From positions 1 to 42,725 of the forward strand of contig CAZIXY010000001.1 of the NCBI GenBank assembly GCA_964543315.1: a stretch of 42,725 bases of DNA, written 5' to 3'. Positions 1-42,725 of the stretch are shown one piece after another (positions within the stretch are counted from its first letter, which is position 1; every line of letters starts with the position of its first letter). The translations under genes and the position numbers were made by a program. Source of the DNA: an uncultured Desulfobacteraceae bacterium. GTDB lineage: Bacteria; Desulfobacterota; DSM-4660; Desulfatiglandales; Desulfatiglandaceae. Under the pieces are notes generated by a model. The model saw only the letters and a program-made list of their open reading frames with translations. It had not been told where the DNA came from and ran no database searches.

Positions 1-939
1 GATCGCCTCGCACTTTCTGAACGTGAGCCTGCCTTCCTTGTCGCATCCCTGTTCAATGGTGAAAATCGCCGGCTGCCTTGGAGGCAATGCCCGAAACTCT
101 TCCTCCCTGTCAAAAAGGATTTTTATCGGCTTCCGTGTCTTCAGGGCAAGCTGAATCGAAATGAATTCATAGATATCCGTATCAAGCTTGGTCCCGAAAC
201 TCCCTCCGACAATGGCATTGACAACCCTGATCTTTTTGCCCCTCAGTCCTATCTGGGAAAAATAATCCGTAATTCTCCCGATGTGTCCAAAAATGACGTT
301 TGTTTGATTGTAAAGGGTCAGGTTATTGTTATTATCGAACTCCGCAACGCACCCGCTCGTTCCCATGCAACACTGGTTTACCCAGGTTGTACTGACATTA
401 TCCTTCGTTATGTAAGCCGAATCCTTGCGGCCCTGCTCTATATCCCCGGCCGCAAATTTCCAAGGCAGTGGAAGTATGTTGCTCTTGACCGGTCTTCCTC
501 TGGCGTCTACCTCATGCACAAGCGGGGCGTCCTCCTTCATAGCCTCGAATGGATCAAACACGGCGGGCAGTTCCTCGTACTCCACCTCAATCAGATCCAC
601 CGCCTCCTCCGCGATCTCCGGAGTAATGGCCGCGACCGCGGCCACTTCGTCTCTGAACTGCCGCACCACATCCTTCTTGAGCACCGTTTGATCCTTGAGG
701 AATCCGACCCTGACGTCCGGGATATCCTGACCGGTCAAAACCGCCCTAACGCCAGCAAGCTTTTCCGCCTTGGAAGTATCAATGCTCTTTATCCTTGCGT
801 GTGCGTATTTGCTGTAAAGTATTTTTCCGTACAGCATCCCGGGGCGTTTTAAGTCATCAATATAGACCGCCTTGCCCGTTACTTTATCCGCTTCTATTGT
901 TCTTGGAACACTCTTTCCCACAAATAGATGATCAGACAT
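1..939 (-). CDS. Molybdopterin-binding large subunit of a xanthine dehydrogenase/aldehyde oxidoreductase-family Mo-hydroxylase (N-terminal 313 codons; the 3' end lies beyond the window)
   Basis: Absent from the ORF track because there is no stop inside the window. Manual minus-strand translation from ATG 939-937 gives MSDHLFVGKSVPRTIEADKVTGKAVYIDDLKRPGMLYGKILYSKYAHARIKSIDTSKAEKLAGVRAVLTGQDIPDVRVGF... The RBS is AGGAGG at 950-945 with a 5-nt spacer. The frame stays open to base 1. The N-terminus is typical of CoxL/XdhB/HcrA-like large subunits. The gene follows the FAD and 2Fe-2S subunit genes in the same operon. Confidence 0.85.
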   Translation of the reverse strand, partial: MSDHLFVGKSVPRTIEADKVTGKAVYIDDLKRPGMLYGKILYSKYAHARIKSIDTSKAEKLAGVRAVLTGQDIPDVRVGFLKDQTVLKKDVVRQFRDEVAAVAAITPEIAEEAVDLIEVEYEELPAVFDPFEAMKEDAPLVHEVDARGRPVKSNILPLPWKFAAGDIEQGRKDSAYITKDNVSTTWVNQCCMGTSGCVAEFDNNNNLTLYNQTNVIFGHIGRITDYFSQIGLRGKKIRVVNAIVGGSFGTKLDTDIYEFISIQLALKTRKPIKILFDREEEFRALPPRQPAIFTIEQGCDKEGRLTFRKCEAI

Positions 940-966
940 CTTATCCTCCTAGGGGTCTTTGCTTCT

Positions 967-1446
967 CTATTTCATCGTTTTGGCCGCCATCTCAATGGCC
1001 TCGACAATCTGAACGTATCCGGTGCAGCGACAAAAATTTCCCGCAATGCTTGTCCTTATGTCATTCTCCGTTACGTCTAAATTCTGATCCAAAAGAGCCT
1101 TTGCCGATAGAATCATCCCGGAGGTGCAATACCCGCACTGGACGCCATTGTTTTCAAGAAAGGCCGTCTGAATCGGGTGCAGCGTGCCGTCCTTCTCCGC
1201 GACTCCCTCAATCGTCGTTACCGACTTGCCTTCGATCTCATAAATGGGGTACAGGCATGAATTTACGGCGTCTCCATCAACGATAACCGTGCATGCGCCG
1301 CATTCACCCACACCACACCCTTTCTTGGCTCCGGTCAATTCAAAATACTCCCTCAATGTTTTTAAAAGTGACCAGGTAATAGGCACTTCGGCTGTTACGG
1401 GATCACCATTCAGGGTAAAAGAAACCGATACCTTTTTCATCTTCAA
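967..1446 (-). CDS. [2Fe-2S]-binding small subunit of the Mo-hydroxylase (CoxS/HcrC-like)
   Basis: 159 aa. It carries both classical cluster motifs: CGVGECGAC (plant-type) and CGYCTSG...CRCTGY. Confidence 0.95.
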   Translation of the reverse strand: MKMKKVSVSFTLNGDPVTAEVPITWSLLKTLREYFELTGAKKGCGVGECGACTVIVDGDAVNSCLYPIYEIEGKSVTTIEGVAEKDGTLHPIQTAFLENNGVQCGYCTSGMILSAKALLDQNLDVTENDIRTSIAGNFCRCTGYVQIVEAIEMAAKTMK

Positions 1447-1543
1447 CTCCTTTTATTGGTTTGATCGAGCAATTTCGAAATTAAAAGATCCGGGGATTTT
1501 TCAAGGGACAAACCCCGGATAAATACTTCCGGCTTGTGCGCCT

Positions 1544-2413
1544 TTAACGGTTCCCAATATTTTCAGCAGCAAGCCTTGCCATGCGAACCACATAGACTTC
1601 TATGATCTCCTTCCGATGCCATGCCAGACCCCGCAGGCTGTCCCTGAGTGAACAGCATTCCGGGGATGCCGAAATTTTGCCCGCCTCCCTTAAGACCTCA
1701 TCGGTTAAGGGCTTTCCTTTTAGGAACTCTTCGGCGTTGTACGCCCTGACCGGCGTTGGTGCGGCAACTGTCAGTGCGATTCTCGCGTCGGAAATCGTGT
1801 CCCCATCCAGGTTGAGAGACACGGCAATCCCCAACAGAGGGAGATTCATCGCCTTTCTTCTTGAGTGTTTCCAATAGGCGCTCCCGAAATGTTCCATTTT
1901 ACCGGGTATTTCAAACTCAACGAGGACCTCGTCTTGTTTCCGGGCAGTTTTATAGGTACCGGTAAAGAATTCGGAGAGGGGTACGCTCCTTCTTCCTTCC
2001 GGACCTTCCAAAATCACCTTGGCATCCAGCACCAGCAGCGGCCCTGCGGTATCCGCCGACGGAGCTGCATTACAGATATTCCCACCTATAGTCGCCACAT
2101 TCCTTATTTGTACCGATCCAATACGGGAGGCGCCTTCCTGCAAGGCGGTCAGTTCCGCTTTGACTAATGGCGACTGCTCCAACATCCTGTGAGTGGTCAG
2201 GGCCCCGATATGATACCCACCGTTTTTCTTAATATATCTGAGTTCCTTTATCCCTACCAGGGAAATCAAAACCTCCGGAGCCTTCTTCGTGTTCCTGATC
2301 TTGACCATCACATCGGTTCCCCCTGCAATCAGAGCCGCCTTTTTTCCATACTTCTTCAAAAGGCTGAATACCTCTTCCAAACTCTCAGGCTTTTCATAAT
2401 CATATTCAATCAT
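1544..2413 (-). CDS. FAD-binding medium subunit of the Mo-hydroxylase (CoxM-like)
   Basis: 289 aa. Contains LIAGGTDVMVKIR and ATIGGNICNAAPSAD, typical of the PCMH-type FAD domain of the xanthine dehydrogenase family. There is no extra Cys-rich insertion. Confidence 0.9.
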   Translation of the reverse strand: MIEYDYEKPESLEEVFSLLKKYGKKAALIAGGTDVMVKIRNTKKAPEVLISLVGIKELRYIKKNGGYHIGALTTHRMLEQSPLVKAELTALQEGASRIGSVQIRNVATIGGNICNAAPSADTAGPLLVLDAKVILEGPEGRRSVPLSEFFTGTYKTARKQDEVLVEFEIPGKMEHFGSAYWKHSRRKAMNLPLLGIAVSLNLDGDTISDARIALTVAAPTPVRAYNAEEFLKGKPLTDEVLREAGKISASPECCSLRDSLRGLAWHRKEIIEVYVVRMARLAAENIGNR

Positions 2414-2487
2414 TTCTAAACCCCCTCATCAGGACAAGCATGTCTGCGTGCTGCGCACAGGTAGGCCGGTAAATCAGCAATCCAAAT

Positions 2488-3780
2488 CTAATCTTCCCTG
2501 TTATCAAAGACCCGCTTGCTCTTTCGTTCCGATCTCGGTAAAGATCCGTAGTCAACCAGTTCAATGGAGCCACTTACCATAATTTGTTTTTTTATTTCTC
2601 CGGCTATTTTCTTTGCCAAATTCTCATCCTGACTGCCGTCAAAGCCCTTTTCACGTTCCACCTTCACCGTCATATAATCCTTGCCGTCGGACTTTCTTTC
2701 CAGGATAATCTGATATTCACTCCCGATCCCTTCGATCCCCGACAAAACATGATCAACCTGTCCCGGATAGATATTGACGGCACGAAAGATGATCATATCA
2801 TCGGAACGGCCCAACAGACGATCATGCCTTGGTAGAATAGATCCGCAGGGACACTGACCGGGAATCAATCGGGTCAGGTCCCTTGTCCGGTAGCGAATCA
2901 GGGGGGCTGCTTCCTTTTTCAAGGTTGTCACCACCATTTCCCCTGTCTCCCCTTCGGGCACGGGCTCGAGTGTCTCCGGATCCAGGATCTCAAGTATATA
3001 ATAATCGGCCCAGTAGTGGATTCCCGTGTGGTGGACACAGTCCAATCCTGTTCCGGGGCCGTAAAGCTCGGTCATTCCCGGGATGTCGAACAAATGTTCG
3101 ATACCCAAAAGCTCTTTAACCTGATCTCTCATGGCATCACTGGACCGCTCTGATCCAAAGATCATTTTCTTGACATGTATCTTATCCCTGATGTCGCGCC
3201 TGTACACCTCTTCGGCCATCAGCAATCCCATAGAGGCGGTACAGCACATAACCGTGGTCTGGAAGTCTCGCAGGAACTGGCACTGCATATCCATATTGCC
3301 GGGACCCGCCGGAATGGCCATGGCGCCAAATTCCTCGCATCCCAGCTGGAAACCGGCACCGGCCGTCCACACACCATACCCAACCGCAATTTGAACCCGG
3401 TCTTCGAGTGTCAAACCGGCCATTTCATAACAGCGCGCAAAAAAATGGGTCCAATCCTGAATATCCTTCTGGGTATAGCAAAGGACCTTCCTCTTTCCTG
3501 TTGTGCCGGACGACGCGTGAATGCGTACGACCTTTTCAAACGGCACGGAAAGAAGCGGGAAAGGATAACCTTCCTGAAGATCCTTGGATGTCGTGAATGG
3601 CAATCTCCCGATATCATCGAGGGATTGGATATCCCCGGGTCCGACGCCCGCGCCGTCCATCTTTTTCTTGTAGAACGGGGATCCGTTATAGGCATGGTTC
3701 AAGGTCCACTTTAGTCCTTCAAGCTGCAGTTCCTTCAACTCATCCTGAGTTGCCACTGTGGGCATGAATGTCTTTTTCAT
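2488..3780 (-). CDS. Phenylacetate-CoA ligase family (PaaK/IaaB-like aryl-acetate CoA ligase)
   Basis: The ORF spans 2488-3861. The likely start is ATG 3780 (MKKTFMPTVATQDELKELQLEGLKW...), preceded by GGGGTGA. It has the SSGTTGK P-loop and a PaaK-like N-terminus and length (~430 aa). Confidence 0.9.
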   Translation of the reverse strand: MKKTFMPTVATQDELKELQLEGLKWTLNHAYNGSPFYKKKMDGAGVGPGDIQSLDDIGRLPFTTSKDLQEGYPFPLLSVPFEKVVRIHASSGTTGKRKVLCYTQKDIQDWTHFFARCYEMAGLTLEDRVQIAVGYGVWTAGAGFQLGCEEFGAMAIPAGPGNMDMQCQFLRDFQTTVMCCTASMGLLMAEEVYRRDIRDKIHVKKMIFGSERSSDAMRDQVKELLGIEHLFDIPGMTELYGPGTGLDCVHHTGIHYWADYYILEILDPETLEPVPEGETGEMVVTTLKKEAAPLIRYRTRDLTRLIPGQCPCGSILPRHDRLLGRSDDMIIFRAVNIYPGQVDHVLSGIEGIGSEYQIILERKSDGKDYMTVKVEREKGFDGSQDENLAKKIAGEIKKQIMVSGSIELVDYGSLPRSERKSKRVFDNRED

Positions 3781-3877
3781 TGATTCTTTCACCCCTATGC
3801 CAAAAGCAGACAAAATGTCATTTTCCTTTCTTTTATTGTTTTCGCGTGCGTCAGGACGCATGCGTAGAATGATCTAT

Positions 3878-5182
3878 TTAATGTGCCATATTTGGTATAA
3901 TCAATACTATTTGAGGAAAAATAATTAATAGTATAATACAGACAATACAGGCCGCCAGAAAAAAACTGACGCTCTTGAAAATTGTTCCGAGCTCCACTTC
4001 CGGCGCCAATGCCTTGACAACATAAATATTAACACCCACCGGTGGCGTAATGGCGCCCATTGTCGTCACCATTGTCAGGATTATGGAGTACCATATTGGG
4101 TCAAAACCAAGGGCCATTCCCAGTGGAAAAAAAATAGGAACCGTCAGAACCAGAAATCCCAACGAATCTACAAAACAGCCACCAATCAGGTAGATCACTA
4201 GCACAAACGCCAGAATGACATATGGAGATACCGGCAGGCCGGATGCAAATTCTGCAATCATAAAAGGGAGCCTGGTTACCGCCAAGAAACGGCCGAAAAT
4301 AATGGCACCCGTCACAAGGAAAAAGACCATCGCGGATATCTTCAGTGTTTCAATCACGGAATTGGCAAAGCCTTTCCATGTGATCCTGCGCTGTGCAACG
4401 GTCACAACAAGTGTAAAAAAAACACCTACCGCCCCGGCTTCCGTAGGGGTGAATATGCCTAAATACAGACCCCCGATAATCAGAATAAATATAATGACTG
4501 CTTCAACGACCCCTGTAAGTGATTTTATCTTATCCTTTAAATGTGACCTTGGGCCTTCCGGGCCATATTTCGGATTGATTCGACAGAGGACAAAGATGGT
4601 GAGCACAAAAAGACTCCCCAGGATAATAGCGGGCAGAATACCGCCGAGGAAGAGTTTGATAATGGATTGCTCTGTTTGCAGACCTATAACAATGAGGACC
4701 ACACTGGGAGGCATAACCGTCCCCAGGGTGCCTCCTGTGACGATGGTGCCGCTGCTCAACATGTCGTCATAATCATACTTTTGCATCTGTGGAAGAGCCA
4801 CTTTCCCCATGGTAGCAGCGGTGGCCGTATTGGAGCCGCAGATTGCAGCAAAAAGCTCATCAGCGCCTATTGTGGCTATAGCCAGCCCTCCGCGCCAATG
4901 ACCAAACCACTTATAGGCCGTATTATAAAGTCTGTCAGCGATACCCGAGTTGAATGCGAGATATCCCAGAAATATGAAAAGTGGTACAACCGTGAGGCCG
5001 TAACTGGAAAACGTGGACCAGATATCGTTTCCCACCATGTTAACAGCTGCCTGGAAAGAGACCACATACCAGAATCCGCAGAAACCCACAATGCCCATAG
5101 CAAAACCAACAGGCATGCCCAAAAAAAATAGAACCGCAAGGAGGATAATGATCCCGATAATGCCGGTCAGAGTTAAACTCAC
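3878..5182 (-). CDS. TRAP transporter large permease (DctM family)
   Basis: 434 aa, highly hydrophobic multi-span protein. It overlaps the upstream small-permease gene by 4 nt. Confidence 0.9.
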   Translation of the reverse strand: MSLTLTGIIGIIILLAVLFFLGMPVGFAMGIVGFCGFWYVVSFQAAVNMVGNDIWSTFSSYGLTVVPLFIFLGYLAFNSGIADRLYNTAYKWFGHWRGGLAIATIGADELFAAICGSNTATAATMGKVALPQMQKYDYDDMLSSGTIVTGGTLGTVMPPSVVLIVIGLQTEQSIIKLFLGGILPAIILGSLFVLTIFVLCRINPKYGPEGPRSHLKDKIKSLTGVVEAVIIFILIIGGLYLGIFTPTEAGAVGVFFTLVVTVAQRRITWKGFANSVIETLKISAMVFFLVTGAIIFGRFLAVTRLPFMIAEFASGLPVSPYVILAFVLVIYLIGGCFVDSLGFLVLTVPIFFPLGMALGFDPIWYSIILTMVTTMGAITPPVGVNIYVVKALAPEVELGTIFKSVSFFLAACIVCIILLIIFPQIVLIIPNMAH

Positions 5183-5670
5183 CTTTCCTCCTCCCCTGTT
5201 TTAAATATGGTCTCCAAAAATTGTGTTAAAAAAACCAGGGAGAGCGCAGCGCACCCCAAGGCGGCCCCGTAAGTAAAAGGGTAGTAAATGATTAGAAGGG
5301 TCTCGGTAACCTGTCCTGTCTCCCGAAGGATGTTTGCATATTTGGCTATTTGCACTGCCGCCACGCAGAAAAAGATCATACAGATTATGCTGTTTATACT
5401 ATGAAGAATCCTTTGGATTTTCTTTGAGAACCCCAGTACTAGAATATCAACAGAGATATGCCCCTTCCTGATTTGGGTGTACCCCAGAGCAAAAGCAGTT
5501 ACAATAGCTCCAAAGTAGCCCATCAGTTCATAAGTTCCTCTGATCGGTCCCCATATTAGTCGAAGAAAAATATTCGCGCACGTCAATACGATCATTGCCG
5601 ATAAAAAAACTCCGGCTATCCACATCAGAATCTGATTGACTACCCTGCAAAAATTTTCAAGGAACGCCAT
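5179..5670 (-). CDS. TRAP transporter small permease (DctQ family)
   Basis: 163 aa, four predicted TM helices. It sits between the DctP-like and DctM-like genes. Confidence 0.85.
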   Translation of the reverse strand: MAFLENFCRVVNQILMWIAGVFLSAMIVLTCANIFLRLIWGPIRGTYELMGYFGAIVTAFALGYTQIRKGHISVDILVLGFSKKIQRILHSINSIICMIFFCVAAVQIAKYANILRETGQVTETLLIIYYPFTYGAALGCAALSLVFLTQFLETIFKTGEEER

Positions 5671-5775
5671 CCCCTACTCCAATCCTTATCAAAACATAAA
5701 AGCTAGACCTGCATAACTCATGACCATTTTAATCCGTAATAAGCATCCGCTTATAAACCAGGGTTAAATATTTTT

Positions 5776-5821
5776 AGGTGGCTGCACAAAAAGGCGTATA
5801 ACCTCTTTAGTGCAACCACCT
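5776..5821 (-). other. Intercistronic stem-loop between the TRAP binding-protein and permease genes
   Basis: AGGTGGCTGCAC (5776-5787) pairs with GTGCAACCACCT (5810-5821), 11 of 12 positions. It lies immediately 3' of the dctP-like stop on the minus strand. It could be a partial terminator or an mRNA stabiliser that raises the binding protein to permease ratio. Confidence 0.4.
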
Positions 5822-5826
5822 TTTTT

Positions 5827-6852
5827 TTACTGACCGGAATACATTTTTGTAAATCCGACAATATCATCAACAATGGCTTTAGCCGGAAAGCCTTTGGCTT
5901 TAGCATCCGCAATCCACTTTCCCGTAATGGGCTTGAGCAAATTATCCCATTTATCTTTTTCCGTTTTTGAAAGTTGGATCACTTCAACGTTATGGGTTTT
6001 TTTCGACCACGCCATGGATTCATTTACATGATTATCCATATAGACACCCGTCCATGCCGACTGCTGGGGACCCAGCTCTTCCAATACCTTTTTGACATCC
6101 TGTGGCAGGCTGTTCCATTTTTTCATATTCATGACAACAGCAAAGGGGATAACACCAACGTTGATCATTGTCACATAACGGCATAACTCGGCAAATTTGA
6201 AATCCTTCATGACTTCCAAGGATGAGATCAGTCCTTTGACGGTTCCTTTTTGAAGTGCTTCCGGTGTTTGGGGCATCGGCATTCCTACAGGATTACCACC
6301 CAGGGTCTTGAGCACCACACCGGCACTTCCGGGAGCTCTAAGATCTAATCCTTTTAGGTCGGCAAGGTTCCTTACCGGAACTTTGCTCATAATATTAAAA
6401 GGTGCCGTGGTGAACATCGTAAGGACCTTTACTTTTTCAAACGCTTTCGGTTGGTACTTTTTATAAAGATCCCATAAGACAAGGCTTGAAACCGTTGCAC
6501 TTGGGGGATTAAGCGGCAGGGCAGTGGCGTTTGTCACAACAAACCTGCCCGGCTGGTATGCCATGCACAGGCAACCTATATCAGCGGTGCCTGCAATCAC
6601 TCCATCCATCATAGCCTTAGCCTTAAGCAGGGTCCCTCCCGGGAATGTCTTAATGGCGACCTTTCCATTGGTACGTTTTTCGACCTCCTTTTTCCACCTC
6701 TCCATCTGGACACATGGGAAAGTTGGAGCAGGTGGGAAGTTGGCATAATTCAGTTTGATCGGCGCCGCCGCGGCCGGCGCGGACATCCAGGTTATTGCAA
6801 AAACCATTGCTAAAAAAACTCCTGCCAGTATAAATCCTATTTTTCGTCTCAT
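5827..6852 (-). CDS. TRAP transporter periplasmic substrate-binding protein (DctP family)
   Basis: 341 aa. N-terminal signal peptide (ILAGVFLAMVFAITWMSAPAAAA). DctP-like sequence and operon context. Confidence 0.9.
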   Translation of the reverse strand: MRRKIGFILAGVFLAMVFAITWMSAPAAAAPIKLNYANFPPAPTFPCVQMERWKKEVEKRTNGKVAIKTFPGGTLLKAKAMMDGVIAGTADIGCLCMAYQPGRFVVTNATALPLNPPSATVSSLVLWDLYKKYQPKAFEKVKVLTMFTTAPFNIMSKVPVRNLADLKGLDLRAPGSAGVVLKTLGGNPVGMPMPQTPEALQKGTVKGLISSLEVMKDFKFAELCRYVTMINVGVIPFAVVMNMKKWNSLPQDVKKVLEELGPQQSAWTGVYMDNHVNESMAWSKKTHNVEVIQLSKTEKDKWDNLLKPITGKWIADAKAKGFPAKAIVDDIVGFTKMYSGQ

Positions 6853-6976
6853 GTCTCAGACCTCCTTATTGATGGAAAACCCGTTAACTTCATCGTCACG
6901 ATAAATTCTCCTTTCACCCCCTTTCTCTCACATTCAAAATCTTAAAGATTTACTGTTTGCTAAATCCGCTCCTCAT

Positions 6977-8605
6977 TTAAAAGATACTCGGCTCCGCATA
7001 TTCTCCGTAGACATCCCTGAAAACATCTGCCATTTCCCCAACAGTTGCATAGCACTTACAGCACTCAACCAAACAGGGCATAACATTCTTCTTTTCCCCG
7101 GCCGTTTTTTCAAGTGCCTTAAGGGATTCCTTAACGGCCTTATTGTCCCTGTCCCTTTTCAGCTCCTTGAGCCGGTCGATCTGCAATCGCTCCCATTCCT
7201 CGTTGTGCTCGTGGAGTTCCACCTCCATGTCGACACCTTCCGTAAATTTGTTCACGCCGACCTTTGTAACCTTTCCCTCCTGGATGTTTTTCTCAAACTC
7301 GTATGCCTGTTTCGCCACTTCTCTCTGCACATACCCCGAGGAAACAGCCTCGACCATACCGCCGGCTTTTTCCACTTTTGCCATCTCTTCCAGTATCTTT
7401 TCTTCCATTTCCTTTGTCAGGGTTTCAATGAAATAAGAGCCCGCAAGGGGATCCACGGTGTCCCTGAGCCCGATTTCATCCATAAGTATTTGAAAGGTTC
7501 GCAGGGATAACAGGGCGGCCCTTTCCGTGGGGATAGTATAGGCCTCGTCAAAGGAACAGAGTGCCGTGGTCTGTGCTCCGGATAGTGCCGCTCCAAGCGC
7601 GTAGTAGGCACCTCGCATGATATTATTTTCCGGCTGCTGCTTGGTCATCCCCGAGCCCCCTCCTCCGAAAATTCCGCGGAGAAAAAGGGCCTTTTTGTTC
7701 TGGACATCATATCTTTCCCTGAGTAACCTTGCCCACAGTTTGCGGGCGGCACGAAACTTTGCCACGGTCTCCCACAGGTTGCCGTAAATATTCAGGTTGA
7801 AAGAAAATCTTCCCACAAAGTCCTCAGCCTTGAACCCCCTGGCCACAACATTGTCAATATATGCGAAGGCGATCATCAATGCGTAGGAAATTTCCTGGGC
7901 CGGTGAACACCCCGATTCCCTGATGTGGTATCCCGCCACCGAAACCGGATTGCACCTCGGCAACTCCTTCATGGAGTACTCTATGGTATCGCCAATGAGT
8001 CGTACAGCCGGCTCAACGGGATAGATCCAGGCGCCTCGTCCGACGATTTCCTTAAGTATATCGTTCTGCGGTGTTGCTGAAATCTCTTCCTTCTTGTATC
8101 CGAATTTTTCAGCCACAGCCTGATACATGGCCAGCATAACGGAGGCAACGGCGTTGATGGTCAGTCCCGTCCCGATACGGTTGAGCTGGATATCCTTGAA
8201 CGCCATTTCAAAATCCTTGAGCGAATCGATTGCCATGCCCACGCGACCCACCTCGCCTTCGGCCATGGGATTATCAGAGTCATAACCCATCTGCGTGGGC
8301 AGGTCGAATGCCACGTTAAGCCCGGTCTGCCCGTGAGAAATCATGAGTTTGAACCGTTCGTTTGTCTCCTCGGGTGTGCCGAAACCCGTGTACTGGCGGG
8401 TGGTCCAGTTTCGACTTCTGAATCCAAGAGGGTGAATGGCGCGGGTAAAGGGAAATTCACCGGGATCCGCGAGATCCTTTTCATAATCAAAACCCACCCT
8501 TTCAAGGTCCTCCGGGGTATAAACCGGCTTAACCTTTATGCCCGACTGGAGGATGACTTCTTTAATGGCATCCTTTTCATCTTTTATGTAAGTTGCGACT
8601 CCCAT
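6977..8605 (-). CDS. Acyl-CoA mutase large (substrate-binding) subunit, methylmalonyl-CoA mutase family
   Basis: The ORF spans 6977-8698. The likely start is ATG 8605 (MGVATYIKDEK...), 16 nt after the stop of the B12-binding subunit gene. Conserved MCM-family blocks are present: RNWTTRQYTGFGT, GLNVAFDLPTQMGYDSDNP, NDILKE. Confidence 0.9.
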   Translation of the reverse strand: MGVATYIKDEKDAIKEVILQSGIKVKPVYTPEDLERVGFDYEKDLADPGEFPFTRAIHPLGFRSRNWTTRQYTGFGTPEETNERFKLMISHGQTGLNVAFDLPTQMGYDSDNPMAEGEVGRVGMAIDSLKDFEMAFKDIQLNRIGTGLTINAVASVMLAMYQAVAEKFGYKKEEISATPQNDILKEIVGRGAWIYPVEPAVRLIGDTIEYSMKELPRCNPVSVAGYHIRESGCSPAQEISYALMIAFAYIDNVVARGFKAEDFVGRFSFNLNIYGNLWETVAKFRAARKLWARLLRERYDVQNKKALFLRGIFGGGGSGMTKQQPENNIMRGAYYALGAALSGAQTTALCSFDEAYTIPTERAALLSLRTFQILMDEIGLRDTVDPLAGSYFIETLTKEMEEKILEEMAKVEKAGGMVEAVSSGYVQREVAKQAYEFEKNIQEGKVTKVGVNKFTEGVDMEVELHEHNEEWERLQIDRLKELKRDRDNKAVKESLKALEKTAGEKKNVMPCLVECCKCYATVGEMADVFRDVYGEYAEPSIF

Positions 8606-8621
8606 AAGTACCTCGAATGTT

Positions 8622-9020
8622 TTAATTTGATGCGTTTTCTTTAATAAAGTCCACAATATCCTGGAAATAACTGCCGCCGGGAAAGATCCCGCTGACACCT
8701 ATATCCTTGAGAGTGAGAACATCTTTATTCGGGATCACGCCTCCCACAACGACCAGTTTATTCCCTATGTCCTGCTCCTTGACAATTTTCATGAGTTTTT
8801 TGCAGATTGGAATATGGGCACCGGACATAATGGAAAGACCAATAACATCAACATCTTCTTGTATGGCCTGGTTAACTATGCCGGGAACTGTTTGATGAAG
8901 CCCGGTGTAAATGACTTCCATTCCAGCCTCCCTCATCGCATGCGCAACAACTTTGGCTCCCCTGTCGTGGCCGTCCAGCCCCGGTTTGGCCAGAAGCACC
9001 CTTATTTTTCTTTCTCCCAT
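8622..9020 (-). CDS. Acyl-CoA mutase small subunit, cobalamin-binding domain
   Basis: 132 aa. It carries the DxHxxG base-off/His-on motif (GLDGHDRGAKV) and a B12-binding Rossmann-like fold. Confidence 0.92.
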   Translation of the reverse strand: MGERKIRVLLAKPGLDGHDRGAKVVAHAMREAGMEVIYTGLHQTVPGIVNQAIQEDVDVIGLSIMSGAHIPICKKLMKIVKEQDIGNKLVVVGGVIPNKDVLTLKDIGVSGIFPGGSYFQDIVDFIKENASN

Positions 9021-9145
9021 TTATTTTCACTCCCGTAAATATATATACAGCCTTCACGTAAACATTATCGCAGTCAATGGCAGCGCTTCCTTTCCATGAT
9101 GCGCGGTCTGAGTCATCGTAAAATGTGCATCAAAGATAATAGTCC

Positions 9146-9862
9146 CTATTTCATGTCTTGTATATCAAATTCCTTTAGGACAACCTCCTGCCCCCTCAGG
9201 ATATGCTCCTTGACCAGGCTTTCCACCCTGTCGGAGTCTCTTTTTCTGATGTACTTGAGCATCAGTCTGTGATCACGGTTACTCGTCCTGGCCATGCTCT
9301 CCACCTCCAGGATGACCTGCCTGAAACGATAGATCTGGTCTTTCAGGTCATTGATTATTTTAATCAACCTGGGACTCTGGCTCAGGGCATAGAGAAGATC
9401 GTGAAATTCCGTATTGACCCGCAACAGGGTTTTTTTATCCCCCCTATCGAGATATTTTTGGTATTCGGCGATCTTTTCATCTAAAGGTGCGAGATCTTCC
9501 TCCCGGTGCTTGATGGCCGCGAGTCTGGCCGCATAACTCTCCAAAACGCTGCGAATGCCGAAGGTTTCCTCGATGTCAGCCTTTGTTAACCCGGCCACGA
9601 AGAAACCTCCTGCAGGATTTTTGCGGAGCAGGCTTTCCCGCTCCAGCTTGTGAATCGCTTCCCTTACAGGGGTCCGGCTGATTCCCAAGGCATCTGCCAC
9701 ACGAATTTCCACCAAACGACTTTCAGGGGCAAGATCACCTCTGACAATAGCCCTCTTGAGGCTCTCATAGACATTCTGGCCAAGCGACCTTCTCTCGGGT
9801 AACGCCTTTAATGTCTTGAAATAGGAATTTTCTATTTGTTGATTTCCTCTCACTCCGGCCAT
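9146..9862 (-). CDS. GntR-family transcriptional regulator (FadR/FCD-type C-terminal domain)
   Basis: 238 aa. N-terminal winged helix (VYESLKRAIVRGDLAPESRLVEIRVADALGISRTPVREAIHKLE) followed by an all-helical C-terminal domain. Confidence 0.9.
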   Translation of the reverse strand: MAGVRGNQQIENSYFKTLKALPERRSLGQNVYESLKRAIVRGDLAPESRLVEIRVADALGISRTPVREAIHKLERESLLRKNPAGGFFVAGLTKADIEETFGIRSVLESYAARLAAIKHREEDLAPLDEKIAEYQKYLDRGDKKTLLRVNTEFHDLLYALSQSPRLIKIINDLKDQIYRFRQVILEVESMARTSNRDHRLMLKYIRKRDSDRVESLVKEHILRGQEVVLKEFDIQDMK

Positions 9863-10032
9863 ATCGTCTTAAAACATCCGCTCCTGAAAAACGGGAATCC
9901 CTGGTACAAAATAATTGATTTTATCGGAGGTTGTTTCCTGTCTTGGGGTTCAGGTTTCCATCTGTGGTACCCGGAACCTGCTTTGTCAAAAAAAATGACC
10001 TCCATTCTGTTAACTCCAATTCGGAATGCTCA

Positions 10033-11220
10033 CTATATGACCTTATTTTCCTTGAGACGAGCCAGGTCATCATCCGAGTACCCCAGTGCGCCGTAAATTT
10101 CCTTATTTTGTTCCCCGAAACGCGGCGGAAAAGAAAGCTTTCGGTCCAGTTGTTCCAGAAATGGGGTCATATTGGGCGGGGGTGGCAAGAGTATTTTTTT
10201 CCCGGTGACCGGATCCTGTGAAGACAACAGCCTTCTTTCGACCAAGGGATCGGCGATCACCTCCGGAATGGTCTTTATTTTGCTTATGGGAAGCGTAAGG
10301 GAGTTGAATAGGTCAATCAGCTCTTCGGACGTGTGGTTTTTGGTAATATCGCTTATCTCGCGGTTCAAATTCTGCACGTCCCCTATTCGGCCGGCGTTTT
10401 TGTCGTATTCCGGCTTGTCCAGATGCTTGAACATCTCCAGGGATACCATGGATTTCCACTGCCGGTCATTTCCCACGGCCATGTAGACAAATCCATTGCT
10501 CGTCTGATAGACGGAAACCGGACAGAAAAATTCGTGGGTGTTGCCCCTGCGAGTTATCGCCTTATTGAAAAGCGTGGATAGGGTTATGGGCACCGTCATC
10601 CATGATACGGAAGATTCAAACATGGACATGTTGATACAAGACCCCTCCCCTGTTGCCTCTCTCTTGAATAGGGCCTTCATCAGGAGTCCATAGGAATGTT
10701 CGCTTGTTCCCATATCCGGAAGTGGGATGCCGACCACCTGGGGGTCTCCGTCAGCCTCGCCGGTCAGATCCATCATGCCCGATCTCGCCTGAAGGATTGG
10801 ATCATATGCCGCCTCATTGCTGTCGGGACCGAAACCGGTAACGCCGAGCCATATGATATCCGGTTTCAAGGCCTTCATGGACTCGTAATCAACTCCCAGC
10901 TTTTTATAGTTCCTGGGAAGCTGGTTGGTCGCAAAGATATCCACATGGAGTTCTTCAATCAGAGAATGGAATATCTTCTGCCCTTCCTGGTCACCCAAAT
11001 TCAATGTGAGTGCCTCTTTGCCTGAATTTATGCACAGGTAATAGGCGTTCATCCTCTCCTCTCCAAGCACATTGTCACCTATTAGCCTGTTCGGATCCCC
11101 GTATACAGGATGTTCAAGTCGGATAACCCGCATGCCGTCTTGCGCCAGCCTGTAAGTCAAATAGGGCAGGACAGTCGCCTGTTCAAGAGATAATACGGTA
11201 ATGTTTTTGAAAAAATCCAT
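10033..11220 (-). CDS. Family III CoA-transferase (CaiB/BaiF/Frc family; BbsEF/IaaL-like)
   Basis: 395 aa. Typical N-terminus (ITVLSLEQATVLPYLTYRLAQDGMRVIRLEHP) and typical length. Confidence 0.9.
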   Translation of the reverse strand: MDFFKNITVLSLEQATVLPYLTYRLAQDGMRVIRLEHPVYGDPNRLIGDNVLGEERMNAYYLCINSGKEALTLNLGDQEGQKIFHSLIEELHVDIFATNQLPRNYKKLGVDYESMKALKPDIIWLGVTGFGPDSNEAAYDPILQARSGMMDLTGEADGDPQVVGIPLPDMGTSEHSYGLLMKALFKREATGEGSCINMSMFESSVSWMTVPITLSTLFNKAITRRGNTHEFFCPVSVYQTSNGFVYMAVGNDRQWKSMVSLEMFKHLDKPEYDKNAGRIGDVQNLNREISDITKNHTSEELIDLFNSLTLPISKIKTIPEVIADPLVERRLLSSQDPVTGKKILLPPPPNMTPFLEQLDRKLSFPPRFGEQNKEIYGALGYSDDDLARLKENKVI

Positions 11221-11337
11221 GATTTCCCCCTTTCGGGCCGGAGGCCAGGAATAATAATGGGTTGGTGTTTAATGAAGGGCAACTTCAAATAAGCTTTTCA
11301 AGCATTTGTGTACTGTATACAATATGCACTGTCAAGG
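11149..11337. repeat. Copy A of a duplicated segment: CoA-transferase 5' codons, 5'-UTR and promoter
   Basis: Aligns by eye with 18083-18269 in the same orientation, roughly 80% identity. The pair includes a perfectly identical 33-bp block (11305-11337 = 18237-18269). Confidence 0.85.
11307..11335 (-). promoter_or_regulatory. Putative sigma70 promoter of the catabolic operon with an embedded palindromic operator
   Basis: On the minus strand: perfect -35 TTGACA (11335-11330), a 17-nt spacer, and -10 TACACA (11312-11307). The 8-bp palindrome TGTATACA (11314-11321) lies in the spacer. The start codon is ~85 nt downstream. Confidence 0.5.
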
Positions 11338-11427
11338 AATTTTTCCCCGGAAAATTAACGGATGCCACCATTTTTGGATACAAAACAAGGTAGCTGGTCT
11401 TGGCTGGAAAAAACCGCCTTAATGCAG

Positions 11428-11841
11428 TCATTGACAGGGGCTTTGGTAGGGTCCTAATTTTTTAATCTCGCTGGTAAAGTCATTGATTACCCGGGCAAAT
11501 TTTAATCCTTCTGCCGCGGAGAGCCATTCAAGTCTTATCCTTCTGTTATCTATCCCCAACTGGGTGATCAAATTCTTTAAGAGCATTATCCTTCTTCGAG
11601 CCTTGTAATTACCAGCCTGGTAATGGCAGCTTCCCAAGTCTCAACCTCCAACAAAAACACCATCCGCCCCCAAATTAAATGCCTCAGTGATATGTAAGGG
11701 GTCAACGGCTCCCGAGCACATTACCCTGATTATCCTCAAGTTGGCAGGGTATCGGATGCGGCTTGTTCCCGCCAGATCTGCCGCCCTATAGACACACCAA
11801 TTGCAACAAAAACCCACAATTTTCGGTTCAAATGTATTCAC
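11428..11841 (-). CDS. mvhD: MvhD-type hydrogenase/heterodisulfide-reductase-associated [2Fe-2S] subunit, selenocysteine-containing (in-frame TGA at 11643-11641)
   Basis: ORFs 11641-11919 and 11428-11637 are in the same frame, separated only by TGA. The joined sequence reads ...[45 protein letters not shown]...[27 protein letters not shown]. This matches the MvhD consensus ...VGGCHxGDCHY with the first Cys replaced by TGA. The likely start is GTG 11841 (GAAGG RBS 7 nt upstream), giving [16 protein letters not shown] 11877 and the track's upstream start at 11919 (apparently non-ATG by my reading) are alternatives. Confidence 0.8.
11608..11624 (-). promoter_or_regulatory. Candidate bacterial SECIS hairpin for the mvhD UGA
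   Basis: The mRNA reads UGA-GACUUGGGAAGCUGCC-AUUACC-AGGCU-GGUAAU. This is a 6-bp stem (extendable by GCC/GGC) with a G-rich 5-nt loop. The stem starts 16 nt (17th base) after the UGA. Confidence 0.5.
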
Positions 11842-12090
11842 GGTTTTACCTTCTTTATATCTTGCACAAATTTGCATATTAGGGTAAGGGCAGGTGTGTG
11901 TCAATCTCAAATCTATCAATACGTTTCCAGGAAAAAGCTCTGTTCAGTTAGCTCTATCATTCCTGTGTTTGATGTGATAGCAAAAAAATCGTATCAGTTC
12001 ATAGGTTCAGAGTACTGATTTCACCGAAAGCCCGCATATTCTTCTGCGCGCAGGTCTGAACCTGGGAATACCTAAGACAAGGAGATGGAA

Positions 12091-13071
12091 ATGGCTAAGC
12101 CAAAGATCGCCTTTTATTCATGTGCTTCATGTGGAGGGTGTGAGGAAGCAGTCATTAACCTTGATGAAGATATACTGAACGTGGCGGATGCTGTGGATAT
12201 CATACAATGGCCTACGATCCTGGATTTTAAGAGGAAGGATCTTGAAGCCTTGGGAGATGGTGAGATAGTGGTGAGCTTCATAAATGGAGCAGTAAGGCTC
12301 GGTGAACAGGAGGAAATGGTAAATCTCTTAAGGCAAAAGTCTCAGCTCATAGTCGCCTTTGGTTCTTGTGCTCATTTGGGAGGGATACCGGGTCTGGGTA
12401 ACCTCTACACGAGGGATGCGATTTTACAAAGGATTTATAAGGAAGTCCCGACTGTTGAAAATCCAGAGGGAATTATTCCACAGGAGAGGACAACCATTGA
12501 TACTGGCGAGCTCACTCTGCCGGAGTTTTATGATACGGTAAAGACCTTGGGTCAGGTCATCCCGGTGGATTACTACCTTCCCGGGTGTCCACCGCCTTCT
12601 CACTTGATAATGAGTGCGTTAAGTGCATTTCTTAAGGGTGAATTACCGGAAAAGGGGGCAGTGCTTGCTCCTGGTAAACCTTTATGTGATACCTGCCCCA
12701 GGGCGGAGGAAAGACGGGGGGGAGTATCAATACAGGAAATAAAAAGACCACACGAAATTAAACTCAGCCCCTGGAAGTGTTTTCTTGAGCAGGGGATAAT
12801 CTGCCTTGGTTCGGTTACCCGCTCAGGGTGCGGAGAAAGGTGCATTAAAGCTAATATGCCGTGCAGGGGGTGTATGGGTCCTGCCGAAGGGACTGTAGAT
12901 CAAGGGATAAAAGCCCTTTCAGTTATTGCATCCATATTGGGACTTGAAGGAGAAGAAGGGATGACAGAGGAAGAGGTTAAAAAATTACTCGATGGCATTG
13001 AAGACCCGGCAGGGACATTTTACAGATTCAGCATGCCCACTTCTCTCCTTATAAGAAGGAAAATGAAATAG
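12091..13071 (+). CDS. mvhG: [NiFe] hydrogenase small subunit, Mvh/group-3c type (MvhG-like)
   Basis: The ORF starts at 12085, but ATG 12091 has better spacing to AAGGAG. The N-terminus KIAFYSCASCGGCEE, plus GSCAHLGG and LPGCPPP, provide the proximal-cluster cysteines. CDTCP, the CFLEQGIIC segment and CGERCIKANMPCRGC supply further Fe-S ligands. Confidence 0.88.
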   Translation: MAKPKIAFYSCASCGGCEEAVINLDEDILNVADAVDIIQWPTILDFKRKDLEALGDGEIVVSFINGAVRLGEQEEMVNLLRQKSQLIVAFGSCAHLGGIPGLGNLYTRDAILQRIYKEVPTVENPEGIIPQERTTIDTGELTLPEFYDTVKTLGQVIPVDYYLPGCPPPSHLIMSALSAFLKGELPEKGAVLAPGKPLCDTCPRAEERRGGVSIQEIKRPHEIKLSPWKCFLEQGIICLGSVTRSGCGERCIKANMPCRGCMGPAEGTVDQGIKALSVIASILGLEGEEGMTEEEVKKLLDGIEDPAGTFYRFSMPTSLLIRRKMK

Positions 13072-13080
13072 GAGGACAGA

Positions 13081-14454
13081 GTGAGAAAGATAACCATAGA
13101 CCCGGTAACAAGAATTGAAGGGCATGGGAAGATAGAGATATTACTTGATAAGGAAGGGGAGGTTGAAAGAGCCTATTTTCAAACCCCGGGGCTTCGCGGG
13201 TTCGAGAAATTTTGTGAGGGAAGACCGGCCGAAGAGATGCCTAGAATAACGCAAAGGATCTGTGGCGGAAGTTCAACAGCTCACCACATGGCGTCGACCA
13301 AGGCCCTTGATGACCTTTTCAAGGTTGAGCCGACCCCGGTGGCAAAGAATATACGAGAATTGATGTACAATGCCTTCATTGCAGAACACCATATTTTGCA
13401 TTTCTTTTTCCTTGGTGGACCCGACTTTTTTGTCGGTCCGCGAGAAACCGCCAAAGAAAGGAATATCATGGGGGTTATTGCCAAGGCCGGGATGGAAGTG
13501 AGAGATAAAATCATAGAGGCAAGGAAAAGGCTGAGAGGAGTTATGGAAGCAATAGGGGGGAAGGTGATTCACCCTGTTTGCGGGCTGCCCGGAGGAATAT
13601 CAAAACCTGTAACCGAGGAGGAAAGAAAAGACTTTATAAGGGCGGCTGAATACTTAGTAGAATTTTCCGTATTTGTCGCGTTTGACATTTGGGACAATAT
13701 GGTGCTTAAAAAAAAGGACTATCTCGATTTTATCACAGGAGATGTTTATAAGCAAAGGACCTACTACATGGGTCTGGTGGATGAGAATAATAAGGTAAAT
13801 TATTACGATGGTCTCATAAGGGTGGTTGACCCAAATGGTAAAGAATTTGCCAGATTTGAGGCTCAGGAATACCCTGATCATATCAGGGAACATGTTGAGC
13901 CGTGGACCTATGAGAAATTTTCCTACCTCAAGAACGTAGGCTGGAAGGGATTTGTTAGCGGTGAAGAGAGCGGCGTTTTCAAAGTAGGACCACTGGCCCG
14001 GCTGAATGCAGCCGACGGAATGGCGACTCCACTGGCTCAAGAATACTATGAAAAAATGTATGCAGCATTGGGTGAGAAACCGGCACACAATACCCTTGCT
14101 TTCCACTGGGCCAGGCTCATTGAGCTGGTTTACACCTCTGAGAGGATGCTGGACCTTGTCGGCGACCCGGATCTTACTTCCCCTGATGTGATAAATATAC
14201 CGGCCGAAATTCCAACACAAGGGGTGGGAGTGGTAGAAGCACCGGAAGGGACCCTTTTCCATCAATACGAAACTGATGAAAGGGGGATTGTCACAGGGGC
14301 CAATTTGATTGAACCCGTGCAAAACAATTCAGCTTCTATTTGTATGTCTATCGAGAAGGCGGCTAAATCGCTTATACATAAAGGCAAGGTCACGGATAGT
14401 ATTCTCAATATGATTGAGATGGCAATCAGGGCCTATGATCCCTGTAATGCCTGA
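13081..14454 (+). CDS. mvhA: [NiFe] hydrogenase large-subunit homologue, Mvh/group-3c type, with atypical active-site motifs
   Basis: GTG start 5 nt after GGAGGA. The TRIEGHGKIE (L0) motif and overall MvhA-like sequence are present. However, RICGGSSTAHH replaces RxCGxCxxxH, EAPEGTLFH replaces EAPRGxLxH, and the ORF ends DPCNA-TGA where DPCxxCxxH is expected. Confidence 0.85.
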   Translation: MRKITIDPVTRIEGHGKIEILLDKEGEVERAYFQTPGLRGFEKFCEGRPAEEMPRITQRICGGSSTAHHMASTKALDDLFKVEPTPVAKNIRELMYNAFIAEHHILHFFFLGGPDFFVGPRETAKERNIMGVIAKAGMEVRDKIIEARKRLRGVMEAIGGKVIHPVCGLPGGISKPVTEEERKDFIRAAEYLVEFSVFVAFDIWDNMVLKKKDYLDFITGDVYKQRTYYMGLVDENNKVNYYDGLIRVVDPNGKEFARFEAQEYPDHIREHVEPWTYEKFSYLKNVGWKGFVSGEESGVFKVGPLARLNAADGMATPLAQEYYEKMYAALGEKPAHNTLAFHWARLIELVYTSERMLDLVGDPDLTSPDVINIPAEIPTQGVGVVEAPEGTLFHQYETDERGIVTGANLIEPVQNNSASICMSIEKAAKSLIHKGKVTDSILNMIEMAIRAYDPCNA

Positions 14455-14488
14455 GCTACCCCCTCACCTCCAGGAAAAATATCAGACT

Positions 14489-15493
14489 CTACCCTCCAAG
14501 TAATGCCTTACACTCCTCGATTAATGGGGGCAAAACCTTTCGATAATCTGCGATTACTCCAAGATCAGAGACCTTAAACATACCTGCATCAGAATCCTTA
14601 TTTATTGCCACTATAAGCTTTGACTCCGAGCAGCCGGCAATATGCTGCGATGCGCCACGTATCCCGACTGCAATATAAAGGTCAGGCTTTACAGTCTTGC
14701 CTGAATCTCCAATTACCATACTTGTTGTGGGCACCCAGCCTTCATCATAAGGCACCGTCGTTGTACCTACAGCACCCCCTAATATCTTGGCAAAATCTTG
14801 AAGAAGCTGAAAGCCCTCAGCATCGCCAATTCCTCCTCCGCCGGCAATTATTACCTTAGCGTCCTCGATCTTTATTCCTTCCACCTCTTCTTTTGTTGTG
14901 CTCACCAATTTGGTTCTTATTACTGAATCATCTATTGTCACCTTGATATTTTCGACTTCGCCCTTTCTTGAGCTATCGGGTTCAAGTGGTGTCATGGCCC
15001 TTGGTTTTATAGTTGCCAACTGCGGCCGGGAATCTTTGGAAACCATCTCTGCAATAGCATTCCCGCCGTAAACCGACCGGGTCTGAACCAAAGTTTTGCT
15101 ATCCGGATCCATATCAACATTAATGCAGTTCATGAAAGGGAAGCACCCTAATCTAAAAGCTACCCTGCCAGCTACATCGCGTCCCATAGTTGTGTGCCCT
15201 AATAAAACAACAGACGGCCCTATTTGCTGACAAGCCTGGGTAATTGCAGCGGTATAGCTATCGGGGTTGTACTCGGACAGCAAGGGGTCATCTGCCAGAT
15301 AGACATTATCCGCCCCATAGAGGATAGCTTCCTCACCGCTTTCCCGAATATCGCTTCCTATGATGAGTGCGCTTAAGTTTCCGTCAAGTCCTTCGGCCAG
15401 CATTTTCCCGACACCCAGCAATTCCTTAGTAATTGCTGTAATCTTCCCCTCTTCCTGTTCTCCGCAGATCAGCACTGCACTATTTTGAGCCAT
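14489..15493 (-). CDS. etfA: Electron transfer flavoprotein alpha subunit
   Basis: 334 aa. C-terminal FAD-binding signature PDLYIAVGIRGASQHIAG. It sits immediately downstream of etfB. Confidence 0.93.
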   Translation of the reverse strand: MAQNSAVLICGEQEEGKITAITKELLGVGKMLAEGLDGNLSALIIGSDIRESGEEAILYGADNVYLADDPLLSEYNPDSYTAAITQACQQIGPSVVLLGHTTMGRDVAGRVAFRLGCFPFMNCINVDMDPDSKTLVQTRSVYGGNAIAEMVSKDSRPQLATIKPRAMTPLEPDSSRKGEVENIKVTIDDSVIRTKLVSTTKEEVEGIKIEDAKVIIAGGGGIGDAEGFQLLQDFAKILGGAVGTTTVPYDEGWVPTTSMVIGDSGKTVKPDLYIAVGIRGASQHIAGCSESKLIVAINKDSDAGMFKVSDLGVIADYRKVLPPLIEECKALLGG

Positions 15494-15508
15494 TCGATTC
15501 CTCCTTTT

Positions 15509-16306
15509 TTATATCACTCCGGCCGCTCTCAGCTTCGCTGCCAGATTTCCAGCGACCTCCTCCGGAGCTTCGCCACCGATGATTTCACATTTTCTTCCTC
15601 GCTCAGGGATAGAGAGTTTCAGCAGGTTAGATCCTTCGGCACTTGCTCCGATGAGGGAGACATCAGCATTAATATCCTGATTTGACCAAACCGGAATTTC
15701 CTTACGCACTGCACTTACGATACCCATTCCAGTGGGTAGGCGAGGCAAGCCAATCTCATTGCTCACAGTCAGTACTGCCGGCAGGGAGACCTCAAATACC
15801 TGATGGCCGTCTGGAATTGTTCTTTCAACCTTTAAAAGATTATCATCTAATAGTTCAATATCTTTGGCTAAGCTAATGTGAGGCAGATTTAGTCTCTCGG
15901 CTAAGACGGCGCCGACTGTGCCCATACTCCAATCAGCTGCTTCCCTCCCGCACAAGACCAGGTCAAAGGCATCAATTTTCTGTATTGCCTGGGCCAGGAT
16001 ATAAGCTGTAGCAAGGCTGTCCGAACCCGCAAACGCATCATCATACAGGACAATTCCCTCATCAGCCCCCATGGCCAAAGCACGCCTGACCACCTCTTTA
16101 GACTCATCAGTTCCTACGGTTATTGCTGTTATCTTGCCTCCATGTTTTTCCTTGACTCGCAGCGCAGCCTCTACTGCTTGAGCGTCATAAGGATTCATCA
16201 CTAATGGTATTCCCTCAGGTGGAATCACCTGGTTATCCTTAAGCCTAAATTTTTCCGTCGGCATCTCGGGGTCCAGGACTTGCTTAACGCATACCACAAT
16301 ATTCAT
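15509..16306 (-). CDS. etfB: Electron transfer flavoprotein beta subunit
   Basis: 265 aa. It has the N-terminus MNIVVCVKQVLDP characteristic of EtfB/FixA. Confidence 0.93.
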   Translation of the reverse strand: MNIVVCVKQVLDPEMPTEKFRLKDNQVIPPEGIPLVMNPYDAQAVEAALRVKEKHGGKITAITVGTDESKEVVRRALAMGADEGIVLYDDAFAGSDSLATAYILAQAIQKIDAFDLVLCGREAADWSMGTVGAVLAERLNLPHISLAKDIELLDDNLLKVERTIPDGHQVFEVSLPAVLTVSNEIGLPRLPTGMGIVSAVRKEIPVWSNQDINADVSLIGASAEGSNLLKLSIPERGRKCEIIGGEAPEEVAGNLAAKLRAAGVI

Positions 16307-16347
16307 TTCTCTTTCCTCCTTACCATTTTCCGGTATTCCAATATTCT

Positions 16348-16366
16348 CCCCGCTGCTTCAGCGGGG
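16348..16366 (-). other. Intercistronic hairpin between the acyl-CoA dehydrogenase gene and etfB
   Basis: CCCCGCTG-CTT-CAGCGGGG forms a perfect 8-bp GC-rich stem. It lies within the 136-nt gap between 16443 and 16306. Confidence 0.4.
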
Positions 16367-16442
16367 ATGAGCAAAGCGAACTATCTTGCTTCAGACCTCT
16401 ATGTGGTTGAGAAGTTGATTGGTTAATTTGACGATCTCTGTA

Positions 16443-17597
16443 CTAAGAGAAAGCAGGTATCCCCAAAAGCTGCTGCCCAATAGTCAACTGGTGTATTTGT
16501 GCTGACCCGCCCAGTATCGTAGCTACTATAGCATCTTGATAGTGGTGCCCCACGGGATAGTCATCAACAGTGCCAAAGGCACCATGAATCTTAATTGCCT
16601 GAGATGATACCCAGAGCGCCGTCTCTGTACTAAAATACTTGGAGCAGGACATCTCTTTGATATGCCTGATCCCCCGGGTCTTCATATCCGCTACACGATA
16701 GGCAAGCCATCTGGCTGCCTCAATCTTCATTGCCATATCAGCGATGACCCCCTGTACCAACTGATGGCCACCTATGGGCTTTCCAAACTGGACTCGCTCC
16801 TTGGCATACTTTACACACGAGTCAAGACAACTCTGGGCTACACCAACACAACCGGCGGCCAAGAAAAGACGGGCAGTATCAATACCTCGCAGGGCATCCC
16901 TCAAAGCTCGCCCGGTCTCCCCAACCTTGTTCTCCAGGGGTACCTTTACATCGCTGAATCTTAAGTTGCCCTCACTACCACCTCGCCAGCCTAACTTACC
17001 TTTTAGAGGCACGCTTGAGAAACCCGGCATACCCCTCTCAATTATAAATGTGGCAAGCCCTTTAAGACCTTTGGCTTTATCTGTCTGGCAAATGACCAAA
17101 AGGACGTCACCTATTTCGCCATTAGTAATAAAGATCTTATTACCATTGATGAGCCAGTGGTCGCCTTCTAATACGGCAGTGGTCTCAATCCTGGACGAAT
17201 CACTACCGGCATTAGGTTCAACTACAGCACCGACCAGAATCGAATCACCACGACACACCGAGGGCAGGTATTTCTGCTTCTGCTCCTCACTACCCGCATC
17301 CAAAAGATTAGTTCCCGGTTGGATGCAGCCGCTTGTCGCCGCCTGGGTTATAGCGAGGCTGGCCCAGCAAAGCTGCTCCCAAATAATAGCCGAGGTAAGA
17401 TAATCAAGCCCCAATCCTCCGTATTCCTGGGGCAAATGTGGAGCTAAGAGTCCCTGTGATGCCAGCTTTTTTATAATCCCAGGGTCAAATTTGTCCTCAC
17501 GGATATTCTCCTTGAGCGTTGGCAAAATCTCCCGTTCGGCAAACTTCCGTGCCATATCCTGAAACATCTTCTGCTCTTCATTTAGCTGAAAATCCAT
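16443..17597 (-). CDS. Acyl-CoA dehydrogenase
   Basis: 384 aa. ACAD architecture and typical N-terminus (MDFQLNEEQKMFQDMARKFAEREI), with a C-terminal helical domain. Confidence 0.92.
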   Translation of the reverse strand: MDFQLNEEQKMFQDMARKFAEREILPTLKENIREDKFDPGIIKKLASQGLLAPHLPQEYGGLGLDYLTSAIIWEQLCWASLAITQAATSGCIQPGTNLLDAGSEEQKQKYLPSVCRGDSILVGAVVEPNAGSDSSRIETTAVLEGDHWLINGNKIFITNGEIGDVLLVICQTDKAKGLKGLATFIIERGMPGFSSVPLKGKLGWRGGSEGNLRFSDVKVPLENKVGETGRALRDALRGIDTARLFLAAGCVGVAQSCLDSCVKYAKERVQFGKPIGGHQLVQGVIADMAMKIEAARWLAYRVADMKTRGIRHIKEMSCSKYFSTETALWVSSQAIKIHGAFGTVDDYPVGHHYQDAIVATILGGSAQIHQLTIGQQLLGIPAFS

Positions 17598-17617
17598 TCT
17601 TTATGCCTCCAAGTATT

Positions 17618-18013
17618 TTAGTCCTTCTGGACAAGCTCAACAAGGATGCCATGAGTCCCCTTGGGGTGAAGAAAGGCGCTTAATCCCTCGGCACCGGGCA
17701 TCGGCTTTCCCAGGGCATCAATCCCTTTATCCTTAAGCGAACCAATTTCCGCGTTGATATCATCCACCTCATAGCAGACATGTTGTATACCCTCACCGCG
17801 CTTTTCCAGGAATCTGGATATCGGTCCATCTTTGCCAACAGGCTCTAAGAGCTCAACAGTAGCATTCTCTAACTCCACCATGCTTACCCTAACCGTTCCT
17901 CCTCCTCCAATTATTGGTTCAGACGATTCAAGCCCAAAGACCGAACGATAAAACTCCCTGGCTTCCTCAAGGTCTTTTACTGCCATACCCAGATGACTAA
18001 TCGCTTTTAGCAT
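17618..18013 (-). CDS. Methylmalonyl-CoA epimerase-like VOC (glyoxalase-fold) protein
   Basis: 131 aa. Sequence features HLGMAV...ELLEP...FLEKRGEGIQHVCYEV...ILVELVQ are typical of methylmalonyl-CoA epimerases. Confidence 0.85.
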   Translation of the reverse strand: MLKAISHLGMAVKDLEEAREFYRSVFGLESSEPIIGGGGTVRVSMVELENATVELLEPVGKDGPISRFLEKRGEGIQHVCYEVDDINAEIGSLKDKGIDALGKPMPGAEGLSAFLHPKGTHGILVELVQKD

Positions 18014-18037
18014 TTATCGCCTCCTAATGATAAGATT

Positions 18038-18151
18038 TCAATTATGCGGAGAATATATATGAAAATAAGGTTTTTGTGTCAATCCGTAAGCCAAGTATGG
18101 TAACAAAGTTGCCTGCTCAAGAGACAATACGGTGATTTTTTTGGGATCCAT
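18038..18151 (-). pseudogene. Relic 5' fragment of a family III CoA-transferase gene (first ~26 codons, then unrelated tail and stop)
   Basis: From ATG 18151 the sequence reads MDPKKITVLSLEQATLLPYLAYGLTQ. Compare MDFFKNITVLSLEQATVLPYLTYRLAQ of the full gene at 11220. Homology ends after ~26 codons and the frame stops at 18038. Confidence 0.8.
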
Positions 18152-18269
18152 GATTTTCCCCCTTTCAGGCCCGGGGCCATGAATGATAGTGGGTTGGTGT
18201 TGGATGAATGGCAACTTCAAATGAGCAGTTCAAGTCTTTGTGTACTGTATACAATATGCACTGTCAAGG
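18083..18269. repeat. Copy B of the duplicated CoA-transferase 5' codons, 5'-UTR and promoter segment
   Basis: See copy A (11149-11337). Same orientation. It overlaps the last codons of mltG. Confidence 0.85.
18239..18267 (-). promoter_or_regulatory. Putative sigma70 promoter (duplicate) driving the epimerase-ACAD-etfBA operon, with the same palindromic operator
   Basis: On the minus strand: -35 TTGACA (18267-18262), a 17-nt spacer, and -10 TACACA (18244-18239). TGTATACA lies at 18246-18253. The sequence is identical to 11307-11335. Confidence 0.5.
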
Positions 18270-19298
18270 GTTTTTTCGGCGGGTTCCGCGCCTTTTTTTC
18301 TGATAGATTTCTACCGCCTTGTTGTGTTCGGAAAGGGTCTCTGAAAAATAATGACTGCCGTCATTTTTTGAAACAAAATACAGGTATTTACTGTCCGCCG
18401 GATAAAGAATCGCCTTGATTGCTTCCTTGCCGGGATTTGATATCGGCCCGGGCGGCAGCCCTCGAATGATATATGTATTGTAGGGAGTGCTTTGATTGAG
18501 ATGCTCTCGTGTAAGATCTCCGTCAAATTTCTTCAGACCGTATATCACCGTGGGATCACTTTCGAGGCGCATGTTTTTTTCCAGTCGATTTAAGAAAACA
18601 CTCGCAATAAGCGGCCTTTCTTTTGCACGGCCGGTCTCTTTTTCCACGATAGAGGCAAGGATAACCACTTCCTGCATCGTCATGTCCAATTCCTCGGCCC
18701 TTTTCCGGAATGGAGCAGTGACCTGCCGGAATCGATTGACCATCGTATCAATTACTGAAATGGCGGGCAATCCTCGGCCGAAATGATAGGTGTCGGGGTA
18801 CAGGTAGCCTTCCAGCCCTGTTCCGGACACGCCATATCGCTTTGAAATTTCAGGATTTTCTGTAAGTGATAGAAACTCCTTCTTTTTTATAAGACCCCTT
18901 TTTTCCAACAATTCTCCTATCTGCATCCTGGTAAATCCTTCGGGGATGGTTACCGGATGCAGTAAGACAGCACCCTTGCTTAAGACATTGAGGATCTTGA
19001 GTGGCGGCATACCGGAATTCAGCACATATTCCCCGGCTTTGATGTTTGTGCTGTGACCCATGAGCCTGGCCCAAAAAAGGAAAAGGCCTTTGTTCGTGAT
19101 AATTTCCCTTCTGTTGAGTTCGCCGGCCACCTCCTTAAGAGTTGCGCCGTCCCGGACGATGAATAACTGATCGTCTCCACCTCCTTTGGCAGGGCTCATG
19201 AGATAATACCCGTATGCGAAAAGCACAAAGACAACCATTAGAAAACAAAAAGCGATTGCAAAAAGTATGGATCTCCTGTGAGACAACGGATGCTGCAT
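18264..19298 (-). CDS. mltG: Endolytic murein transglycosylase MltG (YceG-like)
   Basis: 344 aa. N-terminal TM anchor and YceG-family sequence (FTIPEG-type block TIPEGFTRMQIGELL, ASIVEKET, LESDPTVIYG). Confidence 0.88.
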   Translation of the reverse strand: MQHPLSHRRSILFAIAFCFLMVVFVLFAYGYYLMSPAKGGGDDQLFIVRDGATLKEVAGELNRREIITNKGLFLFWARLMGHSTNIKAGEYVLNSGMPPLKILNVLSKGAVLLHPVTIPEGFTRMQIGELLEKRGLIKKKEFLSLTENPEISKRYGVSGTGLEGYLYPDTYHFGRGLPAISVIDTMVNRFRQVTAPFRKRAEELDMTMQEVVILASIVEKETGRAKERPLIASVFLNRLEKNMRLESDPTVIYGLKKFDGDLTREHLNQSTPYNTYIIRGLPPGPISNPGKEAIKAILYPADSKYLYFVSKNDGSHYFSETLSEHNKAVEIYQKKRRGTRRKNP

Positions 19299-19466
19299 AA
19301 TAACTCCTGGTCAAAACATTCTTTATTTTTCTATGTAATATTCGCTAATATTTCAAGGACAAGATATATTTCACACGGCTGTTGCTGGTACTTTCCGGTA
19401 AAAAACGTCGTGTCGAATTTCCCGTTGGGGGAAAACACCCACTACCGCAATATAAGGAGTGTAAAA

Positions 19467-20594
19467 ATGAGGTGCCGCCCACTGTCTTTTGCGATCACGA
19501 TGGCTCTGTTCATAATCTTAATGGCCTTAAGACCGGCTGCTGCAAACAACATGCCCGTTGGAGAGATTACTGAAACAAAAGGACCCGTCCAGATTACGAA
19601 AGATGACGGTAGGGAGATACGAGCCGAAAAAGGAACTCCCCTTTTTCCCGGAGATCAGATCGCGACGGGAAAAGGAGCCTTTGTTTGGTTTTCATTTCAA
19701 CACGGGGATCAATTCAGGCTGGATGAAGAGGCCCAAGCATCCATCGACGAGTTGTCCGGCAGTGAATTGGAAGACCATATGCCCGTGCTTCAGCTTGCAC
19801 TGGGGTATTTGTGGTCTAAAATCCAGAAACTCAGGGGCGAACTGCACAGGACGGTCGTCCATACACCCACTGCGGTTCTCGGTGTCCGGGGAACGGAATT
19901 TGACACCGTCGTATCCATGGACGCGACATCCGCCATCACGGTTGACGATGGCACAGTCGAGGTAGAGACGGAAGATGAAAAGACGCTGGTCGGCAAAGGG
20001 AAGATGACGGAGGTTGAGATTGACAAAAGGCCGACAACCCCCACGCCCGCAATCCCCAAGGAAAAGAGGGACTGGAAGGAATGGAGAAAAAAGAAGGTAA
20101 AGAGACTTCTTAAAAACCTCCCCCAAAAGGTACCGAAGTATCGAGGGAGATTCGAAACGCGTGTGGATCGATTTTCACAGTTTATGGCCCGAATCAGGAA
20201 CACTTCCGCCCAAATTGATGCAACAATCGCACAAATACGACAGGCCGGAATACAAAGGGATCGCCAAAAGGCATTGCAATCGTTCGGGCGACTGAAGGCC
20301 CAGACCCAGGGATTTAAAAAAATGGTTGGGAGATTTAGAAAAGCACTCAACCGTGTTCGTGTGATGGGCAGGTTTTCTAAACGACTTGAAAAATTTGCTT
20401 CCAAGATTAAAGAGCGCTACAGCGCGCAGGAATTTAGCGTCATCGAATCCAATCTTATGGCAGTCAGCGAGAAGAGGGCCCAGTTGAAAACCCATACCAG
20501 AGAGACGGTTTTCACCATCAAAAAGACTTTCAGAAAGCTGAGAAAATTCAGAGAAGAGGCCCGAGCACGACGGGCCCGTAGGACGCGTCAGTAA
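19467..20594 (+). CDS. Secreted FecR-domain protein with a long Lys/Arg-rich helical C-terminal region
   Basis: The ORF starts at 19278. The likely start is ATG 19467, 7 nt after AAGGAG. It has a signal peptide (MRCRPLSFAITMALFIILMALRPAAA) and a FecR-like beta-rich domain (GDQIATGKGAFVWFSF...TAVLGVRGTEF). The last ~200 aa are very basic and predicted helical. Confidence 0.7.
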   Translation: MRCRPLSFAITMALFIILMALRPAAANNMPVGEITETKGPVQITKDDGREIRAEKGTPLFPGDQIATGKGAFVWFSFQHGDQFRLDEEAQASIDELSGSELEDHMPVLQLALGYLWSKIQKLRGELHRTVVHTPTAVLGVRGTEFDTVVSMDATSAITVDDGTVEVETEDEKTLVGKGKMTEVEIDKRPTTPTPAIPKEKRDWKEWRKKKVKRLLKNLPQKVPKYRGRFETRVDRFSQFMARIRNTSAQIDATIAQIRQAGIQRDRQKALQSFGRLKAQTQGFKKMVGRFRKALNRVRVMGRFSKRLEKFASKIKERYSAQEFSVIESNLMAVSEKRAQLKTHTRETVFTIKKTFRKLRKFREEARARRARRTRQ

Positions 20595-20656
20595 GCGGAT
20601 AGTGGAACTTTTTATTGATTCCTCTATCGGGGTATTCCACTACTAAATGTTTATGG

Positions 20657-20682
20657 ACGGCGAAGCTTGCCCGCCGTTTTTT
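20657..20682 (+). terminator. Rho-independent terminator of the FecR-domain gene
   Basis: CGGCG-aagcttgcc-CGCCG followed by T7 (20676-20682). Confidence 0.55.
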
Positions 20683-20918
20683 TGGTGGGCTTGTCCGCCG
20701 TCTGGCAGGCGGGGTATGGGGCTCTTCGAAAGACCGTATCTTTCGGATCGATTCTCCTCTGCCCTGTGCCGCGGCCCGAGTCGCTGGCTGCGTTGCAACA
20801 GCCCCATGATATCCACTACCTTCCTTTCCAGCGGCCCCGAGGGAGGGCCGCTTGCAACTCAGGAGCAGATGCAGCCTGGAGAAGAGTGTCATGCCGAGCC
20901 TTTTTCCTGGACTAAACA
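20661..20918. repeat. GC-rich structured repeat, copy 1
   Basis: Aligns by eye with 24342-24586 in direct orientation, roughly 75-80% identity over ~215 bp. Conserved hairpins: CCGCC-N8-GGCGG (20694-20711), a CGAAAGA...TCTTTCG stem, and AGCGGCCC-N7-GGGCCGCT (20829-20851). Confidence 0.8.
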
Positions 20919-20962
20919 ATCAATATAACGCCGGCCACAAAGGCTTTGCAAGGAGCTTTTAC

Positions 20963-22168
20963 TTACAAGAGGCTGGCATTCAGAAAGTCGGGGTTCAGTT
21001 TTTTCAAGATACGTACCATATTGTTCAACTGCACCTGTACCGTCCCCTCGTACATCTCCACAATGCGGTTATCCCGGTATCTGCGTTCCACGTCCTGTTC
21101 CAGGAAATACCCATATCCTCCGAACACGGTTATGGCGTCATCAATGACTCCCTTGGCGGTTTCCGGAACATAGTGTTTGACCATGGATGTGAGCAGGGGG
21201 ACGGTGGCGGCCATTTTGCGGGGCGTATGGTCACAAAACCAGGCCGATTGATAAGTGAGCCATTTCATTGATTGAACCTGGCTCCACATCCTTGCCAATT
21301 TATGCCCTATACCCTGGAAATCAATGATCGGTCGATTGAATTGCTTCCTGCCTTTTGCATGAATCAGCGCCTTTAGAAACGCCCCTTCTGCAATACCCAG
21401 TGACTGTGCCGCTATCTCGATGCGGCTTTCATCGAGAAAATCCAGGATATTCATAAGACCTCGTCCCTTTTCACCTAATAAATTCGCGCTGGGCACCTCC
21501 AGGTTTTTGAAGACCAGTTCTCCGCTGGAAGACATCCTCAGGCCCATTTTGTTGGGGATCTCGTTGATCTCCAGCTCCCCGCCCATCCACGTCGACGGAT
21601 CACGGTCAACAAGCAGGGTGCTCATGCCCTGACCCCGTCTCGCCTCCTGATCGGTCTGGCAGAGGACGATGAAAAAGTCGGCGTAGCCGGCATTTGTCGT
21701 AAAGATCTTGGTCCCGTCAATAATATACCGGTCATCCTTTTCCACCGCGGTCGTCGCCATGGCCGTAATGTCGCTTCCGTGGTCCGGCTCTGTGAAAGAT
21801 ACGGCCGAAACAGAGTCCCCCTGTATCATGGGGCTCAGGAATTTTCGATGCTGCTCCGGCGTGCCGAAAAACTTCACGATCTTTGCCGGCAGGTATGCCA
21901 GATGAATCGCCATGCCGATACCGGAGTCGGCCTTGCAAAATTCCTCCACCGCAAGCACGTTTTCCATGACGCCGAGGCCTTCACCCCCGATTTCCTTGGG
22001 ATAGTTCAGTCCTATGAATCCCAGTTCCCCGGCCTGCTTATAGAGATCTTTCGGAAATTTGTGATTCAACTCATATTCAACAGCCCTTTCAGAAGAAAAC
22101 TCTCCCTCTGCAAATTCCGCTGCAGCCCTCTTGATGTCTCTCTGTTCCCTTGTAAGTGAAAAGTCCAT
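20963..22168 (-). CDS. Acyl-CoA dehydrogenase
   Basis: 401 aa. ACAD family (MDFSLTREQRDIKRAAAEFAEGEF... and a C-terminal YEGTVQVQ block). Confidence 0.9.
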   Translation of the reverse strand: MDFSLTREQRDIKRAAAEFAEGEFSSERAVEYELNHKFPKDLYKQAGELGFIGLNYPKEIGGEGLGVMENVLAVEEFCKADSGIGMAIHLAYLPAKIVKFFGTPEQHRKFLSPMIQGDSVSAVSFTEPDHGSDITAMATTAVEKDDRYIIDGTKIFTTNAGYADFFIVLCQTDQEARRGQGMSTLLVDRDPSTWMGGELEINEIPNKMGLRMSSSGELVFKNLEVPSANLLGEKGRGLMNILDFLDESRIEIAAQSLGIAEGAFLKALIHAKGRKQFNRPIIDFQGIGHKLARMWSQVQSMKWLTYQSAWFCDHTPRKMAATVPLLTSMVKHYVPETAKGVIDDAITVFGGYGYFLEQDVERRYRDNRIVEMYEGTVQVQLNNMVRILKKLNPDFLNASLL

Positions 22169-22228
22169 AGCGTCTTCTCCACATTAAATCACTTATTTTT
22201 TGTTCATATTAAAATCTTAAATGGGCAC

Positions 22229-23380
22229 TTACTTGTATCTGGCAATCGCCTTACCACTCCTTATCATCTCTTTTCCGATAATCATCCTCTGGATTTGATT
22301 GGTGCCCTCAAAAATCTGAGTCAGTTTGGCATCCCTGAACATCCTTTCCAGGGGATAGTCCTTAGTATAGCCGTATCCACCGAGTATCTGGACCATGTCC
22401 GTAGTGATCTTCATGGACGCGTCACTGCAGAAATATTTTGACATGGAGGCCAGGTCGGTGTTCGGTTTTCCCGCATCGTGCATGAGGGCGGCCCTTTCCA
22501 TCAGTCCCCGTCCCGCCTCTATTTGTGTGCTGGCATCCGCTAACATGAACTGTATGGCCTGGTGCTCGACAAGGCTTTTTCCAAAAGAGGTGCGGTTGAG
22601 GGCGTATTCAAGAGCGTATTGCACGGCCCCTTCCGCAATGCCCAGTGCAAGGGCCGCCACAGCCGGGCGTGACATGTCAAAATCCGCCATGGCAATGGCA
22701 AAACCGTCTCCCGGCTTCCCCAGCATGTTTTCCTTGGATACAACAACATCTTCAAGGATCACCTCGGATGTATTGCTGCCGCGAAACCCGCATTTATCCT
22801 CCACCTTTCCAATGCTGATACCGTCCTGGTTCCTGTCTACGACAAAGAAAGAAAGCTCCTTTTCCCCTGATCTTGCAAGCACCGAATAGATGCCGGCTAC
22901 TGCCCCGTTTGTGGCAAAGACCTTTCTTCCGTTCAAGACATAGTTTTCACTGGAGGGCTTTGCAGTGCACGTAATGGCCTGCACGTCCGATCCGGCCCCG
23001 GGCTCGCTGACCAGGTAGGCGATCAGTTCACGCCCCTCTGAAATCCTTGGAAAACACCTTTCTTTTTGTCGCTGATTGGCGGCTGAGATAATGGGAAAGC
23101 TGCCTACGGCCTGAATGACCAAAAGTAGCGCTGAAGAAGCACAGGCCTTGGAAATTTCCTCAATGGAAAGGCAGAGAGTATGACACGGATTGTGCGGCCA
23201 GCCGCCATAGGTCTCGGGGAGCATGATCTGAAGGAGGCCCATGTCCCAGAATAAGGAGACCGTGTTCCAGTTAAACTCGCCTTTTCTGTCAATTTCTCCG
23301 GCAACCGGTGCTATTTTGTCTTTGACAAGCCTTCCCAGGTTGTCTAACAGGATTTTTTGGTCTTCCGTAGTCTCGATCAT
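22229..23380 (-). CDS. Acyl-CoA dehydrogenase
   Basis: 383 aa. ACAD family (C-terminal IFEGTNQIQRMIIG). Confidence 0.92.
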   Translation of the reverse strand: MIETTEDQKILLDNLGRLVKDKIAPVAGEIDRKGEFNWNTVSLFWDMGLLQIMLPETYGGWPHNPCHTLCLSIEEISKACASSALLLVIQAVGSFPIISAANQRQKERCFPRISEGRELIAYLVSEPGAGSDVQAITCTAKPSSENYVLNGRKVFATNGAVAGIYSVLARSGEKELSFFVVDRNQDGISIGKVEDKCGFRGSNTSEVILEDVVVSKENMLGKPGDGFAIAMADFDMSRPAVAALALGIAEGAVQYALEYALNRTSFGKSLVEHQAIQFMLADASTQIEAGRGLMERAALMHDAGKPNTDLASMSKYFCSDASMKITTDMVQILGGYGYTKDYPLERMFRDAKLTQIFEGTNQIQRMIIGKEMIRSGKAIARYK

Positions 23381-23422
23381 ATCTGCCTCACTAAGTCCCT
23401 TAAAATCTGATATCCCGGCTGG

Positions 23423-24217
23423 TTACCAGCCGGCTCCGGCCTGATCCTTTAACTCCAGGCTCAATTGATGGGCCAGTTTTCTGGCCCATTTGCCGATTTT
23501 TTCATAGTTGTCGGTGGTGATCCGGAAGGACGGCCCCGCGACACCCAGACAGGCGGATATAATTCCCTCATGATCGTAAACAGGTGCCGCGATCCTGCAC
23601 ACACCCGCCCTCATTTCCTCGTGATCCACTGCATATCCTTTTTTCCTCACCTCATGTAATTCCTTTTCCAAGTCCCCAAAGTTTATGATGGTATGCTCCG
23701 TAATCTTGGGCAACCCCATCCTTTCCATGACATGCCTGAGTTTTTCGCCGGTCATATGGGCGAGGTAGACCTTTCCCGGCGCCGTGGCATGGAAATACGG
23801 ATAGGCGCTACCGATCCTTGAGAAAAGCCTCACAGCCTCCGGGCCTTCCATCTCGTCTATCAGGATGAGCTGATCCTTAACCCTCGCAGACAGCTCTGCT
23901 GTCTCCCCGCTCAGTTCAACCATCCGTTTCAAGTATCCCCTGGCCTGGGATCGAAATCCCATCCGGTTCAAGAAGATATTGCCAAGGTAGAGAAACTTGA
24001 AACCGAGCCTGTAGGTTTTCTGTTCCCTGTCAAATATGACATAGCCGTTCTCCCTCAGGACGGAAAGTATCCGCCAGAGAGAAGGCACGGGGATGACCAG
24101 CCTCTCGCTTATTGACTTGAGGGTGAGCTCGGATTCTTCCTCGGCCATGAGTTCAAGGACCCTCAATCCTCTGGCCAGGGCCGGGGCCATTTGATTTTTT
24201 CTTTTATTCTTTTTCAT
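23423..24217 (-). CDS. IclR-family transcriptional regulator
   Basis: 264 aa. N-terminal wHTH (ALARGLRVLELMAEEESELTLKSISERLVIPVPSLWRILSVLRENGYV) plus an IclR effector domain. ATG 24190 is an alternative start. Confidence 0.9.
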   Translation of the reverse strand: MKKNKRKNQMAPALARGLRVLELMAEEESELTLKSISERLVIPVPSLWRILSVLRENGYVIFDREQKTYRLGFKFLYLGNIFLNRMGFRSQARGYLKRMVELSGETAELSARVKDQLILIDEMEGPEAVRLFSRIGSAYPYFHATAPGKVYLAHMTGEKLRHVMERMGLPKITEHTIINFGDLEKELHEVRKKGYAVDHEEMRAGVCRIAAPVYDHEGIISACLGVAGPSFRITTDNYEKIGKWARKLAHQLSLELKDQAGAGW

Positions 24218-24243
24218 ATATGAAATATTATTTTCACATATGA
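24214..24243. promoter_or_regulatory. Inverted repeat overlapping the IclR start region (candidate autoregulatory operator)
   Basis: TCATATATGAAA (24214-24225) and TTTCACATATGA (24232-24243) form 12-bp arms matching at 11 of 12 positions, with a 6-bp AT spacer. Confidence 0.4.
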
Positions 24244-24341
24244 TAATGTGCTTCCGTCACATTGTCAACCCTCTGCCCTCAAATTAAATCTGCCGCCAGG
24301 TTTGAAAAGCCTCATTAACATTTCATAAAACTTCAGCCTAT

Positions 24342-24586
24342 GCCGCTTTTGAAAACACCCCCCATGACTTGCCCGCCGTCCGGCAGGCGGGGAATGGGAC
24401 TCTTCGAAGGGATGCATCTTTCGAATCAAACCTCCTCCGCACTGTTACGCGGCCCGAGTCGCGGCCTGCATTGCAACGACCTCATGTTGTCGACTACCTT
24501 CCCTTCCAGCGGCCCGCAGGGAGGGCCGCTTGCAGCGTAGGAGTAGATGCGTCCTGGAGAAGAGTGCCATGCCGAGCCCTAAACAA
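24342..24586. repeat. GC-rich structured repeat, copy 2
   Basis: See copy 1. Conserved hairpin AGCGGCCC-N7-GGGCCGCT at 24508-24530. It carries a 5' module GCCGCTTTTGAAAACACCCCCCATGAC that recurs at 24819. Confidence 0.8.
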
Positions 24587-24818
24587 CCGCGGGCCTATAA
24601 AACTTAAATCTCTTCGGATACATGGGGGTTGGGCCATGGCAATCTCTTTTCAAATTGCGCATCCCGACTTCTGCCGAAAGAGTCGAACGCCCCCATTCCC
24701 GCAAACAGACGGCCCGGAGCAAATATTGAAGCCTAATACCACGACAAATACTCCCTTCAGGGGCTGTCCAGGGATGCATTTTCAGGCCTCACTAACAATC
24801 CATAATAGGTCATCAAAC

Positions 24819-24913
24819 GCGGCTTTTGAAAACAGACCCCCATGCCCCTATTTTACTGCATAATGGAGGCAAAGCGCGAAGCTTGTCCGCCGTCCGGCAG
24901 GCGGGGCACAAGC
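24819..24913. repeat. GC-rich structured repeat, partial copy 3 (5' part only)
   Basis: GCGGCTTTTGAAAACAGACCCCCATGCC is followed by GCTTGTCCGCCGTCCGGCAGGCGGGGCACAAGC. The latter is an extended hairpin equivalent to the first stem of copies 1 and 2. Confidence 0.6.
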
Positions 24914-25062
24914 CTCAATGATAACCTCTTTTTGCCATTGACAATACAACCCCTTTTTCCTTACCTTTTAACCTGACGTGGACATCCAGGGCATGGTATA
25001 CGAGACTCTTTTTTCAGGAACCTCGGCCAATGCCGCAGGCCCGCGAACCAGGAGAAGGAGCG

Positions 25063-25467
25063 ATGATGCAAAATCACGACATCGTGGAAGCCATAGGAAA
25101 GGACTCCTTTGCATGGCTCCAAAAAAAGTTCGACAAGACAACGACACTGAAAGATCTTCCGGATGGCATCCTTTATCGTATTGCCGCAGTTGACATGTCA
25201 GTAAGGGATTATGCAAGCGACAAAAACACGGTCATTGCCATTGCGTTGATCACCTTTGCCTACAATCTCGCAGGCATGGTTCAGCAGCCGCGATTCGGAC
25301 CCAAGGATATCCTTTTATTAAAGATGCTGGCCAAGAGAGAAAAAACAAGAAGGGAGGGACAGACCGGCTTCGATCATGCACAGCTGGAGCACCCCCTTTT
25401 TGAACTTATTACCGGAGAAATCGGTGGCCGGATCAGGAGCATGCGCACCATCAACAGTCCAATATGA
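25063..25467 (+). CDS. Hypothetical protein (no recognisable motif)
   Basis: The ORF spans 25030-25467. ATG 25063 or 25066 follows GGAGAAGGAG. The composition looks coding, but I recognise no family. Confidence 0.5.
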   Translation: MMQNHDIVEAIGKDSFAWLQKKFDKTTTLKDLPDGILYRIAAVDMSVRDYASDKNTVIAIALITFAYNLAGMVQQPRFGPKDILLLKMLAKREKTRREGQTGFDHAQLEHPLFELITGEIGGRIRSMRTINSPI

Positions 25468-25581
25468 TTATGGTAAATATTGAAGAATCCCCACCCATCC
25501 AAGAATCAACTACGCGGGGAAGGGCGGGGCCTTATTCCCGAGCAAAAATTCTACAGCCGCCAAACGGCACCCACACGGCCC

Positions 25582-25610
25582 TTGACACACTAACTGCTTT
25601 ATCCTATGGT
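25582..25610 (+). promoter_or_regulatory. Putative sigma70 promoter for the NUDIX/AsmA-like gene pair
   Basis: TTGACA (25582-25587), 17-nt spacer, TATGGT (25605-25610). It lies ~28 nt upstream of the NUDIX start. Confidence 0.45.
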
Positions 25611-25637
25611 GCCCTGACTCAAAAGAGGCTGATTTAA

Positions 25638-26129
25638 ATGAAGAATGAAATAATAGGAGAGAATCCAACCCACCGTCCGAGGTCCTCAGCAGGCAGGAAG
25701 GATGAATTATCCTGCCCCCACTGCGGCAAGGTGGTGGAGAAATACCGGAATCCTTTTCCAACTGTTGATATTGTTATTGAACTGGACAAGCACGGGATCG
25801 TGCTTATTAAGAGAAAAAATCCTCCTTTCGGGTGGGCACTTCCTGGAGGTTTTGTTGATTACGGTGAAAGCCTTGAATCAGCCGCCCTCAGGGAGGCCAG
25901 AGAAGAAACCGGCTTAGATGTGGAGCTTTTGTACCAATTAGGCGCGTATTCAGATCCGGAAAGGGATCCCAGGCATCACACCATTTCAGTGGTTTTCGTG
26001 GCCAGGGCCACGGGAGAACCGAAAGCGGCTGACGATGCCGAAGACGTGGGTGTTTTCGACCGAAATTCCCTTCCCGAGCAACTTGCATTCGATCATGCAA
26101 AAATCCTGCAAGACTATTTCGAGAAATGA
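25638..26129 (+). CDS. NUDIX hydrolase with an N-terminal zinc-ribbon-like CxxC
   Basis: Nudix box [24 protein letters not shown] (Gx5Ex7REUxEExGU). CPHCG is near the N-terminus. Confidence 0.9.
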
Positions 26130-29100
26130 TTTCCAAAAAACTAAAGGCCATCCTCTTCCCGGCCGTCCTATTGCTTCTCCTTGTTATTGCGTCCATTTTA
26201 CTCGCTAACAGCCTTATACAAAAGCCATCTGTTCAGCAGTATTTGTTGGACCAACTGGCCGAATCCACAGGGTTTGAGCTTCGCGCGGGCAAAATTGAAA
26301 TCAGCTTGTGGGGTGGAATCGGGATCACCGCTCAAGATCTGGAAGCAAAGTCACGATTTGAGCCTGAAAGCATTACAGCTTCCCGCATAACGGTCTTTCT
26401 TGACATGAGGGAACTGATAAAGGGACGTATTGTCCCGACCAGGATGTCCCTGTTTCGCCCAAGGATCGAAATGGCCTTGGAAAAGGATTGGGTGTTTTCT
26501 AAGCCAGGTGAAGTTTCGGGCCTCAAAAAGATGATCCTGCGCAGACTGGCGGGGCTTCCTGCGGTTTCCATGAAACAGGCGCGGGTATGTATAGAGAACT
26601 TCCCCTTTGAACTGGAAGACATCATTTTCAGTGCGTCACAAAAGGACGAGGATCCAACAAGTTTTGATGTCCGCCTGGAAGGAAAGGTCGCCCATAAAGG
26701 ACAGAAAGTCCCTTTTACGCTGCGTGGAAACATCAGCAGCGATACGGCAGCGAATAGCGATCCCTTTGCCGATGTCACGGTAAAGGCAAAGGACGTGCCG
26801 TTGATCTGGATACCCTGGCCTGATTACCTTCCTTGTAATAAGGGAAAAGCGGATTTCGATGTAAAGCTTGTCGGCGCGCTGGACGGGACTCTATCCGCAA
26901 CAGGGAAAATCGCCACGGAAGACTTTTGTCTGCGGCTTGTCCGGCCCCGTGGCAGCAAGCCCTTTCCCTTTCCAAAGCTTGTATTTGATTTCGAATCCCG
27001 CTTCTCTGGCCGGCTCCTGGAAATCTCATCTGTCCGGTTGAAAGGGCCGGATTTTTCCCTGTCAGCACATTCAAATATCGACTTTGAAAACGCCTCTAAC
27101 CCAGACCTGAGCTTGCATCTCAAAAGCACGGATATACCGCTTGTAAAATTCAAGAAGTTCTACCCGACACCACTCCTGCCCCTGTGGATTGAAAAAAGGC
27201 TGTTTCCCGTCCTAACGGACAAATACGGCACTGTCAGCGTTGATAAGCTTGTTCTTCAGGGGTCCCTGAATCGGATAGCAAAATTGAACCGGGCTGAAAA
27301 CACCGAATGCCTCTCAATGCAGCTGTCATGGAAAGCCCTTGAGGTCCTTGAAAACGGAAGCGGGCTGCCTTTCGATAATGTATCCGGAGAACTGAAAATC
27401 AACAATGGAACCCTTCGTGTTTCAGAGGTTCACGGCCTTTTCGGGTCCTCTGAGATCAGAAACGGCACGCTCCATATAGCCAACCTGTATGCAGATACCT
27501 TTGCCTACGATATCTCGATTGATGGAAAATTTAAGCTTGGCGACCTCCTGAAGCAAAGGGACATGGATTTGATTCCCCTCAATGTCTCGCAGCATCTTTA
27601 CAAATTTGTTGATGCGGCCGGAAATCTTGAAGCCAAAATCAAATTTTTATTTGAGAGGGGCTGGGACTACCCGCGAATTCAGGAGGGGGATTTGCTTTTC
27701 ACAAACTGCACATTTACCCAAAGGCAGCTGCTTCTCCCCCTGGTACTGGGTGAGGTAAAAATACAGATTGACAAAGAAGGTAGGAGCCAGTTTTTGGGCA
27801 CAGGCTTGTGGGGAAATTCGAGGTTTGATACCAAAGGATCAATGAATAACCTGGTCGAAGCCGGTAAAATGGATATGGTGGCCAGGGTAGACGTTAATGA
27901 AATCCTTGACTATTTTTATGATGGCGGACCATTGCCGGTAAAATTCACCAATCCGGTTCCCTGTCGAATTTCCATTTCCAAGCAGAAGGGCATCTGGTCC
28001 TGTAATGGAGAAATTGATCCTAGAGAGGTGATCCTGGACACACGGTCTTTTACCCTGCATCCACAAGGACAGAAAAACAAAATTGTCTTCAATGTTGATT
28101 TTCAACCATCGAAAAAGGTCTTGTTCAAAAAGATCAACTGTCTGTTTGGAAGTTCCGCTATTGAATTGTCAGGTTCCTATGACCTGAAGAATCAGGACCT
28201 GTTCGATTTTAAAGTCTCAACTCCGGGCCTTTTGATGGGCGATCTCGGCCTTCAATCCAAAAAGAGCAATGAATATGCAGAAGGAATTATCGCATGCGAT
28301 GCACATGTTAAGGGGTCCAGACGAAAGCCCGTTTTGACCTCAGTGACCGGACGGTTGGAAGGCCATGATCTGCATTTGATATTAGAACGTCTCCCTTCAC
28401 CTATTCGCGACGCCCATTTCAAGCTGGATCTTTTAGGCAAAAATGTCTTTATCCGTTTCCTAAAAATGAAAGTGGGCGAAAGCCCCGTCCATGTGCAAGG
28501 GCAACTGACGGGTTGGGACGGCCTTGAAGGCAAACTGGATGTCCATAGCAGGTACCTGAATATTTCGGATTTTAAGTCCGAACGAGACCGTTCATTATTT
28601 GAAAAGAGAAAATCGGATATTCCCAGGTTCGCGAGTCGGACTGAAATCAACCTGGACCTGAACATCGAGCGGGGCCTTTGGAGAACGTTAGAATACGGAC
28701 CTCTGAGAGCTGATTGCGCTTATCGTGCGGGCGACATACATATCAGGAACCTGAAAGCTCATACAACTCACGGATCTTTACAGGTGAACGGACTCTTTAA
28801 GAGCGGAAGACAGCCGGGGATATCTCTTTCCAGCCATATTGTGATGACAGATCAGCCGGTCAAGGAACTTCTTCGGGCGTTTGATATTCGGGAAAAGTAC
28901 TTCGAGGGTCGAGTGACAGCGGAGGCCGTGCTCTTTGCGGAGGGAAGGAATAAGAAGGAGCTGATTTCCAGCCTCACGGGATGTTCCAATCTGCACATTA
29001 AACAGGGAAAAATAATCAAGTCCCATGTGATATTCACGATCCTGGATTTCCTGAGCTTGCAGAAGATCTTAATGGTTTTCAAGGAGAGACCGCCTGATCT

Positions 29101-29473
29101 TTCAAAGGAGGGATTTTATTTTGAAAGCATTAAGGGAGACATCAGCATTGATAAAGGCATTCTCGAAACAAACAACCTCACTATGAAAAGTCCTGTGTTT
29201 AACGCAGCGGCCAAGGGAAGTATAGATCTTCCCCGCAAATGGTTGGATTTTGATCTGGGCGCCCAGCCCTTGGGGACCATTGACTTTCTTATCAGCAACA
29301 TTCCGATTGTGGGTTACATACTGGCGGGAAAAGACGAATCCATCCTCGTCTACTATTTTAAGGTGAAAGGTGCCTGGCCCAAAACCGATATTGAGTATGT
29401 TCCGCTGAAAAACCTGGGAAGCGGTTTGGCCGAATTTTTCAAGCGTTTGTTATTCCTCGACAGACCCGAGTGA
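26126..29473 (+). CDS. AsmA/YhdP-like large envelope protein (N-terminal membrane anchor, long beta-rich body)
   Basis: 1115 aa. N-terminal TM helix ([20 protein letters not shown]). The size and repetitive beta-rich sequence are typical of the AsmA-like family. The ATGA start/stop overlap with the NUDIX gene suggests translational coupling. Family assignment is from general appearance only. Confidence 0.65.
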
Positions 29474-29489
29474 TCCTTCGAGATCCTGT

Positions 29490-29789
29490 CTATTCCTTTT
29501 TGCCAAATGGCTCCAAAAAATCCCTCAGGGCAGGTTTCAGATAAATCCGGCTGAGATCAAATCTTCCCAGGGCCCGGGCCAGGGTGTTCGCCTTTTCACC
29601 TGTGGTCGCTAGCGAGTTGACAATGATGTATTGCTTCCCCTGCACCCTGCAAAGTCCGCCGGATTGAAAAGGCGTTTCACCTTCCAGGATTTCGTAGCGG
29701 ATCTGTATACCCAAAGTGTGAGCCAGTTCCTCAAGATGGCCCAAGAGCGCTGCATCATCCAATTCGGATTCCCTGCAAACTGTCAGCAA
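29490..29789 (-). CDS. Small hypothetical protein downstream of mdh
   Basis: 99-aa ORF with a TTG start 14 nt after the mdh stop and no clear SD. An internal TTG preceded by AGGGA is an alternative start. I recognise no family. Confidence 0.4.
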   Translation of the reverse strand: MLTVCRESELDDAALLGHLEELAHTLGIQIRYEILEGETPFQSGGLCRVQGKQYIIVNSLATTGEKANTLARALGRFDLSRIYLKPALRDFLEPFGKKE

Positions 29790-29803
29790 CTAAGCTGCGA
29801 GCA

Positions 29804-30760
<957 letters not shown>

Positions 30761-31010
30761 TTATGTCAGCCATATATGCCATAAAACCTCTTCCCCCGGA
30801 AAAAAATAATCCACTCAAATTATTATAAAAAATCACTCTATCAGGGTCAACATTATAACCGTCCCCTAAAAAAGACTTTGCCCGGCTCGTTAAAAACGCA
30901 CATATTCCTTACGAGCCCTCAGTTTTCTTCTTGCATAGAGGATCAAATTTGGAATACTGTTACGTTCCAAAATCTTGGTATCACGCCAAATTTTAGAAAG
31001 GAGTTATATC

Positions 31011-31421
31011 ATGTTTAAAAGATTGTTTATCTCTTTCGCTATTCTGCTGACCACGGTTTCCTTTTCATTCGCCGCTTCAGGCCCTAACATGAAGGAAGGC
31101 CTTTGGGAAATAACATCTACTATGAAAATGCAGGGAATGAATATGCCTTCCCATACCCATACCCAGTGCATCACTAAAAACGACTTTGTTCCCAAGAGTT
31201 CCCAGCCAGGTCAGGAATGCACCATCAGTGATTACAAGATAGAAGGCAACACGGTGACTTGGACTCTCAAGTGCTCTACCCAGGGCGGTGAAATGAACGG
31301 AACCGGCAGGATAACCTATATGGGAGACAGCTTCGAAGGGACAATGAATATGACAATGCCTGGGTCGGGAGCGGAAGTGACCACCCATATGACCGGCCGT
31401 CGAATTGGAGAGTGCAAATAG
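31011..31421 (+). CDS. Small secreted protein, DUF3617-like (tentative)
   Basis: The ORF starts at 30975. ATG 31011 follows AGGAG. It has a signal peptide (MFKRLFISFAILLTTVSFSFA) and a GLWE motif shortly after the cleavage site, with conserved Cys pairs. Family name is from memory. Confidence 0.65.
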   Translation: MFKRLFISFAILLTTVSFSFAASGPNMKEGLWEITSTMKMQGMNMPSHTHTQCITKNDFVPKSSQPGQECTISDYKIEGNTVTWTLKCSTQGGEMNGTGRITYMGDSFEGTMNMTMPGSGAEVTTHMTGRRIGECK

Positions 31422-31474
31422 CCCTTACTTTAAAGTAAAGGGGTTTGTAACGTCTTTATAGTAAGGAGAGCATA

Positions 31475-33684
31475 ATGCGATCAAAAATATTTTTCGGGTG
31501 GTTTATTCTACTTACGGTTTTTCTTGCCATCCTTATAAAAGGTAATTTTGCAGGCGCCTCCCAGTTCAAAGCGGATCTTCTCATCACAGGTCCGGGAGGG
31601 GTCTATACCTTCAAACTCTATGTAAAAGATAACATGTATCGAATCCAAAAGGTTGTTGGCGGTATGAAATACCCGCCTTTTCCCACAATTGTCAATCGGG
31701 ATACCGGAGTCACCTGGGGTCTGAACCCGCGGGCACGCCAGTATGTGGAAATGAAGGACATGAAGGGAACCGTCATGATGAATCCCCTGGCAGGATGGGC
31801 CATGACCCGGAAAGGCATGACCGAAAAACCGGGGCCGGTCGAGACGGTAAATGGGTATGCGTGCACAACACGGCTCTATGCCATGCCGGGGAAATCCGAA
31901 ACCGCGGCCAAGGTCTGGATCTCCAAAAAACTCAATCATCTTATACGGGAAGAACGCTTCGGGGCAAACGAGAATCCGGTCCTGGAACTCCAAAATATCA
32001 AGGAAGGCCCTGTAGATGGGTCGCTCTTCAAGATACCGGCCGGCTACGGCAAGATGTCTCCCGCCGGTCCGGGAGCTTCCCCCGGAGCCAAAAAGGCTGT
32101 CGCGGCCACACCGGGTTCGGCAGCGAAATCAAGCGTATCGCAACGAAAATCAGCCCCCCAGCCCAAAGGGAGGGCAAGGGATCCCGTTTCCGACGGCTCA
32201 TCCGTCGGGAACCTTATGTTTATCCTGGATGCCTCGGGCTCCATGTGGGGACAGGTCGAGGGTAAGGCCAAGATCGCCATTGCCAAGGAGGTCCTCACCA
32301 ACCTCATCAAAGGCGTCCCGGATGACGCATCAGTCGGCTTAGTGGCCTACGGGAACCGTCGTAAAGGCGACTGCAACGACGTGGAAGAGCTGGTCCCTTT
32401 GAGCCGCGTGGACAAGGGCAGACTCATCGCAAAGATCCAGGCCCTCAGCCCCAAGGGAAAGACCCCCATTACCCTTTCCGTTCGAAAGACGGCGGAAAAA
32501 ATAAAACACCTGGAGGATGAGACCACCATCATCCTGGTCTCGGACGGCAAGGAGACCTGCCAGGGAGACCCCTGCGCCCTGGTCAAGGAACTCAAAGCCG
32601 CGGGTATCCGGTTCGTGATGCACGTCATCGGCTTTGACGTGACCGAACAGGAACGGGCCCAGCTCGAGTGCATGGCCAGGGCCGGGGGAGGCGAATACTT
32701 CACGGCCAAGACGGCCAAGGATTTCCAGATGGCGGCAAAGAAGGTGGTCAAAAAGGCTGCAGAGAAACCCCCTATCAGTCTGAAGGTCACATCCATCAAA
32801 GACGGAAAGCCCTTCAAGTCCTATGTCCAGATCCTGACCCAGGGGGGGAGAAACGGGTCGCGGAAGGCTGGACGAGCGCAGAGAAACCTGCTGCCTTCCG
32901 TCTTCCTCCGGGAATATACGACATCCGCGCACAGGATGTGAATGTTATTCAAAGACCTGTTGTGGAGATCAAGGTCGTCAAAATTGTCGAGGGCCGGACG
33001 ACTGAAAAGATCGTCAATTTTGCCAAAGAGGGTATCCTTCACGTCAAGGCCATCAAAAAAAATGCCCCCTGCAAGGCACAGGTCTGGGTCTATTCCGAAG
33101 ACAACAAGCAGCGGGGTAACAGCTGGACACGGAAAGATGGAAAGCCACTCGAATACAAACTCCTTCCCGGTTCCTACTATGCCAAAGTACAGGACCGTAC
33201 CGATCGATCCGTGCGGGAGATCCGGGATATCCGACTCCAATCCGGCAAAACAGCGACCGTTAATGCCGCTTTTCCCGTAGAAAAAAAACCTCCGGCAGTA
33301 TCACGGACCCAGGAGCAATCCGCGCCCACAGTGGAAAAACCCTCACCAAAGGCTCTTGCCGCACCCCAGGCTCAAGGACTTGCGCCCGGGGGAAAAGGGC
33401 CCATTATGGGAGGGGCTGTCCCCCTTTACAGGGATGCCGTCGTCAAGAACTCCATGAACATGGGAAACGGTACTGTGGTTGCAATGGAGTCCAGCGGCTC
33501 ACCGGCCGAAATTGTGAGCTTTTACAAAAAGGCCATGACGGAGAGGGGCTGGAGCGTCATGATGGAAATGGCCCGAGACAAAAGGGCCACGCTTATGCTC
33601 CAGAAAGACAACAAGCAGCTCATGCTCGGGGCCAAGAAACGTGGTGAGAAAACCAATTTCTCATTGACATTGATAAAAAAATAA
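31475..33684 (+). CDS. Secreted von Willebrand factor A (vWA) domain protein, interrupted by a frameshift at a G7 tract (32842-32848)
   Basis: ORF 31475-32941 has a signal peptide and a vWA MIDAS block (LMFILDASGSMWG). It loses sense after ...YVQILTQGG. ORF 32668-33684, in the -1 frame, becomes protein-like exactly from the same point (GGEKRVAEGWTSAEKPAAFRLPPGIYDIRAQD...). One extra G would fuse them into a protein of ~736 aa. Confidence 0.75.
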
Positions 33685-33705
33685 TCCCTGATATAAATAA
33701 AAAAC

Positions 33706-33742
33706 CTGTCCGGCACTCTGCTGTTTTCTGAATGCCGGACAG
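33706..33742 (+). terminator. Stem-loop 3' of the vWA gene (possible terminator, no U tract)
   Basis: CTGTCCGGCA (33706-33715) pairs with TGCCGGACAG (33733-33742), a perfect 10-bp stem with a 17-nt loop. Confidence 0.35.
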
Positions 33743-34027
33743 CCACCATATAATTCAACAGGATTCCAGGCATCTGGAGAATCCATAGATAATCTTTTAA
33801 GTGCAAAATAACTAAAGTTAAGGAGTTTTTTAGCTCATTTTAGGCACCCTTTGTATTTTACACAGGTAGTGCCAAAAGATTCTGACCACGCCCATAGGGT
33901 ATGATTTTCATAAATTCAATAAAACTACCTGATGATCGAACCGAGTGAGCCGTTTAGGTCATCTGGTGTTCATTTTATTCTTTCATATTCCGTATTTCAC
34001 TCTTACACTGAACGCCCTTTATGGGGG

Positions 34028-34049
34028 AACACACACCCGTGTGTTTTTT
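34028..34049 (+). terminator. Orphan terminator-like hairpin upstream of the histidine kinase gene
   Basis: AACACAC-ACCC-GTGTGTT is followed by TTTT, giving six consecutive Ts in total. It lies ~90 nt upstream of the kinase start. No convincing CDS ends here. Confidence 0.45.
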
Positions 34050-34136
34050 CAAGGACTTTTCCCTTGGACATGGATTCTTTTCAAAATATAAATGGATATG
34101 GGCCTTGTTATTGAAGGAGCAATTGGAGGGTTTTCT

Positions 34137-36140
34137 ATGGCATCAAAACCAAGCTATGAAGAATTGGAACAAAGGATTAAAGAGTTTGAGGAGCAATCTC
34201 TTGAACAAATACGCGCTGAAGAAAAGGTAGAGCATGAAAAAAAGCGTTTGGAGTCATTGATTCACTACAGCTCATTAGCCATTGTAACCCTTGATGAACA
34301 GCATAATATTATTTCGTGTAACCGGGACTTTGAGAAGCTTTTTTTGCACAAAGAACATGAGATCGTCGGAAAAAATCTTGATGAGGTCATTGCGAAAAAA
34401 AAGTTCTTTGAAGAAGCCATATCGTATACGAAAAAGACTTTGACACGACAGGCAATCCACGGATCCGGCAAGCGATACAGAAAAGACGGGGCACTCATAG
34501 ACGTTGAATTTCATGCCGTGCCCGTGGTCGTTGACGGAAAAGTTGTCGGGGCTTATGGGATTTATCAGGATATCACCGATCGAGTAAGGGCCGAGACTGC
34601 ACTCCAGGAAAGCGAGGAACGTTATCGATATCTATTCAACAATATCAGCGACTTCATATATACCCATGATCTTGAAGGCCGCTTCCTGACTGTCAACCGG
34701 GCGGCGTCCCAAACACTGGGGTACAAACCCGAAGAACTCATTGGCCGGCCTATCAGCGATATAATGCTTCCTGAGTACAGGGCAGCCTTCCATGACGAAT
34801 ATTTGACCGAGATCAAGAATAAAGGGTCACTCGACGGTGTATCGAAATATTTGGCCAAGGATGGTACGGAACACTATATAGAGTACCGCAATGTCCTTGT
34901 AGAAGAGCAACAAAAGGAACCGTTCGTGTATGGTTCTGGTCGCGAAATCACTGAGCGGATCCTGTCCCACCGCGAAGTACGCAAACTGGAGCGACAGCTT
35001 CACCACTCACAAAAAATGGAAGCTATAGGCACCTTAGCAGGGGGCATTGCCCACGACTTTAACAATTTACTTATGGGGATACTGGGAAATGCTTCCCTGG
35101 TTCTCTTACAAATCGATTCCAGCAACCCATATTATGAAAAATTAAAAAACATCCAACAATACGTTCAAAACGGAGCCGATTTGACAAAACAGCTTTTGGG
35201 ATTTGCCAGGGGCGGGAAATATGAAGTCAAGCCCACTGATCTTAACAAAATTATTAAAAAGAGTTCCGAGATGTTCGGGCGGACAAAGAAAGAAATTGTT
35301 ATCTATCCCAAATATCAGAAAAACATCTGGACAGTAGAAATAGACCGGGGACAGATCGACCAGGTCCTGTTAAACCTCTATGTCAATGCTTGGCAGGCCA
35401 TGCCGGAAGGTGGAAATCTCTACATTCAAACAAAAAATATCATCCTTGATGAAAACTACGTCAAACCATACAAATTAAAGCCCGGCAGATATGTTAGGAT
35501 ATCCGTTACTGATACAGGAGTCGGCATGGATAAGACGACTCAAGAAATGATATTTGACCCCTTCTTCACCACCAAGGAAATGGGCAGAGGAATAGGGTTA
35601 GGATTGGCCTCCGCTTATGGTATCATAAAGAATCATGACGGTATCATCAATGTTGATAGTGAGGAGGGTGAAGGTACAACGTTCAACATTTATCTGCCCG
35701 CCACTGAAAAAGAAACAATACGAAAAGAGCACCTGCCTGAAAAAATGCTAAAAGGGGCAGAAACAGTTCTTCTTGTAGATGATGAGGATATGATTCTCGA
35801 TGCGTGTGAGCAGTTATTGAAGGAAATGGGGTATAAGGTCTTAATGGCAAAGGGTGGAAAAGACGCATTAAAAATTTATAAAAAAAACAGGGATGAGATC
35901 GATATGGTCATCCTGGACATGATTATGCCCGACATGGGAGGCGGAGAAACCTATGACAGGCTAAAGGAGATCGACCCGAAAGTGAAGGTGCTTCTTGCCA
36001 GCGGTTACAGCATAGACGGACAGGCTTCAGAGATATTGGATCGGGGTTGTAATGGATTTATTCATAAACCATTCCAAATGGAAAACCTTTCTCGGGAAAT
36101 CAGAGAAGTTTTGGACAAGATGAAGGGGGAAGTCGAATGA
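34137..36140 (+). CDS. Hybrid sensor histidine kinase (coiled coil, two PAS domains, HisKA, HATPase, receiver)
   Basis: The ORF starts at 34092. ATG 34137 is 8 nt after GGAGGG. Features: H-box AHDFNNLLMGILGN, ATPase blocks (DTGVGMD, GRGIGLGL), and a C-terminal receiver (VLLVDDEDM...MVILDMIMPDMGG...LLASGY). Confidence 0.9.
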   Translation: MASKPSYEELEQRIKEFEEQSLEQIRAEEKVEHEKKRLESLIHYSSLAIVTLDEQHNIISCNRDFEKLFLHKEHEIVGKNLDEVIAKKKFFEEAISYTKKTLTRQAIHGSGKRYRKDGALIDVEFHAVPVVVDGKVVGAYGIYQDITDRVRAETALQESEERYRYLFNNISDFIYTHDLEGRFLTVNRAASQTLGYKPEELIGRPISDIMLPEYRAAFHDEYLTEIKNKGSLDGVSKYLAKDGTEHYIEYRNVLVEEQQKEPFVYGSGREITERILSHREVRKLERQLHHSQKMEAIGTLAGGIAHDFNNLLMGILGNASLVLLQIDSSNPYYEKLKNIQQYVQNGADLTKQLLGFARGGKYEVKPTDLNKIIKKSSEMFGRTKKEIVIYPKYQKNIWTVEIDRGQIDQVLLNLYVNAWQAMPEGGNLYIQTKNIILDENYVKPYKLKPGRYVRISVTDTGVGMDKTTQEMIFDPFFTTKEMGRGIGLGLASAYGIIKNHDGIINVDSEEGEGTTFNIYLPATEKETIRKEHLPEKMLKGAETVLLVDDEDMILDACEQLLKEMGYKVLMAKGGKDALKIYKKNRDEIDMVILDMIMPDMGGGETYDRLKEIDPKVKVLLASGYSIDGQASEILDRGCNGFIHKPFQMENLSREIREVLDKMKGEVE

Positions 36141-36219
36141 TGAGCGCGGAGGGCTTCCCGATTGGGCCCAGGCTCCATGTGGAGCCTGCAAACAGCGAAG
36201 CTAAAAAAGGAATTGAGAA

Positions 36220-36693
36220 ATGATTATTTTTTGTGAAGAATGCGGTGCAAAAAACAACCTGGAGTCCGGGACATTATCGTCAACAGTTCAAAAGGCGGGA
36301 AGTCTGAAGTGCCACAATTGCGGCGATACGCTTGTCATAAGCCCGGTCCGGGATTTTCCATCCCAGCTCGAATTGAGATTCAAGGATCAGGCCATACAAG
36401 TAAACAAAAAGCGTTCCATAGTAACCATGGGAAGAGATCCGGAGAACGACATTGTGATAAAAAACAGGCTTGTTTCTCGGTCACACGCCGTCATACTCTG
36501 CCGTAAGGACAGATTTGTACTGATTGACGAGAGCAAAAACGGCACCTATATCCGTATCCAGGGGGAAAAAGATACTGCCGTCGATCGAGATATGGAATTC
36601 CAATTGTCCGGGCAGGGAATTATCAGCCCAGGCCAAAAGGTCGTTCCCAATTCACGAAACATTATTCAATTCTCCATCCGTAAAGGCAATTGA
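36220..36693 (+). CDS. FHA-domain protein with an N-terminal zinc ribbon
   Basis: CEECG...CHNCG zinc ribbon. FHA signature: TMGRDPENDIVIKNRLVSRSHAVILCRKDRFVLIDESKNGTYI. Confidence 0.85.
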   Translation: MIIFCEECGAKNNLESGTLSSTVQKAGSLKCHNCGDTLVISPVRDFPSQLELRFKDQAIQVNKKRSIVTMGRDPENDIVIKNRLVSRSHAVILCRKDRFVLIDESKNGTYIRIQGEKDTAVDRDMEFQLSGQGIISPGQKVVPNSRNIIQFSIRKGN

Positions 36694-36851
36694 GGGTGGA
36701 TCCCTTTTTATAAAAATTTGCCTTGACCGCCCCCCCTACAGATTGTAAATTCGGCGCAATATCAGACTTTGCTGTCCAACAAAAATTCTTCCCTCCCGCA
36801 CAGCGGGACATTAAGGGCTGAGTTTCCAAGTCGTTCAAGCAGGAGGTATCC

Positions 36852-38948
36852 ATGTCAGACAATAAGTTTTATAGACTGGGCTGTGACATCGGCGGCACCT
36901 TTACAGATTTTGTTCTTCTCAATGATGAGACAGGAGAAATGCAGATCAATAAATGTCTGACCACGCCAAGCGATCCTTCGGATGCAGTAGAACAGGGGAT
37001 AAGGGAATTGGAGGGGAAAACCCCCGACATTGTCGGAAAACTGGATGAAGTGATCCACGGCACAACACTGGTCATAAATTCGATCATTGAGCGAAAAGGG
37101 GCGAATACAGGGCTCATCACCACACGGGGTTTCAGGGACGTCCTGGAACTCGGCAGGGAGATCCGCTACGCTCCCTATGACATATTCGCTGAATTCCCGA
37201 AGCCGCTCGTGCCCAGACGCTTTCGCCTGGAGGTAAACGAGAGGATTCGGAGCGACGGAACGGTACTCAAGGCCCTCGACCCCGAAGAGGCACGGAAGGT
37301 TGTCACTCAATTGCTTGAAATGGGTGTGGAATCCATTTCCGTGTGTCTCCTGAACTCCTTTGAAAACCCTGCCCATGAGCTTATGATCAAGGAAATCATT
37401 CAGGAAACGGCGCCGGATATTTCTGTTTCCATCTCCTACGACGTCCTTCCGCAGATAAGGGAATACGAACGCACAAGCACCACGGTCACCAATGCCTATG
37501 TCAAGCCCCTGACCGGAAGATACCTCAAAAGACTCTCCAACAGGCTGGAAGACATGGGATTCGGCGGAAAACTCTTCATCATGCTTTCAAGCGGCGGCAT
37601 CACATCTGTGGAAACGGCGGCGGAGTTTCCGGTCCGGATCATAGAATCGGGCCCGACAGCCGCCGTTATCTCCGGCCAGTATTACGGAAAACTCTTTGAT
37701 ATCCCCGAGATGTTCTGTTTCGACATGGGTGGAACGACGGCAAAGTCGTGTTTGATCCAGGGCGGCGTGGCAGGAGTCGTCCCCACGTTCGAGGTGGGCC
37801 GTGTTCAGAGGTTCATGAAAGGCAGCGGCCTGACGATCCAGGTGCCCGTCGTGGACCTGATGGAGATCGGGGCCGGAGGCGGCAGCATAGCCAAGGTCAG
37901 CAAGATGGGAACCCTTCAGGTCGGACCGGAAAGCTCGGGCGCCGATCCCGGTCCCATATGCTATGCCAGAGGCGGTACCGGGCCCGGTGTCACGGATGCC
38001 GATCTTCTCCTGGGTTATCTGGACGAAAATTATTTTCTGGGCGGAGAAATGAAGCTGGACAAGGATGCCGCGAGGCGCGGGGTTGAGGAACAGATTGCCG
38101 GGCCCCTTGGGGTTACCTTCATACAGGCAATATGGGGTATCCACGACCTCATCAATGAAACCATGGCGGCGGCAGCCAAGACCCATATTGCCGAAAAGGG
38201 CGGAAATCCGAAAGTCGTTACAGTAGCCGCCTTTGGGGGTGCGGGCCCGGTGCACGCCTATGGCCTGGCGAAAAAATTAGGCTCGCCCAGGTTGATCGTC
38301 CCGCCTAATGCGGGCGTGGGCTCCGCCTTGGGCTTTTTTACGGCCCCAAGGGCGTTTGACCTCGTCAGGAGTCATAAGGTCTCTCTTAAGGATGCCGATT
38401 TTAGTGAATTAGAACAGATTTTTAAGGACATGGAGGCAGAGGGCGCCAGGACCCTTCAAAAATCCGGCAAAACGGAAAATATCACCTTTAAACGATCCAT
38501 AGACATGCGTTTTGTGGGGCAGGGTTCCGAGACAAATGTTCCCATTGCCTCAAGCGATTTCACCGCAATAAAAAAAGAAGAAGTGCGAAGCACGTTTGAT
38601 GGGATATATGAAAAGCTGTACGGCAGGACCTATCCCGAATCACCGGTTGAATTTATAAATTTCAAGGTAAGGGCCAGCCTGCCCGAGCGGCTGCTGAAAC
38701 TGCCTAAGATGGGAGCGAGAACGGGCTCAGCCAAGGACGCTGTAAAGGGCGAGCGCCAGGCCTATTCCGGGATTGCCGGGGATTTTATTCCCTACACGGT
38801 CTACGACCGCTACAAACTTTTTCCGGACGTGACATTTAAAGGCCCCGCCATCATTGAAGAGAGGGAATCGACCGTCATTGTAGGTGAGGACGCCTCTGTT
38901 TCCGTCGATGACTTCGGCTTTTTGTGGATTGATATGCCGCAGGCTTAG
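36852..38948 (+). CDS. hyuA: Hydantoinase/oxoprolinase A-type subunit (HyuA; acetone/acetophenone carboxylase beta-like family)
   Basis: 698 aa. N-terminus LGCDIGGTFTDFVL plus a second ATPase-fold block FDMGGTTAK. Confidence 0.88.
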   Translation: MSDNKFYRLGCDIGGTFTDFVLLNDETGEMQINKCLTTPSDPSDAVEQGIRELEGKTPDIVGKLDEVIHGTTLVINSIIERKGANTGLITTRGFRDVLELGREIRYAPYDIFAEFPKPLVPRRFRLEVNERIRSDGTVLKALDPEEARKVVTQLLEMGVESISVCLLNSFENPAHELMIKEIIQETAPDISVSISYDVLPQIREYERTSTTVTNAYVKPLTGRYLKRLSNRLEDMGFGGKLFIMLSSGGITSVETAAEFPVRIIESGPTAAVISGQYYGKLFDIPEMFCFDMGGTTAKSCLIQGGVAGVVPTFEVGRVQRFMKGSGLTIQVPVVDLMEIGAGGGSIAKVSKMGTLQVGPESSGADPGPICYARGGTGPGVTDADLLLGYLDENYFLGGEMKLDKDAARRGVEEQIAGPLGVTFIQAIWGIHDLINETMAAAAKTHIAEKGGNPKVVTVAAFGGAGPVHAYGLAKKLGSPRLIVPPNAGVGSALGFFTAPRAFDLVRSHKVSLKDADFSELEQIFKDMEAEGARTLQKSGKTENITFKRSIDMRFVGQGSETNVPIASSDFTAIKKEEVRSTFDGIYEKLYGRTYPESPVEFINFKVRASLPERLLKLPKMGARTGSAKDAVKGERQAYSGIAGDFIPYTVYDRYKLFPDVTFKGPAIIEERESTVIVGEDASVSVDDFGFLWIDMPQA

Positions 38949-38994
38949 GGCATGGTTTTTAAAAATATAATGAAAATGAACAACGGAGGAGAAA

Positions 38995-40719
38995 ATGGGA
39001 CAGAAATTTGATCCCGTGACCTTGGAGATACTCTGGAGAAGACTCATTTCCATCGTGGATGAGGCCGACACCACTGTTGCGCGCACGGCCTTTTCAAGCC
39101 TTTTGAGGGACGCCCACGACTACACGTGCATGTTTACGGACCGCAAAGGCAGGGAACTGGCCCAGGGCTCCTTTGCAACGCCCGGCCAGTCGGGAGCTAT
39201 GGCCCTGGGGATAAAAAATCTCGTGAAAAACCTCCCGCCCGGAACTTACGGCCCCGGAGACGTGTTCATAACCAACGACCCGTGGGCCCTGGCAGGACAC
39301 CTCAATGACGTGTGCGTGATGAGTCCGATCTTTCATAAGGATTCGTTGGTGGGTTTCACGGCATGTGTGTTTCATCACTCGGACATCGGCGGGCGTGTTT
39401 CATCGGACAACCACGATGTCTATGAAGACGGGCTGTTTATACCCTTTGTCAAGCTCTACGACGGGGACGTGATTAACGAAGCCGTTGTCGACATGATCCG
39501 ATGGAACGTGCGTACCCCGGACGAAGTCATAGGGGATATTCGCTCCCAGATAGCGGCGAATCATGTTTGTGCGCAAAAGGTATGTCAGATGCTGAATGAG
39601 TACAATATGGACAGCCTGGACGATCTTGCGGATGAGATTATCGGGCGCACGGAAATGAGCATGAGGTCCGCCATCGAGAAACTGCCCGACGGCGTCTACA
39701 GCGCGGAAGGCATTGTCGAACAGATGGAGGGCAAGGACGCGGTGGTCATCAAAGCGGCGGTCGAGATAAAGGGGAACAGCATCACGGTGGACCTTGACGG
39801 CTCCTCCCCGCAGGTAGACTGGGGCGGCAATGTTGTCTTCAATTTTACCTATGCCTATGTGTTCATGGCCATGAAGAGCATGTTCGACCCGGATATACCC
39901 AACAACGACGGGTGCGCCGTACCCATCTCCATGAAGGCCCCCGAAGGAACCGTTGTCAATTGTAACTTCCCCGCGGCGGTTGCCGCCCGGATGCAGATCG
40001 GGCACTTTCTGACGGAAATTGTTTACAGGGCCATGGCCAAGGCATTGCCGGACAGGGTCATCGCGGGATCAGGCGGGACCCCGGCCACCATGAATGTCTT
40101 TTATGGAAAAAGGCACGATGCAAGTCCCTGGCACTCGGTCATCATCAGGGGAGGAGGCATGGGTGCCAGCGGCGCCAATGACGGGTATTATGACTATATA
40201 TTTCCCGCCAACGGGGCAAACACGCCGGTCGAGATATTCGAGAGCGATACCCCGCTTCTGGTCGAGAACAGGGAACTCCTGACAGACTCAGGCGGTCCCG
40301 GAAAGATGAAGGGAGGGCTGGGCAGGAGGGTGGTCTTCCGTATTCCTGATGATGAATACGCTCCCATGCCCCCTGTGACCCTGGGAATACAGTCCGGCAG
40401 ATATCAATATCCGCCGGAAGGTCTGTTCGAAGGCAAAGACGGGGCAAAGGCGCGGTTCCTTATCAATGAAAAACCCGGAAATCCCTATGGGCTGACCCAT
40501 CTGAAACCCGGAGACGTGGTGATTATGGACGCCGCGGGCGGCGGCGGGTATGGAAATCCTTTGGAGCGCGACCTGGAGTTGATCGAAAACGACGTGATTG
40601 ACGGATACGTCAGCATGGAAACTGCCAAAAAAGAGTATGGCGCCGTGATAAATCCGGACACCATGAAGGTGGATGTGGATGCCAGCGAGAAATTACGCGC
40701 CTCCTTAAAAAAGGCTTAG
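38995..40719 (+). CDS. hyuB: Hydantoinase/oxoprolinase B-type subunit (HyuB)
   Basis: 574 aa. N-terminus DPVTLEILWRRLISIVDEADTTVARTAFSSLLRDAHDYTC is typical of the Hydantoinase_B family. It directly follows hyuA. Confidence 0.88.
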   Translation: MGQKFDPVTLEILWRRLISIVDEADTTVARTAFSSLLRDAHDYTCMFTDRKGRELAQGSFATPGQSGAMALGIKNLVKNLPPGTYGPGDVFITNDPWALAGHLNDVCVMSPIFHKDSLVGFTACVFHHSDIGGRVSSDNHDVYEDGLFIPFVKLYDGDVINEAVVDMIRWNVRTPDEVIGDIRSQIAANHVCAQKVCQMLNEYNMDSLDDLADEIIGRTEMSMRSAIEKLPDGVYSAEGIVEQMEGKDAVVIKAAVEIKGNSITVDLDGSSPQVDWGGNVVFNFTYAYVFMAMKSMFDPDIPNNDGCAVPISMKAPEGTVVNCNFPAAVAARMQIGHFLTEIVYRAMAKALPDRVIAGSGGTPATMNVFYGKRHDASPWHSVIIRGGGMGASGANDGYYDYIFPANGANTPVEIFESDTPLLVENRELLTDSGGPGKMKGGLGRRVVFRIPDDEYAPMPPVTLGIQSGRYQYPPEGLFEGKDGAKARFLINEKPGNPYGLTHLKPGDVVIMDAAGGGGYGNPLERDLELIENDVIDGYVSMETAKKEYGAVINPDTMKVDVDASEKLRASLKKA

Positions 40720-40763
40720 AGGCTCTGCGCCCGACCCATTTTTCTTCACATCCAAATCGTCTT

Positions 40764-40792
40764 AAAAGGGGTAGCTCAAGCGACCCCTTTTT
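40764..40792 (+). terminator. Rho-independent terminator after hyuB
   Basis: AAAAGGGGT-N10-ACCCCTTTTT. Confidence 0.6.
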
Positions 40793-40916
40793 ATCTGGTT
40801 TTTAAAAATCTCTATGGCCGCTCTTTCCCCGGTCTGCCTTGGTTGTTGACTGTGACACCTCATTTAGTGCACAATATTCTGCCATATCCCATAAAACAAA
40901 AGGCTCTTCAGTAAGG

Positions 40917-42143
40917 ATGAAACGATCCATTTATCTTGATAACGCCGCCACGTCTTTTCCCAAACCCCCCGAAGTCATTGATGCCATGGTGTACTTCATG
41001 AAGGAGGTGGGGGCCAACCCCGGCCGGTCGGGGCATTATAAATCCATCGAGGCGGGCACGATTGTGGAAAACGCGAGAAAAGGTCTGGCAACCCTCTTCG
41101 GCATTTCCGATCCCACACGAATCGTTTTCTCCATGAACGTTACCGAAGCGCTGAATACGGTCCTTTACGGTTTTCTCAAGCAAGGGGATCACGTTATCAC
41201 AACATCCATGGAACACAATTCCGTCATGCGTCCCCTCCGGCATCTCGAAAAAAACGCCTTCATAAGTCTTTCCATTGCACCGTGCGACGGCAAGGGTTTC
41301 CTGGATATCGACGCGCTGGTCTCTCACATCCGGAAAAACACCGCTCTGATCATCGTCAACCATGCCTCCAATGTCTGCGGGACCATCCAGGACATAGGGG
41401 CCGTGAAAAAGGTGATCGGCGAAATACCGATCCTTATTGACGCCGCCCAGACCGGCGGGTGCTTTCCCATAGATGTTGAAGCCGACGGCATCGATTTTCT
41501 GGCATTTACAGGTCACAAGGGACTCCTGGGACCCCAGGGGACGGGCGGCCTGTATATTCGTCAGGGTCTGAGCGTAAAACCGCTCATTCGAGGCGGCACG
41601 GGCACCGTTTCTGAAAAGGAAGTTCAGCCGGATTTCCTGCCGGACGCGCTTGAAAGCGGGACCCGGAACAACGTCGGTATCGCCGGGCTGGGGGCCGGTG
41701 TCGATTTTATACTGAAGCATGGGGTCGAAAAAACCAGGGAGCATGAAAAGACACTCACCGCCGCATTGCTCTCACAGATCCGCACTCTGACCGGTGTGAC
41801 AATATACGGCCCTCTTGACGCGGAAAGGCAGACGGCCGTACTGTCCATCACATTTGACAGCATATTGCCGCCCGGCGCACGCTACGACTATGGCGGGTGC
41901 GGGGCCGTCAACCTGGAATTGATGGAAGAAAACGTGTACCCCGCCGAGGCCGGGAATATCTTGAATACCGAATATGATATCCTGGTCAGGGCCGGCCTGC
42001 ATTGCGCCCCCATAGCGCACAAGACACTCAGGTCTTTTCCCGAAGGGACGATCCGGATCAGCATGGGATATTTCAACACGTTGGAAGAGATGGAGATAAC
42101 AGCGAACGCCATAAGAAAAATCGCTGAAAGGGCGCATAGCTGA
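40917..42143 (+). CDS. Class V aminotransferase-fold PLP enzyme (cysteine desulfurase/selenocysteine lyase-like family)
   Basis: The ORF starts at 40839. The likely start is ATG 40917 (MKRSIYLDNAATSFPKP...). The PLP-lysine block is FTGHKGLLGPQGTGGLY. Confidence 0.85.
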   Translation: MKRSIYLDNAATSFPKPPEVIDAMVYFMKEVGANPGRSGHYKSIEAGTIVENARKGLATLFGISDPTRIVFSMNVTEALNTVLYGFLKQGDHVITTSMEHNSVMRPLRHLEKNAFISLSIAPCDGKGFLDIDALVSHIRKNTALIIVNHASNVCGTIQDIGAVKKVIGEIPILIDAAQTGGCFPIDVEADGIDFLAFTGHKGLLGPQGTGGLYIRQGLSVKPLIRGGTGTVSEKEVQPDFLPDALESGTRNNVGIAGLGAGVDFILKHGVEKTREHEKTLTAALLSQIRTLTGVTIYGPLDAERQTAVLSITFDSILPPGARYDYGGCGAVNLELMEENVYPAEAGNILNTEYDILVRAGLHCAPIAHKTLRSFPEGTIRISMGYFNTLEEMEITANAIRKIAERAHS

Positions 42144-42196
42144 AAGCGGTTTTTTTATCCTTCCTTTAAAGCAAACCACCAAAGTTCAGCCGGCAC

Positions 42197-42725
42197 TCAT
42201 TTTCGATTCACCACATAGATCCCGACACTGACCAGAATCAGTGCCAGAATAACGCGGAGTGTCAGTGGTTCATTAAGAAAAACAGCCCCGGCCAAAGCGG
42301 CAAATACAGGGGTCAGAAAGGTAAATGCGGAGAGCCGGCTCACCGGATAGGCGTGGACCAGAAAGAACCAGAGCAGATAGCTCATAAAGGCTATAATTAT
42401 TGCCTGATATGCAAACGACAGGAGAATCAGCCCGTTGATAAACCTGATCGGCTCCTCATGAAACAAGGCGGTGAGAAGGAAAAGAATCGGTATGGAGAAG
42501 ATTGTCTGATAAAAAAGGGTGTGATGATGGGACACCTTGCCCACTAATCGCCTTTTGATATAGATGGTCGTTGCGGCCCACAGGATCGCAGCCGAAAGTG
42601 CCAGCACATCGCCCAGCAGTTCCTTTGGTTCAGGCATGCCGAAATGTTTGCTCAAAAGGATGACAACCCCGCTGAAGGCCAGGATCAAACCGATCACCTT
42701 GTTCAGAGAAAGCCGATCACCCTTG
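42197..42725 (-). CDS. EamA/DMT-family transporter (C-terminal part; the 5' end lies beyond the window)
   Basis: Hydrophobic multi-TM sequence of EamA type. The frame stays open upstream of the listed Met to the window edge (…KGDRLSLNKVIGLILAFSG). Confidence 0.75.
   Translation of the reverse strand, partial: KGDRLSLNKVIGLILAFSGVVILLSKHFGMPEPKELLGDVLALSAAILWAATTIYIKRRLVGKVSHHHTLFYQTIFSIPILFLLTALFHEEPIRFINGLILLSFAYQAIIIAFMSYLLWFFLVHAYPVSRLSAFTFLTPVFAALAGAVFLNEPLTLRVILALILVSVGIYVVNRK

Follow-up and report, generated by a model that had tools for sequence, protein, structure and literature searches.

An iaa-type operon, probably for anaerobic indolic acid catabolism, in rearranged form in an uncultured Desulfobacteraceae bacterium

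Introduction

Oxygen-free breakdown of auxin (indoleacetate) is known from iaa operons. In Aromatoleum, the binding protein IaaM is part of an ABC-type system, and the iaa cluster reportedly includes a three-subunit Mo-hydroxylase, as Ebenau-Jehle is said to have found in 2012. The iaa operon of A. aromaticum EbN1 and A. evansii KB740 comprises the PaaK-type ligase IaaB and the family III CoA-transferase IaaL (both reportedly characterised by Schuhle in 2016), the split B12 mutase IaaGH, binding-protein-dependent uptake via IaaM, a transcriptional regulator, and a hydantoinase-type lactamase (PMC5214803), functions to which the genes of this study were matched by description. A further enzyme, IaaF, is a decarboxylating benzylmalonyl-CoA dehydrogenase whose signature is GGG replacing YEG, and the iaa operons of strict anaerobes, a type described for Desulfatiglans anilini, strain NaphS2, and Ferroglobus placidus, include an additional ETF (PMC8360864).

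Here, we analysed a stretch of 42,725 bp from an uncultured Desulfobacteraceae bacterium (the window), which represents an entire contig (C1). We consider it likely that positions 1-11220 form a rearranged iaa-type operon of sulfate-reducing Desulfobacterota, by which indole-3-acetate or a closely similar indolic acid is presumably broken down without oxygen. The window would thereby harbor the sulfate-reducer form of a known pathway and be ordinary in kind; what sets it apart is that one pathway enzyme gene is absent, that the ring-opening genes lie at a distance of 26 kb, and that a promoter copy apparently wires in another dehydrogenase module.

Gene content of the operon

Analysis with Pfam confirmed all 11 genes of the minus-strand operon in their named families, so that the inventory given in the earlier note (CoA-transferase, GntR regulator, split mutase, transporter, ligase, and Mo-hydroxylase) was found to be present throughout, and, in line with its remark on hydratase, dehydrogenase, and thiolase, the whole window lacks genes for a hydratase, a 3-hydroxyacyl-CoA dehydrogenase, and a thiolase. 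The first gene (10033-11220) encodes a family III CoA-transferase corresponding in position to IaaL (CoA_transf_3, 245 bits); the operons of some 30 relatives likewise begin with this gene (64-93% identity). It is followed by genes for a GntR/FCD-family regulator (9146-9862; GntR, FCD), which shares 65-80% identity with the GntR proteins at the same position in relatives, for the small B12-binding subunit of a mutase (8622-9020; B12-binding; TIGR00640, 141 bits), and for the large subunit of this B12-dependent acyl-CoA mutase, which is of the MCM type and takes the position of IaaG/H (6977-8605; MM_CoA_mutase, 600 bits). According to orthologs, the large subunit likely starts with the ATG at 8605 (542 aa), while the longest ORF extends to 8698; it is 86-94% identical to its in-operon orthologs.

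Further downstream, genes for a TRAP system, namely the binding protein DctP (5827-6852; Pfam and PDB matches), DctQ (5179-5670; Pfam), and DctM (3878-5182; Pfam), precede the gene for a PaaK-type aryl-acetate-CoA ligase that corresponds in position to IaaB (2488-3780; AMP-binding, AMP-binding_C_2). Its likely start is the ATG at 3780 (430 aa); the longest ORF reaches 3861, and orthologs align from about residue 27. The ligase scored 407 bits against the PaaK model and thus remained below the cut-off of 646, and no NCBIfam equivalog cut-off was reached by the ligase or the Mo-hydroxylase subunits.

The operon ends with the genes for the three-subunit Mo-hydroxylase, i.e., an FAD subunit of 289 aa (1544-2413; FAD_binding_5, CO_deh_flav_C), a [2Fe-2S] subunit (967-1446; Fer2_2, Fer2; 82-86% identity to in-operon orthologs), and the N-terminal 313 aa of a large subunit of the XDH family (1-939; Ald_Xan_dh_C, MoCoBD_1), whose gene is truncated by the contig end. 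The FAD subunit falls about 32 residues short of the HcrB model (TIGR03195; 321 positions) and matches it in two separate stretches only, with 143 bits, as against 254 bits for the XdhB-like model. The remaining C-terminal 474 aa of the large subunit were detected at the end of another contig of the same assembly, C161 (L012:6107-7528, minus strand). No overlap between the two contig ends was found; that they join is suggested by the ortholog at locus L006 of a second genome, which spans both pieces (C1:939-1, 84%; C161:7528-6524, 82%). On C161, the remainder is followed by a XylR_N/V4R/PAS/LuxR regulator and no further pathway genes.

Comparison with the operons of other Desulfobacterota

The cluster is orthologous to and collinear with an operon at no less than 34 Desulfobacterota loci, each of at least 15 kb, with amino acid identities of 80-94% (best values of 85% for the CoA-transferase, 80% for GntR, 94% for the mutase large subunit, 87% for the ligase, and 86% for the [2Fe-2S] subunit). 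In this lineage, the order is CoA-transferase, EtfB, EtfA(Fd), ACAD(GGG), GntR, mutase small subunit, mutase large subunit, (DctPQM), ligase, Mo-hydroxylase FAD, [2Fe-2S], and large subunits, (HyuA, HyuB), and a same-family genome (G140) displays the full gene string uninterrupted at one locus (L046). Most operons of relatives additionally encode a ferredoxin-fused ETF, a hydantoinase A/B pair, and an acyl-CoA dehydrogenase (ACAD) with GGG in place of YEG, terminating in ...LLYGGGTHEV. This gene content matches that of the strict-anaerobe iaa operons (PMC8360864), a type that we also identified in Desulfosarcina ovata AP021879. Because of this orthology and collinearity with an operon bearing the IaaF signature, the likeness to iaa exceeds a shared inventory, and the resemblance proposed in the earlier note is supported. 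The link to iaa is drawn from published descriptions and one motif (GGG).

While the window shares orthologs, gene order, high identity, and a TTGACA-GTATAC promoter architecture with the strict-anaerobe type, it does not contain EtfB, EtfA(Fd), and IaaF, which are located there between CoA-transferase and GntR, and its hyuAB genes, often kept in the operon of that type, are detached. A further difference is its duplicated promoter, which heads a non-orthologous epimerase-ACAD-ETF operon next to mvh-like genes. Compared with Aromatoleum, it encodes TRAP uptake instead of IaaM, neither an IaaF-type (GGG) dehydrogenase nor beta-oxidation genes, and hydantoinase genes 26 kb distant on the opposite strand.

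Detached hydantoinase-like genes

The distant pair, HyuA (36852-38948, plus strand; Hydantoinase_A) and HyuB (38995-40719, plus strand; Hydantoinase_B), had been noticed before and tentatively tied to the pathway. Pfam confirmed the pair, and the guess proved right: HyuA and HyuB showed 82 and 81% identity to the in-operon pair of L046 and 76 and 73% to that of D. ovata, compared to only 30-39% between the in-operon pair and three other hydantoinase paralogs in the genome. By this comparison, they are true orthologs, detached in the window, of the HyuA/HyuB proteins that relatives encode within the operon. The nearest characterised family is caprolactamase CapA/CapB (NF050156/NF050157; 536 and 241 bits), which shares the architecture of a two-subunit ATP-dependent lactamase; scores far below the equivalog cut-offs (1000) indicate that the substrates differ. 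HyuA/HyuB represent an ATP-dependent lactamase-type pair and a candidate 2-oxoindoleacetyl-CoA lactamase. Downstream, a cysteine-desulfurase-family gene (40839-42143, plus strand; TIGR01977, 437 bits vs. a cut-off of 377), also found after HyuB in a same-family genome (76%), may serve the Mo cofactor.

Uptake and substrate

DctP is homologous over its full length to Desulfovibrio-type TRAP solute-binding proteins of solved structure, namely Desal_3247 (4N6D, 398 bits) and Dde_0634 (4NAP, according to the PDB entry title; 4PGN/4PGP/4NAP, 325 bits), with structural Z scores of 43.6 and 40.8. Identity to the solved proteins is about 50-60%, and about 50% in the case of Dde_0634, for which Vetting et al. 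reportedly found D-tryptophan, indolepyruvate, and indoleacetate (IAA) as ligands in 2015. The next structural matches were TRAP binding proteins for aromatic acids. Binding of IAA by Dde_0634 has been reported in the literature (PMC9973260, PMC9543091). A TRAP system instead of ABC uptake had been described as a difference of this locus; the TRAP genes are indeed present, but they are the norm of the lineage rather than specific to the window.

These data also bear on the possibility that the enzymes work by the same logic on an aryl- or N-heteroaryl-acetate or related acid other than free indole-3-acetate, for instance acids derived from indolepyruvate or tryptophan, oxindole-acetate, or a different 3-substituted N-heterocycle. 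Such a substrate would fit the moderate identity of DctP to the solved proteins, its nearest ligand-characterised relative Dde_0634 having been crystallised in several entries, as well as the lack of equivalog matches for the cluster enzymes in NCBIfam. In addition, the PaaK subfamily of the ligase was found at 52-81% identity in about 120 out of 300 genomes sampled from the phylum and is so widespread that the ligase alone is not specific. However, the indoleacetyl skeleton is so far the only one for which a combination of Mo-hydroxylase, ATP-dependent lactamase, succinyl-type CoA-transferase, mutase, and, in relatives, GGG ACAD has been described (PMC8360864, PMC5214803), and a variant fed by indolepyruvate would still pass through indoleacetyl-CoA, while no iorAB gene was found in the window by Pfam. 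We therefore regard a different substrate as unlikely and favor indole-3-acetate itself or a closely similar indolic acid.

Duplicated promoter and the epimerase-ACAD-ETF operon

Upstream of the CoA-transferase gene, a promoter-like region with a candidate GntR-type operator and leader (copy A, 11223-11350, minus strand; repeat family D1) recurs as copy B (18083-18282, minus strand), which carries promoter, operator, leader, and a remnant of the first c. 26 codons of the CoA-transferase gene. Positions 11223-11350 and 18155-18282 are 86% identical over 128 nt without gaps, and the alignment runs on into the coding remnant. The TTGACA...TGTATACA block, with TGTATACA located in the spacer after TTGACA, is the same in both copies; this promoter block including its palindrome is unchanged, whereas the flanks have diverged. 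A 17-mer of this region was found only twice, and TTGACA followed about 14 nt on by GTATAC is kept 5' of the CoA-transferase gene in 27 of 46 relatives. Copy B heads an operon that had been thought to share one promoter/operator with the iaa-type genes; the element is the same, but it is present as a second copy. Genes similar to mvhD/G/A separate the two operons.

The second operon (18013-14489, minus strand) encodes an epimerase (17618-18013; Pfam; TIGR03081, 121.6 vs. a cut-off of 114.95), an ACAD, P0001, whose YEG site reads LGG (16443-17597; Pfam, motif, and clade), EtfB (15509-16306; Pfam), and EtfA (14489-15493; Pfam). Like IaaF (PMC8360864), P0001 lacks the catalytic Glu of YEG and has its own ETF encoded; at the MCAD-type position it carries Gly, and the IVD-type Glu is likewise replaced, by Ala. 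It differs from IaaF in LGG instead of GGG, in its epimerase neighbor, and in its occurrence in genomes without iaa genes. Due to this motif, an identity of 34% to the IaaF-like proteins of relatives, and its position in a separate tight clade, P0001 was rejected as an IaaF ortholog. No IaaF-type ACAD was found in the genome of the window (best match 37%); as the assembly is 88% complete, the gene may be located on missing DNA.

In all six loci inspected, the LGG ACAD adjoins an epimerase of the MCE type (methylmalonyl-CoA-type). This ACAD type was not found in four same-family genomes of 97-99% completeness, including G140, which bears the IaaF type. We propose, with less confidence than for the operon as a whole, that the epimerase-ACAD-ETF operon is a candidate for taking over the role of IaaF and its ETF. 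Alternatively, the pathway might be decaying or partial, with degradation incomplete after loss of EtfBA-IaaF and separation of hyuAB, an unrelated general alkylmalonyl- or acyl-CoA module next to it, and a promoter copy as a by-product of rearrangement. Along these lines, the separately clustering LGG ACAD module occurs with FixCX-Etf in Aminicenantes and other phyla without iaa genes, so that a general role is possible; an enoyl-CoA hydratase gene occupies the position of copy B in the close relative L006, which indicates that the wiring is recent and local; and the upstream region of HyuA differs, with no operator copy 5' of the gene. Against decay, the reading frames of all 11 genes and of hyuAB are intact, with 80-94% identity to orthologs, and the promoter block with its palindrome is identical in both copies despite diverged flanks. 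Furthermore, L006 is likewise IaaF-less with an adjoining LGG module at only 82-91% identity, which indicates that the arrangement has persisted, and an operon on a Dehalococcoidia contig links the three functions directly, with a mutase gene immediately ahead of those for the epimerase and the LGG ACAD. Altogether, decay appears quite unlikely to us, and a functional, rearranged iaa-type operon remains the preferred reading.

Proposed pathway

The route suggested for this operon follows the published pathway, and we infer each catalytic step as well as regulation by the GntR protein. The acid would be imported by the TRAP system (DctPQM) and converted to its CoA thioester by the PaaK-type ligase, after which the three-subunit Mo-hydroxylase would oxidise C2 of the indole ring. 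ATP-driven opening of the lactam by HyuA/HyuB would then yield (2-aminophenyl)succinyl-CoA, the family III CoA-transferase would shift CoA from one carboxyl group to the other, and rearrangement by the B12 mutase would lead to (2-aminobenzyl)malonyl-CoA. The next step, normally carried out by the decarboxylating dehydrogenase IaaF with a ferredoxin-fused ETF, might be performed here by the epimerase, the LGG ACAD, and EtfBA, which is the less certain part of the scheme. Genes for beta-oxidation to 2-aminobenzoyl-CoA and for reduction of the ring would lie in other parts of the genome, which harbors a homolog of the ring-cleavage marker BamA/Oah (TIGR03200, 468.6 vs. a cut-off of 464.45).

Gene content and boundaries of the operon

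The window is the complete contig C1 of a metagenome-assembled genome (MAG) with 484 contigs and a completeness of 88%, and near-identical DNA was found in hydrothermal-vent and marine-sediment metagenomes. Annotation using Pfam and NCBIfam revealed eleven minus-strand genes between positions 11220 and 1, and the Pfam domains bore out the inventory that an earlier note had drawn from the sequence. From 11220 downwards, these genes encode a family III CoA-transferase, a GntR/FCD regulator, the small and then the large subunit of an MCM-type B12-dependent mutase, DctP, DctQ, and DctM of a TRAP system, a PaaK-type ligase, and the FAD, [2Fe-2S], and Mo subunits of an XDH-family hydroxylase. None of the eleven reached an NCBIfam equivalog cut-off, and comparison with orthologs led to revised starts for the mutase (8605) and the ligase (3780). 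The CoA-transferase and the split mutase (Pfam CoA_transf_3, MM_CoA_mutase, and B12-binding) were collinear with, and 64–94% identical to, genes of operons that harbor an acyl-CoA dehydrogenase (ACAD) with GGG at the YEG motif, their assignment to IaaL and IaaGH being one at family level. The ligase, a putative IaaB, occupies a conserved operon position. Its subfamily is common across the phylum.

All three subunits of the Mo-hydroxylase were found in the window (Pfam), with the C-terminal part of the Mo subunit located on contig C161 of the same MAG. The end of C1 truncates this subunit at residue 313, and the other 474 residues lie at the end of C161; an ortholog in a second genome (L006) spans both pieces with identities of 84% to the C1 part and 82% to the C161 part, about seven codons missing between them. 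Since C161 continues downstream with a XylR_N/V4R/PAS/LuxR regulator, a SerA-like gene, and a gene for a PALP enzyme, the operon appears to end with the Mo subunit. A three-subunit Mo-hydroxylase reportedly belongs to the iaa cluster as described. The enzyme was also considered as a 4-hydroxybenzoyl-CoA reductase (HcrABC), which was rejected on account of its short FAD subunit and scores below threshold: the FAD subunit (289 aa) matched the HcrB model TIGR03195 with 143 bits in two separate stretches (cut-off 405), and an ortholog from a genome of the same family (L046) reached 543 bits against the alpha-subunit model (cut-off 995).

The regulator gene on C161 (3804–5837, minus strand) directly follows the Mo large subunit and encodes 678 aa with XylR_N, V4R, two PAS domains, and a LuxR-type HTH, XylR_N being labelled 'activator of aromatic catabolism'. 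In another genome of the family (G260, L047), a 50%-identical regulator gene adjoins a Mo-hydroxylase, ligase, and TRAP module, of which the C161 product may be a second, effector-sensing regulator.

Comparison with operons of other Desulfobacterota

The comparison covered the surrounding 20 kb of ligase homologs from 20 genomes of the phylum and, for IaaF-like ACADs from 80 species genomes, up to 10 kb of flanking DNA on each side. Among these loci, at least 34 of at least 15 kb displayed a recurrent arrangement of CoA-transferase, EtfB, EtfA with an N-terminal ferredoxin domain, ACAD, GntR regulator, and small and large mutase subunits (MutS, MutL), often followed by DctPQM, ligase, and the FAD, FeS, and large subunits of the Mo-hydroxylase, and in many of them by HyuA-HyuB. 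The highest identities between the window and these relatives were 85% for the CoA-transferase, 80% for GntR, 94% for MutL, 87% for the ligase, and 86% for the FeS subunit. A genome of the same family, G140, carried the full operon string on a single strand (L046/L066), and the cultured Desulfosarcina ovata harbored a compact version with genes for EtfB, EtfA with ferredoxin domain, an IaaF-like ACAD, MutSL, HydAB, and the Mo-hydroxylase.

The operon ACAD of the relatives ends in ...RFLLYGGGTHEV and thus has GGG where other ACADs have YEG. This exchange is the signature of IaaF, a decarboxylating benzylmalonyl-CoA dehydrogenase, and every member of the IaaF clade sits in an iaa operon (PMC8360864). 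Furthermore, the iaa operons of strict anaerobes, i.e., Desulfatiglans anilini, other sulfate reducers, and Ferroglobus, carry an extra ETF (PMC8360864). Likened to these through the published description, the relatives' operon revealed the same GGG ACAD and the same additional ETF. Based on these two matches, the Desulfobacterota operon is probably of the strict-anaerobe iaa type, and the window cluster is its ortholog, which would make the latter a rearranged member of an already described pathway family. The earlier note's reading of the inventory as an iaa pathway is hence supported by a collinear, highly identical operon in these loci together with the GGG ACAD of the relatives.

Regarding the scope of these searches, a contig scan with an alignment of IaaF-like proteins returned 80 loci, all from Desulfobacterota MAGs and none from Aromatoleum, and a search of a plasmid collection for reference Iaa proteins resulted in matches of at most 33%. 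Cluster look-ups of ACAD representatives yielded no published accession. With an IaaF-like protein of Desulfatiglandaceae as query, the matches listed included D. ovata but not strain NaphS2.

Two further loci deserve mention. One Desulfatiglandaceae MAG (JBAPTR01; L078 and L129) harbored two IaaF-like paralogs with GGG, each in an iaa-type cluster of its own and sharing 89% and 74% identity with the G140 protein, which recalls the three IaaF paralogs listed for Desulfocarbo indianensis (PMC8360864). In a Desulfobacteraceae genome (CP070700; L005, 7108–17971), mvhGA, mvhD, a CoA-transferase (84%), and a mutase (91%) stood beside a different Mo-hydroxylase of 32–48% identity, with no ligase, TRAP, GntR, or ACAD gene at the locus; CoA-transferase, mutase, and mvh-like genes thus form a core that is recombined with varying front-end modules.

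The detached hyuAB pair

Outside the operon and on the opposite (plus) strand, a HyuA/HyuB pair is encoded at 36852–40719. The earlier note had connected this hydantoinase-like pair with the operon, and the connection was strengthened, as it proved to be the ortholog of the relatives' in-operon pair, with identities of 82% and 81% to that of G140 and of 76% and 73% to that of D. ovata. The window's genome encodes three more hydantoinase paralogs, whose identity to the in-operon pair was 30–39%. A hydantoinase-type A/B pair acts as 2-oxoindoleacetyl-CoA lactamase (PMC5214803). That the hyu genes had merely been severed by the contig end was rejected, since the continuation C161 carries the regulator, serA-like, and PALP genes at this place. 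The detached pair also keeps its downstream gene, and a rearrangement has thus split the operon string between the Mo subunit gene and hyuA. This gene (40839–42143, plus strand) directly follows hyuB, belongs to the cysteine desulfurase family (TIGR01977, above cut-off), and is also selenocysteine-lyase-like; a 76%-identical gene trails hyuB in the in-line operon of G140. Its product could supply a sulfido or seleno ligand for the Mo cofactor of the hydroxylase.

The TRAP binding protein and a ring-cleavage marker

Hints on the substrate were obtained from DctP (5827–6852). Its best matches among solved TRAP binding proteins, far ahead of all others, were 4N6D (398 bits) and 4PGN/4PGP and 4NAP (325 bits), of which, by the entry titles, 4N6D is Desal_3247 and 4NAP is Dde_0634 from D. 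alaskensis G20. An AlphaFold model (pLDDT 87.5) matched 4N6D with a Z-score of 43.6 and the Dde_0634 structures with 40.8 (rmsd 1.6–2.3 over 308–312 residues), followed by aromatic-acid TRAP proteins, namely TarP with coumarate, ferulate, or 4-hydroxyphenylacetate. Two articles cite Dde_0634 as IAA-binding, after Vetting 2015 (PMC9973260, PMC9543091). According to the model, DctP is a full-length homolog with the same fold as the Dde_0634-type binding proteins for aromatic or indolic acids. In addition, the genome carries a BamA/Oah homolog just above the curated cut-off, consistent with an organism that can degrade a product of the benzoyl-CoA type.

Absence of the IaaF segment and duplication of the promoter

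The segment of EtfB, EtfA with ferredoxin domain, and IaaF is absent from the window operon, where CoA-transferase and GntR genes are separated by a gap of 170 bp with no gene. Across the assembly (88% complete), the best match to an IaaF-like (GGG) protein showed 37% identity. The second genome, L006 (82–91% identical), shares the operon lacking IaaF beside an epimerase-ACAD-ETF module with LGG at the YEG site of the ACAD.

Upstream of the operon, 11223–11350 (copy A) recurs at 18155–18282 (copy B) with 86% identity over 128 nt. A TTGACA...CATATTGTATACAGTAC block is identical in both copies and confined to them within the window. Similarity between the copies extends across the leader into the CoA-transferase gene, of which about 26 codons are covered; in copy B, these codons form a dead remnant. 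Copy B heads four genes (18013–14489) for a glyoxalase-fold epimerase, the LGG ACAD, EtfB, and EtfA, and mvhD/G/A-like genes lie between the two operons; in L006, an enoyl-CoA hydratase gene occupies the place of the promoter copy. The two operons had been thought to share the same promoter: a copy of it does head each of them, as a duplicate rather than as one shared element.

Each of copies A and B contains a TGTATACA site, the two being candidate GntR operators. An architecture of TTGACA followed by GTATAC was found upstream of the CoA-transferase gene in 27 of 46 relatives, which as related genomes are non-independent observations, and was missing in loci without a GntR gene (L005, L006, L089, L118, L120, L129, and L131). 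This joint absence fits a GntR operator, for which the element is a candidate. The 17-mer of the operator was found neither upstream of hyuA nor elsewhere in the window beyond the two copies, and a scan for consensus promoters and terminators gave sites no more numerous than in shuffled sequence and was of no use for delimiting transcription units.

The epimerase-LGG ACAD module and the proposed pathway

The ACAD of this module, P0001 (16443–17597, minus strand), reads LGG at the YEG site, and its residue at the alternative, IVD-type Glu position is Ala. It does not belong to the IaaF subfamily, having LGG rather than GGG, an identity of 34% to IaaF-like proteins, and, in a quick tree, a long-stemmed clade of its own (SH-aLRT 100) separate from that of IaaF-like proteins. 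Among the matches listed from a library of 1.8 billion proteins (50% clusters), one full-length neighbouring representative exceeded 50% identity and the next full-length one reached 44%, and members of the LGG family were 77–91% identical across Desulfobacterota, Dehalococcoidia, and Aminicenantes. They also occur in genomes without iaa genes, and none was found in four genomes of the same family (97–99% complete), one of them being G140 with its IaaF-type ACAD. At each of the six loci inspected, the LGG ACAD gene directly follows an epimerase gene and is followed by ETF genes, usually with FixCX; on a Dehalococcoidia contig, a mutase gene directly precedes the epimerase-ACAD pair. The window epimerase (17618–18013) passed the methylmalonyl-CoA epimerase model TIGR03081 (121.6 bits, cut-off 114.95) and is accordingly predicted to be of this type.

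In the proposed pathway, uptake by the TRAP system would be followed by CoA ligation, Mo-dependent hydroxylation, lactam opening by HyuAB, CoA transfer, and rearrangement by the mutase; as inferred from orthology, this upper part is well supported. The mutase would yield a malonyl-CoA substituted at C2. A decarboxylating dehydrogenation would call for an epimerase acting on compounds of this kind and for an ACAD unable to abstract the C2 proton, and we therefore propose a takeover by the LGG module. Provided that the operon is of the iaa type for indoleacetate or a very close indolic acid, it is a serious possibility, short of a probable one, that this module took over the IaaF step and was put under operon control by the promoter duplication, a local twist that might represent a non-orthologous replacement. 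A bolder and rather unlikely reading is that LGG ACADs form a second class, so far unrecognised, of dehydrogenases that decarboxylate 2-carboxyacyl-CoA (alkyl- or arylmalonyl-CoA) substrates, captured in this lineage as a module under a duplicated copy of the iaa promoter and GntR operator in place of IaaF and its ETF; it is suggested by the tight family, the lack of a catalytic Glu at either known position, and the epimerase and own ETF in all six loci. Electrons from the LGG dehydrogenase might exit via the adjacent Mvh-like iron-sulfur proteins.

Besides being a plant hormone, indoleacetate commonly arises from the anaerobic fermentation of tryptophan. The operon type was frequent in uncultured sulfate reducers of marine and hydrothermal sediments, which suggests that sediment sulfate reducers regularly consume this compound. 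Re-oxidation of IaaF is the one pathway step whose electron acceptor is still unknown (PMC8360864). The window variant offers a natural experiment, in which another dehydrogenase, accompanied by an epimerase and ETF of its own, apparently performs the IaaF step, and this apparent substitution points to LGG ACADs as an enzyme family worth assaying.

Some further epimerase and ACAD genes were noted. At 20963–24217 (minus strand), the window harbors two more ACAD genes, in neither the IaaF-like nor the LGG clade, and an IclR regulator. In D. ovata (AP021879; L152), a gene of the glyoxalase/epimerase fold starts at 21109, right after the Mo-hydroxylase genes of the iaa-type cluster, so that an epimerase may be a more general accessory of iaa-type operons. 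One Dehalococcoidia contig (L146; ENA ERZ27296366, k141_1949352) revealed at 1–12316 a single string of genes for a Mo-hydroxylase large subunit, a B12-binding subunit, succinyl-CoA-synthetase-like alpha and beta subunits, a family I CoA-transferase, a mutase large subunit, an epimerase, an LGG ACAD (81% to P0001), FixC, FixX, and EtfBA, which is a differently built operon of similar logic in another phylum.

Follow-up and report, generated by a model that had tools for sequence, protein, structure and literature searches.

The control region of a CoA-transferase operon in an uncultured Desulfobacteraceae bacterium is present twice, in direct orientation, with a 6.66-kb gene module between the two copies. 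The repeat is real, and its arrangement is well explained. We consider it likely that the module was inserted with duplication of a ~330-bp control region, that the older ETF and acyl-CoA dehydrogenase (ACAD) genes were lost afterward, and that the two resulting units are probably co-regulated. This would be a clean natural example of a regulon acquiring a further member with no need for a new binding site to evolve. A single rearrangement would have inserted a foreign module and duplicated the promoter/operator, with displaced genes being lost later, and each step left a scar, i.e., a CoA-transferase relic, an mltG relic, and an etfB' relic. No new kind of mechanism is revealed; as operon remodelling, the case is clear but ordinary. 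Throughout, “the window” refers to the whole 42,725-nt stretch of DNA analysed, which is a metagenome-assembled contig; its features are collected in Table 1.

Table 1. Coordinates of the duplicated control region, the module, and neighboring features in the window
Feature	Position	Strand	Description or basis
GntR/FCD (FadR-subfamily) regulator gene	9146..9862	-	Candidate repressor for both operator copies; Pfam, gene/operator co-occurrence
etfB' scar	9933..10005	-	First ~24 codons of ancestral in-operon etfB'; ..KQVPGTTDGNLNPKTGN.. aligns to L010 etfB' MDIIVLIKQVPDTTEVKLDPRTGN
Family III CoA-transferase gene, intact	10033..11220	-	Pfam PF02515; codons 1 to ~23 (11152-11220) in repeat
Copy A leader, putative 5'-UTR	11221..11304	-	Alignment with copy B
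Copy A promoter/operator block	11305..11337	-	-35 at 11335-11330, operator 11321-11307
mltG 3'-end relic upstream of copy A	11350..11424	-	Matches L010, L027 mltG 3' end; 65 nt deleted relative to copy B
Inserted module, 6.66 kb including P2	11428..18082	both	Pfam and NCBIfam
mvhD	11428-11919	-	Selenocysteine MvhD
mvhG	12085-13071	+	
mvhA	13081-14454	+	
etfA	14489-15493	-	
etfB	15509-16306	-	
ACAD	16443-17597	-	
Methylmalonyl-CoA-epimerase-like gene	17618-18013	-	
Relic ORF, 37 codons	18038..18151	-	ATG at 18151, stop 18040-18038; codons 1 to ~22-26, CoA-transferase 5' relic; rest, native epimerase-operon leader
P2, module's own sigma-70-like promoter element	18054..18082	-	TTGACA 18082-18077, 17 nt, TATATA 18059-18054
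Copy B leader, putative 5'-UTR	18152..18236	-	GGCC-NNN-GGCC hairpin; ribosome-binding site GGGGGA
Copy B promoter/operator block	18237..18269	-	31/31 in L176; orthologous to mltG-proximal promoter of L010, L011
Copy B promoter/operator elements			-35 TTGACA 18267-18262; operator TGTATACAGTACACA 18253-18239; putative -10 TACACA 18244-18239
mltG (YceG family), ancestral upstream neighbour	18264..19298	-	3' end belonged to duplicated target

Extent of the direct repeat

A first-pass annotation of the window described a direct repeat of ~190 bp, ~80% identical by eye, and took it to comprise the CoA-transferase control region, its leader, and the 5' end of the gene. Comparison of the two regions by BLASTN supports this description with nearly the same coordinates, aligning 11152-11345 with 18086-18277 at 161/195 identical positions (83%; E 6e-54). 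A repeat search returned the direct repeat 11223-11350/18155-18282, with 86% ungapped identity and a spacing of 6932. The perfect 33-bp block reported at first pass is indeed found at both copies as the run CCTTGACAGTGCATATTGTATACAGTACACAAA. When up to three mismatches were allowed in its 31-nt core, just the two sites were found, with 0 expected in shuffles. The ~190 bp are only the core of the repeat. Homology resumes further upstream (11350-11392 with 18343-18386; 77%, E 4e-5, BLASTN), beyond 65 nt that are present in copy B (18278-18342) and missing from copy A. The duplicated unit is ~330 bp long and includes a 3' fragment of mltG. L010 and L011, the closest relatives, have a single copy of the control-region sequence.

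Short repeats can mis-join metagenome-assembled contigs, and similar operators can in principle be the product of convergence. Nevertheless, six or more assemblies, made independently from separate samples, have identical junctions on both sides. Independent metagenome assemblies with 99-100% identity reproduce the context of copy A (L001, L002) and that of copy B (L004-L007, L090). Copies at 83% identity would not collapse in assembly, and the similarity spans the leader, 22-26 codons, and the mltG relic, well beyond the operator alone. These observations refute both a chimera arising in assembly or binning and the convergence of two separately evolved operator sites.

Ancestral gene order and the deleted genes

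In ~45 related genomes, mltG is followed by the promoter/operator, the CoA-transferase gene, etfB'-etfA'-ACAD', the GntR/FCD gene, and genes for a B12-dependent acyl-CoA mutase, a TRAP transporter, and a PaaK-like ligase. Searching 58 orthologous loci with the window proteins (tblastn) gave the common order mltG>CoAT>etfB'>etfA'>ACAD'>GntR>mutS>mutL>DctPQM>ligase. The Desulfobacterales include CoA-transferase orthologues that are 83-94% identical; L010 and L011, whose CoA-transferases are 93-94% identical to that of the window, keep the common order. The arrangement ..etfA <mvhA <mvhG mvhD> CoAT>GntR is limited, among the 58 loci, to L001, L059, and the window. L010, L011, and ~20 other loci lack the module at this site, between the CoA-transferase gene and mltG. 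The first-pass proposal that a 6.7-kb mvh/etf/acd block had been inserted is thus borne out by synteny, the check suggested at first pass, with mltG adjoining the CoA-transferase operon in L010, L011, and many other genomes.

Both ends of the arrangement retain traces of this ancestral order. The mltG stop codon (TGA, 18266-18264) falls within the -35 box of copy B, and the mltG/copy B junction, including this embedded stop, is orthologous to that of L010 and L011, meaning that copy B lies in situ. Copy A is preceded by the mltG relic, of which L059 has a fuller version in the same place. The window and L059 have each remodelled the right-hand junction in their own way, with an additional ORF in L059.

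Downstream of the CoA-transferase gene, the etfB' relic is followed by a deletion that stops a short distance upstream of the GntR gene. The relic and the 3' junction of the deletion are common to L059. Since the original etfB'-etfA'-ACAD' genes were deleted, the change as a whole amounts to a module swap. The ETF and ACAD proteins of the module are distant homologues of those that were replaced (30-40% identity). In the swap, a conventional ETF/acyl-CoA dehydrogenase within the operon gave way to an ETF/ACAD set accompanied by an Mvh-type hydrogenase and a selenocysteine MvhD. It is conceivable, though rather unlikely, that the swap was not neutral, such that the module would be a hydrogenase-/Hdr-coupled (electron-confurcating) acyl-CoA dehydrogenase system providing a new electron sink, and the control-region duplication would have been selected for placing it under the GntR sensor of the pathway.

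The module and its junctions

The module carries mvhG and mvhA on the plus strand, correcting the first-pass annotation; the remaining genes concerned are all on the minus strand. A composition scan, proposed at first pass, sets the module apart: its GC3 is 0.445-0.509, versus a window median of ~0.57 outside it (Mann-Whitney p = 5e-5). The module is also found as a unit elsewhere, in L091 and L092, where it natively has the operator upstream. In L170 and L171, HdrA/FlpD-like proteins accompany the ETF/ACAD set.

The epimerase gene is immediately preceded by P2, which is conserved in all versions of the module; a homologous TTGACA-17/18-TATATT element precedes the epimerase gene in L091, L092, L170-L172, L175, L176, and L179. 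The insertion junction is located just upstream of P2, at ~18083-18086. The relic ORF reads MDPKKITVLSLEQATLLPYLAYGLTQKPYFHIYSPHN*. The first-pass annotation correctly recognised a truncated CoA-transferase relic ending at a stop at 18038. The residues that it considered unrelated are the conserved leader/promoter of the epimerase operon. A longer CoA-transferase relic, continuing past codon 26 to ~18040 in a MAFFT alignment, is spurious, the stretch being homologous to the native epimerase leader elsewhere. The relic was also considered as a leader peptide and rejected: the orthologous relic of L176 has lost its start codon, so the peptide is not conserved.

At the left junction, CoA-transferase sequence (..CTTACAG) passes into module sequence (ATTGACAC..), and microhomology is limited to no more than a few bases. 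This junction is illegitimate rather than homologous, and does not sustain the earlier suggestion of recombination involving a homologous locus. The mechanism of insertion and the source of the module are inferences. In an ancestor of the window lineage, the left end of the module would have been joined to the CoA-transferase gene at codon ~22-26 and its right end to mltG, ~140 nt inside the 3' end. This would amount to a tandem duplication of ~330 bp, with the module occupying the new joint. Because the duplication is in tandem, the CoA-transferase would have kept both an intact gene and its own control region. The new module would thereby acquire a GntR-controlled promoter upstream of P2, with the second copy serving the old operon; the in-operon etfB'-etfA'-ACAD' genes would have been deleted afterward, for a net exchange of ETF/ACAD.

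A mobile element can be set aside. No transposase or integrase domains were found in domain searches, as had been noted at first pass, and no inverted repeats or other mobile-element features were found at the module ends. A transposon, IS, or integrative element is rejected on these grounds, and because the ~330-bp target duplication compares with a known range of 2-15 bp.

The topology, with direct repeats flanking an insert, a truncated copy upstream, and a complete copy downstream, would also fit Campbell-type insertion by a single crossover of a circle carrying the module and an mltG-promoter-CoA-transferase 5' fragment. Such a circle would already need the illegitimate joint between CoA-transferase codon 26 and P2, which moves the problem back one step. 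The donor arrangement was not found among 169 related loci, nor were integrase or plasmid genes found. Moreover, the divergence between relic and functional gene is roughly what in-situ decay would have produced after the lineage separated from L010. We regard Campbell integration as very unlikely; the left junction of the window is illegitimate, unlike that expected of Campbell insertion-duplication, and neither a recombinase nor a circular donor was found.

The promoter/operator block and its candidate regulator

The identical block fits the -35 element of the CoA-transferase operon together with an operator of the GntR/FadR type that the family has in common. The palindrome TGTATACNGTAYACA has one occurrence upstream of the CoA-transferase gene in ~45 loci, with the form TGTATACAGTACACA in the window and TGTATACNGTATACA in relatives. 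It consists of two adjacent FadR-type GTATAC boxes (TGTATAC-N-GTAYACA), at a fixed spacing of 6-10 nt after a conserved TTGACA. Both forms match the FadR-subfamily operator consensus, NyGTM-N0-1-KACNy (PMC4494728). The operator is conserved across the family: it is present in 37/38 loci that carry the GntR gene and absent from both loci shown without it (L013, L047). In the window, there are no further copies beyond the two.

The regulator encoded in the operon has a GntR winged-helix domain (PF00392, 7.9e-16) and a C-terminal FCD domain (PF07729, 3.2e-27), and is likely to be the repressor at both operators. It may be released by an acid or acyl-CoA effector. The operator overlaps the putative -10 element, such that a bound repressor would exclude RNA polymerase. 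The -10 is weak (TACACA in the window, TATACA in relatives). A consensus promoter scan called neither copy A, copy B, nor P2, because all of their -10 hexamers end in A, so the promoter assignment rests on conservation and not on the scanner. Promoter activity, transcription start sites, and the identity of the repressor and its effector are inferred.

As the first-pass annotation proposed, the promoter/operator sequence is now common to both operons, and for this reason the two units are probably co-regulated. The description of the epimerase operon as “captured” holds insofar as copy B lies in front of it, but is overstated, because the operon has kept its conserved P2. The upstream copy would therefore add control rather than replace it. 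Strict capture, in which a gene without its own promoter acquires one, is excluded by the presence of P2 in all module versions.

The conserved operator TGTATACNGTAYACA is hereby defined for a widespread, uncharacterised operon of the Desulfobacterales, and provides a handle for predicting the regulon and for finding the substrate of the operon.

Comparison with known systems

FadR, LldR, PdhR, and GlcC are FadR-subfamily GntR (FCD) repressors that act at GT-N-AC palindromic operators in the promoters of their own catabolic operons (PMC4494728). The system described here is similar in having a GntR winged-helix/FCD regulator encoded within the operon, and GTATAC boxes that fit GTM-N0-1-KAC, overlap the -10, and are conserved with the regulator gene in ~40 genomes. 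It differs in that the operator was doubled by segmental duplication and not by independent evolution of a site. Unlike the characterised members, this orthologous group and its TGTATAC-N-GTAYACA motif are uncharacterised.

The rnk-citT duplication in the Lenski experiment reportedly gave rise to Cit+ E. coli. It is a case of promoter capture by tandem duplication (PMC5918244). In both instances, duplication creates a new promoter-gene juxtaposition while the original gene still has a functional copy; the joints are illegitimate in each case, and mobile elements play no part. By contrast with rnk-citT, the duplicated piece in the window is only ~330 bp, with a 6.66-kb module at the joint, and the “captured” operon arrives with a promoter of its own. 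The event is also old, has become fixed in natural lineages, and is coupled to the loss of the genes that were replaced.

In-situ gene displacement in mosaic operons is said to have been described by Omelchenko et al. in 2003, and the term is in use (PMC4481853, PMC1779527). The window resembles such cases in that ETF and acyl-CoA dehydrogenase have been replaced by distant homologues of other origin. It differs in that the replacement is located upstream, as a separate transcription unit with hydrogenase genes, and in that regulation would have been preserved through duplication of the control region.

Conservation and age of copy B

Since the epimerase operon has its own promoter-like P2, copy B could be dispensable. 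It would then be a dead by-product of the rearrangement, with epimerase-ACAD-etfBA driven by P2 alone and the identity of the block due to gene conversion or to the short time elapsed. P2 is conserved even in module versions with no operator nearby (L175, L179), the CoA-transferase relic is decaying, and the two leaders of the window are more similar to each other (70/85 identical) than the orthologous copy B leaders are, indicating that exchange between the copies happens. Set against this is the second lineage, L176, which has the same copy B junction as the window. There, the relic has lost its ATG, its frame is broken, and the leader has a 128-nt insertion and is only 65% identical to that of the window (55/85), yet the 31-nt promoter/operator is unchanged. 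Decay of the relic around an intact promoter/operator argues that copy B is functional and under selection. Given the ~21% divergence of the remaining repeat sequence, the probability that a block of 33 positions specified beforehand would stay unchanged is ~4e-4. In addition, the native operator of the L091 and L092 modules suggests that GntR control of the module has been selected elsewhere. We therefore judge it unlikely that copy B is a dead by-product, and favor a functional copy B. The discordance of the leaders indicates that gene conversion could be partly responsible for keeping the block identical.

The leaders themselves gave no sign of a regulatory RNA. There was no Rfam hit at gathering thresholds, and no significant structure emerged when the leaders of copies A and B and three orthologous ones were folded (z-scores of +0.6 to -1.9). 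A riboswitch or attenuator is rejected on both counts, and conservation of the leader sequence stops at the genus level.

The relics of copy B in the window and in L176 are identical at 57/66 positions, whereas each matches functional genes at 46-52/69. The derived changes that they have in common point to one old event. Copy B was seen in these two lineages only and, among the genomes compared, copies A and B occur together only in that of the window. To look for copy B in the L059 lineage, seven epimerase homologues of 85-92% identity were compared (P0123, P0127, P0128, P0130, P0131, P0132, P0133); the copy B structure is found at P0133 (L176) alone, and the other six lie behind enoyl-CoA hydratase, mutase, or HdrA-like genes.

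The repeat and its extent

Two copies of a promoter-bearing segment lie in direct orientation in the window: copy A heads the CoA-transferase operon, and copy B precedes the epimerase operon. Of the genes involved, mvhG and mvhA alone are on the plus strand; the rest are on the minus strand.

Features of the window, in minus-strand reading order
Feature	Coordinates	Strand	Position
mltG	18264-19298	minus	first, then copy B
relic ORF, 37 codons	18151-18038	minus	between copy B and epimerase
epimerase	17618-18013	minus	after relic ORF
ACAD	16443-17597	minus	after epimerase
etfB, etfA		minus	after ACAD
mvhA	13081-14454	plus	between etfA and mvhD, converging on etfA side
mvhG		plus	between etfA and mvhD, converging on etfA side
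mvhD	11428-11919	minus	then copy A
CoA-transferase	10033-11220	minus	after copy A
GntR/FCD regulator	9146-9862	minus	after CoA-transferase
B12-binding subunit and mutase, TRAP DctPQM, PaaK-like ligase, XdhB-like FAD subunit		minus	past GntR/FCD regulator

The first-pass annotation described a repeated segment of ~190 bp with a perfect 33-bp block. BLASTN bears this out, with 161/195 positions identical between 11152–11345 and 18086–18277 (E 6e-54). A repeat search of the window gives 86% ungapped identity between 11223–11350 and 18155–18282, at a spacing of 6932 bp. The identical 33-nt run, CCTTGACAGTGCATATTGTATACAGTACACAAA, lies on the minus strand at 11305–11337 and 18237–18269; its 31-nt core has no third site in the window with ≤3 mismatches allowed (0 expected). 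Both contexts are recovered at 99–100% identity in independent assemblies from several samples (loci L001, L002, L004–L007, and L090); therefore, the repeat is not an assembly artefact.

While the coordinates are reproduced, the duplicated unit is longer than first described. Upstream of the copy A −35 box, 11350–11392 matches 18343–18386 (77%, E 4e-5, BLASTN), which falls within genuine mltG 3′ coding sequence, and 11350–11424 matches the mltG 3′ ends of the related loci L010 and L027. Copy A lacks 65 nt of copy B (18278–18342). L059, a distinct relative, has a more complete mltG relic at the position equivalent to 11350–11424. From these matches, the duplicated unit was ~330 bp; it took in the last ~140 nt of mltG, the promoter/operator, the leader (~85 nt), and CoA-transferase codons 1 to 22–26.

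Ancestral gene order and module swap

CoA-transferase homologues with 83–94% identity all come from uncultured Desulfobacteraceae or Desulfobacterales. Synteny was compared by tblastn of window proteins against 58 orthologous loci, in which the usual order is mltG > CoA-transferase > etfB′ > etfA′ > ACAD′ > GntR > mutS > mutL > DctPQM > ligase > FAD subunit. The primed genes, older residents of the operon, are merely 30–40% identical to the window etfBA and ACAD. In the closest relatives, L010 and L011 (CoA-transferase 93–94% identical), mltG directly adjoins the CoA-transferase gene with no mvh/epimerase block between them; the synteny check suggested in the first-pass annotation thus supports its proposal that this block was inserted. 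Where copy B meets mltG, the junction has orthologues in L010 and L011, down to the position of the mltG stop codon within the −35 hexamer; by this orthology, copy B is the ancestral promoter, still in situ. The stop codon (TGA, 18264–18266) lies inside the TTGACA of the downstream operon and is kept in both relatives, as is the arrangement of a GC-rich hairpin (GGCGCGGAACCCGCC) within the last mltG codons.

L059 also has the gene order of the window (..etfA <mvhA <mvhG mvhD> CoA-transferase > GntR). Just past the CoA-transferase stop, at 10005–9933 (minus strand), is a relic of etfB′ codons 1–24 (..TKQVPGTTDGNLNPKTGN.. versus MDIIVLIKQVPDTTEVKLDPRTGN in L010), after which the sequence resumes just upstream of the GntR gene. 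The 3′ deletion junction is common to the window and L059. On this sequence evidence, the relic marks deletion of etfB′-etfA′-ACAD′, in a lineage that had the ancestral operon and later lost its in-operon ETF/ACAD genes. The net change, so read, is a module swap.

The module and its promoter

The same module (the 6.66-kb block at 11428–18082) occurs at another location in loci L091 and L092, with 73–88% identity for most proteins and only 54% for mvhD. There, the unit (epimerase > ACAD > etfB > etfA > <mvhA <mvhG mvhD>) and a fadB-like-GntR-mutase-TRAP-ligase operon are divergently oriented, with the same operator natively upstream of the unit. A promoter-like element, P2 (TTGACA-17/18-TATATT), is conserved directly upstream of the epimerase gene in all module versions (L091, L092, L170–L172, L175, L176, and L179; 18082–18054 in the window). 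The end of the relic ORF, previously taken for unrelated residues, is the native epimerase leader by homology to these versions. Module GC3 (0.445–0.509) is lower than that of other window genes (median ~0.57; Mann-Whitney p = 5e-5), a difference that allows for a separate origin without proving one.

Another lineage (L170, 3432–9662; L171, 3–3801) has Fe-S flavoproteins (ferredoxin-like, HdrA-like, and FlpD(MvhD)-fusion) ahead of epimerase-ACAD-etfBA, and no mvhGA/mvhD after it. Linkage of this ETF/ACAD set to electron-transfer proteins of the Mvh/Hdr type is recurrent.

Proposed mechanism of the rearrangement

CoA-transferase homology stops at 18086 (..CTTAC) and module homology starts at ~18082 (TTGACAC..), with a few bases of microhomology at most. 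The joint is therefore illegitimate rather than a homologous crossover, contrary to the initial suggestion of recombination via a homologous locus. Neither a transposase nor an integrase gene is found within the module, as first noted, nor does it have terminal inverted repeats or a short target duplication; insertion as a mobile element is rejected on these grounds.

The rearrangement would involve two novel joints, CoA-transferase codon ~22–26 to P2 and mvhD end to mltG −140, with the duplicated interval between them. This configuration is consistent with unequal, illegitimate joining, amounting to a ~330-bp tandem duplication that has the 6.66-kb fragment at its joint. Campbell-type integration of a module-bearing donor would yield identical topology, but the donor would already need the illegitimate joint, and no such donor was found. 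Since the proposed unequal joining, the right-hand joint has changed further: in the window, 65 nt have been deleted and the mvhD C-terminus altered, and in L059 a 230-aa ORF absent from the window (4405–5097) lies between mvhD and the mltG relic. The L059 CoA-transferase frame (5330–6464) is split (5330–5677 and 5604–6464) by a frameshift or sequencing error.

The rearrangement has evolutionary parallels in duplication-based promoter capture (rnk-citT; PMC5918244) and in the in-situ displacement known from mosaic operons. The control region is indeed duplicated upstream of the epimerase operon, as claimed, but this is not strict capture because the operon retains P2. With extent, joint type, and P2 so corrected, the original main reading holds, and the event, thoroughly documented here, belongs to a known type.

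Copy B: age and probable function

A short contig from a different sample, L176, encodes an epimerase with 92% identity to that of the window. Starting in the 3′ end of mltG, it continues through promoter/operator and leader to a relic, then across the same junction as in the window (CTTACAGATTGACACAAAAACC) to P2 and the epimerase gene. The two relics are identical at 57/66 positions (each versus functional genes, 46–52/69) and have derived changes in common, which points to one old event. The L176 relic has lost both ATG and reading frame, and its leader, with a 128-nt insertion, is 65% identical to that of window copy B. Despite these decayed flanks, the 31-nt promoter/operator is 31/31 identical. 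In the rest of the window repeat, ~21% of positions differ, a divergence at which 33 nt at a site fixed in advance would all remain unchanged with a probability of ~4e-4. Together, the L176 identity and this probability argue for purifying selection on the copy B promoter/operator, and hence for a putative function. Leader identities (window A/window B, 70/85; window B/L176 copy B, 55/85; L176 copy B/L010, 67/84) are discordant with the relic tree, so gene conversion or between-strain recombination has acted on the region; either could contribute to the block identity. The L176 insertion (~236–363) comes just after the operator; it is GC-rich, with segments resembling hairpins, and neither the window nor L010 or L011 has it.

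A candidate GntR/FCD operator

In ~45 loci, TTGACA upstream of the CoA-transferase gene is followed 6–10 nt on by TGTATACNGTAYACA; the spacer is variable, the hexamer and palindrome constant. Two GTATAC boxes make up the palindrome and fit the FadR-subfamily GntR operator consensus, GTM-N0-1-KAC (PMC4494728), and the operon-encoded regulator carries GntR and FCD domains. Operator and regulator gene co-occur: among loci with sufficient sequence, the operator is present in 37/38 with the regulator gene and absent in both shown without it (L013 and L047). The homologous promoter of L013 and L062 holds a decayed operator (TTGACAGTCCAAATTAATTCCAGTAAAAAAA).

Given a 17-nt spacer, the window operators (11321–11307 and 18253–18239) overlie the −10 position (TACACA). 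A repressor on the predicted operator would occlude the −10, and an effector would relieve repression; this is the likely mechanism. The regulatory part of the window has every feature testable here of a FadR-subfamily GntR repressor/operator system, with a putative repressor role. The leader has no significant structure and no Rfam match.

A weaker third 7-nt unit lies immediately upstream of the two boxes (11314–11328 and 18246–18260; TGCATAT, TGTATAC, AGTACAC). Outside the window it is confined to L176 and, in part, L010/L011, since other genomes have variable spacer here. In L013 and L062 the arrangement is a third one. The CoA-transferase gene follows mvhD and a promoter whose operator has decayed; it precedes xanthine-dehydrogenase-family genes (292, 170, and 770 aa) and the mutase, and GntR is missing. 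Regulator loss and operator decay go together there.

UGA codons at Cys positions in the hydrogenase genes

The mvhA gene ends ..DPCNA-TGA (14452–14454), at the place of the second Cys of DPCxxCxxH, the C-terminal nickel-binding motif of the NiFe large subunit; L059 mvhA likewise ends DPCND-stop. Sequence downstream of the stop is not conserved and lacks His. This TGA may be either selenocysteine at an unusual ligand position or the end of a truncated large subunit. In mvhD, an in-frame TGA (11641–11643, minus strand) stands where the MvhD motif has its first Cys (VGG-TGA-DLGSCHY in the window, VGGCHPGECHY in L091). A hairpin of −12.5 kcal/mol is predicted for the 60 nt starting at this TGA. 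L001, L013, and L059 keep the mvhD TGA, which probably encodes selenocysteine.

Follow-up and report, generated by a model that had tools for sequence, protein, structure and literature searches.

The gene mvhA' (positions 13081 to 14454, forward strand, of the 42,725-nucleotide stretch of DNA analysed here, referred to as the window) encodes a truncated [NiFe]-hydrogenase large-subunit homologue without an active site, which we regard, with a probability of about 0.7, as a hydrogenase-derived, non-catalytic scaffold for an iron-sulfur subunit in an ETF/Hdr-linked complex. The ORF comprises 457 amino acids, starts with GTG and ends with TGA. A ribosome-binding site read from the sequence, AGGAGGA (13070 to 13076, forward strand), is located 4 nt upstream of the GTG and overlaps the stop codon of mvhG, which implies translational coupling of the two genes. 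The product matched PF00374 in a Pfam scan (E = 7.6e-25, 88 bits), and phmmer aligned its residues 2-455 to the MvhA chain of solved structure, 5ODC_F, with an E value of 1.4e-101. Judged by these alignments, the homology of mvhA' to MvhA is genuine and spans the whole protein.

Three catalytic signatures deviate in this protein, and each was located correctly by the first-pass annotation. The N-terminal nickel-binding motif, RICGVCPTAH in canonical enzymes, reads RICGGSSTAH (R59-H68; 13255 to 13284, forward strand), with Ser64 (AGT, 13270-13272) replacing the second Cys. The motif EAPEGTLFH (14233 to 14259, forward strand) carries Glu389 (GAA, 14245-14247) in place of the invariant Arg. The C-terminal motif is reduced to D-P-C-N-A followed by TGA (14437 to 14454, forward strand), the TGA at 14452-14454 occupying the codon of the fourth Cys; read as a stop, it leaves the C-terminal peptide ...MIEMAIRAYDPCNA and an ORF ending in ...AYDPCNA. 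The motifs had been placed by hand, and the phmmer alignment to 5ODC_F agrees with that placement: RICGGS falls on RICGIC and EAPEG on EAPRG, and the final DPC meets the C-terminal motif at its first Cys. In a comparison with 154 canonical group-3c homologues, the Arg, the first, third and fourth Cys and the His are each invariant (154/154), and the deviations are far beyond chance. Directly after the TGA, a nucleotide comparison revealed an untranslated fossil of the ancestral tail (14455 to 14481, forward strand; ATPSPPGKI versus canonical ATHSLPGRM), which is identical at 19 of 27 nt to the tail of the canonical, closely related locus L165 (CATHSLPGRM) and was not found in other members of the truncated clade described below. 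An AlphaFold2 model of mvhA' built on a 30-sequence alignment (A1) had a mean pLDDT of 52.7 and was set aside, the alignment being too shallow (near-identical homologues only). An assignment of D103H to the Asp that pairs with the Arg of the active site was considered and dropped, as position 103 is unconserved in group 3c and is Ser in 5ODC_F.

The window protein belongs to a clade of 22 sequences, 21 of them 457 residues long and one 454, which is monophyletic in 100 of 100 neighbour-joining bootstraps and nests inside the group-3c relatives. Its sister is a canonical protein (P0017) whose locus, L166, has the gene order acd-mvhG-mvhA-etfB-etfA. A scan of metagenome contigs returned almost only canonical relatives, and DNA for the truncated clade was gathered protein by protein. 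This search for orthologues found the TGA in 10 of 11 clade loci and, at the Arg column, Glu in 8 and Gly in 14 members, versus Arg in 154/154 canonical sequences. The C-terminal Cys and His of DPCxxCxxH are present in 0/22 clade members, as opposed to 154/154. Common to the entire clade is the loss of the Arg, the His and the bridging Cys of the C-terminus; the earlier description of a subunit lacking both bridging cysteines holds for the window sequence and not for the clade, in most of whose members three Cys of the original four persist together with the N-terminal RxEGH glutamate. At least five independent losses have affected these three remaining Cys, each of which has in one lineage or another changed to Ser or been deleted, the window included.

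Ser64 itself is private to the window protein; the 21 other members, among them the closest relative (P0123), have Cys (TGT or TGC) at this position. As a singleton that differs from TGT by one base, the AGT might be put down to an assembly or sequencing error, but we find this unlikely: a random error would have to strike one specific base in 42.7 kb, and comparable Cys-to-Ser changes are seen at other ligand positions in sequences from independent contigs, namely P0016 and P0126 (three contigs) and P0004, P0005, P0008 and P0012.

Changes in the protein cluster in the Ni-Fe motifs. The 154 canonical homologues share 122 sites with an invariance of at least 97%. The clade departs from them at 18 of these sites, comprising 11 of the 24 that lie within the Ni-Fe motifs and 7 of the 98 elsewhere (Fisher p = 2.5e-5; the motif windows of this test were chosen by us from prior knowledge of the motifs). 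The dN/dS ratio of the clade is 0.14-0.21 at dS values of up to about 1, and that of canonical relatives is 0.06-0.11. The gene is still under purifying selection, and the clade consists of sediment bacteria that keep it in this state. The possibility that mvhA' is a decaying, functionless pseudogene is consistent with its origin in a nonsense mutation, with the degeneration of the catalytic residues and with a dN/dS about twice that of canonical relatives, but we judge it very unlikely, as the low ratio is held over a dS of about 1, the 22 distinct ORFs are intact, free of frameshifts and near-uniform in length, 104 of the 122 family-invariant sites are retained, and a strong ribosome-binding site and the coupling to an intact mvhG are kept.

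The TGA of mvhA' is a genuine stop codon. The first-pass annotation had weighed this against selenocysteine at the fourth, bridging ligand, that is, a non-canonical [NiFeSe] site. For selenocysteine speak the position of the TGA exactly on an invariant Cys column, its presence in 10 of 11 clade loci and the ability of the organism to decode selenocysteine, as seen in mvhD. Selenocysteine at the other bridging position is also known: 15 N-terminal CxxU variants were seen among the relatives of the mvhA' protein, and others are in the literature. The exception to the TGA is L167, in which a 33-nt deletion took out the codon so that the ORF ends in DP-TAA. Variants with an N-terminal CxxU have been reported (PMC13582414, which cites Baltazar 2011), so that a bridging selenocysteine, which the annotation had termed unprecedented, has precedents in general.

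What follows the codon argues for termination. In the window, read-through would add 40 codons (ATPSPPGK...), the next stop lying at 14575-14577, and the extended frame would run into etfA, as the annotation had noted. No read-through peptide is conserved among 10 related loci: the continuations (ATPSPP.., TGFSVKP*, AEF*, TRSPFSY*, PKTIVFG* and similar) run in most loci for only 3-8 codons to the next stop, and in none of the clade loci compared do they restore the C-terminal His. The gap between the TGA and the convergent etfA measures only 19-34 nt. The window segment after the TGA folds weakly (MFE -2.3 kcal/mol, z = +0.7), and RNAalifold found a consensus structure of 0 pairs 3' of the mvhA' TGA in eight loci; its positive control, the TGA of mvhD, is followed by a conserved 15-pair hairpin. 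Both halves of the earlier observation, no convincing SECIS element after mvhA' and a hairpin at mvhD, were thereby confirmed. An Rfam scan of 11300-14700 reported no SECIS family and missed the genuine mvhD site as well, making it uninformative. No clade member has Cys at the TGA codon. Like [NiFeSe] hydrogenases, then, mvhA' has an in-frame TGA aligned with a nickel-ligand Cys in a host that decodes selenocysteine; the downstream frame, the hairpin and the alternation with Cys that mark the genuine cases (the 15 CxxU relatives and mvhD) are all missing. The loss of the Arg in all members and the sporadic loss of other ligands are, moreover, incompatible with a working site. Collectively, unconserved read-through, no conserved hairpin and a clade member without the TGA identify the codon as a stop; the selenocysteine reading is already largely refuted, and we assign it next to no weight. 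Retention of the TGA in 10 of 11 loci is explained by common descent and is no proof of codon neutrality. An alternative genetic code was ruled out, since TGA is the ordinary stop of 9 of 29 genes in the window. The other reading of the annotation, a stop that creates a degenerate or neofunctionalised group-3c module analogous to NuoD or Ehr, is supported and extends to a whole conserved clade.

The genes beside mvhA' encode an intact set of redox partners. MvhG (12085 to 13071, forward strand; PF01058), the hydrogenase small subunit, aligned to 5ODC_E with an E value of 7.7e-68 and with every cluster Cys matched; all 12 iron-sulfur Cys columns, and with them the three clusters, are conserved in all truncated-clade and canonical loci examined, bearing out the earlier statement that MvhG retains its cysteines. 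Divergent from mvhG lies mvhD, of the FlpD family (11428 to 11919, reverse strand; start codon uncertain, TTG at 11919 or ATG at 11877), with an in-frame TGA for selenocysteine at 11638-11640. Each part of the interrupted mvhD frame matches one half of PF02662, and the sequence downstream of the TGA is conserved. Besides the window, L001, L081 and L083 have TGA at this codon; L082 and the canonical L165 encode Cys there.

On the other side, convergent on mvhA', are etfA (14489-15493, reverse strand) and etfB (15509-16306, reverse strand), identified by PF01012 and PF00766 matches and together spanning 14489 to 16306; in the PDB, EtfB is matched best by bifurcating ETFs. They are followed by genes for an acyl-CoA dehydrogenase (16443-17597, reverse strand) and a glyoxalase-family protein, a putative epimerase (17618-18013, reverse strand), both assigned by Pfam matches and syntenic in L082. 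The acyl-CoA dehydrogenase is 76% identical to the one heading the canonical acd-mvhGA-etfBA operon of L166. A family III CoA-transferase (10033 to 11220, reverse strand; PF02515) is encoded downstream of mvhD and is syntenic in L001, L081 and L083. In the clade, mvhD and etfAB always lie beside mvhA', etfA being the gene directly downstream in 10 of 10 truncated-clade loci with flanking sequence. In one subclade HdrA-like and HdrCB-like genes adjoin the module (in L170 the order is mvhD, a Fer4+CCG protein and an HdrA-like fragment); the subclade to which the window belongs has no Hdr genes next to mvhA'. The Pfam scan of the 26 large ORFs of the window returned no hyp or protease maturation genes, as had been noted from the sequence, and no HycI or Hyp genes were found at truncated loci over spans of 9-43 kb; the canonical L165 has HycI and HypFCDEAB next door. 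Genes for a membrane complex were not found in the window.

Compared with MvhA of the HdrABC-MvhAGD complex (group 3c, PDB 5ODC), mvhA' is homologous over its full length (E about 1e-101) and lies beside like partners, MvhG with three clusters and MvhD, with Hdr-like genes in one subclade. These are the group-3c features that it has: large-subunit homology and a co-encoded iron-sulfur small subunit with MvhD. It is missing RxCGxCxxxH with both Cys (the L1 motif is altered in the clade, and the window protein also lacks the second Cys), DPCxxCxxH with both Cys and the His, the Arg of (E)APRG, the cleavable C-terminal extension for endopeptidase processing and neighbouring maturation genes, and it is linked instead to EtfAB and an acyl-CoA dehydrogenase. 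With the nickel-iron site lost and the protein kept with other partners, mvhA' does not qualify as a hydrogen enzyme and cannot be filed as a hydrogenase. It resembles VhuA of Methanococcus voltae in that the large-subunit gene ends before the C-terminal nickel ligands. In Vhu, an active enzyme, a separate small peptide, VhuU, provides the DPUxxCxxH segment in trans, whereas mvhA' misses the last Cys-x-x-His only; a complementing peptide of this type was looked for and not found, none of the six frames of the 42.7-kb window containing an ORF with such a motif.

NuoD/Nqo4 of complex I, MbxL/MbsL of the membrane-bound sulfane reductase and the Ehr large subunits are hydrogenase-derived proteins that have lost some or all of the nickel-ligating cysteines. 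They stem from membrane-bound group 4, sit on antiporter-like modules and mostly retain the proximal cluster only. Like them, mvhA' keeps the large-subunit fold under selection after the loss of nickel ligands and retains its iron-sulfur partner; unlike them, it derives from soluble group 3c, has the three MvhG clusters and MvhD, originated by a simple nonsense mutation and has no membrane subunits encoded nearby. The likeness is therefore one of evolutionary logic and not of family membership.

The comparisons above give mvhA' the following history. It descends from a canonical [NiFe] hydrogenase of group 3c (Mvh type) whose genes were linked to those for EtfAB and an acyl-CoA dehydrogenase. 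The founding event was a change of the fourth Ni-Fe Cys codon from TGY to TGA, which probably happened once; with it went the bridging Cys, the C-terminal His and the tail processed by the protease. A Ni-Fe(CN)2CO site can no longer assemble, and selection on it collapsed; the Arg changed to Glu or Gly, residues beside the N-terminal Cys changed as well, and the leftover three Cys are disappearing independently by lineage, the window having lost the second to Ser. The protein itself is retained under purifying selection, in translational coupling with an MvhG that has its proximal, medial and distal clusters, and beside a selenocysteine-containing MvhD. By analogy with NuoD and NuoB, MvhA' may survive as an obligatory folding and scaffolding partner of MvhG, the MvhA'G-MvhD module forming part of a cytoplasmic electron-transfer complex that would serve the adjacent EtfAB/acyl-CoA dehydrogenase and, in one subclade, also the adjacent HdrA-like and HdrCB-like pair. 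MvhA' would then handle no H2. Gene neighbourhood, selection and the analogy point to this scaffold or relay role; the etfAB synteny within one clade may simply be inherited, and the dead Ni-Fe site leaves the MvhG cluster chain ending at the proximal cluster, so that a role in electron relay is not obvious.

The two other functional explanations both retain catalysis. Residual H2 turnover at a three-cysteine or other non-canonical metal site would fit the clade members in which three Cys and the RxEGH glutamate persist, but it is highly improbable given that each of these Cys is dispensable somewhere, the window included, that the Arg, the His and the maturation tail are gone, and that maturation genes are not nearby as they are in canonical L165. 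More deserving of attention, if still doubtful, is a repurposing of the old Ni-Fe pocket: a newly gained ligand or catalytic site would be supplied by the proximal cluster of MvhG, which would make the protein part of an active oxidoreductase. In NuoD the former hydrogenase pocket has been reused as a quinone site, and in MbsL as a sulfur site, so that group-4 derivatives offer a precedent. G63, S65 and P412 are invariant in 22/22 clade members where canonical sequences have invariant V, P and A (V63G and P65S replacing residues found in 154/154), and these fixed residues could signify a new constraint in the old pocket; continuing purifying selection and the three MvhG clusters, more than a scaffold would obviously need, point the same way. 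Against it stand the key pocket residues, which are variable and not newly fixed (389 toggles between Glu and Gly, 411 and 413 each show 4-5 residues, and Asp453 alternates with Gly), the dispensability of every remaining Cys in some lineage, and a sequence that suggests no candidate substrate or cofactor. In its fullest form, which we hold with equal reserve, MvhA'-MvhG-MvhD(Sec) would be an unrecognised soluble redox module, descended from a group-3c hydrogenase, that couples acyl-CoA dehydrogenase/EtfAB to an Hdr-like flavin-based bifurcating or confurcating system.

Taken together, mvhA' is best read as a loss of the NuoD/MbsL/Ehr type within soluble group 3c, and the literature searched contained no account of an Mvh clade without an active site. 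Its members are named 'Ni/Fe hydrogenase subunit alpha' or 'F420-non-reducing hydrogenase large subunit' in public databases, so that metagenomic surveys counting them would ascribe H2 metabolism to these sediment bacteria in error. The truncated clade represents an early stage of the process that made complex I and MBS from group-4 hydrogenases: one founding mutation can be identified, a fossil of the lost sequence survives, and the ligands are in mid-decay. It raises the question of why a three-cluster iron-sulfur subunit and its dead partner are kept beside an ETF, an acyl-CoA dehydrogenase and Hdr-like genes, and the canonical sister in its acd-etf operon may be a new H2-coupled ETF system. 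If the pocket proved to be repurposed, the module would be a new solution to energetically difficult acyl-CoA oxidation in sediment Desulfobacterota, and the canonical sister (acd-mvhGA-etfBA) would be an equally uncharacterised H2-linked ETF complex.

The mvhA' gene (13081-14454, + strand) starts at a GTG codon, preceded by an AGGAGGA ribosome-binding site that shares nucleotides with the stop codon of mvhG, the small-subunit gene upstream, and encodes a 457-residue protein that matches PF00374 (Ni-dependent hydrogenase family). Residues 2-455 were aligned to 5ODC_F, MvhA as solved in the HdrABC-MvhAGD complex (E = 1.4e-101); the alignment bore out the placement by hand of three altered motifs in the first-pass annotation. 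In the first, RICGGSSTAHH pairs with RICGICQVAHH and Ser (AGT, 13270-13272) replaces the second Cys; in the second, EAPEGTLFH matches EAPRGTLIH and the Arg position is taken by Glu (14245-14247); in the third, the reading frame ends in AYDPCNA-TGA, with the stop (14452-14454) at the codon of the last Cys. AlphaFold2, run on a shallow alignment, gave a pLDDT of 52.7.

A search of 5.8 billion proteins yielded 18 clusters of 454-457 residues that share this end point and are 75-92% identical to the query, as well as hundreds of canonical relatives (group-3c, or Mvh-type, homologues with full Ni-Fe motifs; 485-491 residues), the nearest 79% identical. With cluster members included, 22 distinct truncated sequences form a monophyletic clade (100/100 neighbour-joining bootstraps), whose sister comprises the canonical P0017 (locus L166), P0018 and P0019. 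The truncation is a conserved feature of this clade and not a one-off: the fourth Cys and all residues C-terminal to it are missing throughout. The Arg is kept in none of the 22 members (Glu in 8, Gly in 14), and V63G and P65S are fixed in the first motif. Ser at the second Cys occurs only in the window; the other 21/21 members have Cys. Among metagenome contigs, almost only canonical relatives were found. One otherwise canonical locus, L090 (71% identical), reads ...SLIHKGEVLMAFST*, an early stop near codon 442 of its MvhA homologue that is suggestive of a frameshift or a misassembly.

If TGA 14452-14454 encoded selenocysteine (Sec), translation would, as previously annotated, continue for 40 codons to 14575-14577 and overlap etfA. 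TGA occupies the fourth-Cys codon in 10 of the 11 truncated-clade loci for which DNA was obtained, and in the window the 27 nt that follow resemble the canonical tail (ATPSPPGKI versus ATHSLPGRM; 19/27 nt identical to canonical L165). Among clade loci, the sequence 3' of the TGA is unconserved and the next stop mostly falls within 3-8 codons, giving read-through peptides such as TGFSVKP*, AEF*, TRSPFSY* and PKTIVFG*. The eleventh locus, L167, carries a 33-nt deletion that removes Cys-Asn-Ala-TGA, so that its mvhA' ends at a TAA directly after Asp-Pro and overlaps etfA. The absence of a SECIS hairpin held up, with the 60 nt after the window TGA folding at only -2.3 kcal/mol (z = +0.7) and RNAalifold finding no consensus base pairs after the TGA in eight clade loci. 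The unconserved read-through, the missing hairpin and the lack of a TGA in L167 rule out Sec. The TGA is a stop, a codon that also terminates 9/29 ordinary window genes, and the 27-nt remnant is the fossil of a TGY-to-TGA nonsense mutation.

As a positive control, mvhD (11428-11919, - strand) contains an in-frame TGA (11638-11640) reading VGG-U-DLGSCHY. Four loci have TGA here, whereas L082 and canonical L165 encode Cys; coding conservation extends past this codon, and 3' of the UGA lies a 15-pair hairpin that is itself conserved. mvhD is a selenoprotein gene. Rfam detected no SECIS, even at this site. ORF callers break mvhD into two fragments.

Decay of the active site was quantified against 154 canonical group-3c homologues, whose alignment has 122 columns with an invariance of 97% or more. 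Of these columns, 18 differ in the truncated clade (V63, P65, R389, L392, H395, V411, T413, D453, C455, C458, H461 and seven others): 11/24 inside four Ni-Fe motif windows, picked from prior knowledge of the motifs, versus 7/98 outside (Fisher p = 2.5e-5). The three leftover Cys were lost at least five times independently on the clade tree: the first became Ser in P0016 and P0126 (three contigs), the second became Ser in the window, and the third became Ser in P0012, P0008 and P0004/P0005 and was deleted in P0009. The 154 canonical proteins vary at none of these positions, apart from Sec in place of the second Cys in some; the repeated losses therefore exclude a working Ni-Fe or Ni-Fe-Se site. 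Pairwise dN/dS in the clade is 0.14-0.21 (dS up to about 1.0), compared with 0.06-0.11 in canonical relatives; constraint is thus relaxed about twofold, yet selection is clearly purifying. No frameshifts were found in mvhA' across the clade. The co-translated MvhG aligns to 5ODC_E, the solved MvhG (E = 7.7e-68), and its Fe-S cysteines are, as first annotated, all kept (12/12 cluster Cys in every clade locus examined).

The conserved gene order is divergent mvhD, mvhG-mvhA', then convergent etfA-etfB-acd-epimerase, with etfA directly 3' of mvhA' in 10/10 clade loci with flanking sequence. The intervening gap is 19-34 nt, except in L001 (about 510 nt; 11375-11887). In most members the mvhA' stop codon lies within a short hairpin, TGAACGnnnnnnnCGTTCA, in the 20-30-nt gap before etfA (L001 11372-11390, L082 3431-3449, L083 6112-6130; just past the stop in L168/L170). 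This hairpin, absent from the window and L081, is a possible bidirectional terminator. The missing maturation genes proved general, none being present in any truncated-clade locus across 9-43 kb of sequence. A canonical relative (76% identical) has, instead of adjacent ETF genes, an HdrA-like gene, HycI, MvhD and HypFCDEAB beside it. Next after mvhD in one subclade of the truncated sequences come genes for a Fer4+2xCCG (HdrCB-like) protein and a fragment of an HdrA-like flavoprotein. Window EtfB is nearest to bifurcating ETFs (CarD 6FAH, E = 4e-48). In etfB (15509-16306, - strand) the conserved bifurcating-ETF motif GRQAIDGDTAQVG reads GREAADWSMGTVG, a form common to all truncated-clade loci; L166 has GRQAADWDEGLVG, and ETFs beside more distant canonical hydrogenases retain GRQAIDGDTAQVG. 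Elsewhere in the window (1544-11220 and 20963-23380) lie genes for an FAD subunit of a Mo-hydroxylase, a phenylacetate-CoA-ligase-like enzyme, a TRAP transporter (DctPQM), a split B12-dependent acyl-CoA mutase (573 + 132 residues), a GntR regulator, a family III CoA-transferase and two more acyl-CoA dehydrogenases with an IclR regulator, which suggests organic acid catabolism via CoA esters.

From synteny and selection we infer that MvhA' is a scaffold for MvhG: it would be kept as the structural partner of this Fe-S subunit in a cytoplasmic complex that also contains MvhD and serves the ETF/acyl-CoA dehydrogenase system, as well as Hdr-like proteins in loci that encode them. The group-4 descendants NuoD, MbxL/MbsL and Ehr have lost Ni ligands and retained the fold, and by analogy with NuoD or MbsL the old Ni-Fe pocket might have been repurposed. 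Such repurposing is the less likely reading, as the pocket residues vary and have not become newly fixed. Unlike these proteins, MvhA' derives from soluble group 3c, the three clusters of its small subunit and MvhD are all kept, its clade probably goes back to a single traceable founding mutation, and it is linked to ETF. Nor is MvhA' a Vhu-type split subunit, since the window has no VhuU-like ORF.

The earlier view that Sec at a bridging position would be unprecedented does not stand, although the window TGA is no such case: N-terminal CxxU variants are mentioned in PMC13582414, citing Baltazar 2011, and occur in 15 relatives. These canonical group-3c large subunits (L107, L022, L115, L027, L124, L125, L128, L140, L139, L039, L143, L144, L145, L054 and L067), mostly from Dehalococcoidia but also from 'Ca. 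Desulfopertinax', carry an in-frame TGA at the second Cys (codon 64; RICGV-U-PGAHH), and read through to 488-492 residues; a hairpin, GGCCUCGUGUAAGGCC, recurs about 19 nt 3' of the TGA. CxxU in group 3c looks far commoner than the one Group 3 sequence for which PMC13582414 reports it.

The sister canonical hydrogenase, with all motifs intact, lies inside a colinear acd-mvhG-mvhA-etfB-etfA operon (L166 1-5763), and more distant canonical group-3c loci (L089, L093, L094 and L100) have etfBA immediately downstream. The acd-mvhGA-etfBA arrangement may represent an uncharacterised H2-linked ETF/acyl-CoA dehydrogenase complex. No description of an active-site-less Mvh clade was found in the literature searched. 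The truncated clade corrects a systematic mis-annotation, offers a clean snapshot of a hydrogenase becoming a pseudo-enzyme, and points to uncharacterised Mvh-ETF systems.

Follow-up and report, generated by a model that had tools for sequence, protein, structure and literature searches.

A putative lineage-specific family of modular, hairpin-forming intergenic repeats in Desulfobacteraceae

Introduction

Bacterial MITEs such as ERIC, Correia/NEMIS, and BOX are 100-300 nt long, carry inverted ends, lie in intergenic regions, and are often taken for ORFs; the BOX elements of Streptococcus pneumoniae are modular, being built from BOX A, B, and C. Integron attC sites measure about 57-141 nt, and NsiR1 in Anabaena is a tandem, multicopy sRNA gene array. 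REPINs are hairpins with compensatory changes; two REP groups alternate in their ordered tandem arrays, and array orientation varies with the replichore (PMC3116915). We found no literature on such repeats in Desulfobacteraceae.

Here, we analyzed a 42,725-nucleotide stretch (the window) of contig CAZIXY010000001.1 from an uncultured Desulfobacteraceae bacterium (GCA_964543315.1), in which direct repeats had been noticed on either side of a three-gene unit. More likely than not, the 211-nt repeat represents module A of a new non-coding, modular family, similar to REPINs, BIMEs, and MITEs, that occupies intergenic DNA of an uncultured, sulfate-reducing Desulfobacteraceae lineage and is specific to it; we infer below how this family may have spread.

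Results

The repeat pair in the original prediction was confirmed. A repeat search aligned copy 1 (20690-20900) with copy 2 (24368-24578) over 211 nt at 83% identity and without a gap, and blastn gave E=1e-59. Both copies have the same orientation and flank three minus-strand genes (20963-24217) encoding an IclR regulator and two acyl-CoA dehydrogenases (ACADs). A partial third copy proposed at 24819-24913 does exist, but it is a composite of an H unit plus a degenerate A start and the end of a second module, B; its repeat part is only the 24-nt hairpin unit and approximately 11 degenerate nt (Table 1). The segment at 24786-24840 was 76% similar to that at 24309-24363 and represents the 3' end of module B, which the earlier description had overlooked. 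Profile HMMs from all copies detected no more copies within the window, and the window shared no segment with unrelated loci other than the two repeat regions. The existence of further copies had been set beforehand as a test, and such copies were found in other genomes and metagenomes.

The family is modular. H is an optional 24-nt GC hairpin present one to three times in tandem, and all 19 H units in non-redundant loci lay on the plus strand of the element. Module A is a single long imperfect hairpin of approximately 190 nt, and module B (approximately 225 nt) has 24-25-nt inverted ends that resemble those of A. In arrays, A and B follow each other alternately, head to tail on the same strand and joined by linkers; besides such arrays, solo and truncated units were seen. 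A short-A subfamily has the ends of A with a different core. The element limits were CTTG...GGG for H and GGCGAAG...GAGCC for A. In the window, module A of copy 1 is a solo copy between convergent genes, and its tail motif CCAAYCAAYATAAC was found again 3' of A at other loci; the B fragment upstream of copy 2 immediately adjoins the H and A of that copy.

Table 1. Positions of the repeat modules and associated features in the window.
Feature	Position	Strand	Evidence
Conserved GGCGAAG 5' boundary motif	20659..20665	+	alignments; found before H or A in almost every copy
H unit, degenerate, CTTGCCCGCCG-TTTTTTT-GGTGGG; 24-nt GC hairpin, T-rich loop	20666..20689	+	repeat search
H unit CTTGTCCGCCGTCTGGCAGGCGGG, second in tandem pair	20690..20713	+	
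Module A copy 1, ~188-nt long imperfect hairpin, helices P1-P5	20713..20900	+	nhmmer E=6e-57
3' tail of copy 1 with CAATCAATATAAC (20917-20929)	20901..20929	+	
Module B 3' fragment, including 3' inverted end TTTTGAAAACACCCCCCATG (24347-24366)	24302..24367	+	nhmmer E=6e-12
H unit of copy 2	24368..24391	+	
Module A copy 2	24391..24578	+	nhmmer E=6.5e-58
A-to-B leader, less conserved	24579..24630	+	
Module B core	24631..24854	+	alignments, nhmmer
Module B inverted ends, GGGCCATGGCAATCTCTTTTCAAA and TTTTGAAAACAGACCCCCATGCCCC	24631-24654; 24824-24848	+	
Module B 27-nt invariant block	24679-24705	+	
Linker with -10-like TGCATAAT (24857-24864) and GCGAAG (24876-24881)	24855..24881	+	
Truncated A ("copy 3"): H unit (24882-24905) and 11 degenerate nt from the A 5' end	24882..24916	+	
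164-aa ORF, public "hypothetical protein", spurious read-through of A and B	24369..24863	+	

The structure of A was assessed on 18 copies. The hairpin comprises 41 pairs, and 95.8% of the pair cells were paired, compared with 35-51% when the partners were slid. Double changes were present at seven pairs (2.6 ± 1.2 in shuffles), a number reached in none of 500 shuffles, and column entropy was 0.31 at paired and 0.74 at unpaired positions. The ratio of G.U to A.C among the pairs was 67:16, indicating that the plus strand is the folded strand. Comparison of the copies argues strongly that the A hairpin, as read on the plus strand, is maintained by selection. Single-sequence folding gave z-scores of -1.3 to -2.3 on both strands, which is not informative alone. 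A structure obtained by alifold from two copies rested on too few sequences and was superseded by the later one.

Two of the four stems proposed earlier proved to be misassigned when checked against the same 18 copies. The CCGCC-loop-GGCGG stem is conserved with a variable loop and corresponds to the separable H unit, and the CUCC...GGAG pairing is likewise conserved and belongs to the single long hairpin. Four base pairs of the CGAAAGA/TCTTTCG stem remain, and this stem competes with a covarying helix, GCATCT/AGATGC. The AGCGGCCC/GGGCCGCT stem is restricted to the window copies, most copies having AGCAGACC, which produces two mismatches; across the family, the partners are rather GCGGCCC in alignment columns 66-72 and GGGCCGC in columns 171-177.

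Module B is not palindromic and carries long invariant internal blocks, including a C-rich block of 27 nt that was unchanged across 13 copies, third codon positions included. At an orthologous site, A and B were 85-88% conserved, compared with 78-83% for third codon positions. The invariant blocks of B, together with conservation of both modules above third codon positions, point to function rather than selfish decay. Helix enumeration on B was uninformative because this module is too conserved.

The family occurred only in Desulfobacteraceae MAGs and in vent or sediment metagenomes. Two MAGs, as well as metagenomes, contained full copies in unrelated contexts, and copies occupy many unrelated intergenic regions; at locus L030, elements are present in four successive intergenic regions over 7.7 kb. 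Contig depth over A and B was 10-25x that of the flanks, and most contigs matching A and B were <90% identical. Blastn against plasmids and phages and three viral-contig scans yielded no match to the family. The copies were 72-88% identical to one another with a star-like identity matrix, implying no sign of recent mobility. A block of approximately 440 nt in L030 stands in place of approximately 46 nt in L021 between orthologous flanks, and an H unit in L035 is missing from the orthologous site in L030. Such sites show that whole blocks have evidently been gained or lost between related species. The L030/L021 junctions contained no clean target duplication or direct repeat, which is weak evidence from a single pair of diverged species. 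In seven of seven cases between co-directional genes the element was antisense, so that simple read-through would produce RNA of the wrong strand.

Discussion

Several other explanations of these repeats were weighed against the reading as a mobile repeat family. The chance that they encode small proteins, either the 164-aa ORF or a conserved "MAISFQ...RPPCP" frame in B, is close to negligible. ORFs are open in many copies, and all three forward frames of copy 1 are indeed open, as the original prediction had stated (ORFs 20615-20809, 20647-20928, and 20667-20915); in addition, 19 "hypothetical protein" clusters are translated copies, and copies without H have GGAGG-N8-ATG at the A start. However, the differences between copies 1 and 2 were distributed over the codon phases as 9/15/12, column entropy lacked 3-periodicity, the invariant blocks extend over third codon positions, only 12 of 18 copies have the ATG, and copies are called in different frames, one of them being frame-shifted. 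The synonymous:nonsynonymous ratio was 0.47 in the MAISFQ frame versus 0.28 and 0.38 in the others, with an ascertainment bias that favours the MAISFQ frame. No Pfam domain was detected in the 19 translated copies, and a profile protein search with B translations gave only four more hits. The coding reading was rejected because there is no codon periodicity, no single conserved frame, and no synonymous excess. The lack of periodicity and the conserved, covarying hairpin agree with the earlier description of the repeats as non-coding, hairpin-rich, and REP/MITE-like or structured RNA rather than protein, and public gene callers have taken non-coding repeats for proteins. It is also highly improbable that copies 1 and 2 bound a mobile or recombining cassette, including an integron-like attC/CALIN arrangement, or a local duplication carrying IclR-ACAD-ACAD, although they lie in the same orientation on either side of the three-gene unit and same-strand elements occur between single genes in L030. 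Copy 1 resembled copy 2 (80.7%) no more closely than it did copies in other genomes (81.2% and 81.1%), and the star-like matrix indicates that the pair is not a local duplication. Neither a joined nor a deleted form of the module was present in four metagenomes, where the joints seen represented other module orders. Between the elements lie housekeeping genes whose synteny is conserved (queG, map, and an MFS transporter), the same MFS neighbourhood also occurs without the element, and the IclR operon has a strong promoter-like site outside the element (24268-24240, 11/12 matches). As for an integron, no integrase was found in the window or the other loci examined, and A, at approximately 190 nt, is longer than attC sites (the R-box was checked by eye only). 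The identity matrix and the metagenome joints largely refuted this explanation, and the idea that the repeats frame the genes as a unit was not borne out. As judged from sequence, these data show that copies 1 and 2 are in all likelihood independent members of the family and not the ends of a mobile gene cassette. The repeat at 11140-11350 and 18072-18282, previously regarded as a second framed module, is an unrelated duplication of a gene start and its upstream region.

The main rival to the mobile repeat reading is that A, and perhaps B, are multicopy, independently transcribed, structured sRNA genes, single or in tandem arrays, each driven from a promoter located in the linker before GGCGAAG, in which case the repeats would be RNA genes rather than mobile DNA. 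We consider this possible but rather doubtful. Plus-strand-specific pairing with covariation, nucleotide-level constraint that includes third codon positions in the C-rich block of B, and conservation at the orthologous site above third codon positions are consistent with it. In approximately nine copies, GGCGAAG is preceded at a distance of exactly 7 nt by a -10-like hexamer (CATAAT, CATACT, or TATACT), and the elements are antisense to co-directional neighbours, so that a plus-strand RNA would need its own promoter. Yet the canonical -35 box is absent and the key A at position 2 is missing from about half of the -10-like hexamers; A is followed by GAGCC and two to five T residues only, without an intrinsic terminator, and promoter and terminator scans were neither above shuffled sequence nor aligned with the modules. 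The truncated and mosaic copies and the presence/absence polymorphism are also repeat-like. Searches against Rfam 15 at gathering thresholds gave no matches in the whole window, in agreement with the earlier statement that no known RNA family is present; at E<=10, the region 20500-25100 gave chance-level hits only, none of them in A or B, and ARAGORN found no tRNA or tmRNA. It is unlikely that A and B are two new structured ncRNAs at tens of copies per genome, in alternating antisense arrays with their own promoters, with the B block AGAGUCGAACGCCCCCAUUCCCGCAAA as a binding or seed region. If they were, the single-stranded C-rich block of B could act, for example, as a protein sponge, or the RNA could guide or scaffold an enzyme whose gene lies elsewhere.

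According to the mobile repeat reading, the elements would be non-autonomous and would owe their spread to an enzyme whose gene lies elsewhere and which mobilises them in trans. The target of this enzyme might be either the shared inverted ends or hairpins of folded single strands, the latter in the manner of an HUH/Y1, RAYT-like enzyme that leaves no target duplications. Arrays may have been enlarged through tandem duplication, and the settled hairpins could function as a folded plus strand, whether of RNA (if they are transcribed) or of ssDNA. No transposase of any kind, including a RAYT (an IS200/IS605-type Y1 transposase), was present in the window or in approximately 250 kb of other loci examined, and no parent IS with the same ends was matched among plasmid, phage, and viral collections.

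These results remove a false lead, namely IclR-ACAD-ACAD as a repeat-framed mobile cassette, and mean that approximately 19 clusters listed in public metagenome catalogues as "hypothetical protein" are translated repeats rather than proteins. Assemblies break at family copies, which matters for binning of this lineage. The family provides a clean example of modular hairpin repeats beyond the well-studied proteobacterial models, with pairing retained on one strand across approximately 20% sequence divergence.

Among described systems, tandem sRNA arrays such as NsiR1 share head-to-tail structured units on one strand and, in some copies, a -10-like box at a fixed upstream distance; in contrast, the present family has no terminator, contains many truncated or mosaic copies, and occupies many loci rather than a single one. 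MITEs resemble it in size (100-300 nt), intergenic location, and being mistaken for ORFs. As in MITEs, inverted repeats are present at the termini, those of B being given in Table 1 and those of A forming a 15-bp terminal pairing, and the modular construction recalls BOX A/B/C, with the short-A subfamily having the same ends and a different core. Unlike in MITEs, no target-site duplication accompanied the one occupied/empty pair (L030/L021, weak evidence), neither a parent IS nor a DDE transposase was found, and the strand-asymmetric G.U pairing is unexpected for double-stranded inverted ends bound by a transposase.

The terminal GTAG or CGTC tag of REPs and REPINs (PMC3733652) is absent from the ends of H and A; CGTC occurs only at the H stem-loop junction, and a conserved GTAG only inside the 3' arm of A (AGGAGTAGATGC). 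The family further differs from REPINs (roughly 70-110 nt) and REPs (20-40 nt) in that A is approximately 190 nt long, no RAYT gene lies in the DNA examined, the copies are far more diverged (72-88%), and module B is non-palindromic with long invariant internal blocks. On the other hand, as for REPs and REPINs, dispersed extragenic copies carry a hairpin (41 pairs, seven with double changes). The RAYT-associated REPINs and REP tandem arrays of Pseudomonas and enterobacterial BIMEs are likewise extragenic and multicopy without target duplication, and in both cases the hairpin unit varies more in the middle than in its conserved arms and shows compensatory changes (PMC3116915, PMC3733652). Singlets, remnants, and ordered arrays of two alternating types in regionally consistent orientation are also shared (PMC3116915, PMC3733652), the alternating two-module array resembling the GI-GIII REP arrays of Pseudomonas. 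The family is therefore a useful comparison for the question of what such repeats are retained as: selfish DNA, or RNA or ssDNA structures useful to the host.

Results

Identification of the Repeat Family

The predicted repeat was real: positions 20690–20900 (copy 1) and 24368–24578 (copy 2) aligned over 211 nt without gaps at 83% identity (blastn E = 1e-59), in the same orientation, one on each side of three minus-strand genes. The predicted third copy (24819–24913) held up in part; a 24-nt hairpin unit (24882–24905) and a few degenerate bases were recognizable, the remainder did not belong to this repeat, and the additional likeness of 24786–24840 to 24309–24363 was part of a different module. 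A profile search of the whole window detected no further family copies.

GTDB species genomes were scanned once using the 5' hairpin motif as query, which yielded four loci distributed over two MAGs of uncultured Desulfobacteraceae; two of these loci had full, ungapped 211-nt copies in unrelated contexts; a metagenome scan contributed little more. A spurious 164-aa ORF (24369–24863) running through copy 2, annotated by gene callers, was used as bait against a protein database and recovered 14 "hypothetical proteins," all from JGI/ENA metagenomes and none with a Pfam domain. Their best-kept part corresponded to window positions ~24636–24850, between copies 2 and 3, and not to the 211-nt repeat, which was read in differing frames among the matches. 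Mapping of the fetched DNA with nhmmer revealed a modular family.

Module A, a long hairpin, is ~190 nt in length. Module B (~225 nt) has inverted ends, GGGCCATGGCRATCTCTTTTCAAA and TTTTGAAAAGAGACCCCCATGCCCC, similar to those of A (GGCATGGGGCTCTTCGAAA...). H is a 24-nt unit (CTTGYCCGYCG-loop-GGNGGG) with a conserved stem and a variable loop, inserted in zero to three tandem units between GGCGAAG and GTATGGG; all 19 units found lay on the plus strand of the element. A and B alternated head to tail on a single strand, and a short-A subfamily in three genomes retained the ends of A around a different 45-nt core. A GTAG tetranucleotide (AGGAGTAGATGC) was conserved within the 3' arm of A in most copies (window 20861–20872 and 24539–24550; GCAG in copy 1). 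Other recurrent intergenic modules adjoined the arrays (the hairpin AAAGAATCCCCACCCAAAGGSGGGGCTTTATTCCCC, TATTTCGCACCCCAYWGGGGTGTTCC, and GGGCCATGGCTTTGAAATCTTTTCTTCGG); of such additional modules, the window had only the CAATCAATATAAC tail in common with the fetched loci. In this lineage, several repeat families form a mosaic across intergenic DNA.

Coordinates of family members and neighboring features (A' and B', truncated modules; L numbers, loci fetched from other genomes or metagenomes)
Feature	Position	Strand	Remark
GGCGAAG-H-H-A plus tail	20659–20929	+	Window, site 1
ACAD (acyl-CoA dehydrogenase) gene	20963–22168	−	Between copies 1 and 2
ACAD gene	22229–23380	−	Between copies 1 and 2
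IclR regulator gene	23423–24217	−	Between copies 1 and 2
B'	24302–24367	+	Window, site 2, first part of array
H-A	24368–24578	+	Site 2, after B'
Leader, then B	B at 24631–24854	+	Site 2, after A
Linker, then H-A'	H-A' at 24882–24916	+	Site 2, array end
L030 family sites	2347–2809, 3975–4088, 5255–5768, 7100–7538	One strand	
L022 array, B-A-B-A-A		One strand	nhmmer map
L033 array, B-A-B-A		One strand	nhmmer map
L015 array, shortA-B-A-B'		One strand	nhmmer map
GGAGG-N8-ATG	e.g., L015:10050–10070; L033:1277–1297		A copies without H
Further recurrent modules	L021 ~9920–9965, ~10450–10490; L033 ~950–990; L008 ~6690–6720, ~7050–7080		
Further recurrent modules	L006 and L015		Upstream of element

Structure and Coding Potential

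The consensus fold of 18 distinct A copies was one long imperfect hairpin with five helices (P1–P5). Standard pairs occupied 95.8% of 737 pair cells, compared with 35–51% when the 3' partners were slid by 1–3 columns. Double-sided changes, of all measures the least prone to false positives in the tool's own trials, occurred in 7 pairs versus 2.6 ± 1.2 in shuffles (7 reached in 0/500), and column entropy was 0.31 at paired versus 0.74 at unpaired positions. Mutation of a double-stranded palindrome should yield G.U and A.C equally; the excess of G.U (67 versus 16 cells; 14 versus 3 by our own count of pairs with a variant in at least two copies) therefore indicates that the plus strand folds, as RNA or single-stranded DNA. 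When conserved helices were enumerated, each of the four 7-bp helices was supported on the plus strand; on the minus strand P5 was lost and P1 was shorter. Per-column identity was 85% in B versus 72% in A, and B contained long invariant internal blocks (e.g., 27 nt at 24679–24705, third codon positions included). Covariation was silent at the terminal pairing of B because that pairing never varies.

In agreement with the original prediction, the repeat was neither a known RNA nor protein-like. Rfam 15 at gathering thresholds gave no match in the whole window, and at E ≤ 10 only chance-level matches elsewhere than the repeat; no tRNA or tmRNA was found in the window. Coding tests were negative for both A and B, and copies 1 and 2 differed at 36 positions, distributed 9/15/12 by codon phase; a protein was thus rejected. 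About 19 public "hypothetical protein" clusters (P0001–P0019) were A, B, and H repeats translated in assorted frames, tandem H units giving ACPP(C/Y)VWR repeats. At the 5' end of A copies without H, GGAGG-N8-ATG (GGAGGCGAAGGTATGGGG) resembles a ribosome-binding site with a start codon; its ATG sits in P1, is present in only 12/18 A copies, and is followed by no codon signal.

Genomic Context, Gain, and Loss

The window is otherwise ordinary chromosome (TRAP transporter, methylmalonyl-CoA mutase, ETF, hydrogenase, hydantoinases, etc.), and neither it nor the fetched loci contained a transposase or integrase. All sites on each multi-site contig shared one strand (window, 2; L030, 4; L022, 2; L011, 2), with a chance probability of ~0.016 by our own arithmetic. 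By our reading of the fetched-locus gene tables, the element was antisense to co-directional flanking genes in 7/7 cases, and at ~12/16 sites its 3' end faced that of a gene on the opposite strand. This placement is accounted for neither by read-through transcription nor by an IS608-type lagging-strand model. L030 carried members in four successive intergenic regions within 7.7 kb, all on one strand and with queG, map, and a gene for an MFS transporter lying between them, a far higher density than in the window (2 sites in 42.7 kb). Promoter-like and terminator-like matches did not exceed those in shuffled sequence; a −10-like hexamer lay 7 nt upstream of GGCGAAG in ~9 copies, accompanied by neither a conserved −35 box nor a terminator.

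Pairwise identities among A copies were star-like (69–88%, mostly 72–85%). The copies closest to copy 1 were L030a, an A copy of L030 (81.2%), L021 (81.1%), and copy 2 (80.7%), and local duplication was therefore rejected. In four metagenomes, contig depth rose 10–25-fold over A and B, and most aligned contigs were <90% identical; contigs broke at the repeats. The joints seen represented other module orders, none showing deletion of the gene module; since copies 1 and 2 are also independent, the reading of the framed IclR-ACAD-ACAD module as a cassette was rejected. A strong sigma-70-like site (TTGACA-17-TATCAT, 11/12 matches; minus strand, 24268–24240) just upstream of the IclR start (24217) lies outside the array, so that this unit appears to be driven by its own predicted promoter. 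The second repeat pair said to frame a module, 11140–11350 and 18072–18282 (128 nt at 86%; ~84% over roughly 210 nt), was unrelated to the A/B family, being the duplicated start of a minus-strand CoA-transferase gene (CAT ~11218–11220) with its upstream region. Both contain an identical palindrome-containing stretch, TTTGTGTACTGTATACAATATGCACTGTCAAGG, which looks like a putative shared operator or promoter.

At the orthologous site phasin–B-A–queG (L030 versus L035/36), A and B were 85–88% identical, and the flanking genes were 78–83% identical at third codon positions; the non-repeat spacer was barely alignable, and H was present in only one orthologue. At another site, an L030 block of ~440 nt (linker-H-H-A-other module-H-H) stood in place of ~46 nt in L021 between flanks 82–87% identical, with no clean target duplication at this single occupied–empty site compared.

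Discussion

These results show a modular repeat family that is dispersed and non-coding, whose plus-strand hairpin is under selection and whose members are gained and lost between species. The nucleotide-level constraint in B, conservation exceeding that of third codon positions, and the antisense placement would also suit multicopy sRNA genes, the main rival explanation for A and B; however, the copies are mosaic and truncated and transcription signals are lacking, and we consider such genes rather unlikely. The repeat family more likely spread as a non-autonomous element mobilized in trans, its arrays growing through tandem duplication. The folding on one strand, the precise site at which H is inserted, and the failure to see a clean target duplication at the site compared would fit an HUH/Y1 (RAYT-like) enzyme working on single-stranded DNA more readily than a DDE transposase that uses the inverted ends; no mobilizing enzyme was found in the window or fetched loci.

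The family, without an Rfam match or literature description, is new but of a known kind; we found no literature on such repeats in Desulfobacteraceae. Among systems already described, it is closest to the Pseudomonas fluorescens REPINs and alternating GI-GIII REP tandem arrays (PMC3116915), to BIMEs, and to modular MITEs, BOX for example. GTAG is the REP/RAYT cleavage motif; unlike REPs, which are recognized by terminal GTAG/CGTC (PMC3733652), the family has no such terminal tag, and A carries GTAG internally. Unlike MITEs, the family showed no clean target duplication at the site compared. Because it differs from both in these respects and no transposase was identified, we file it as acting like these elements while being a member of neither.
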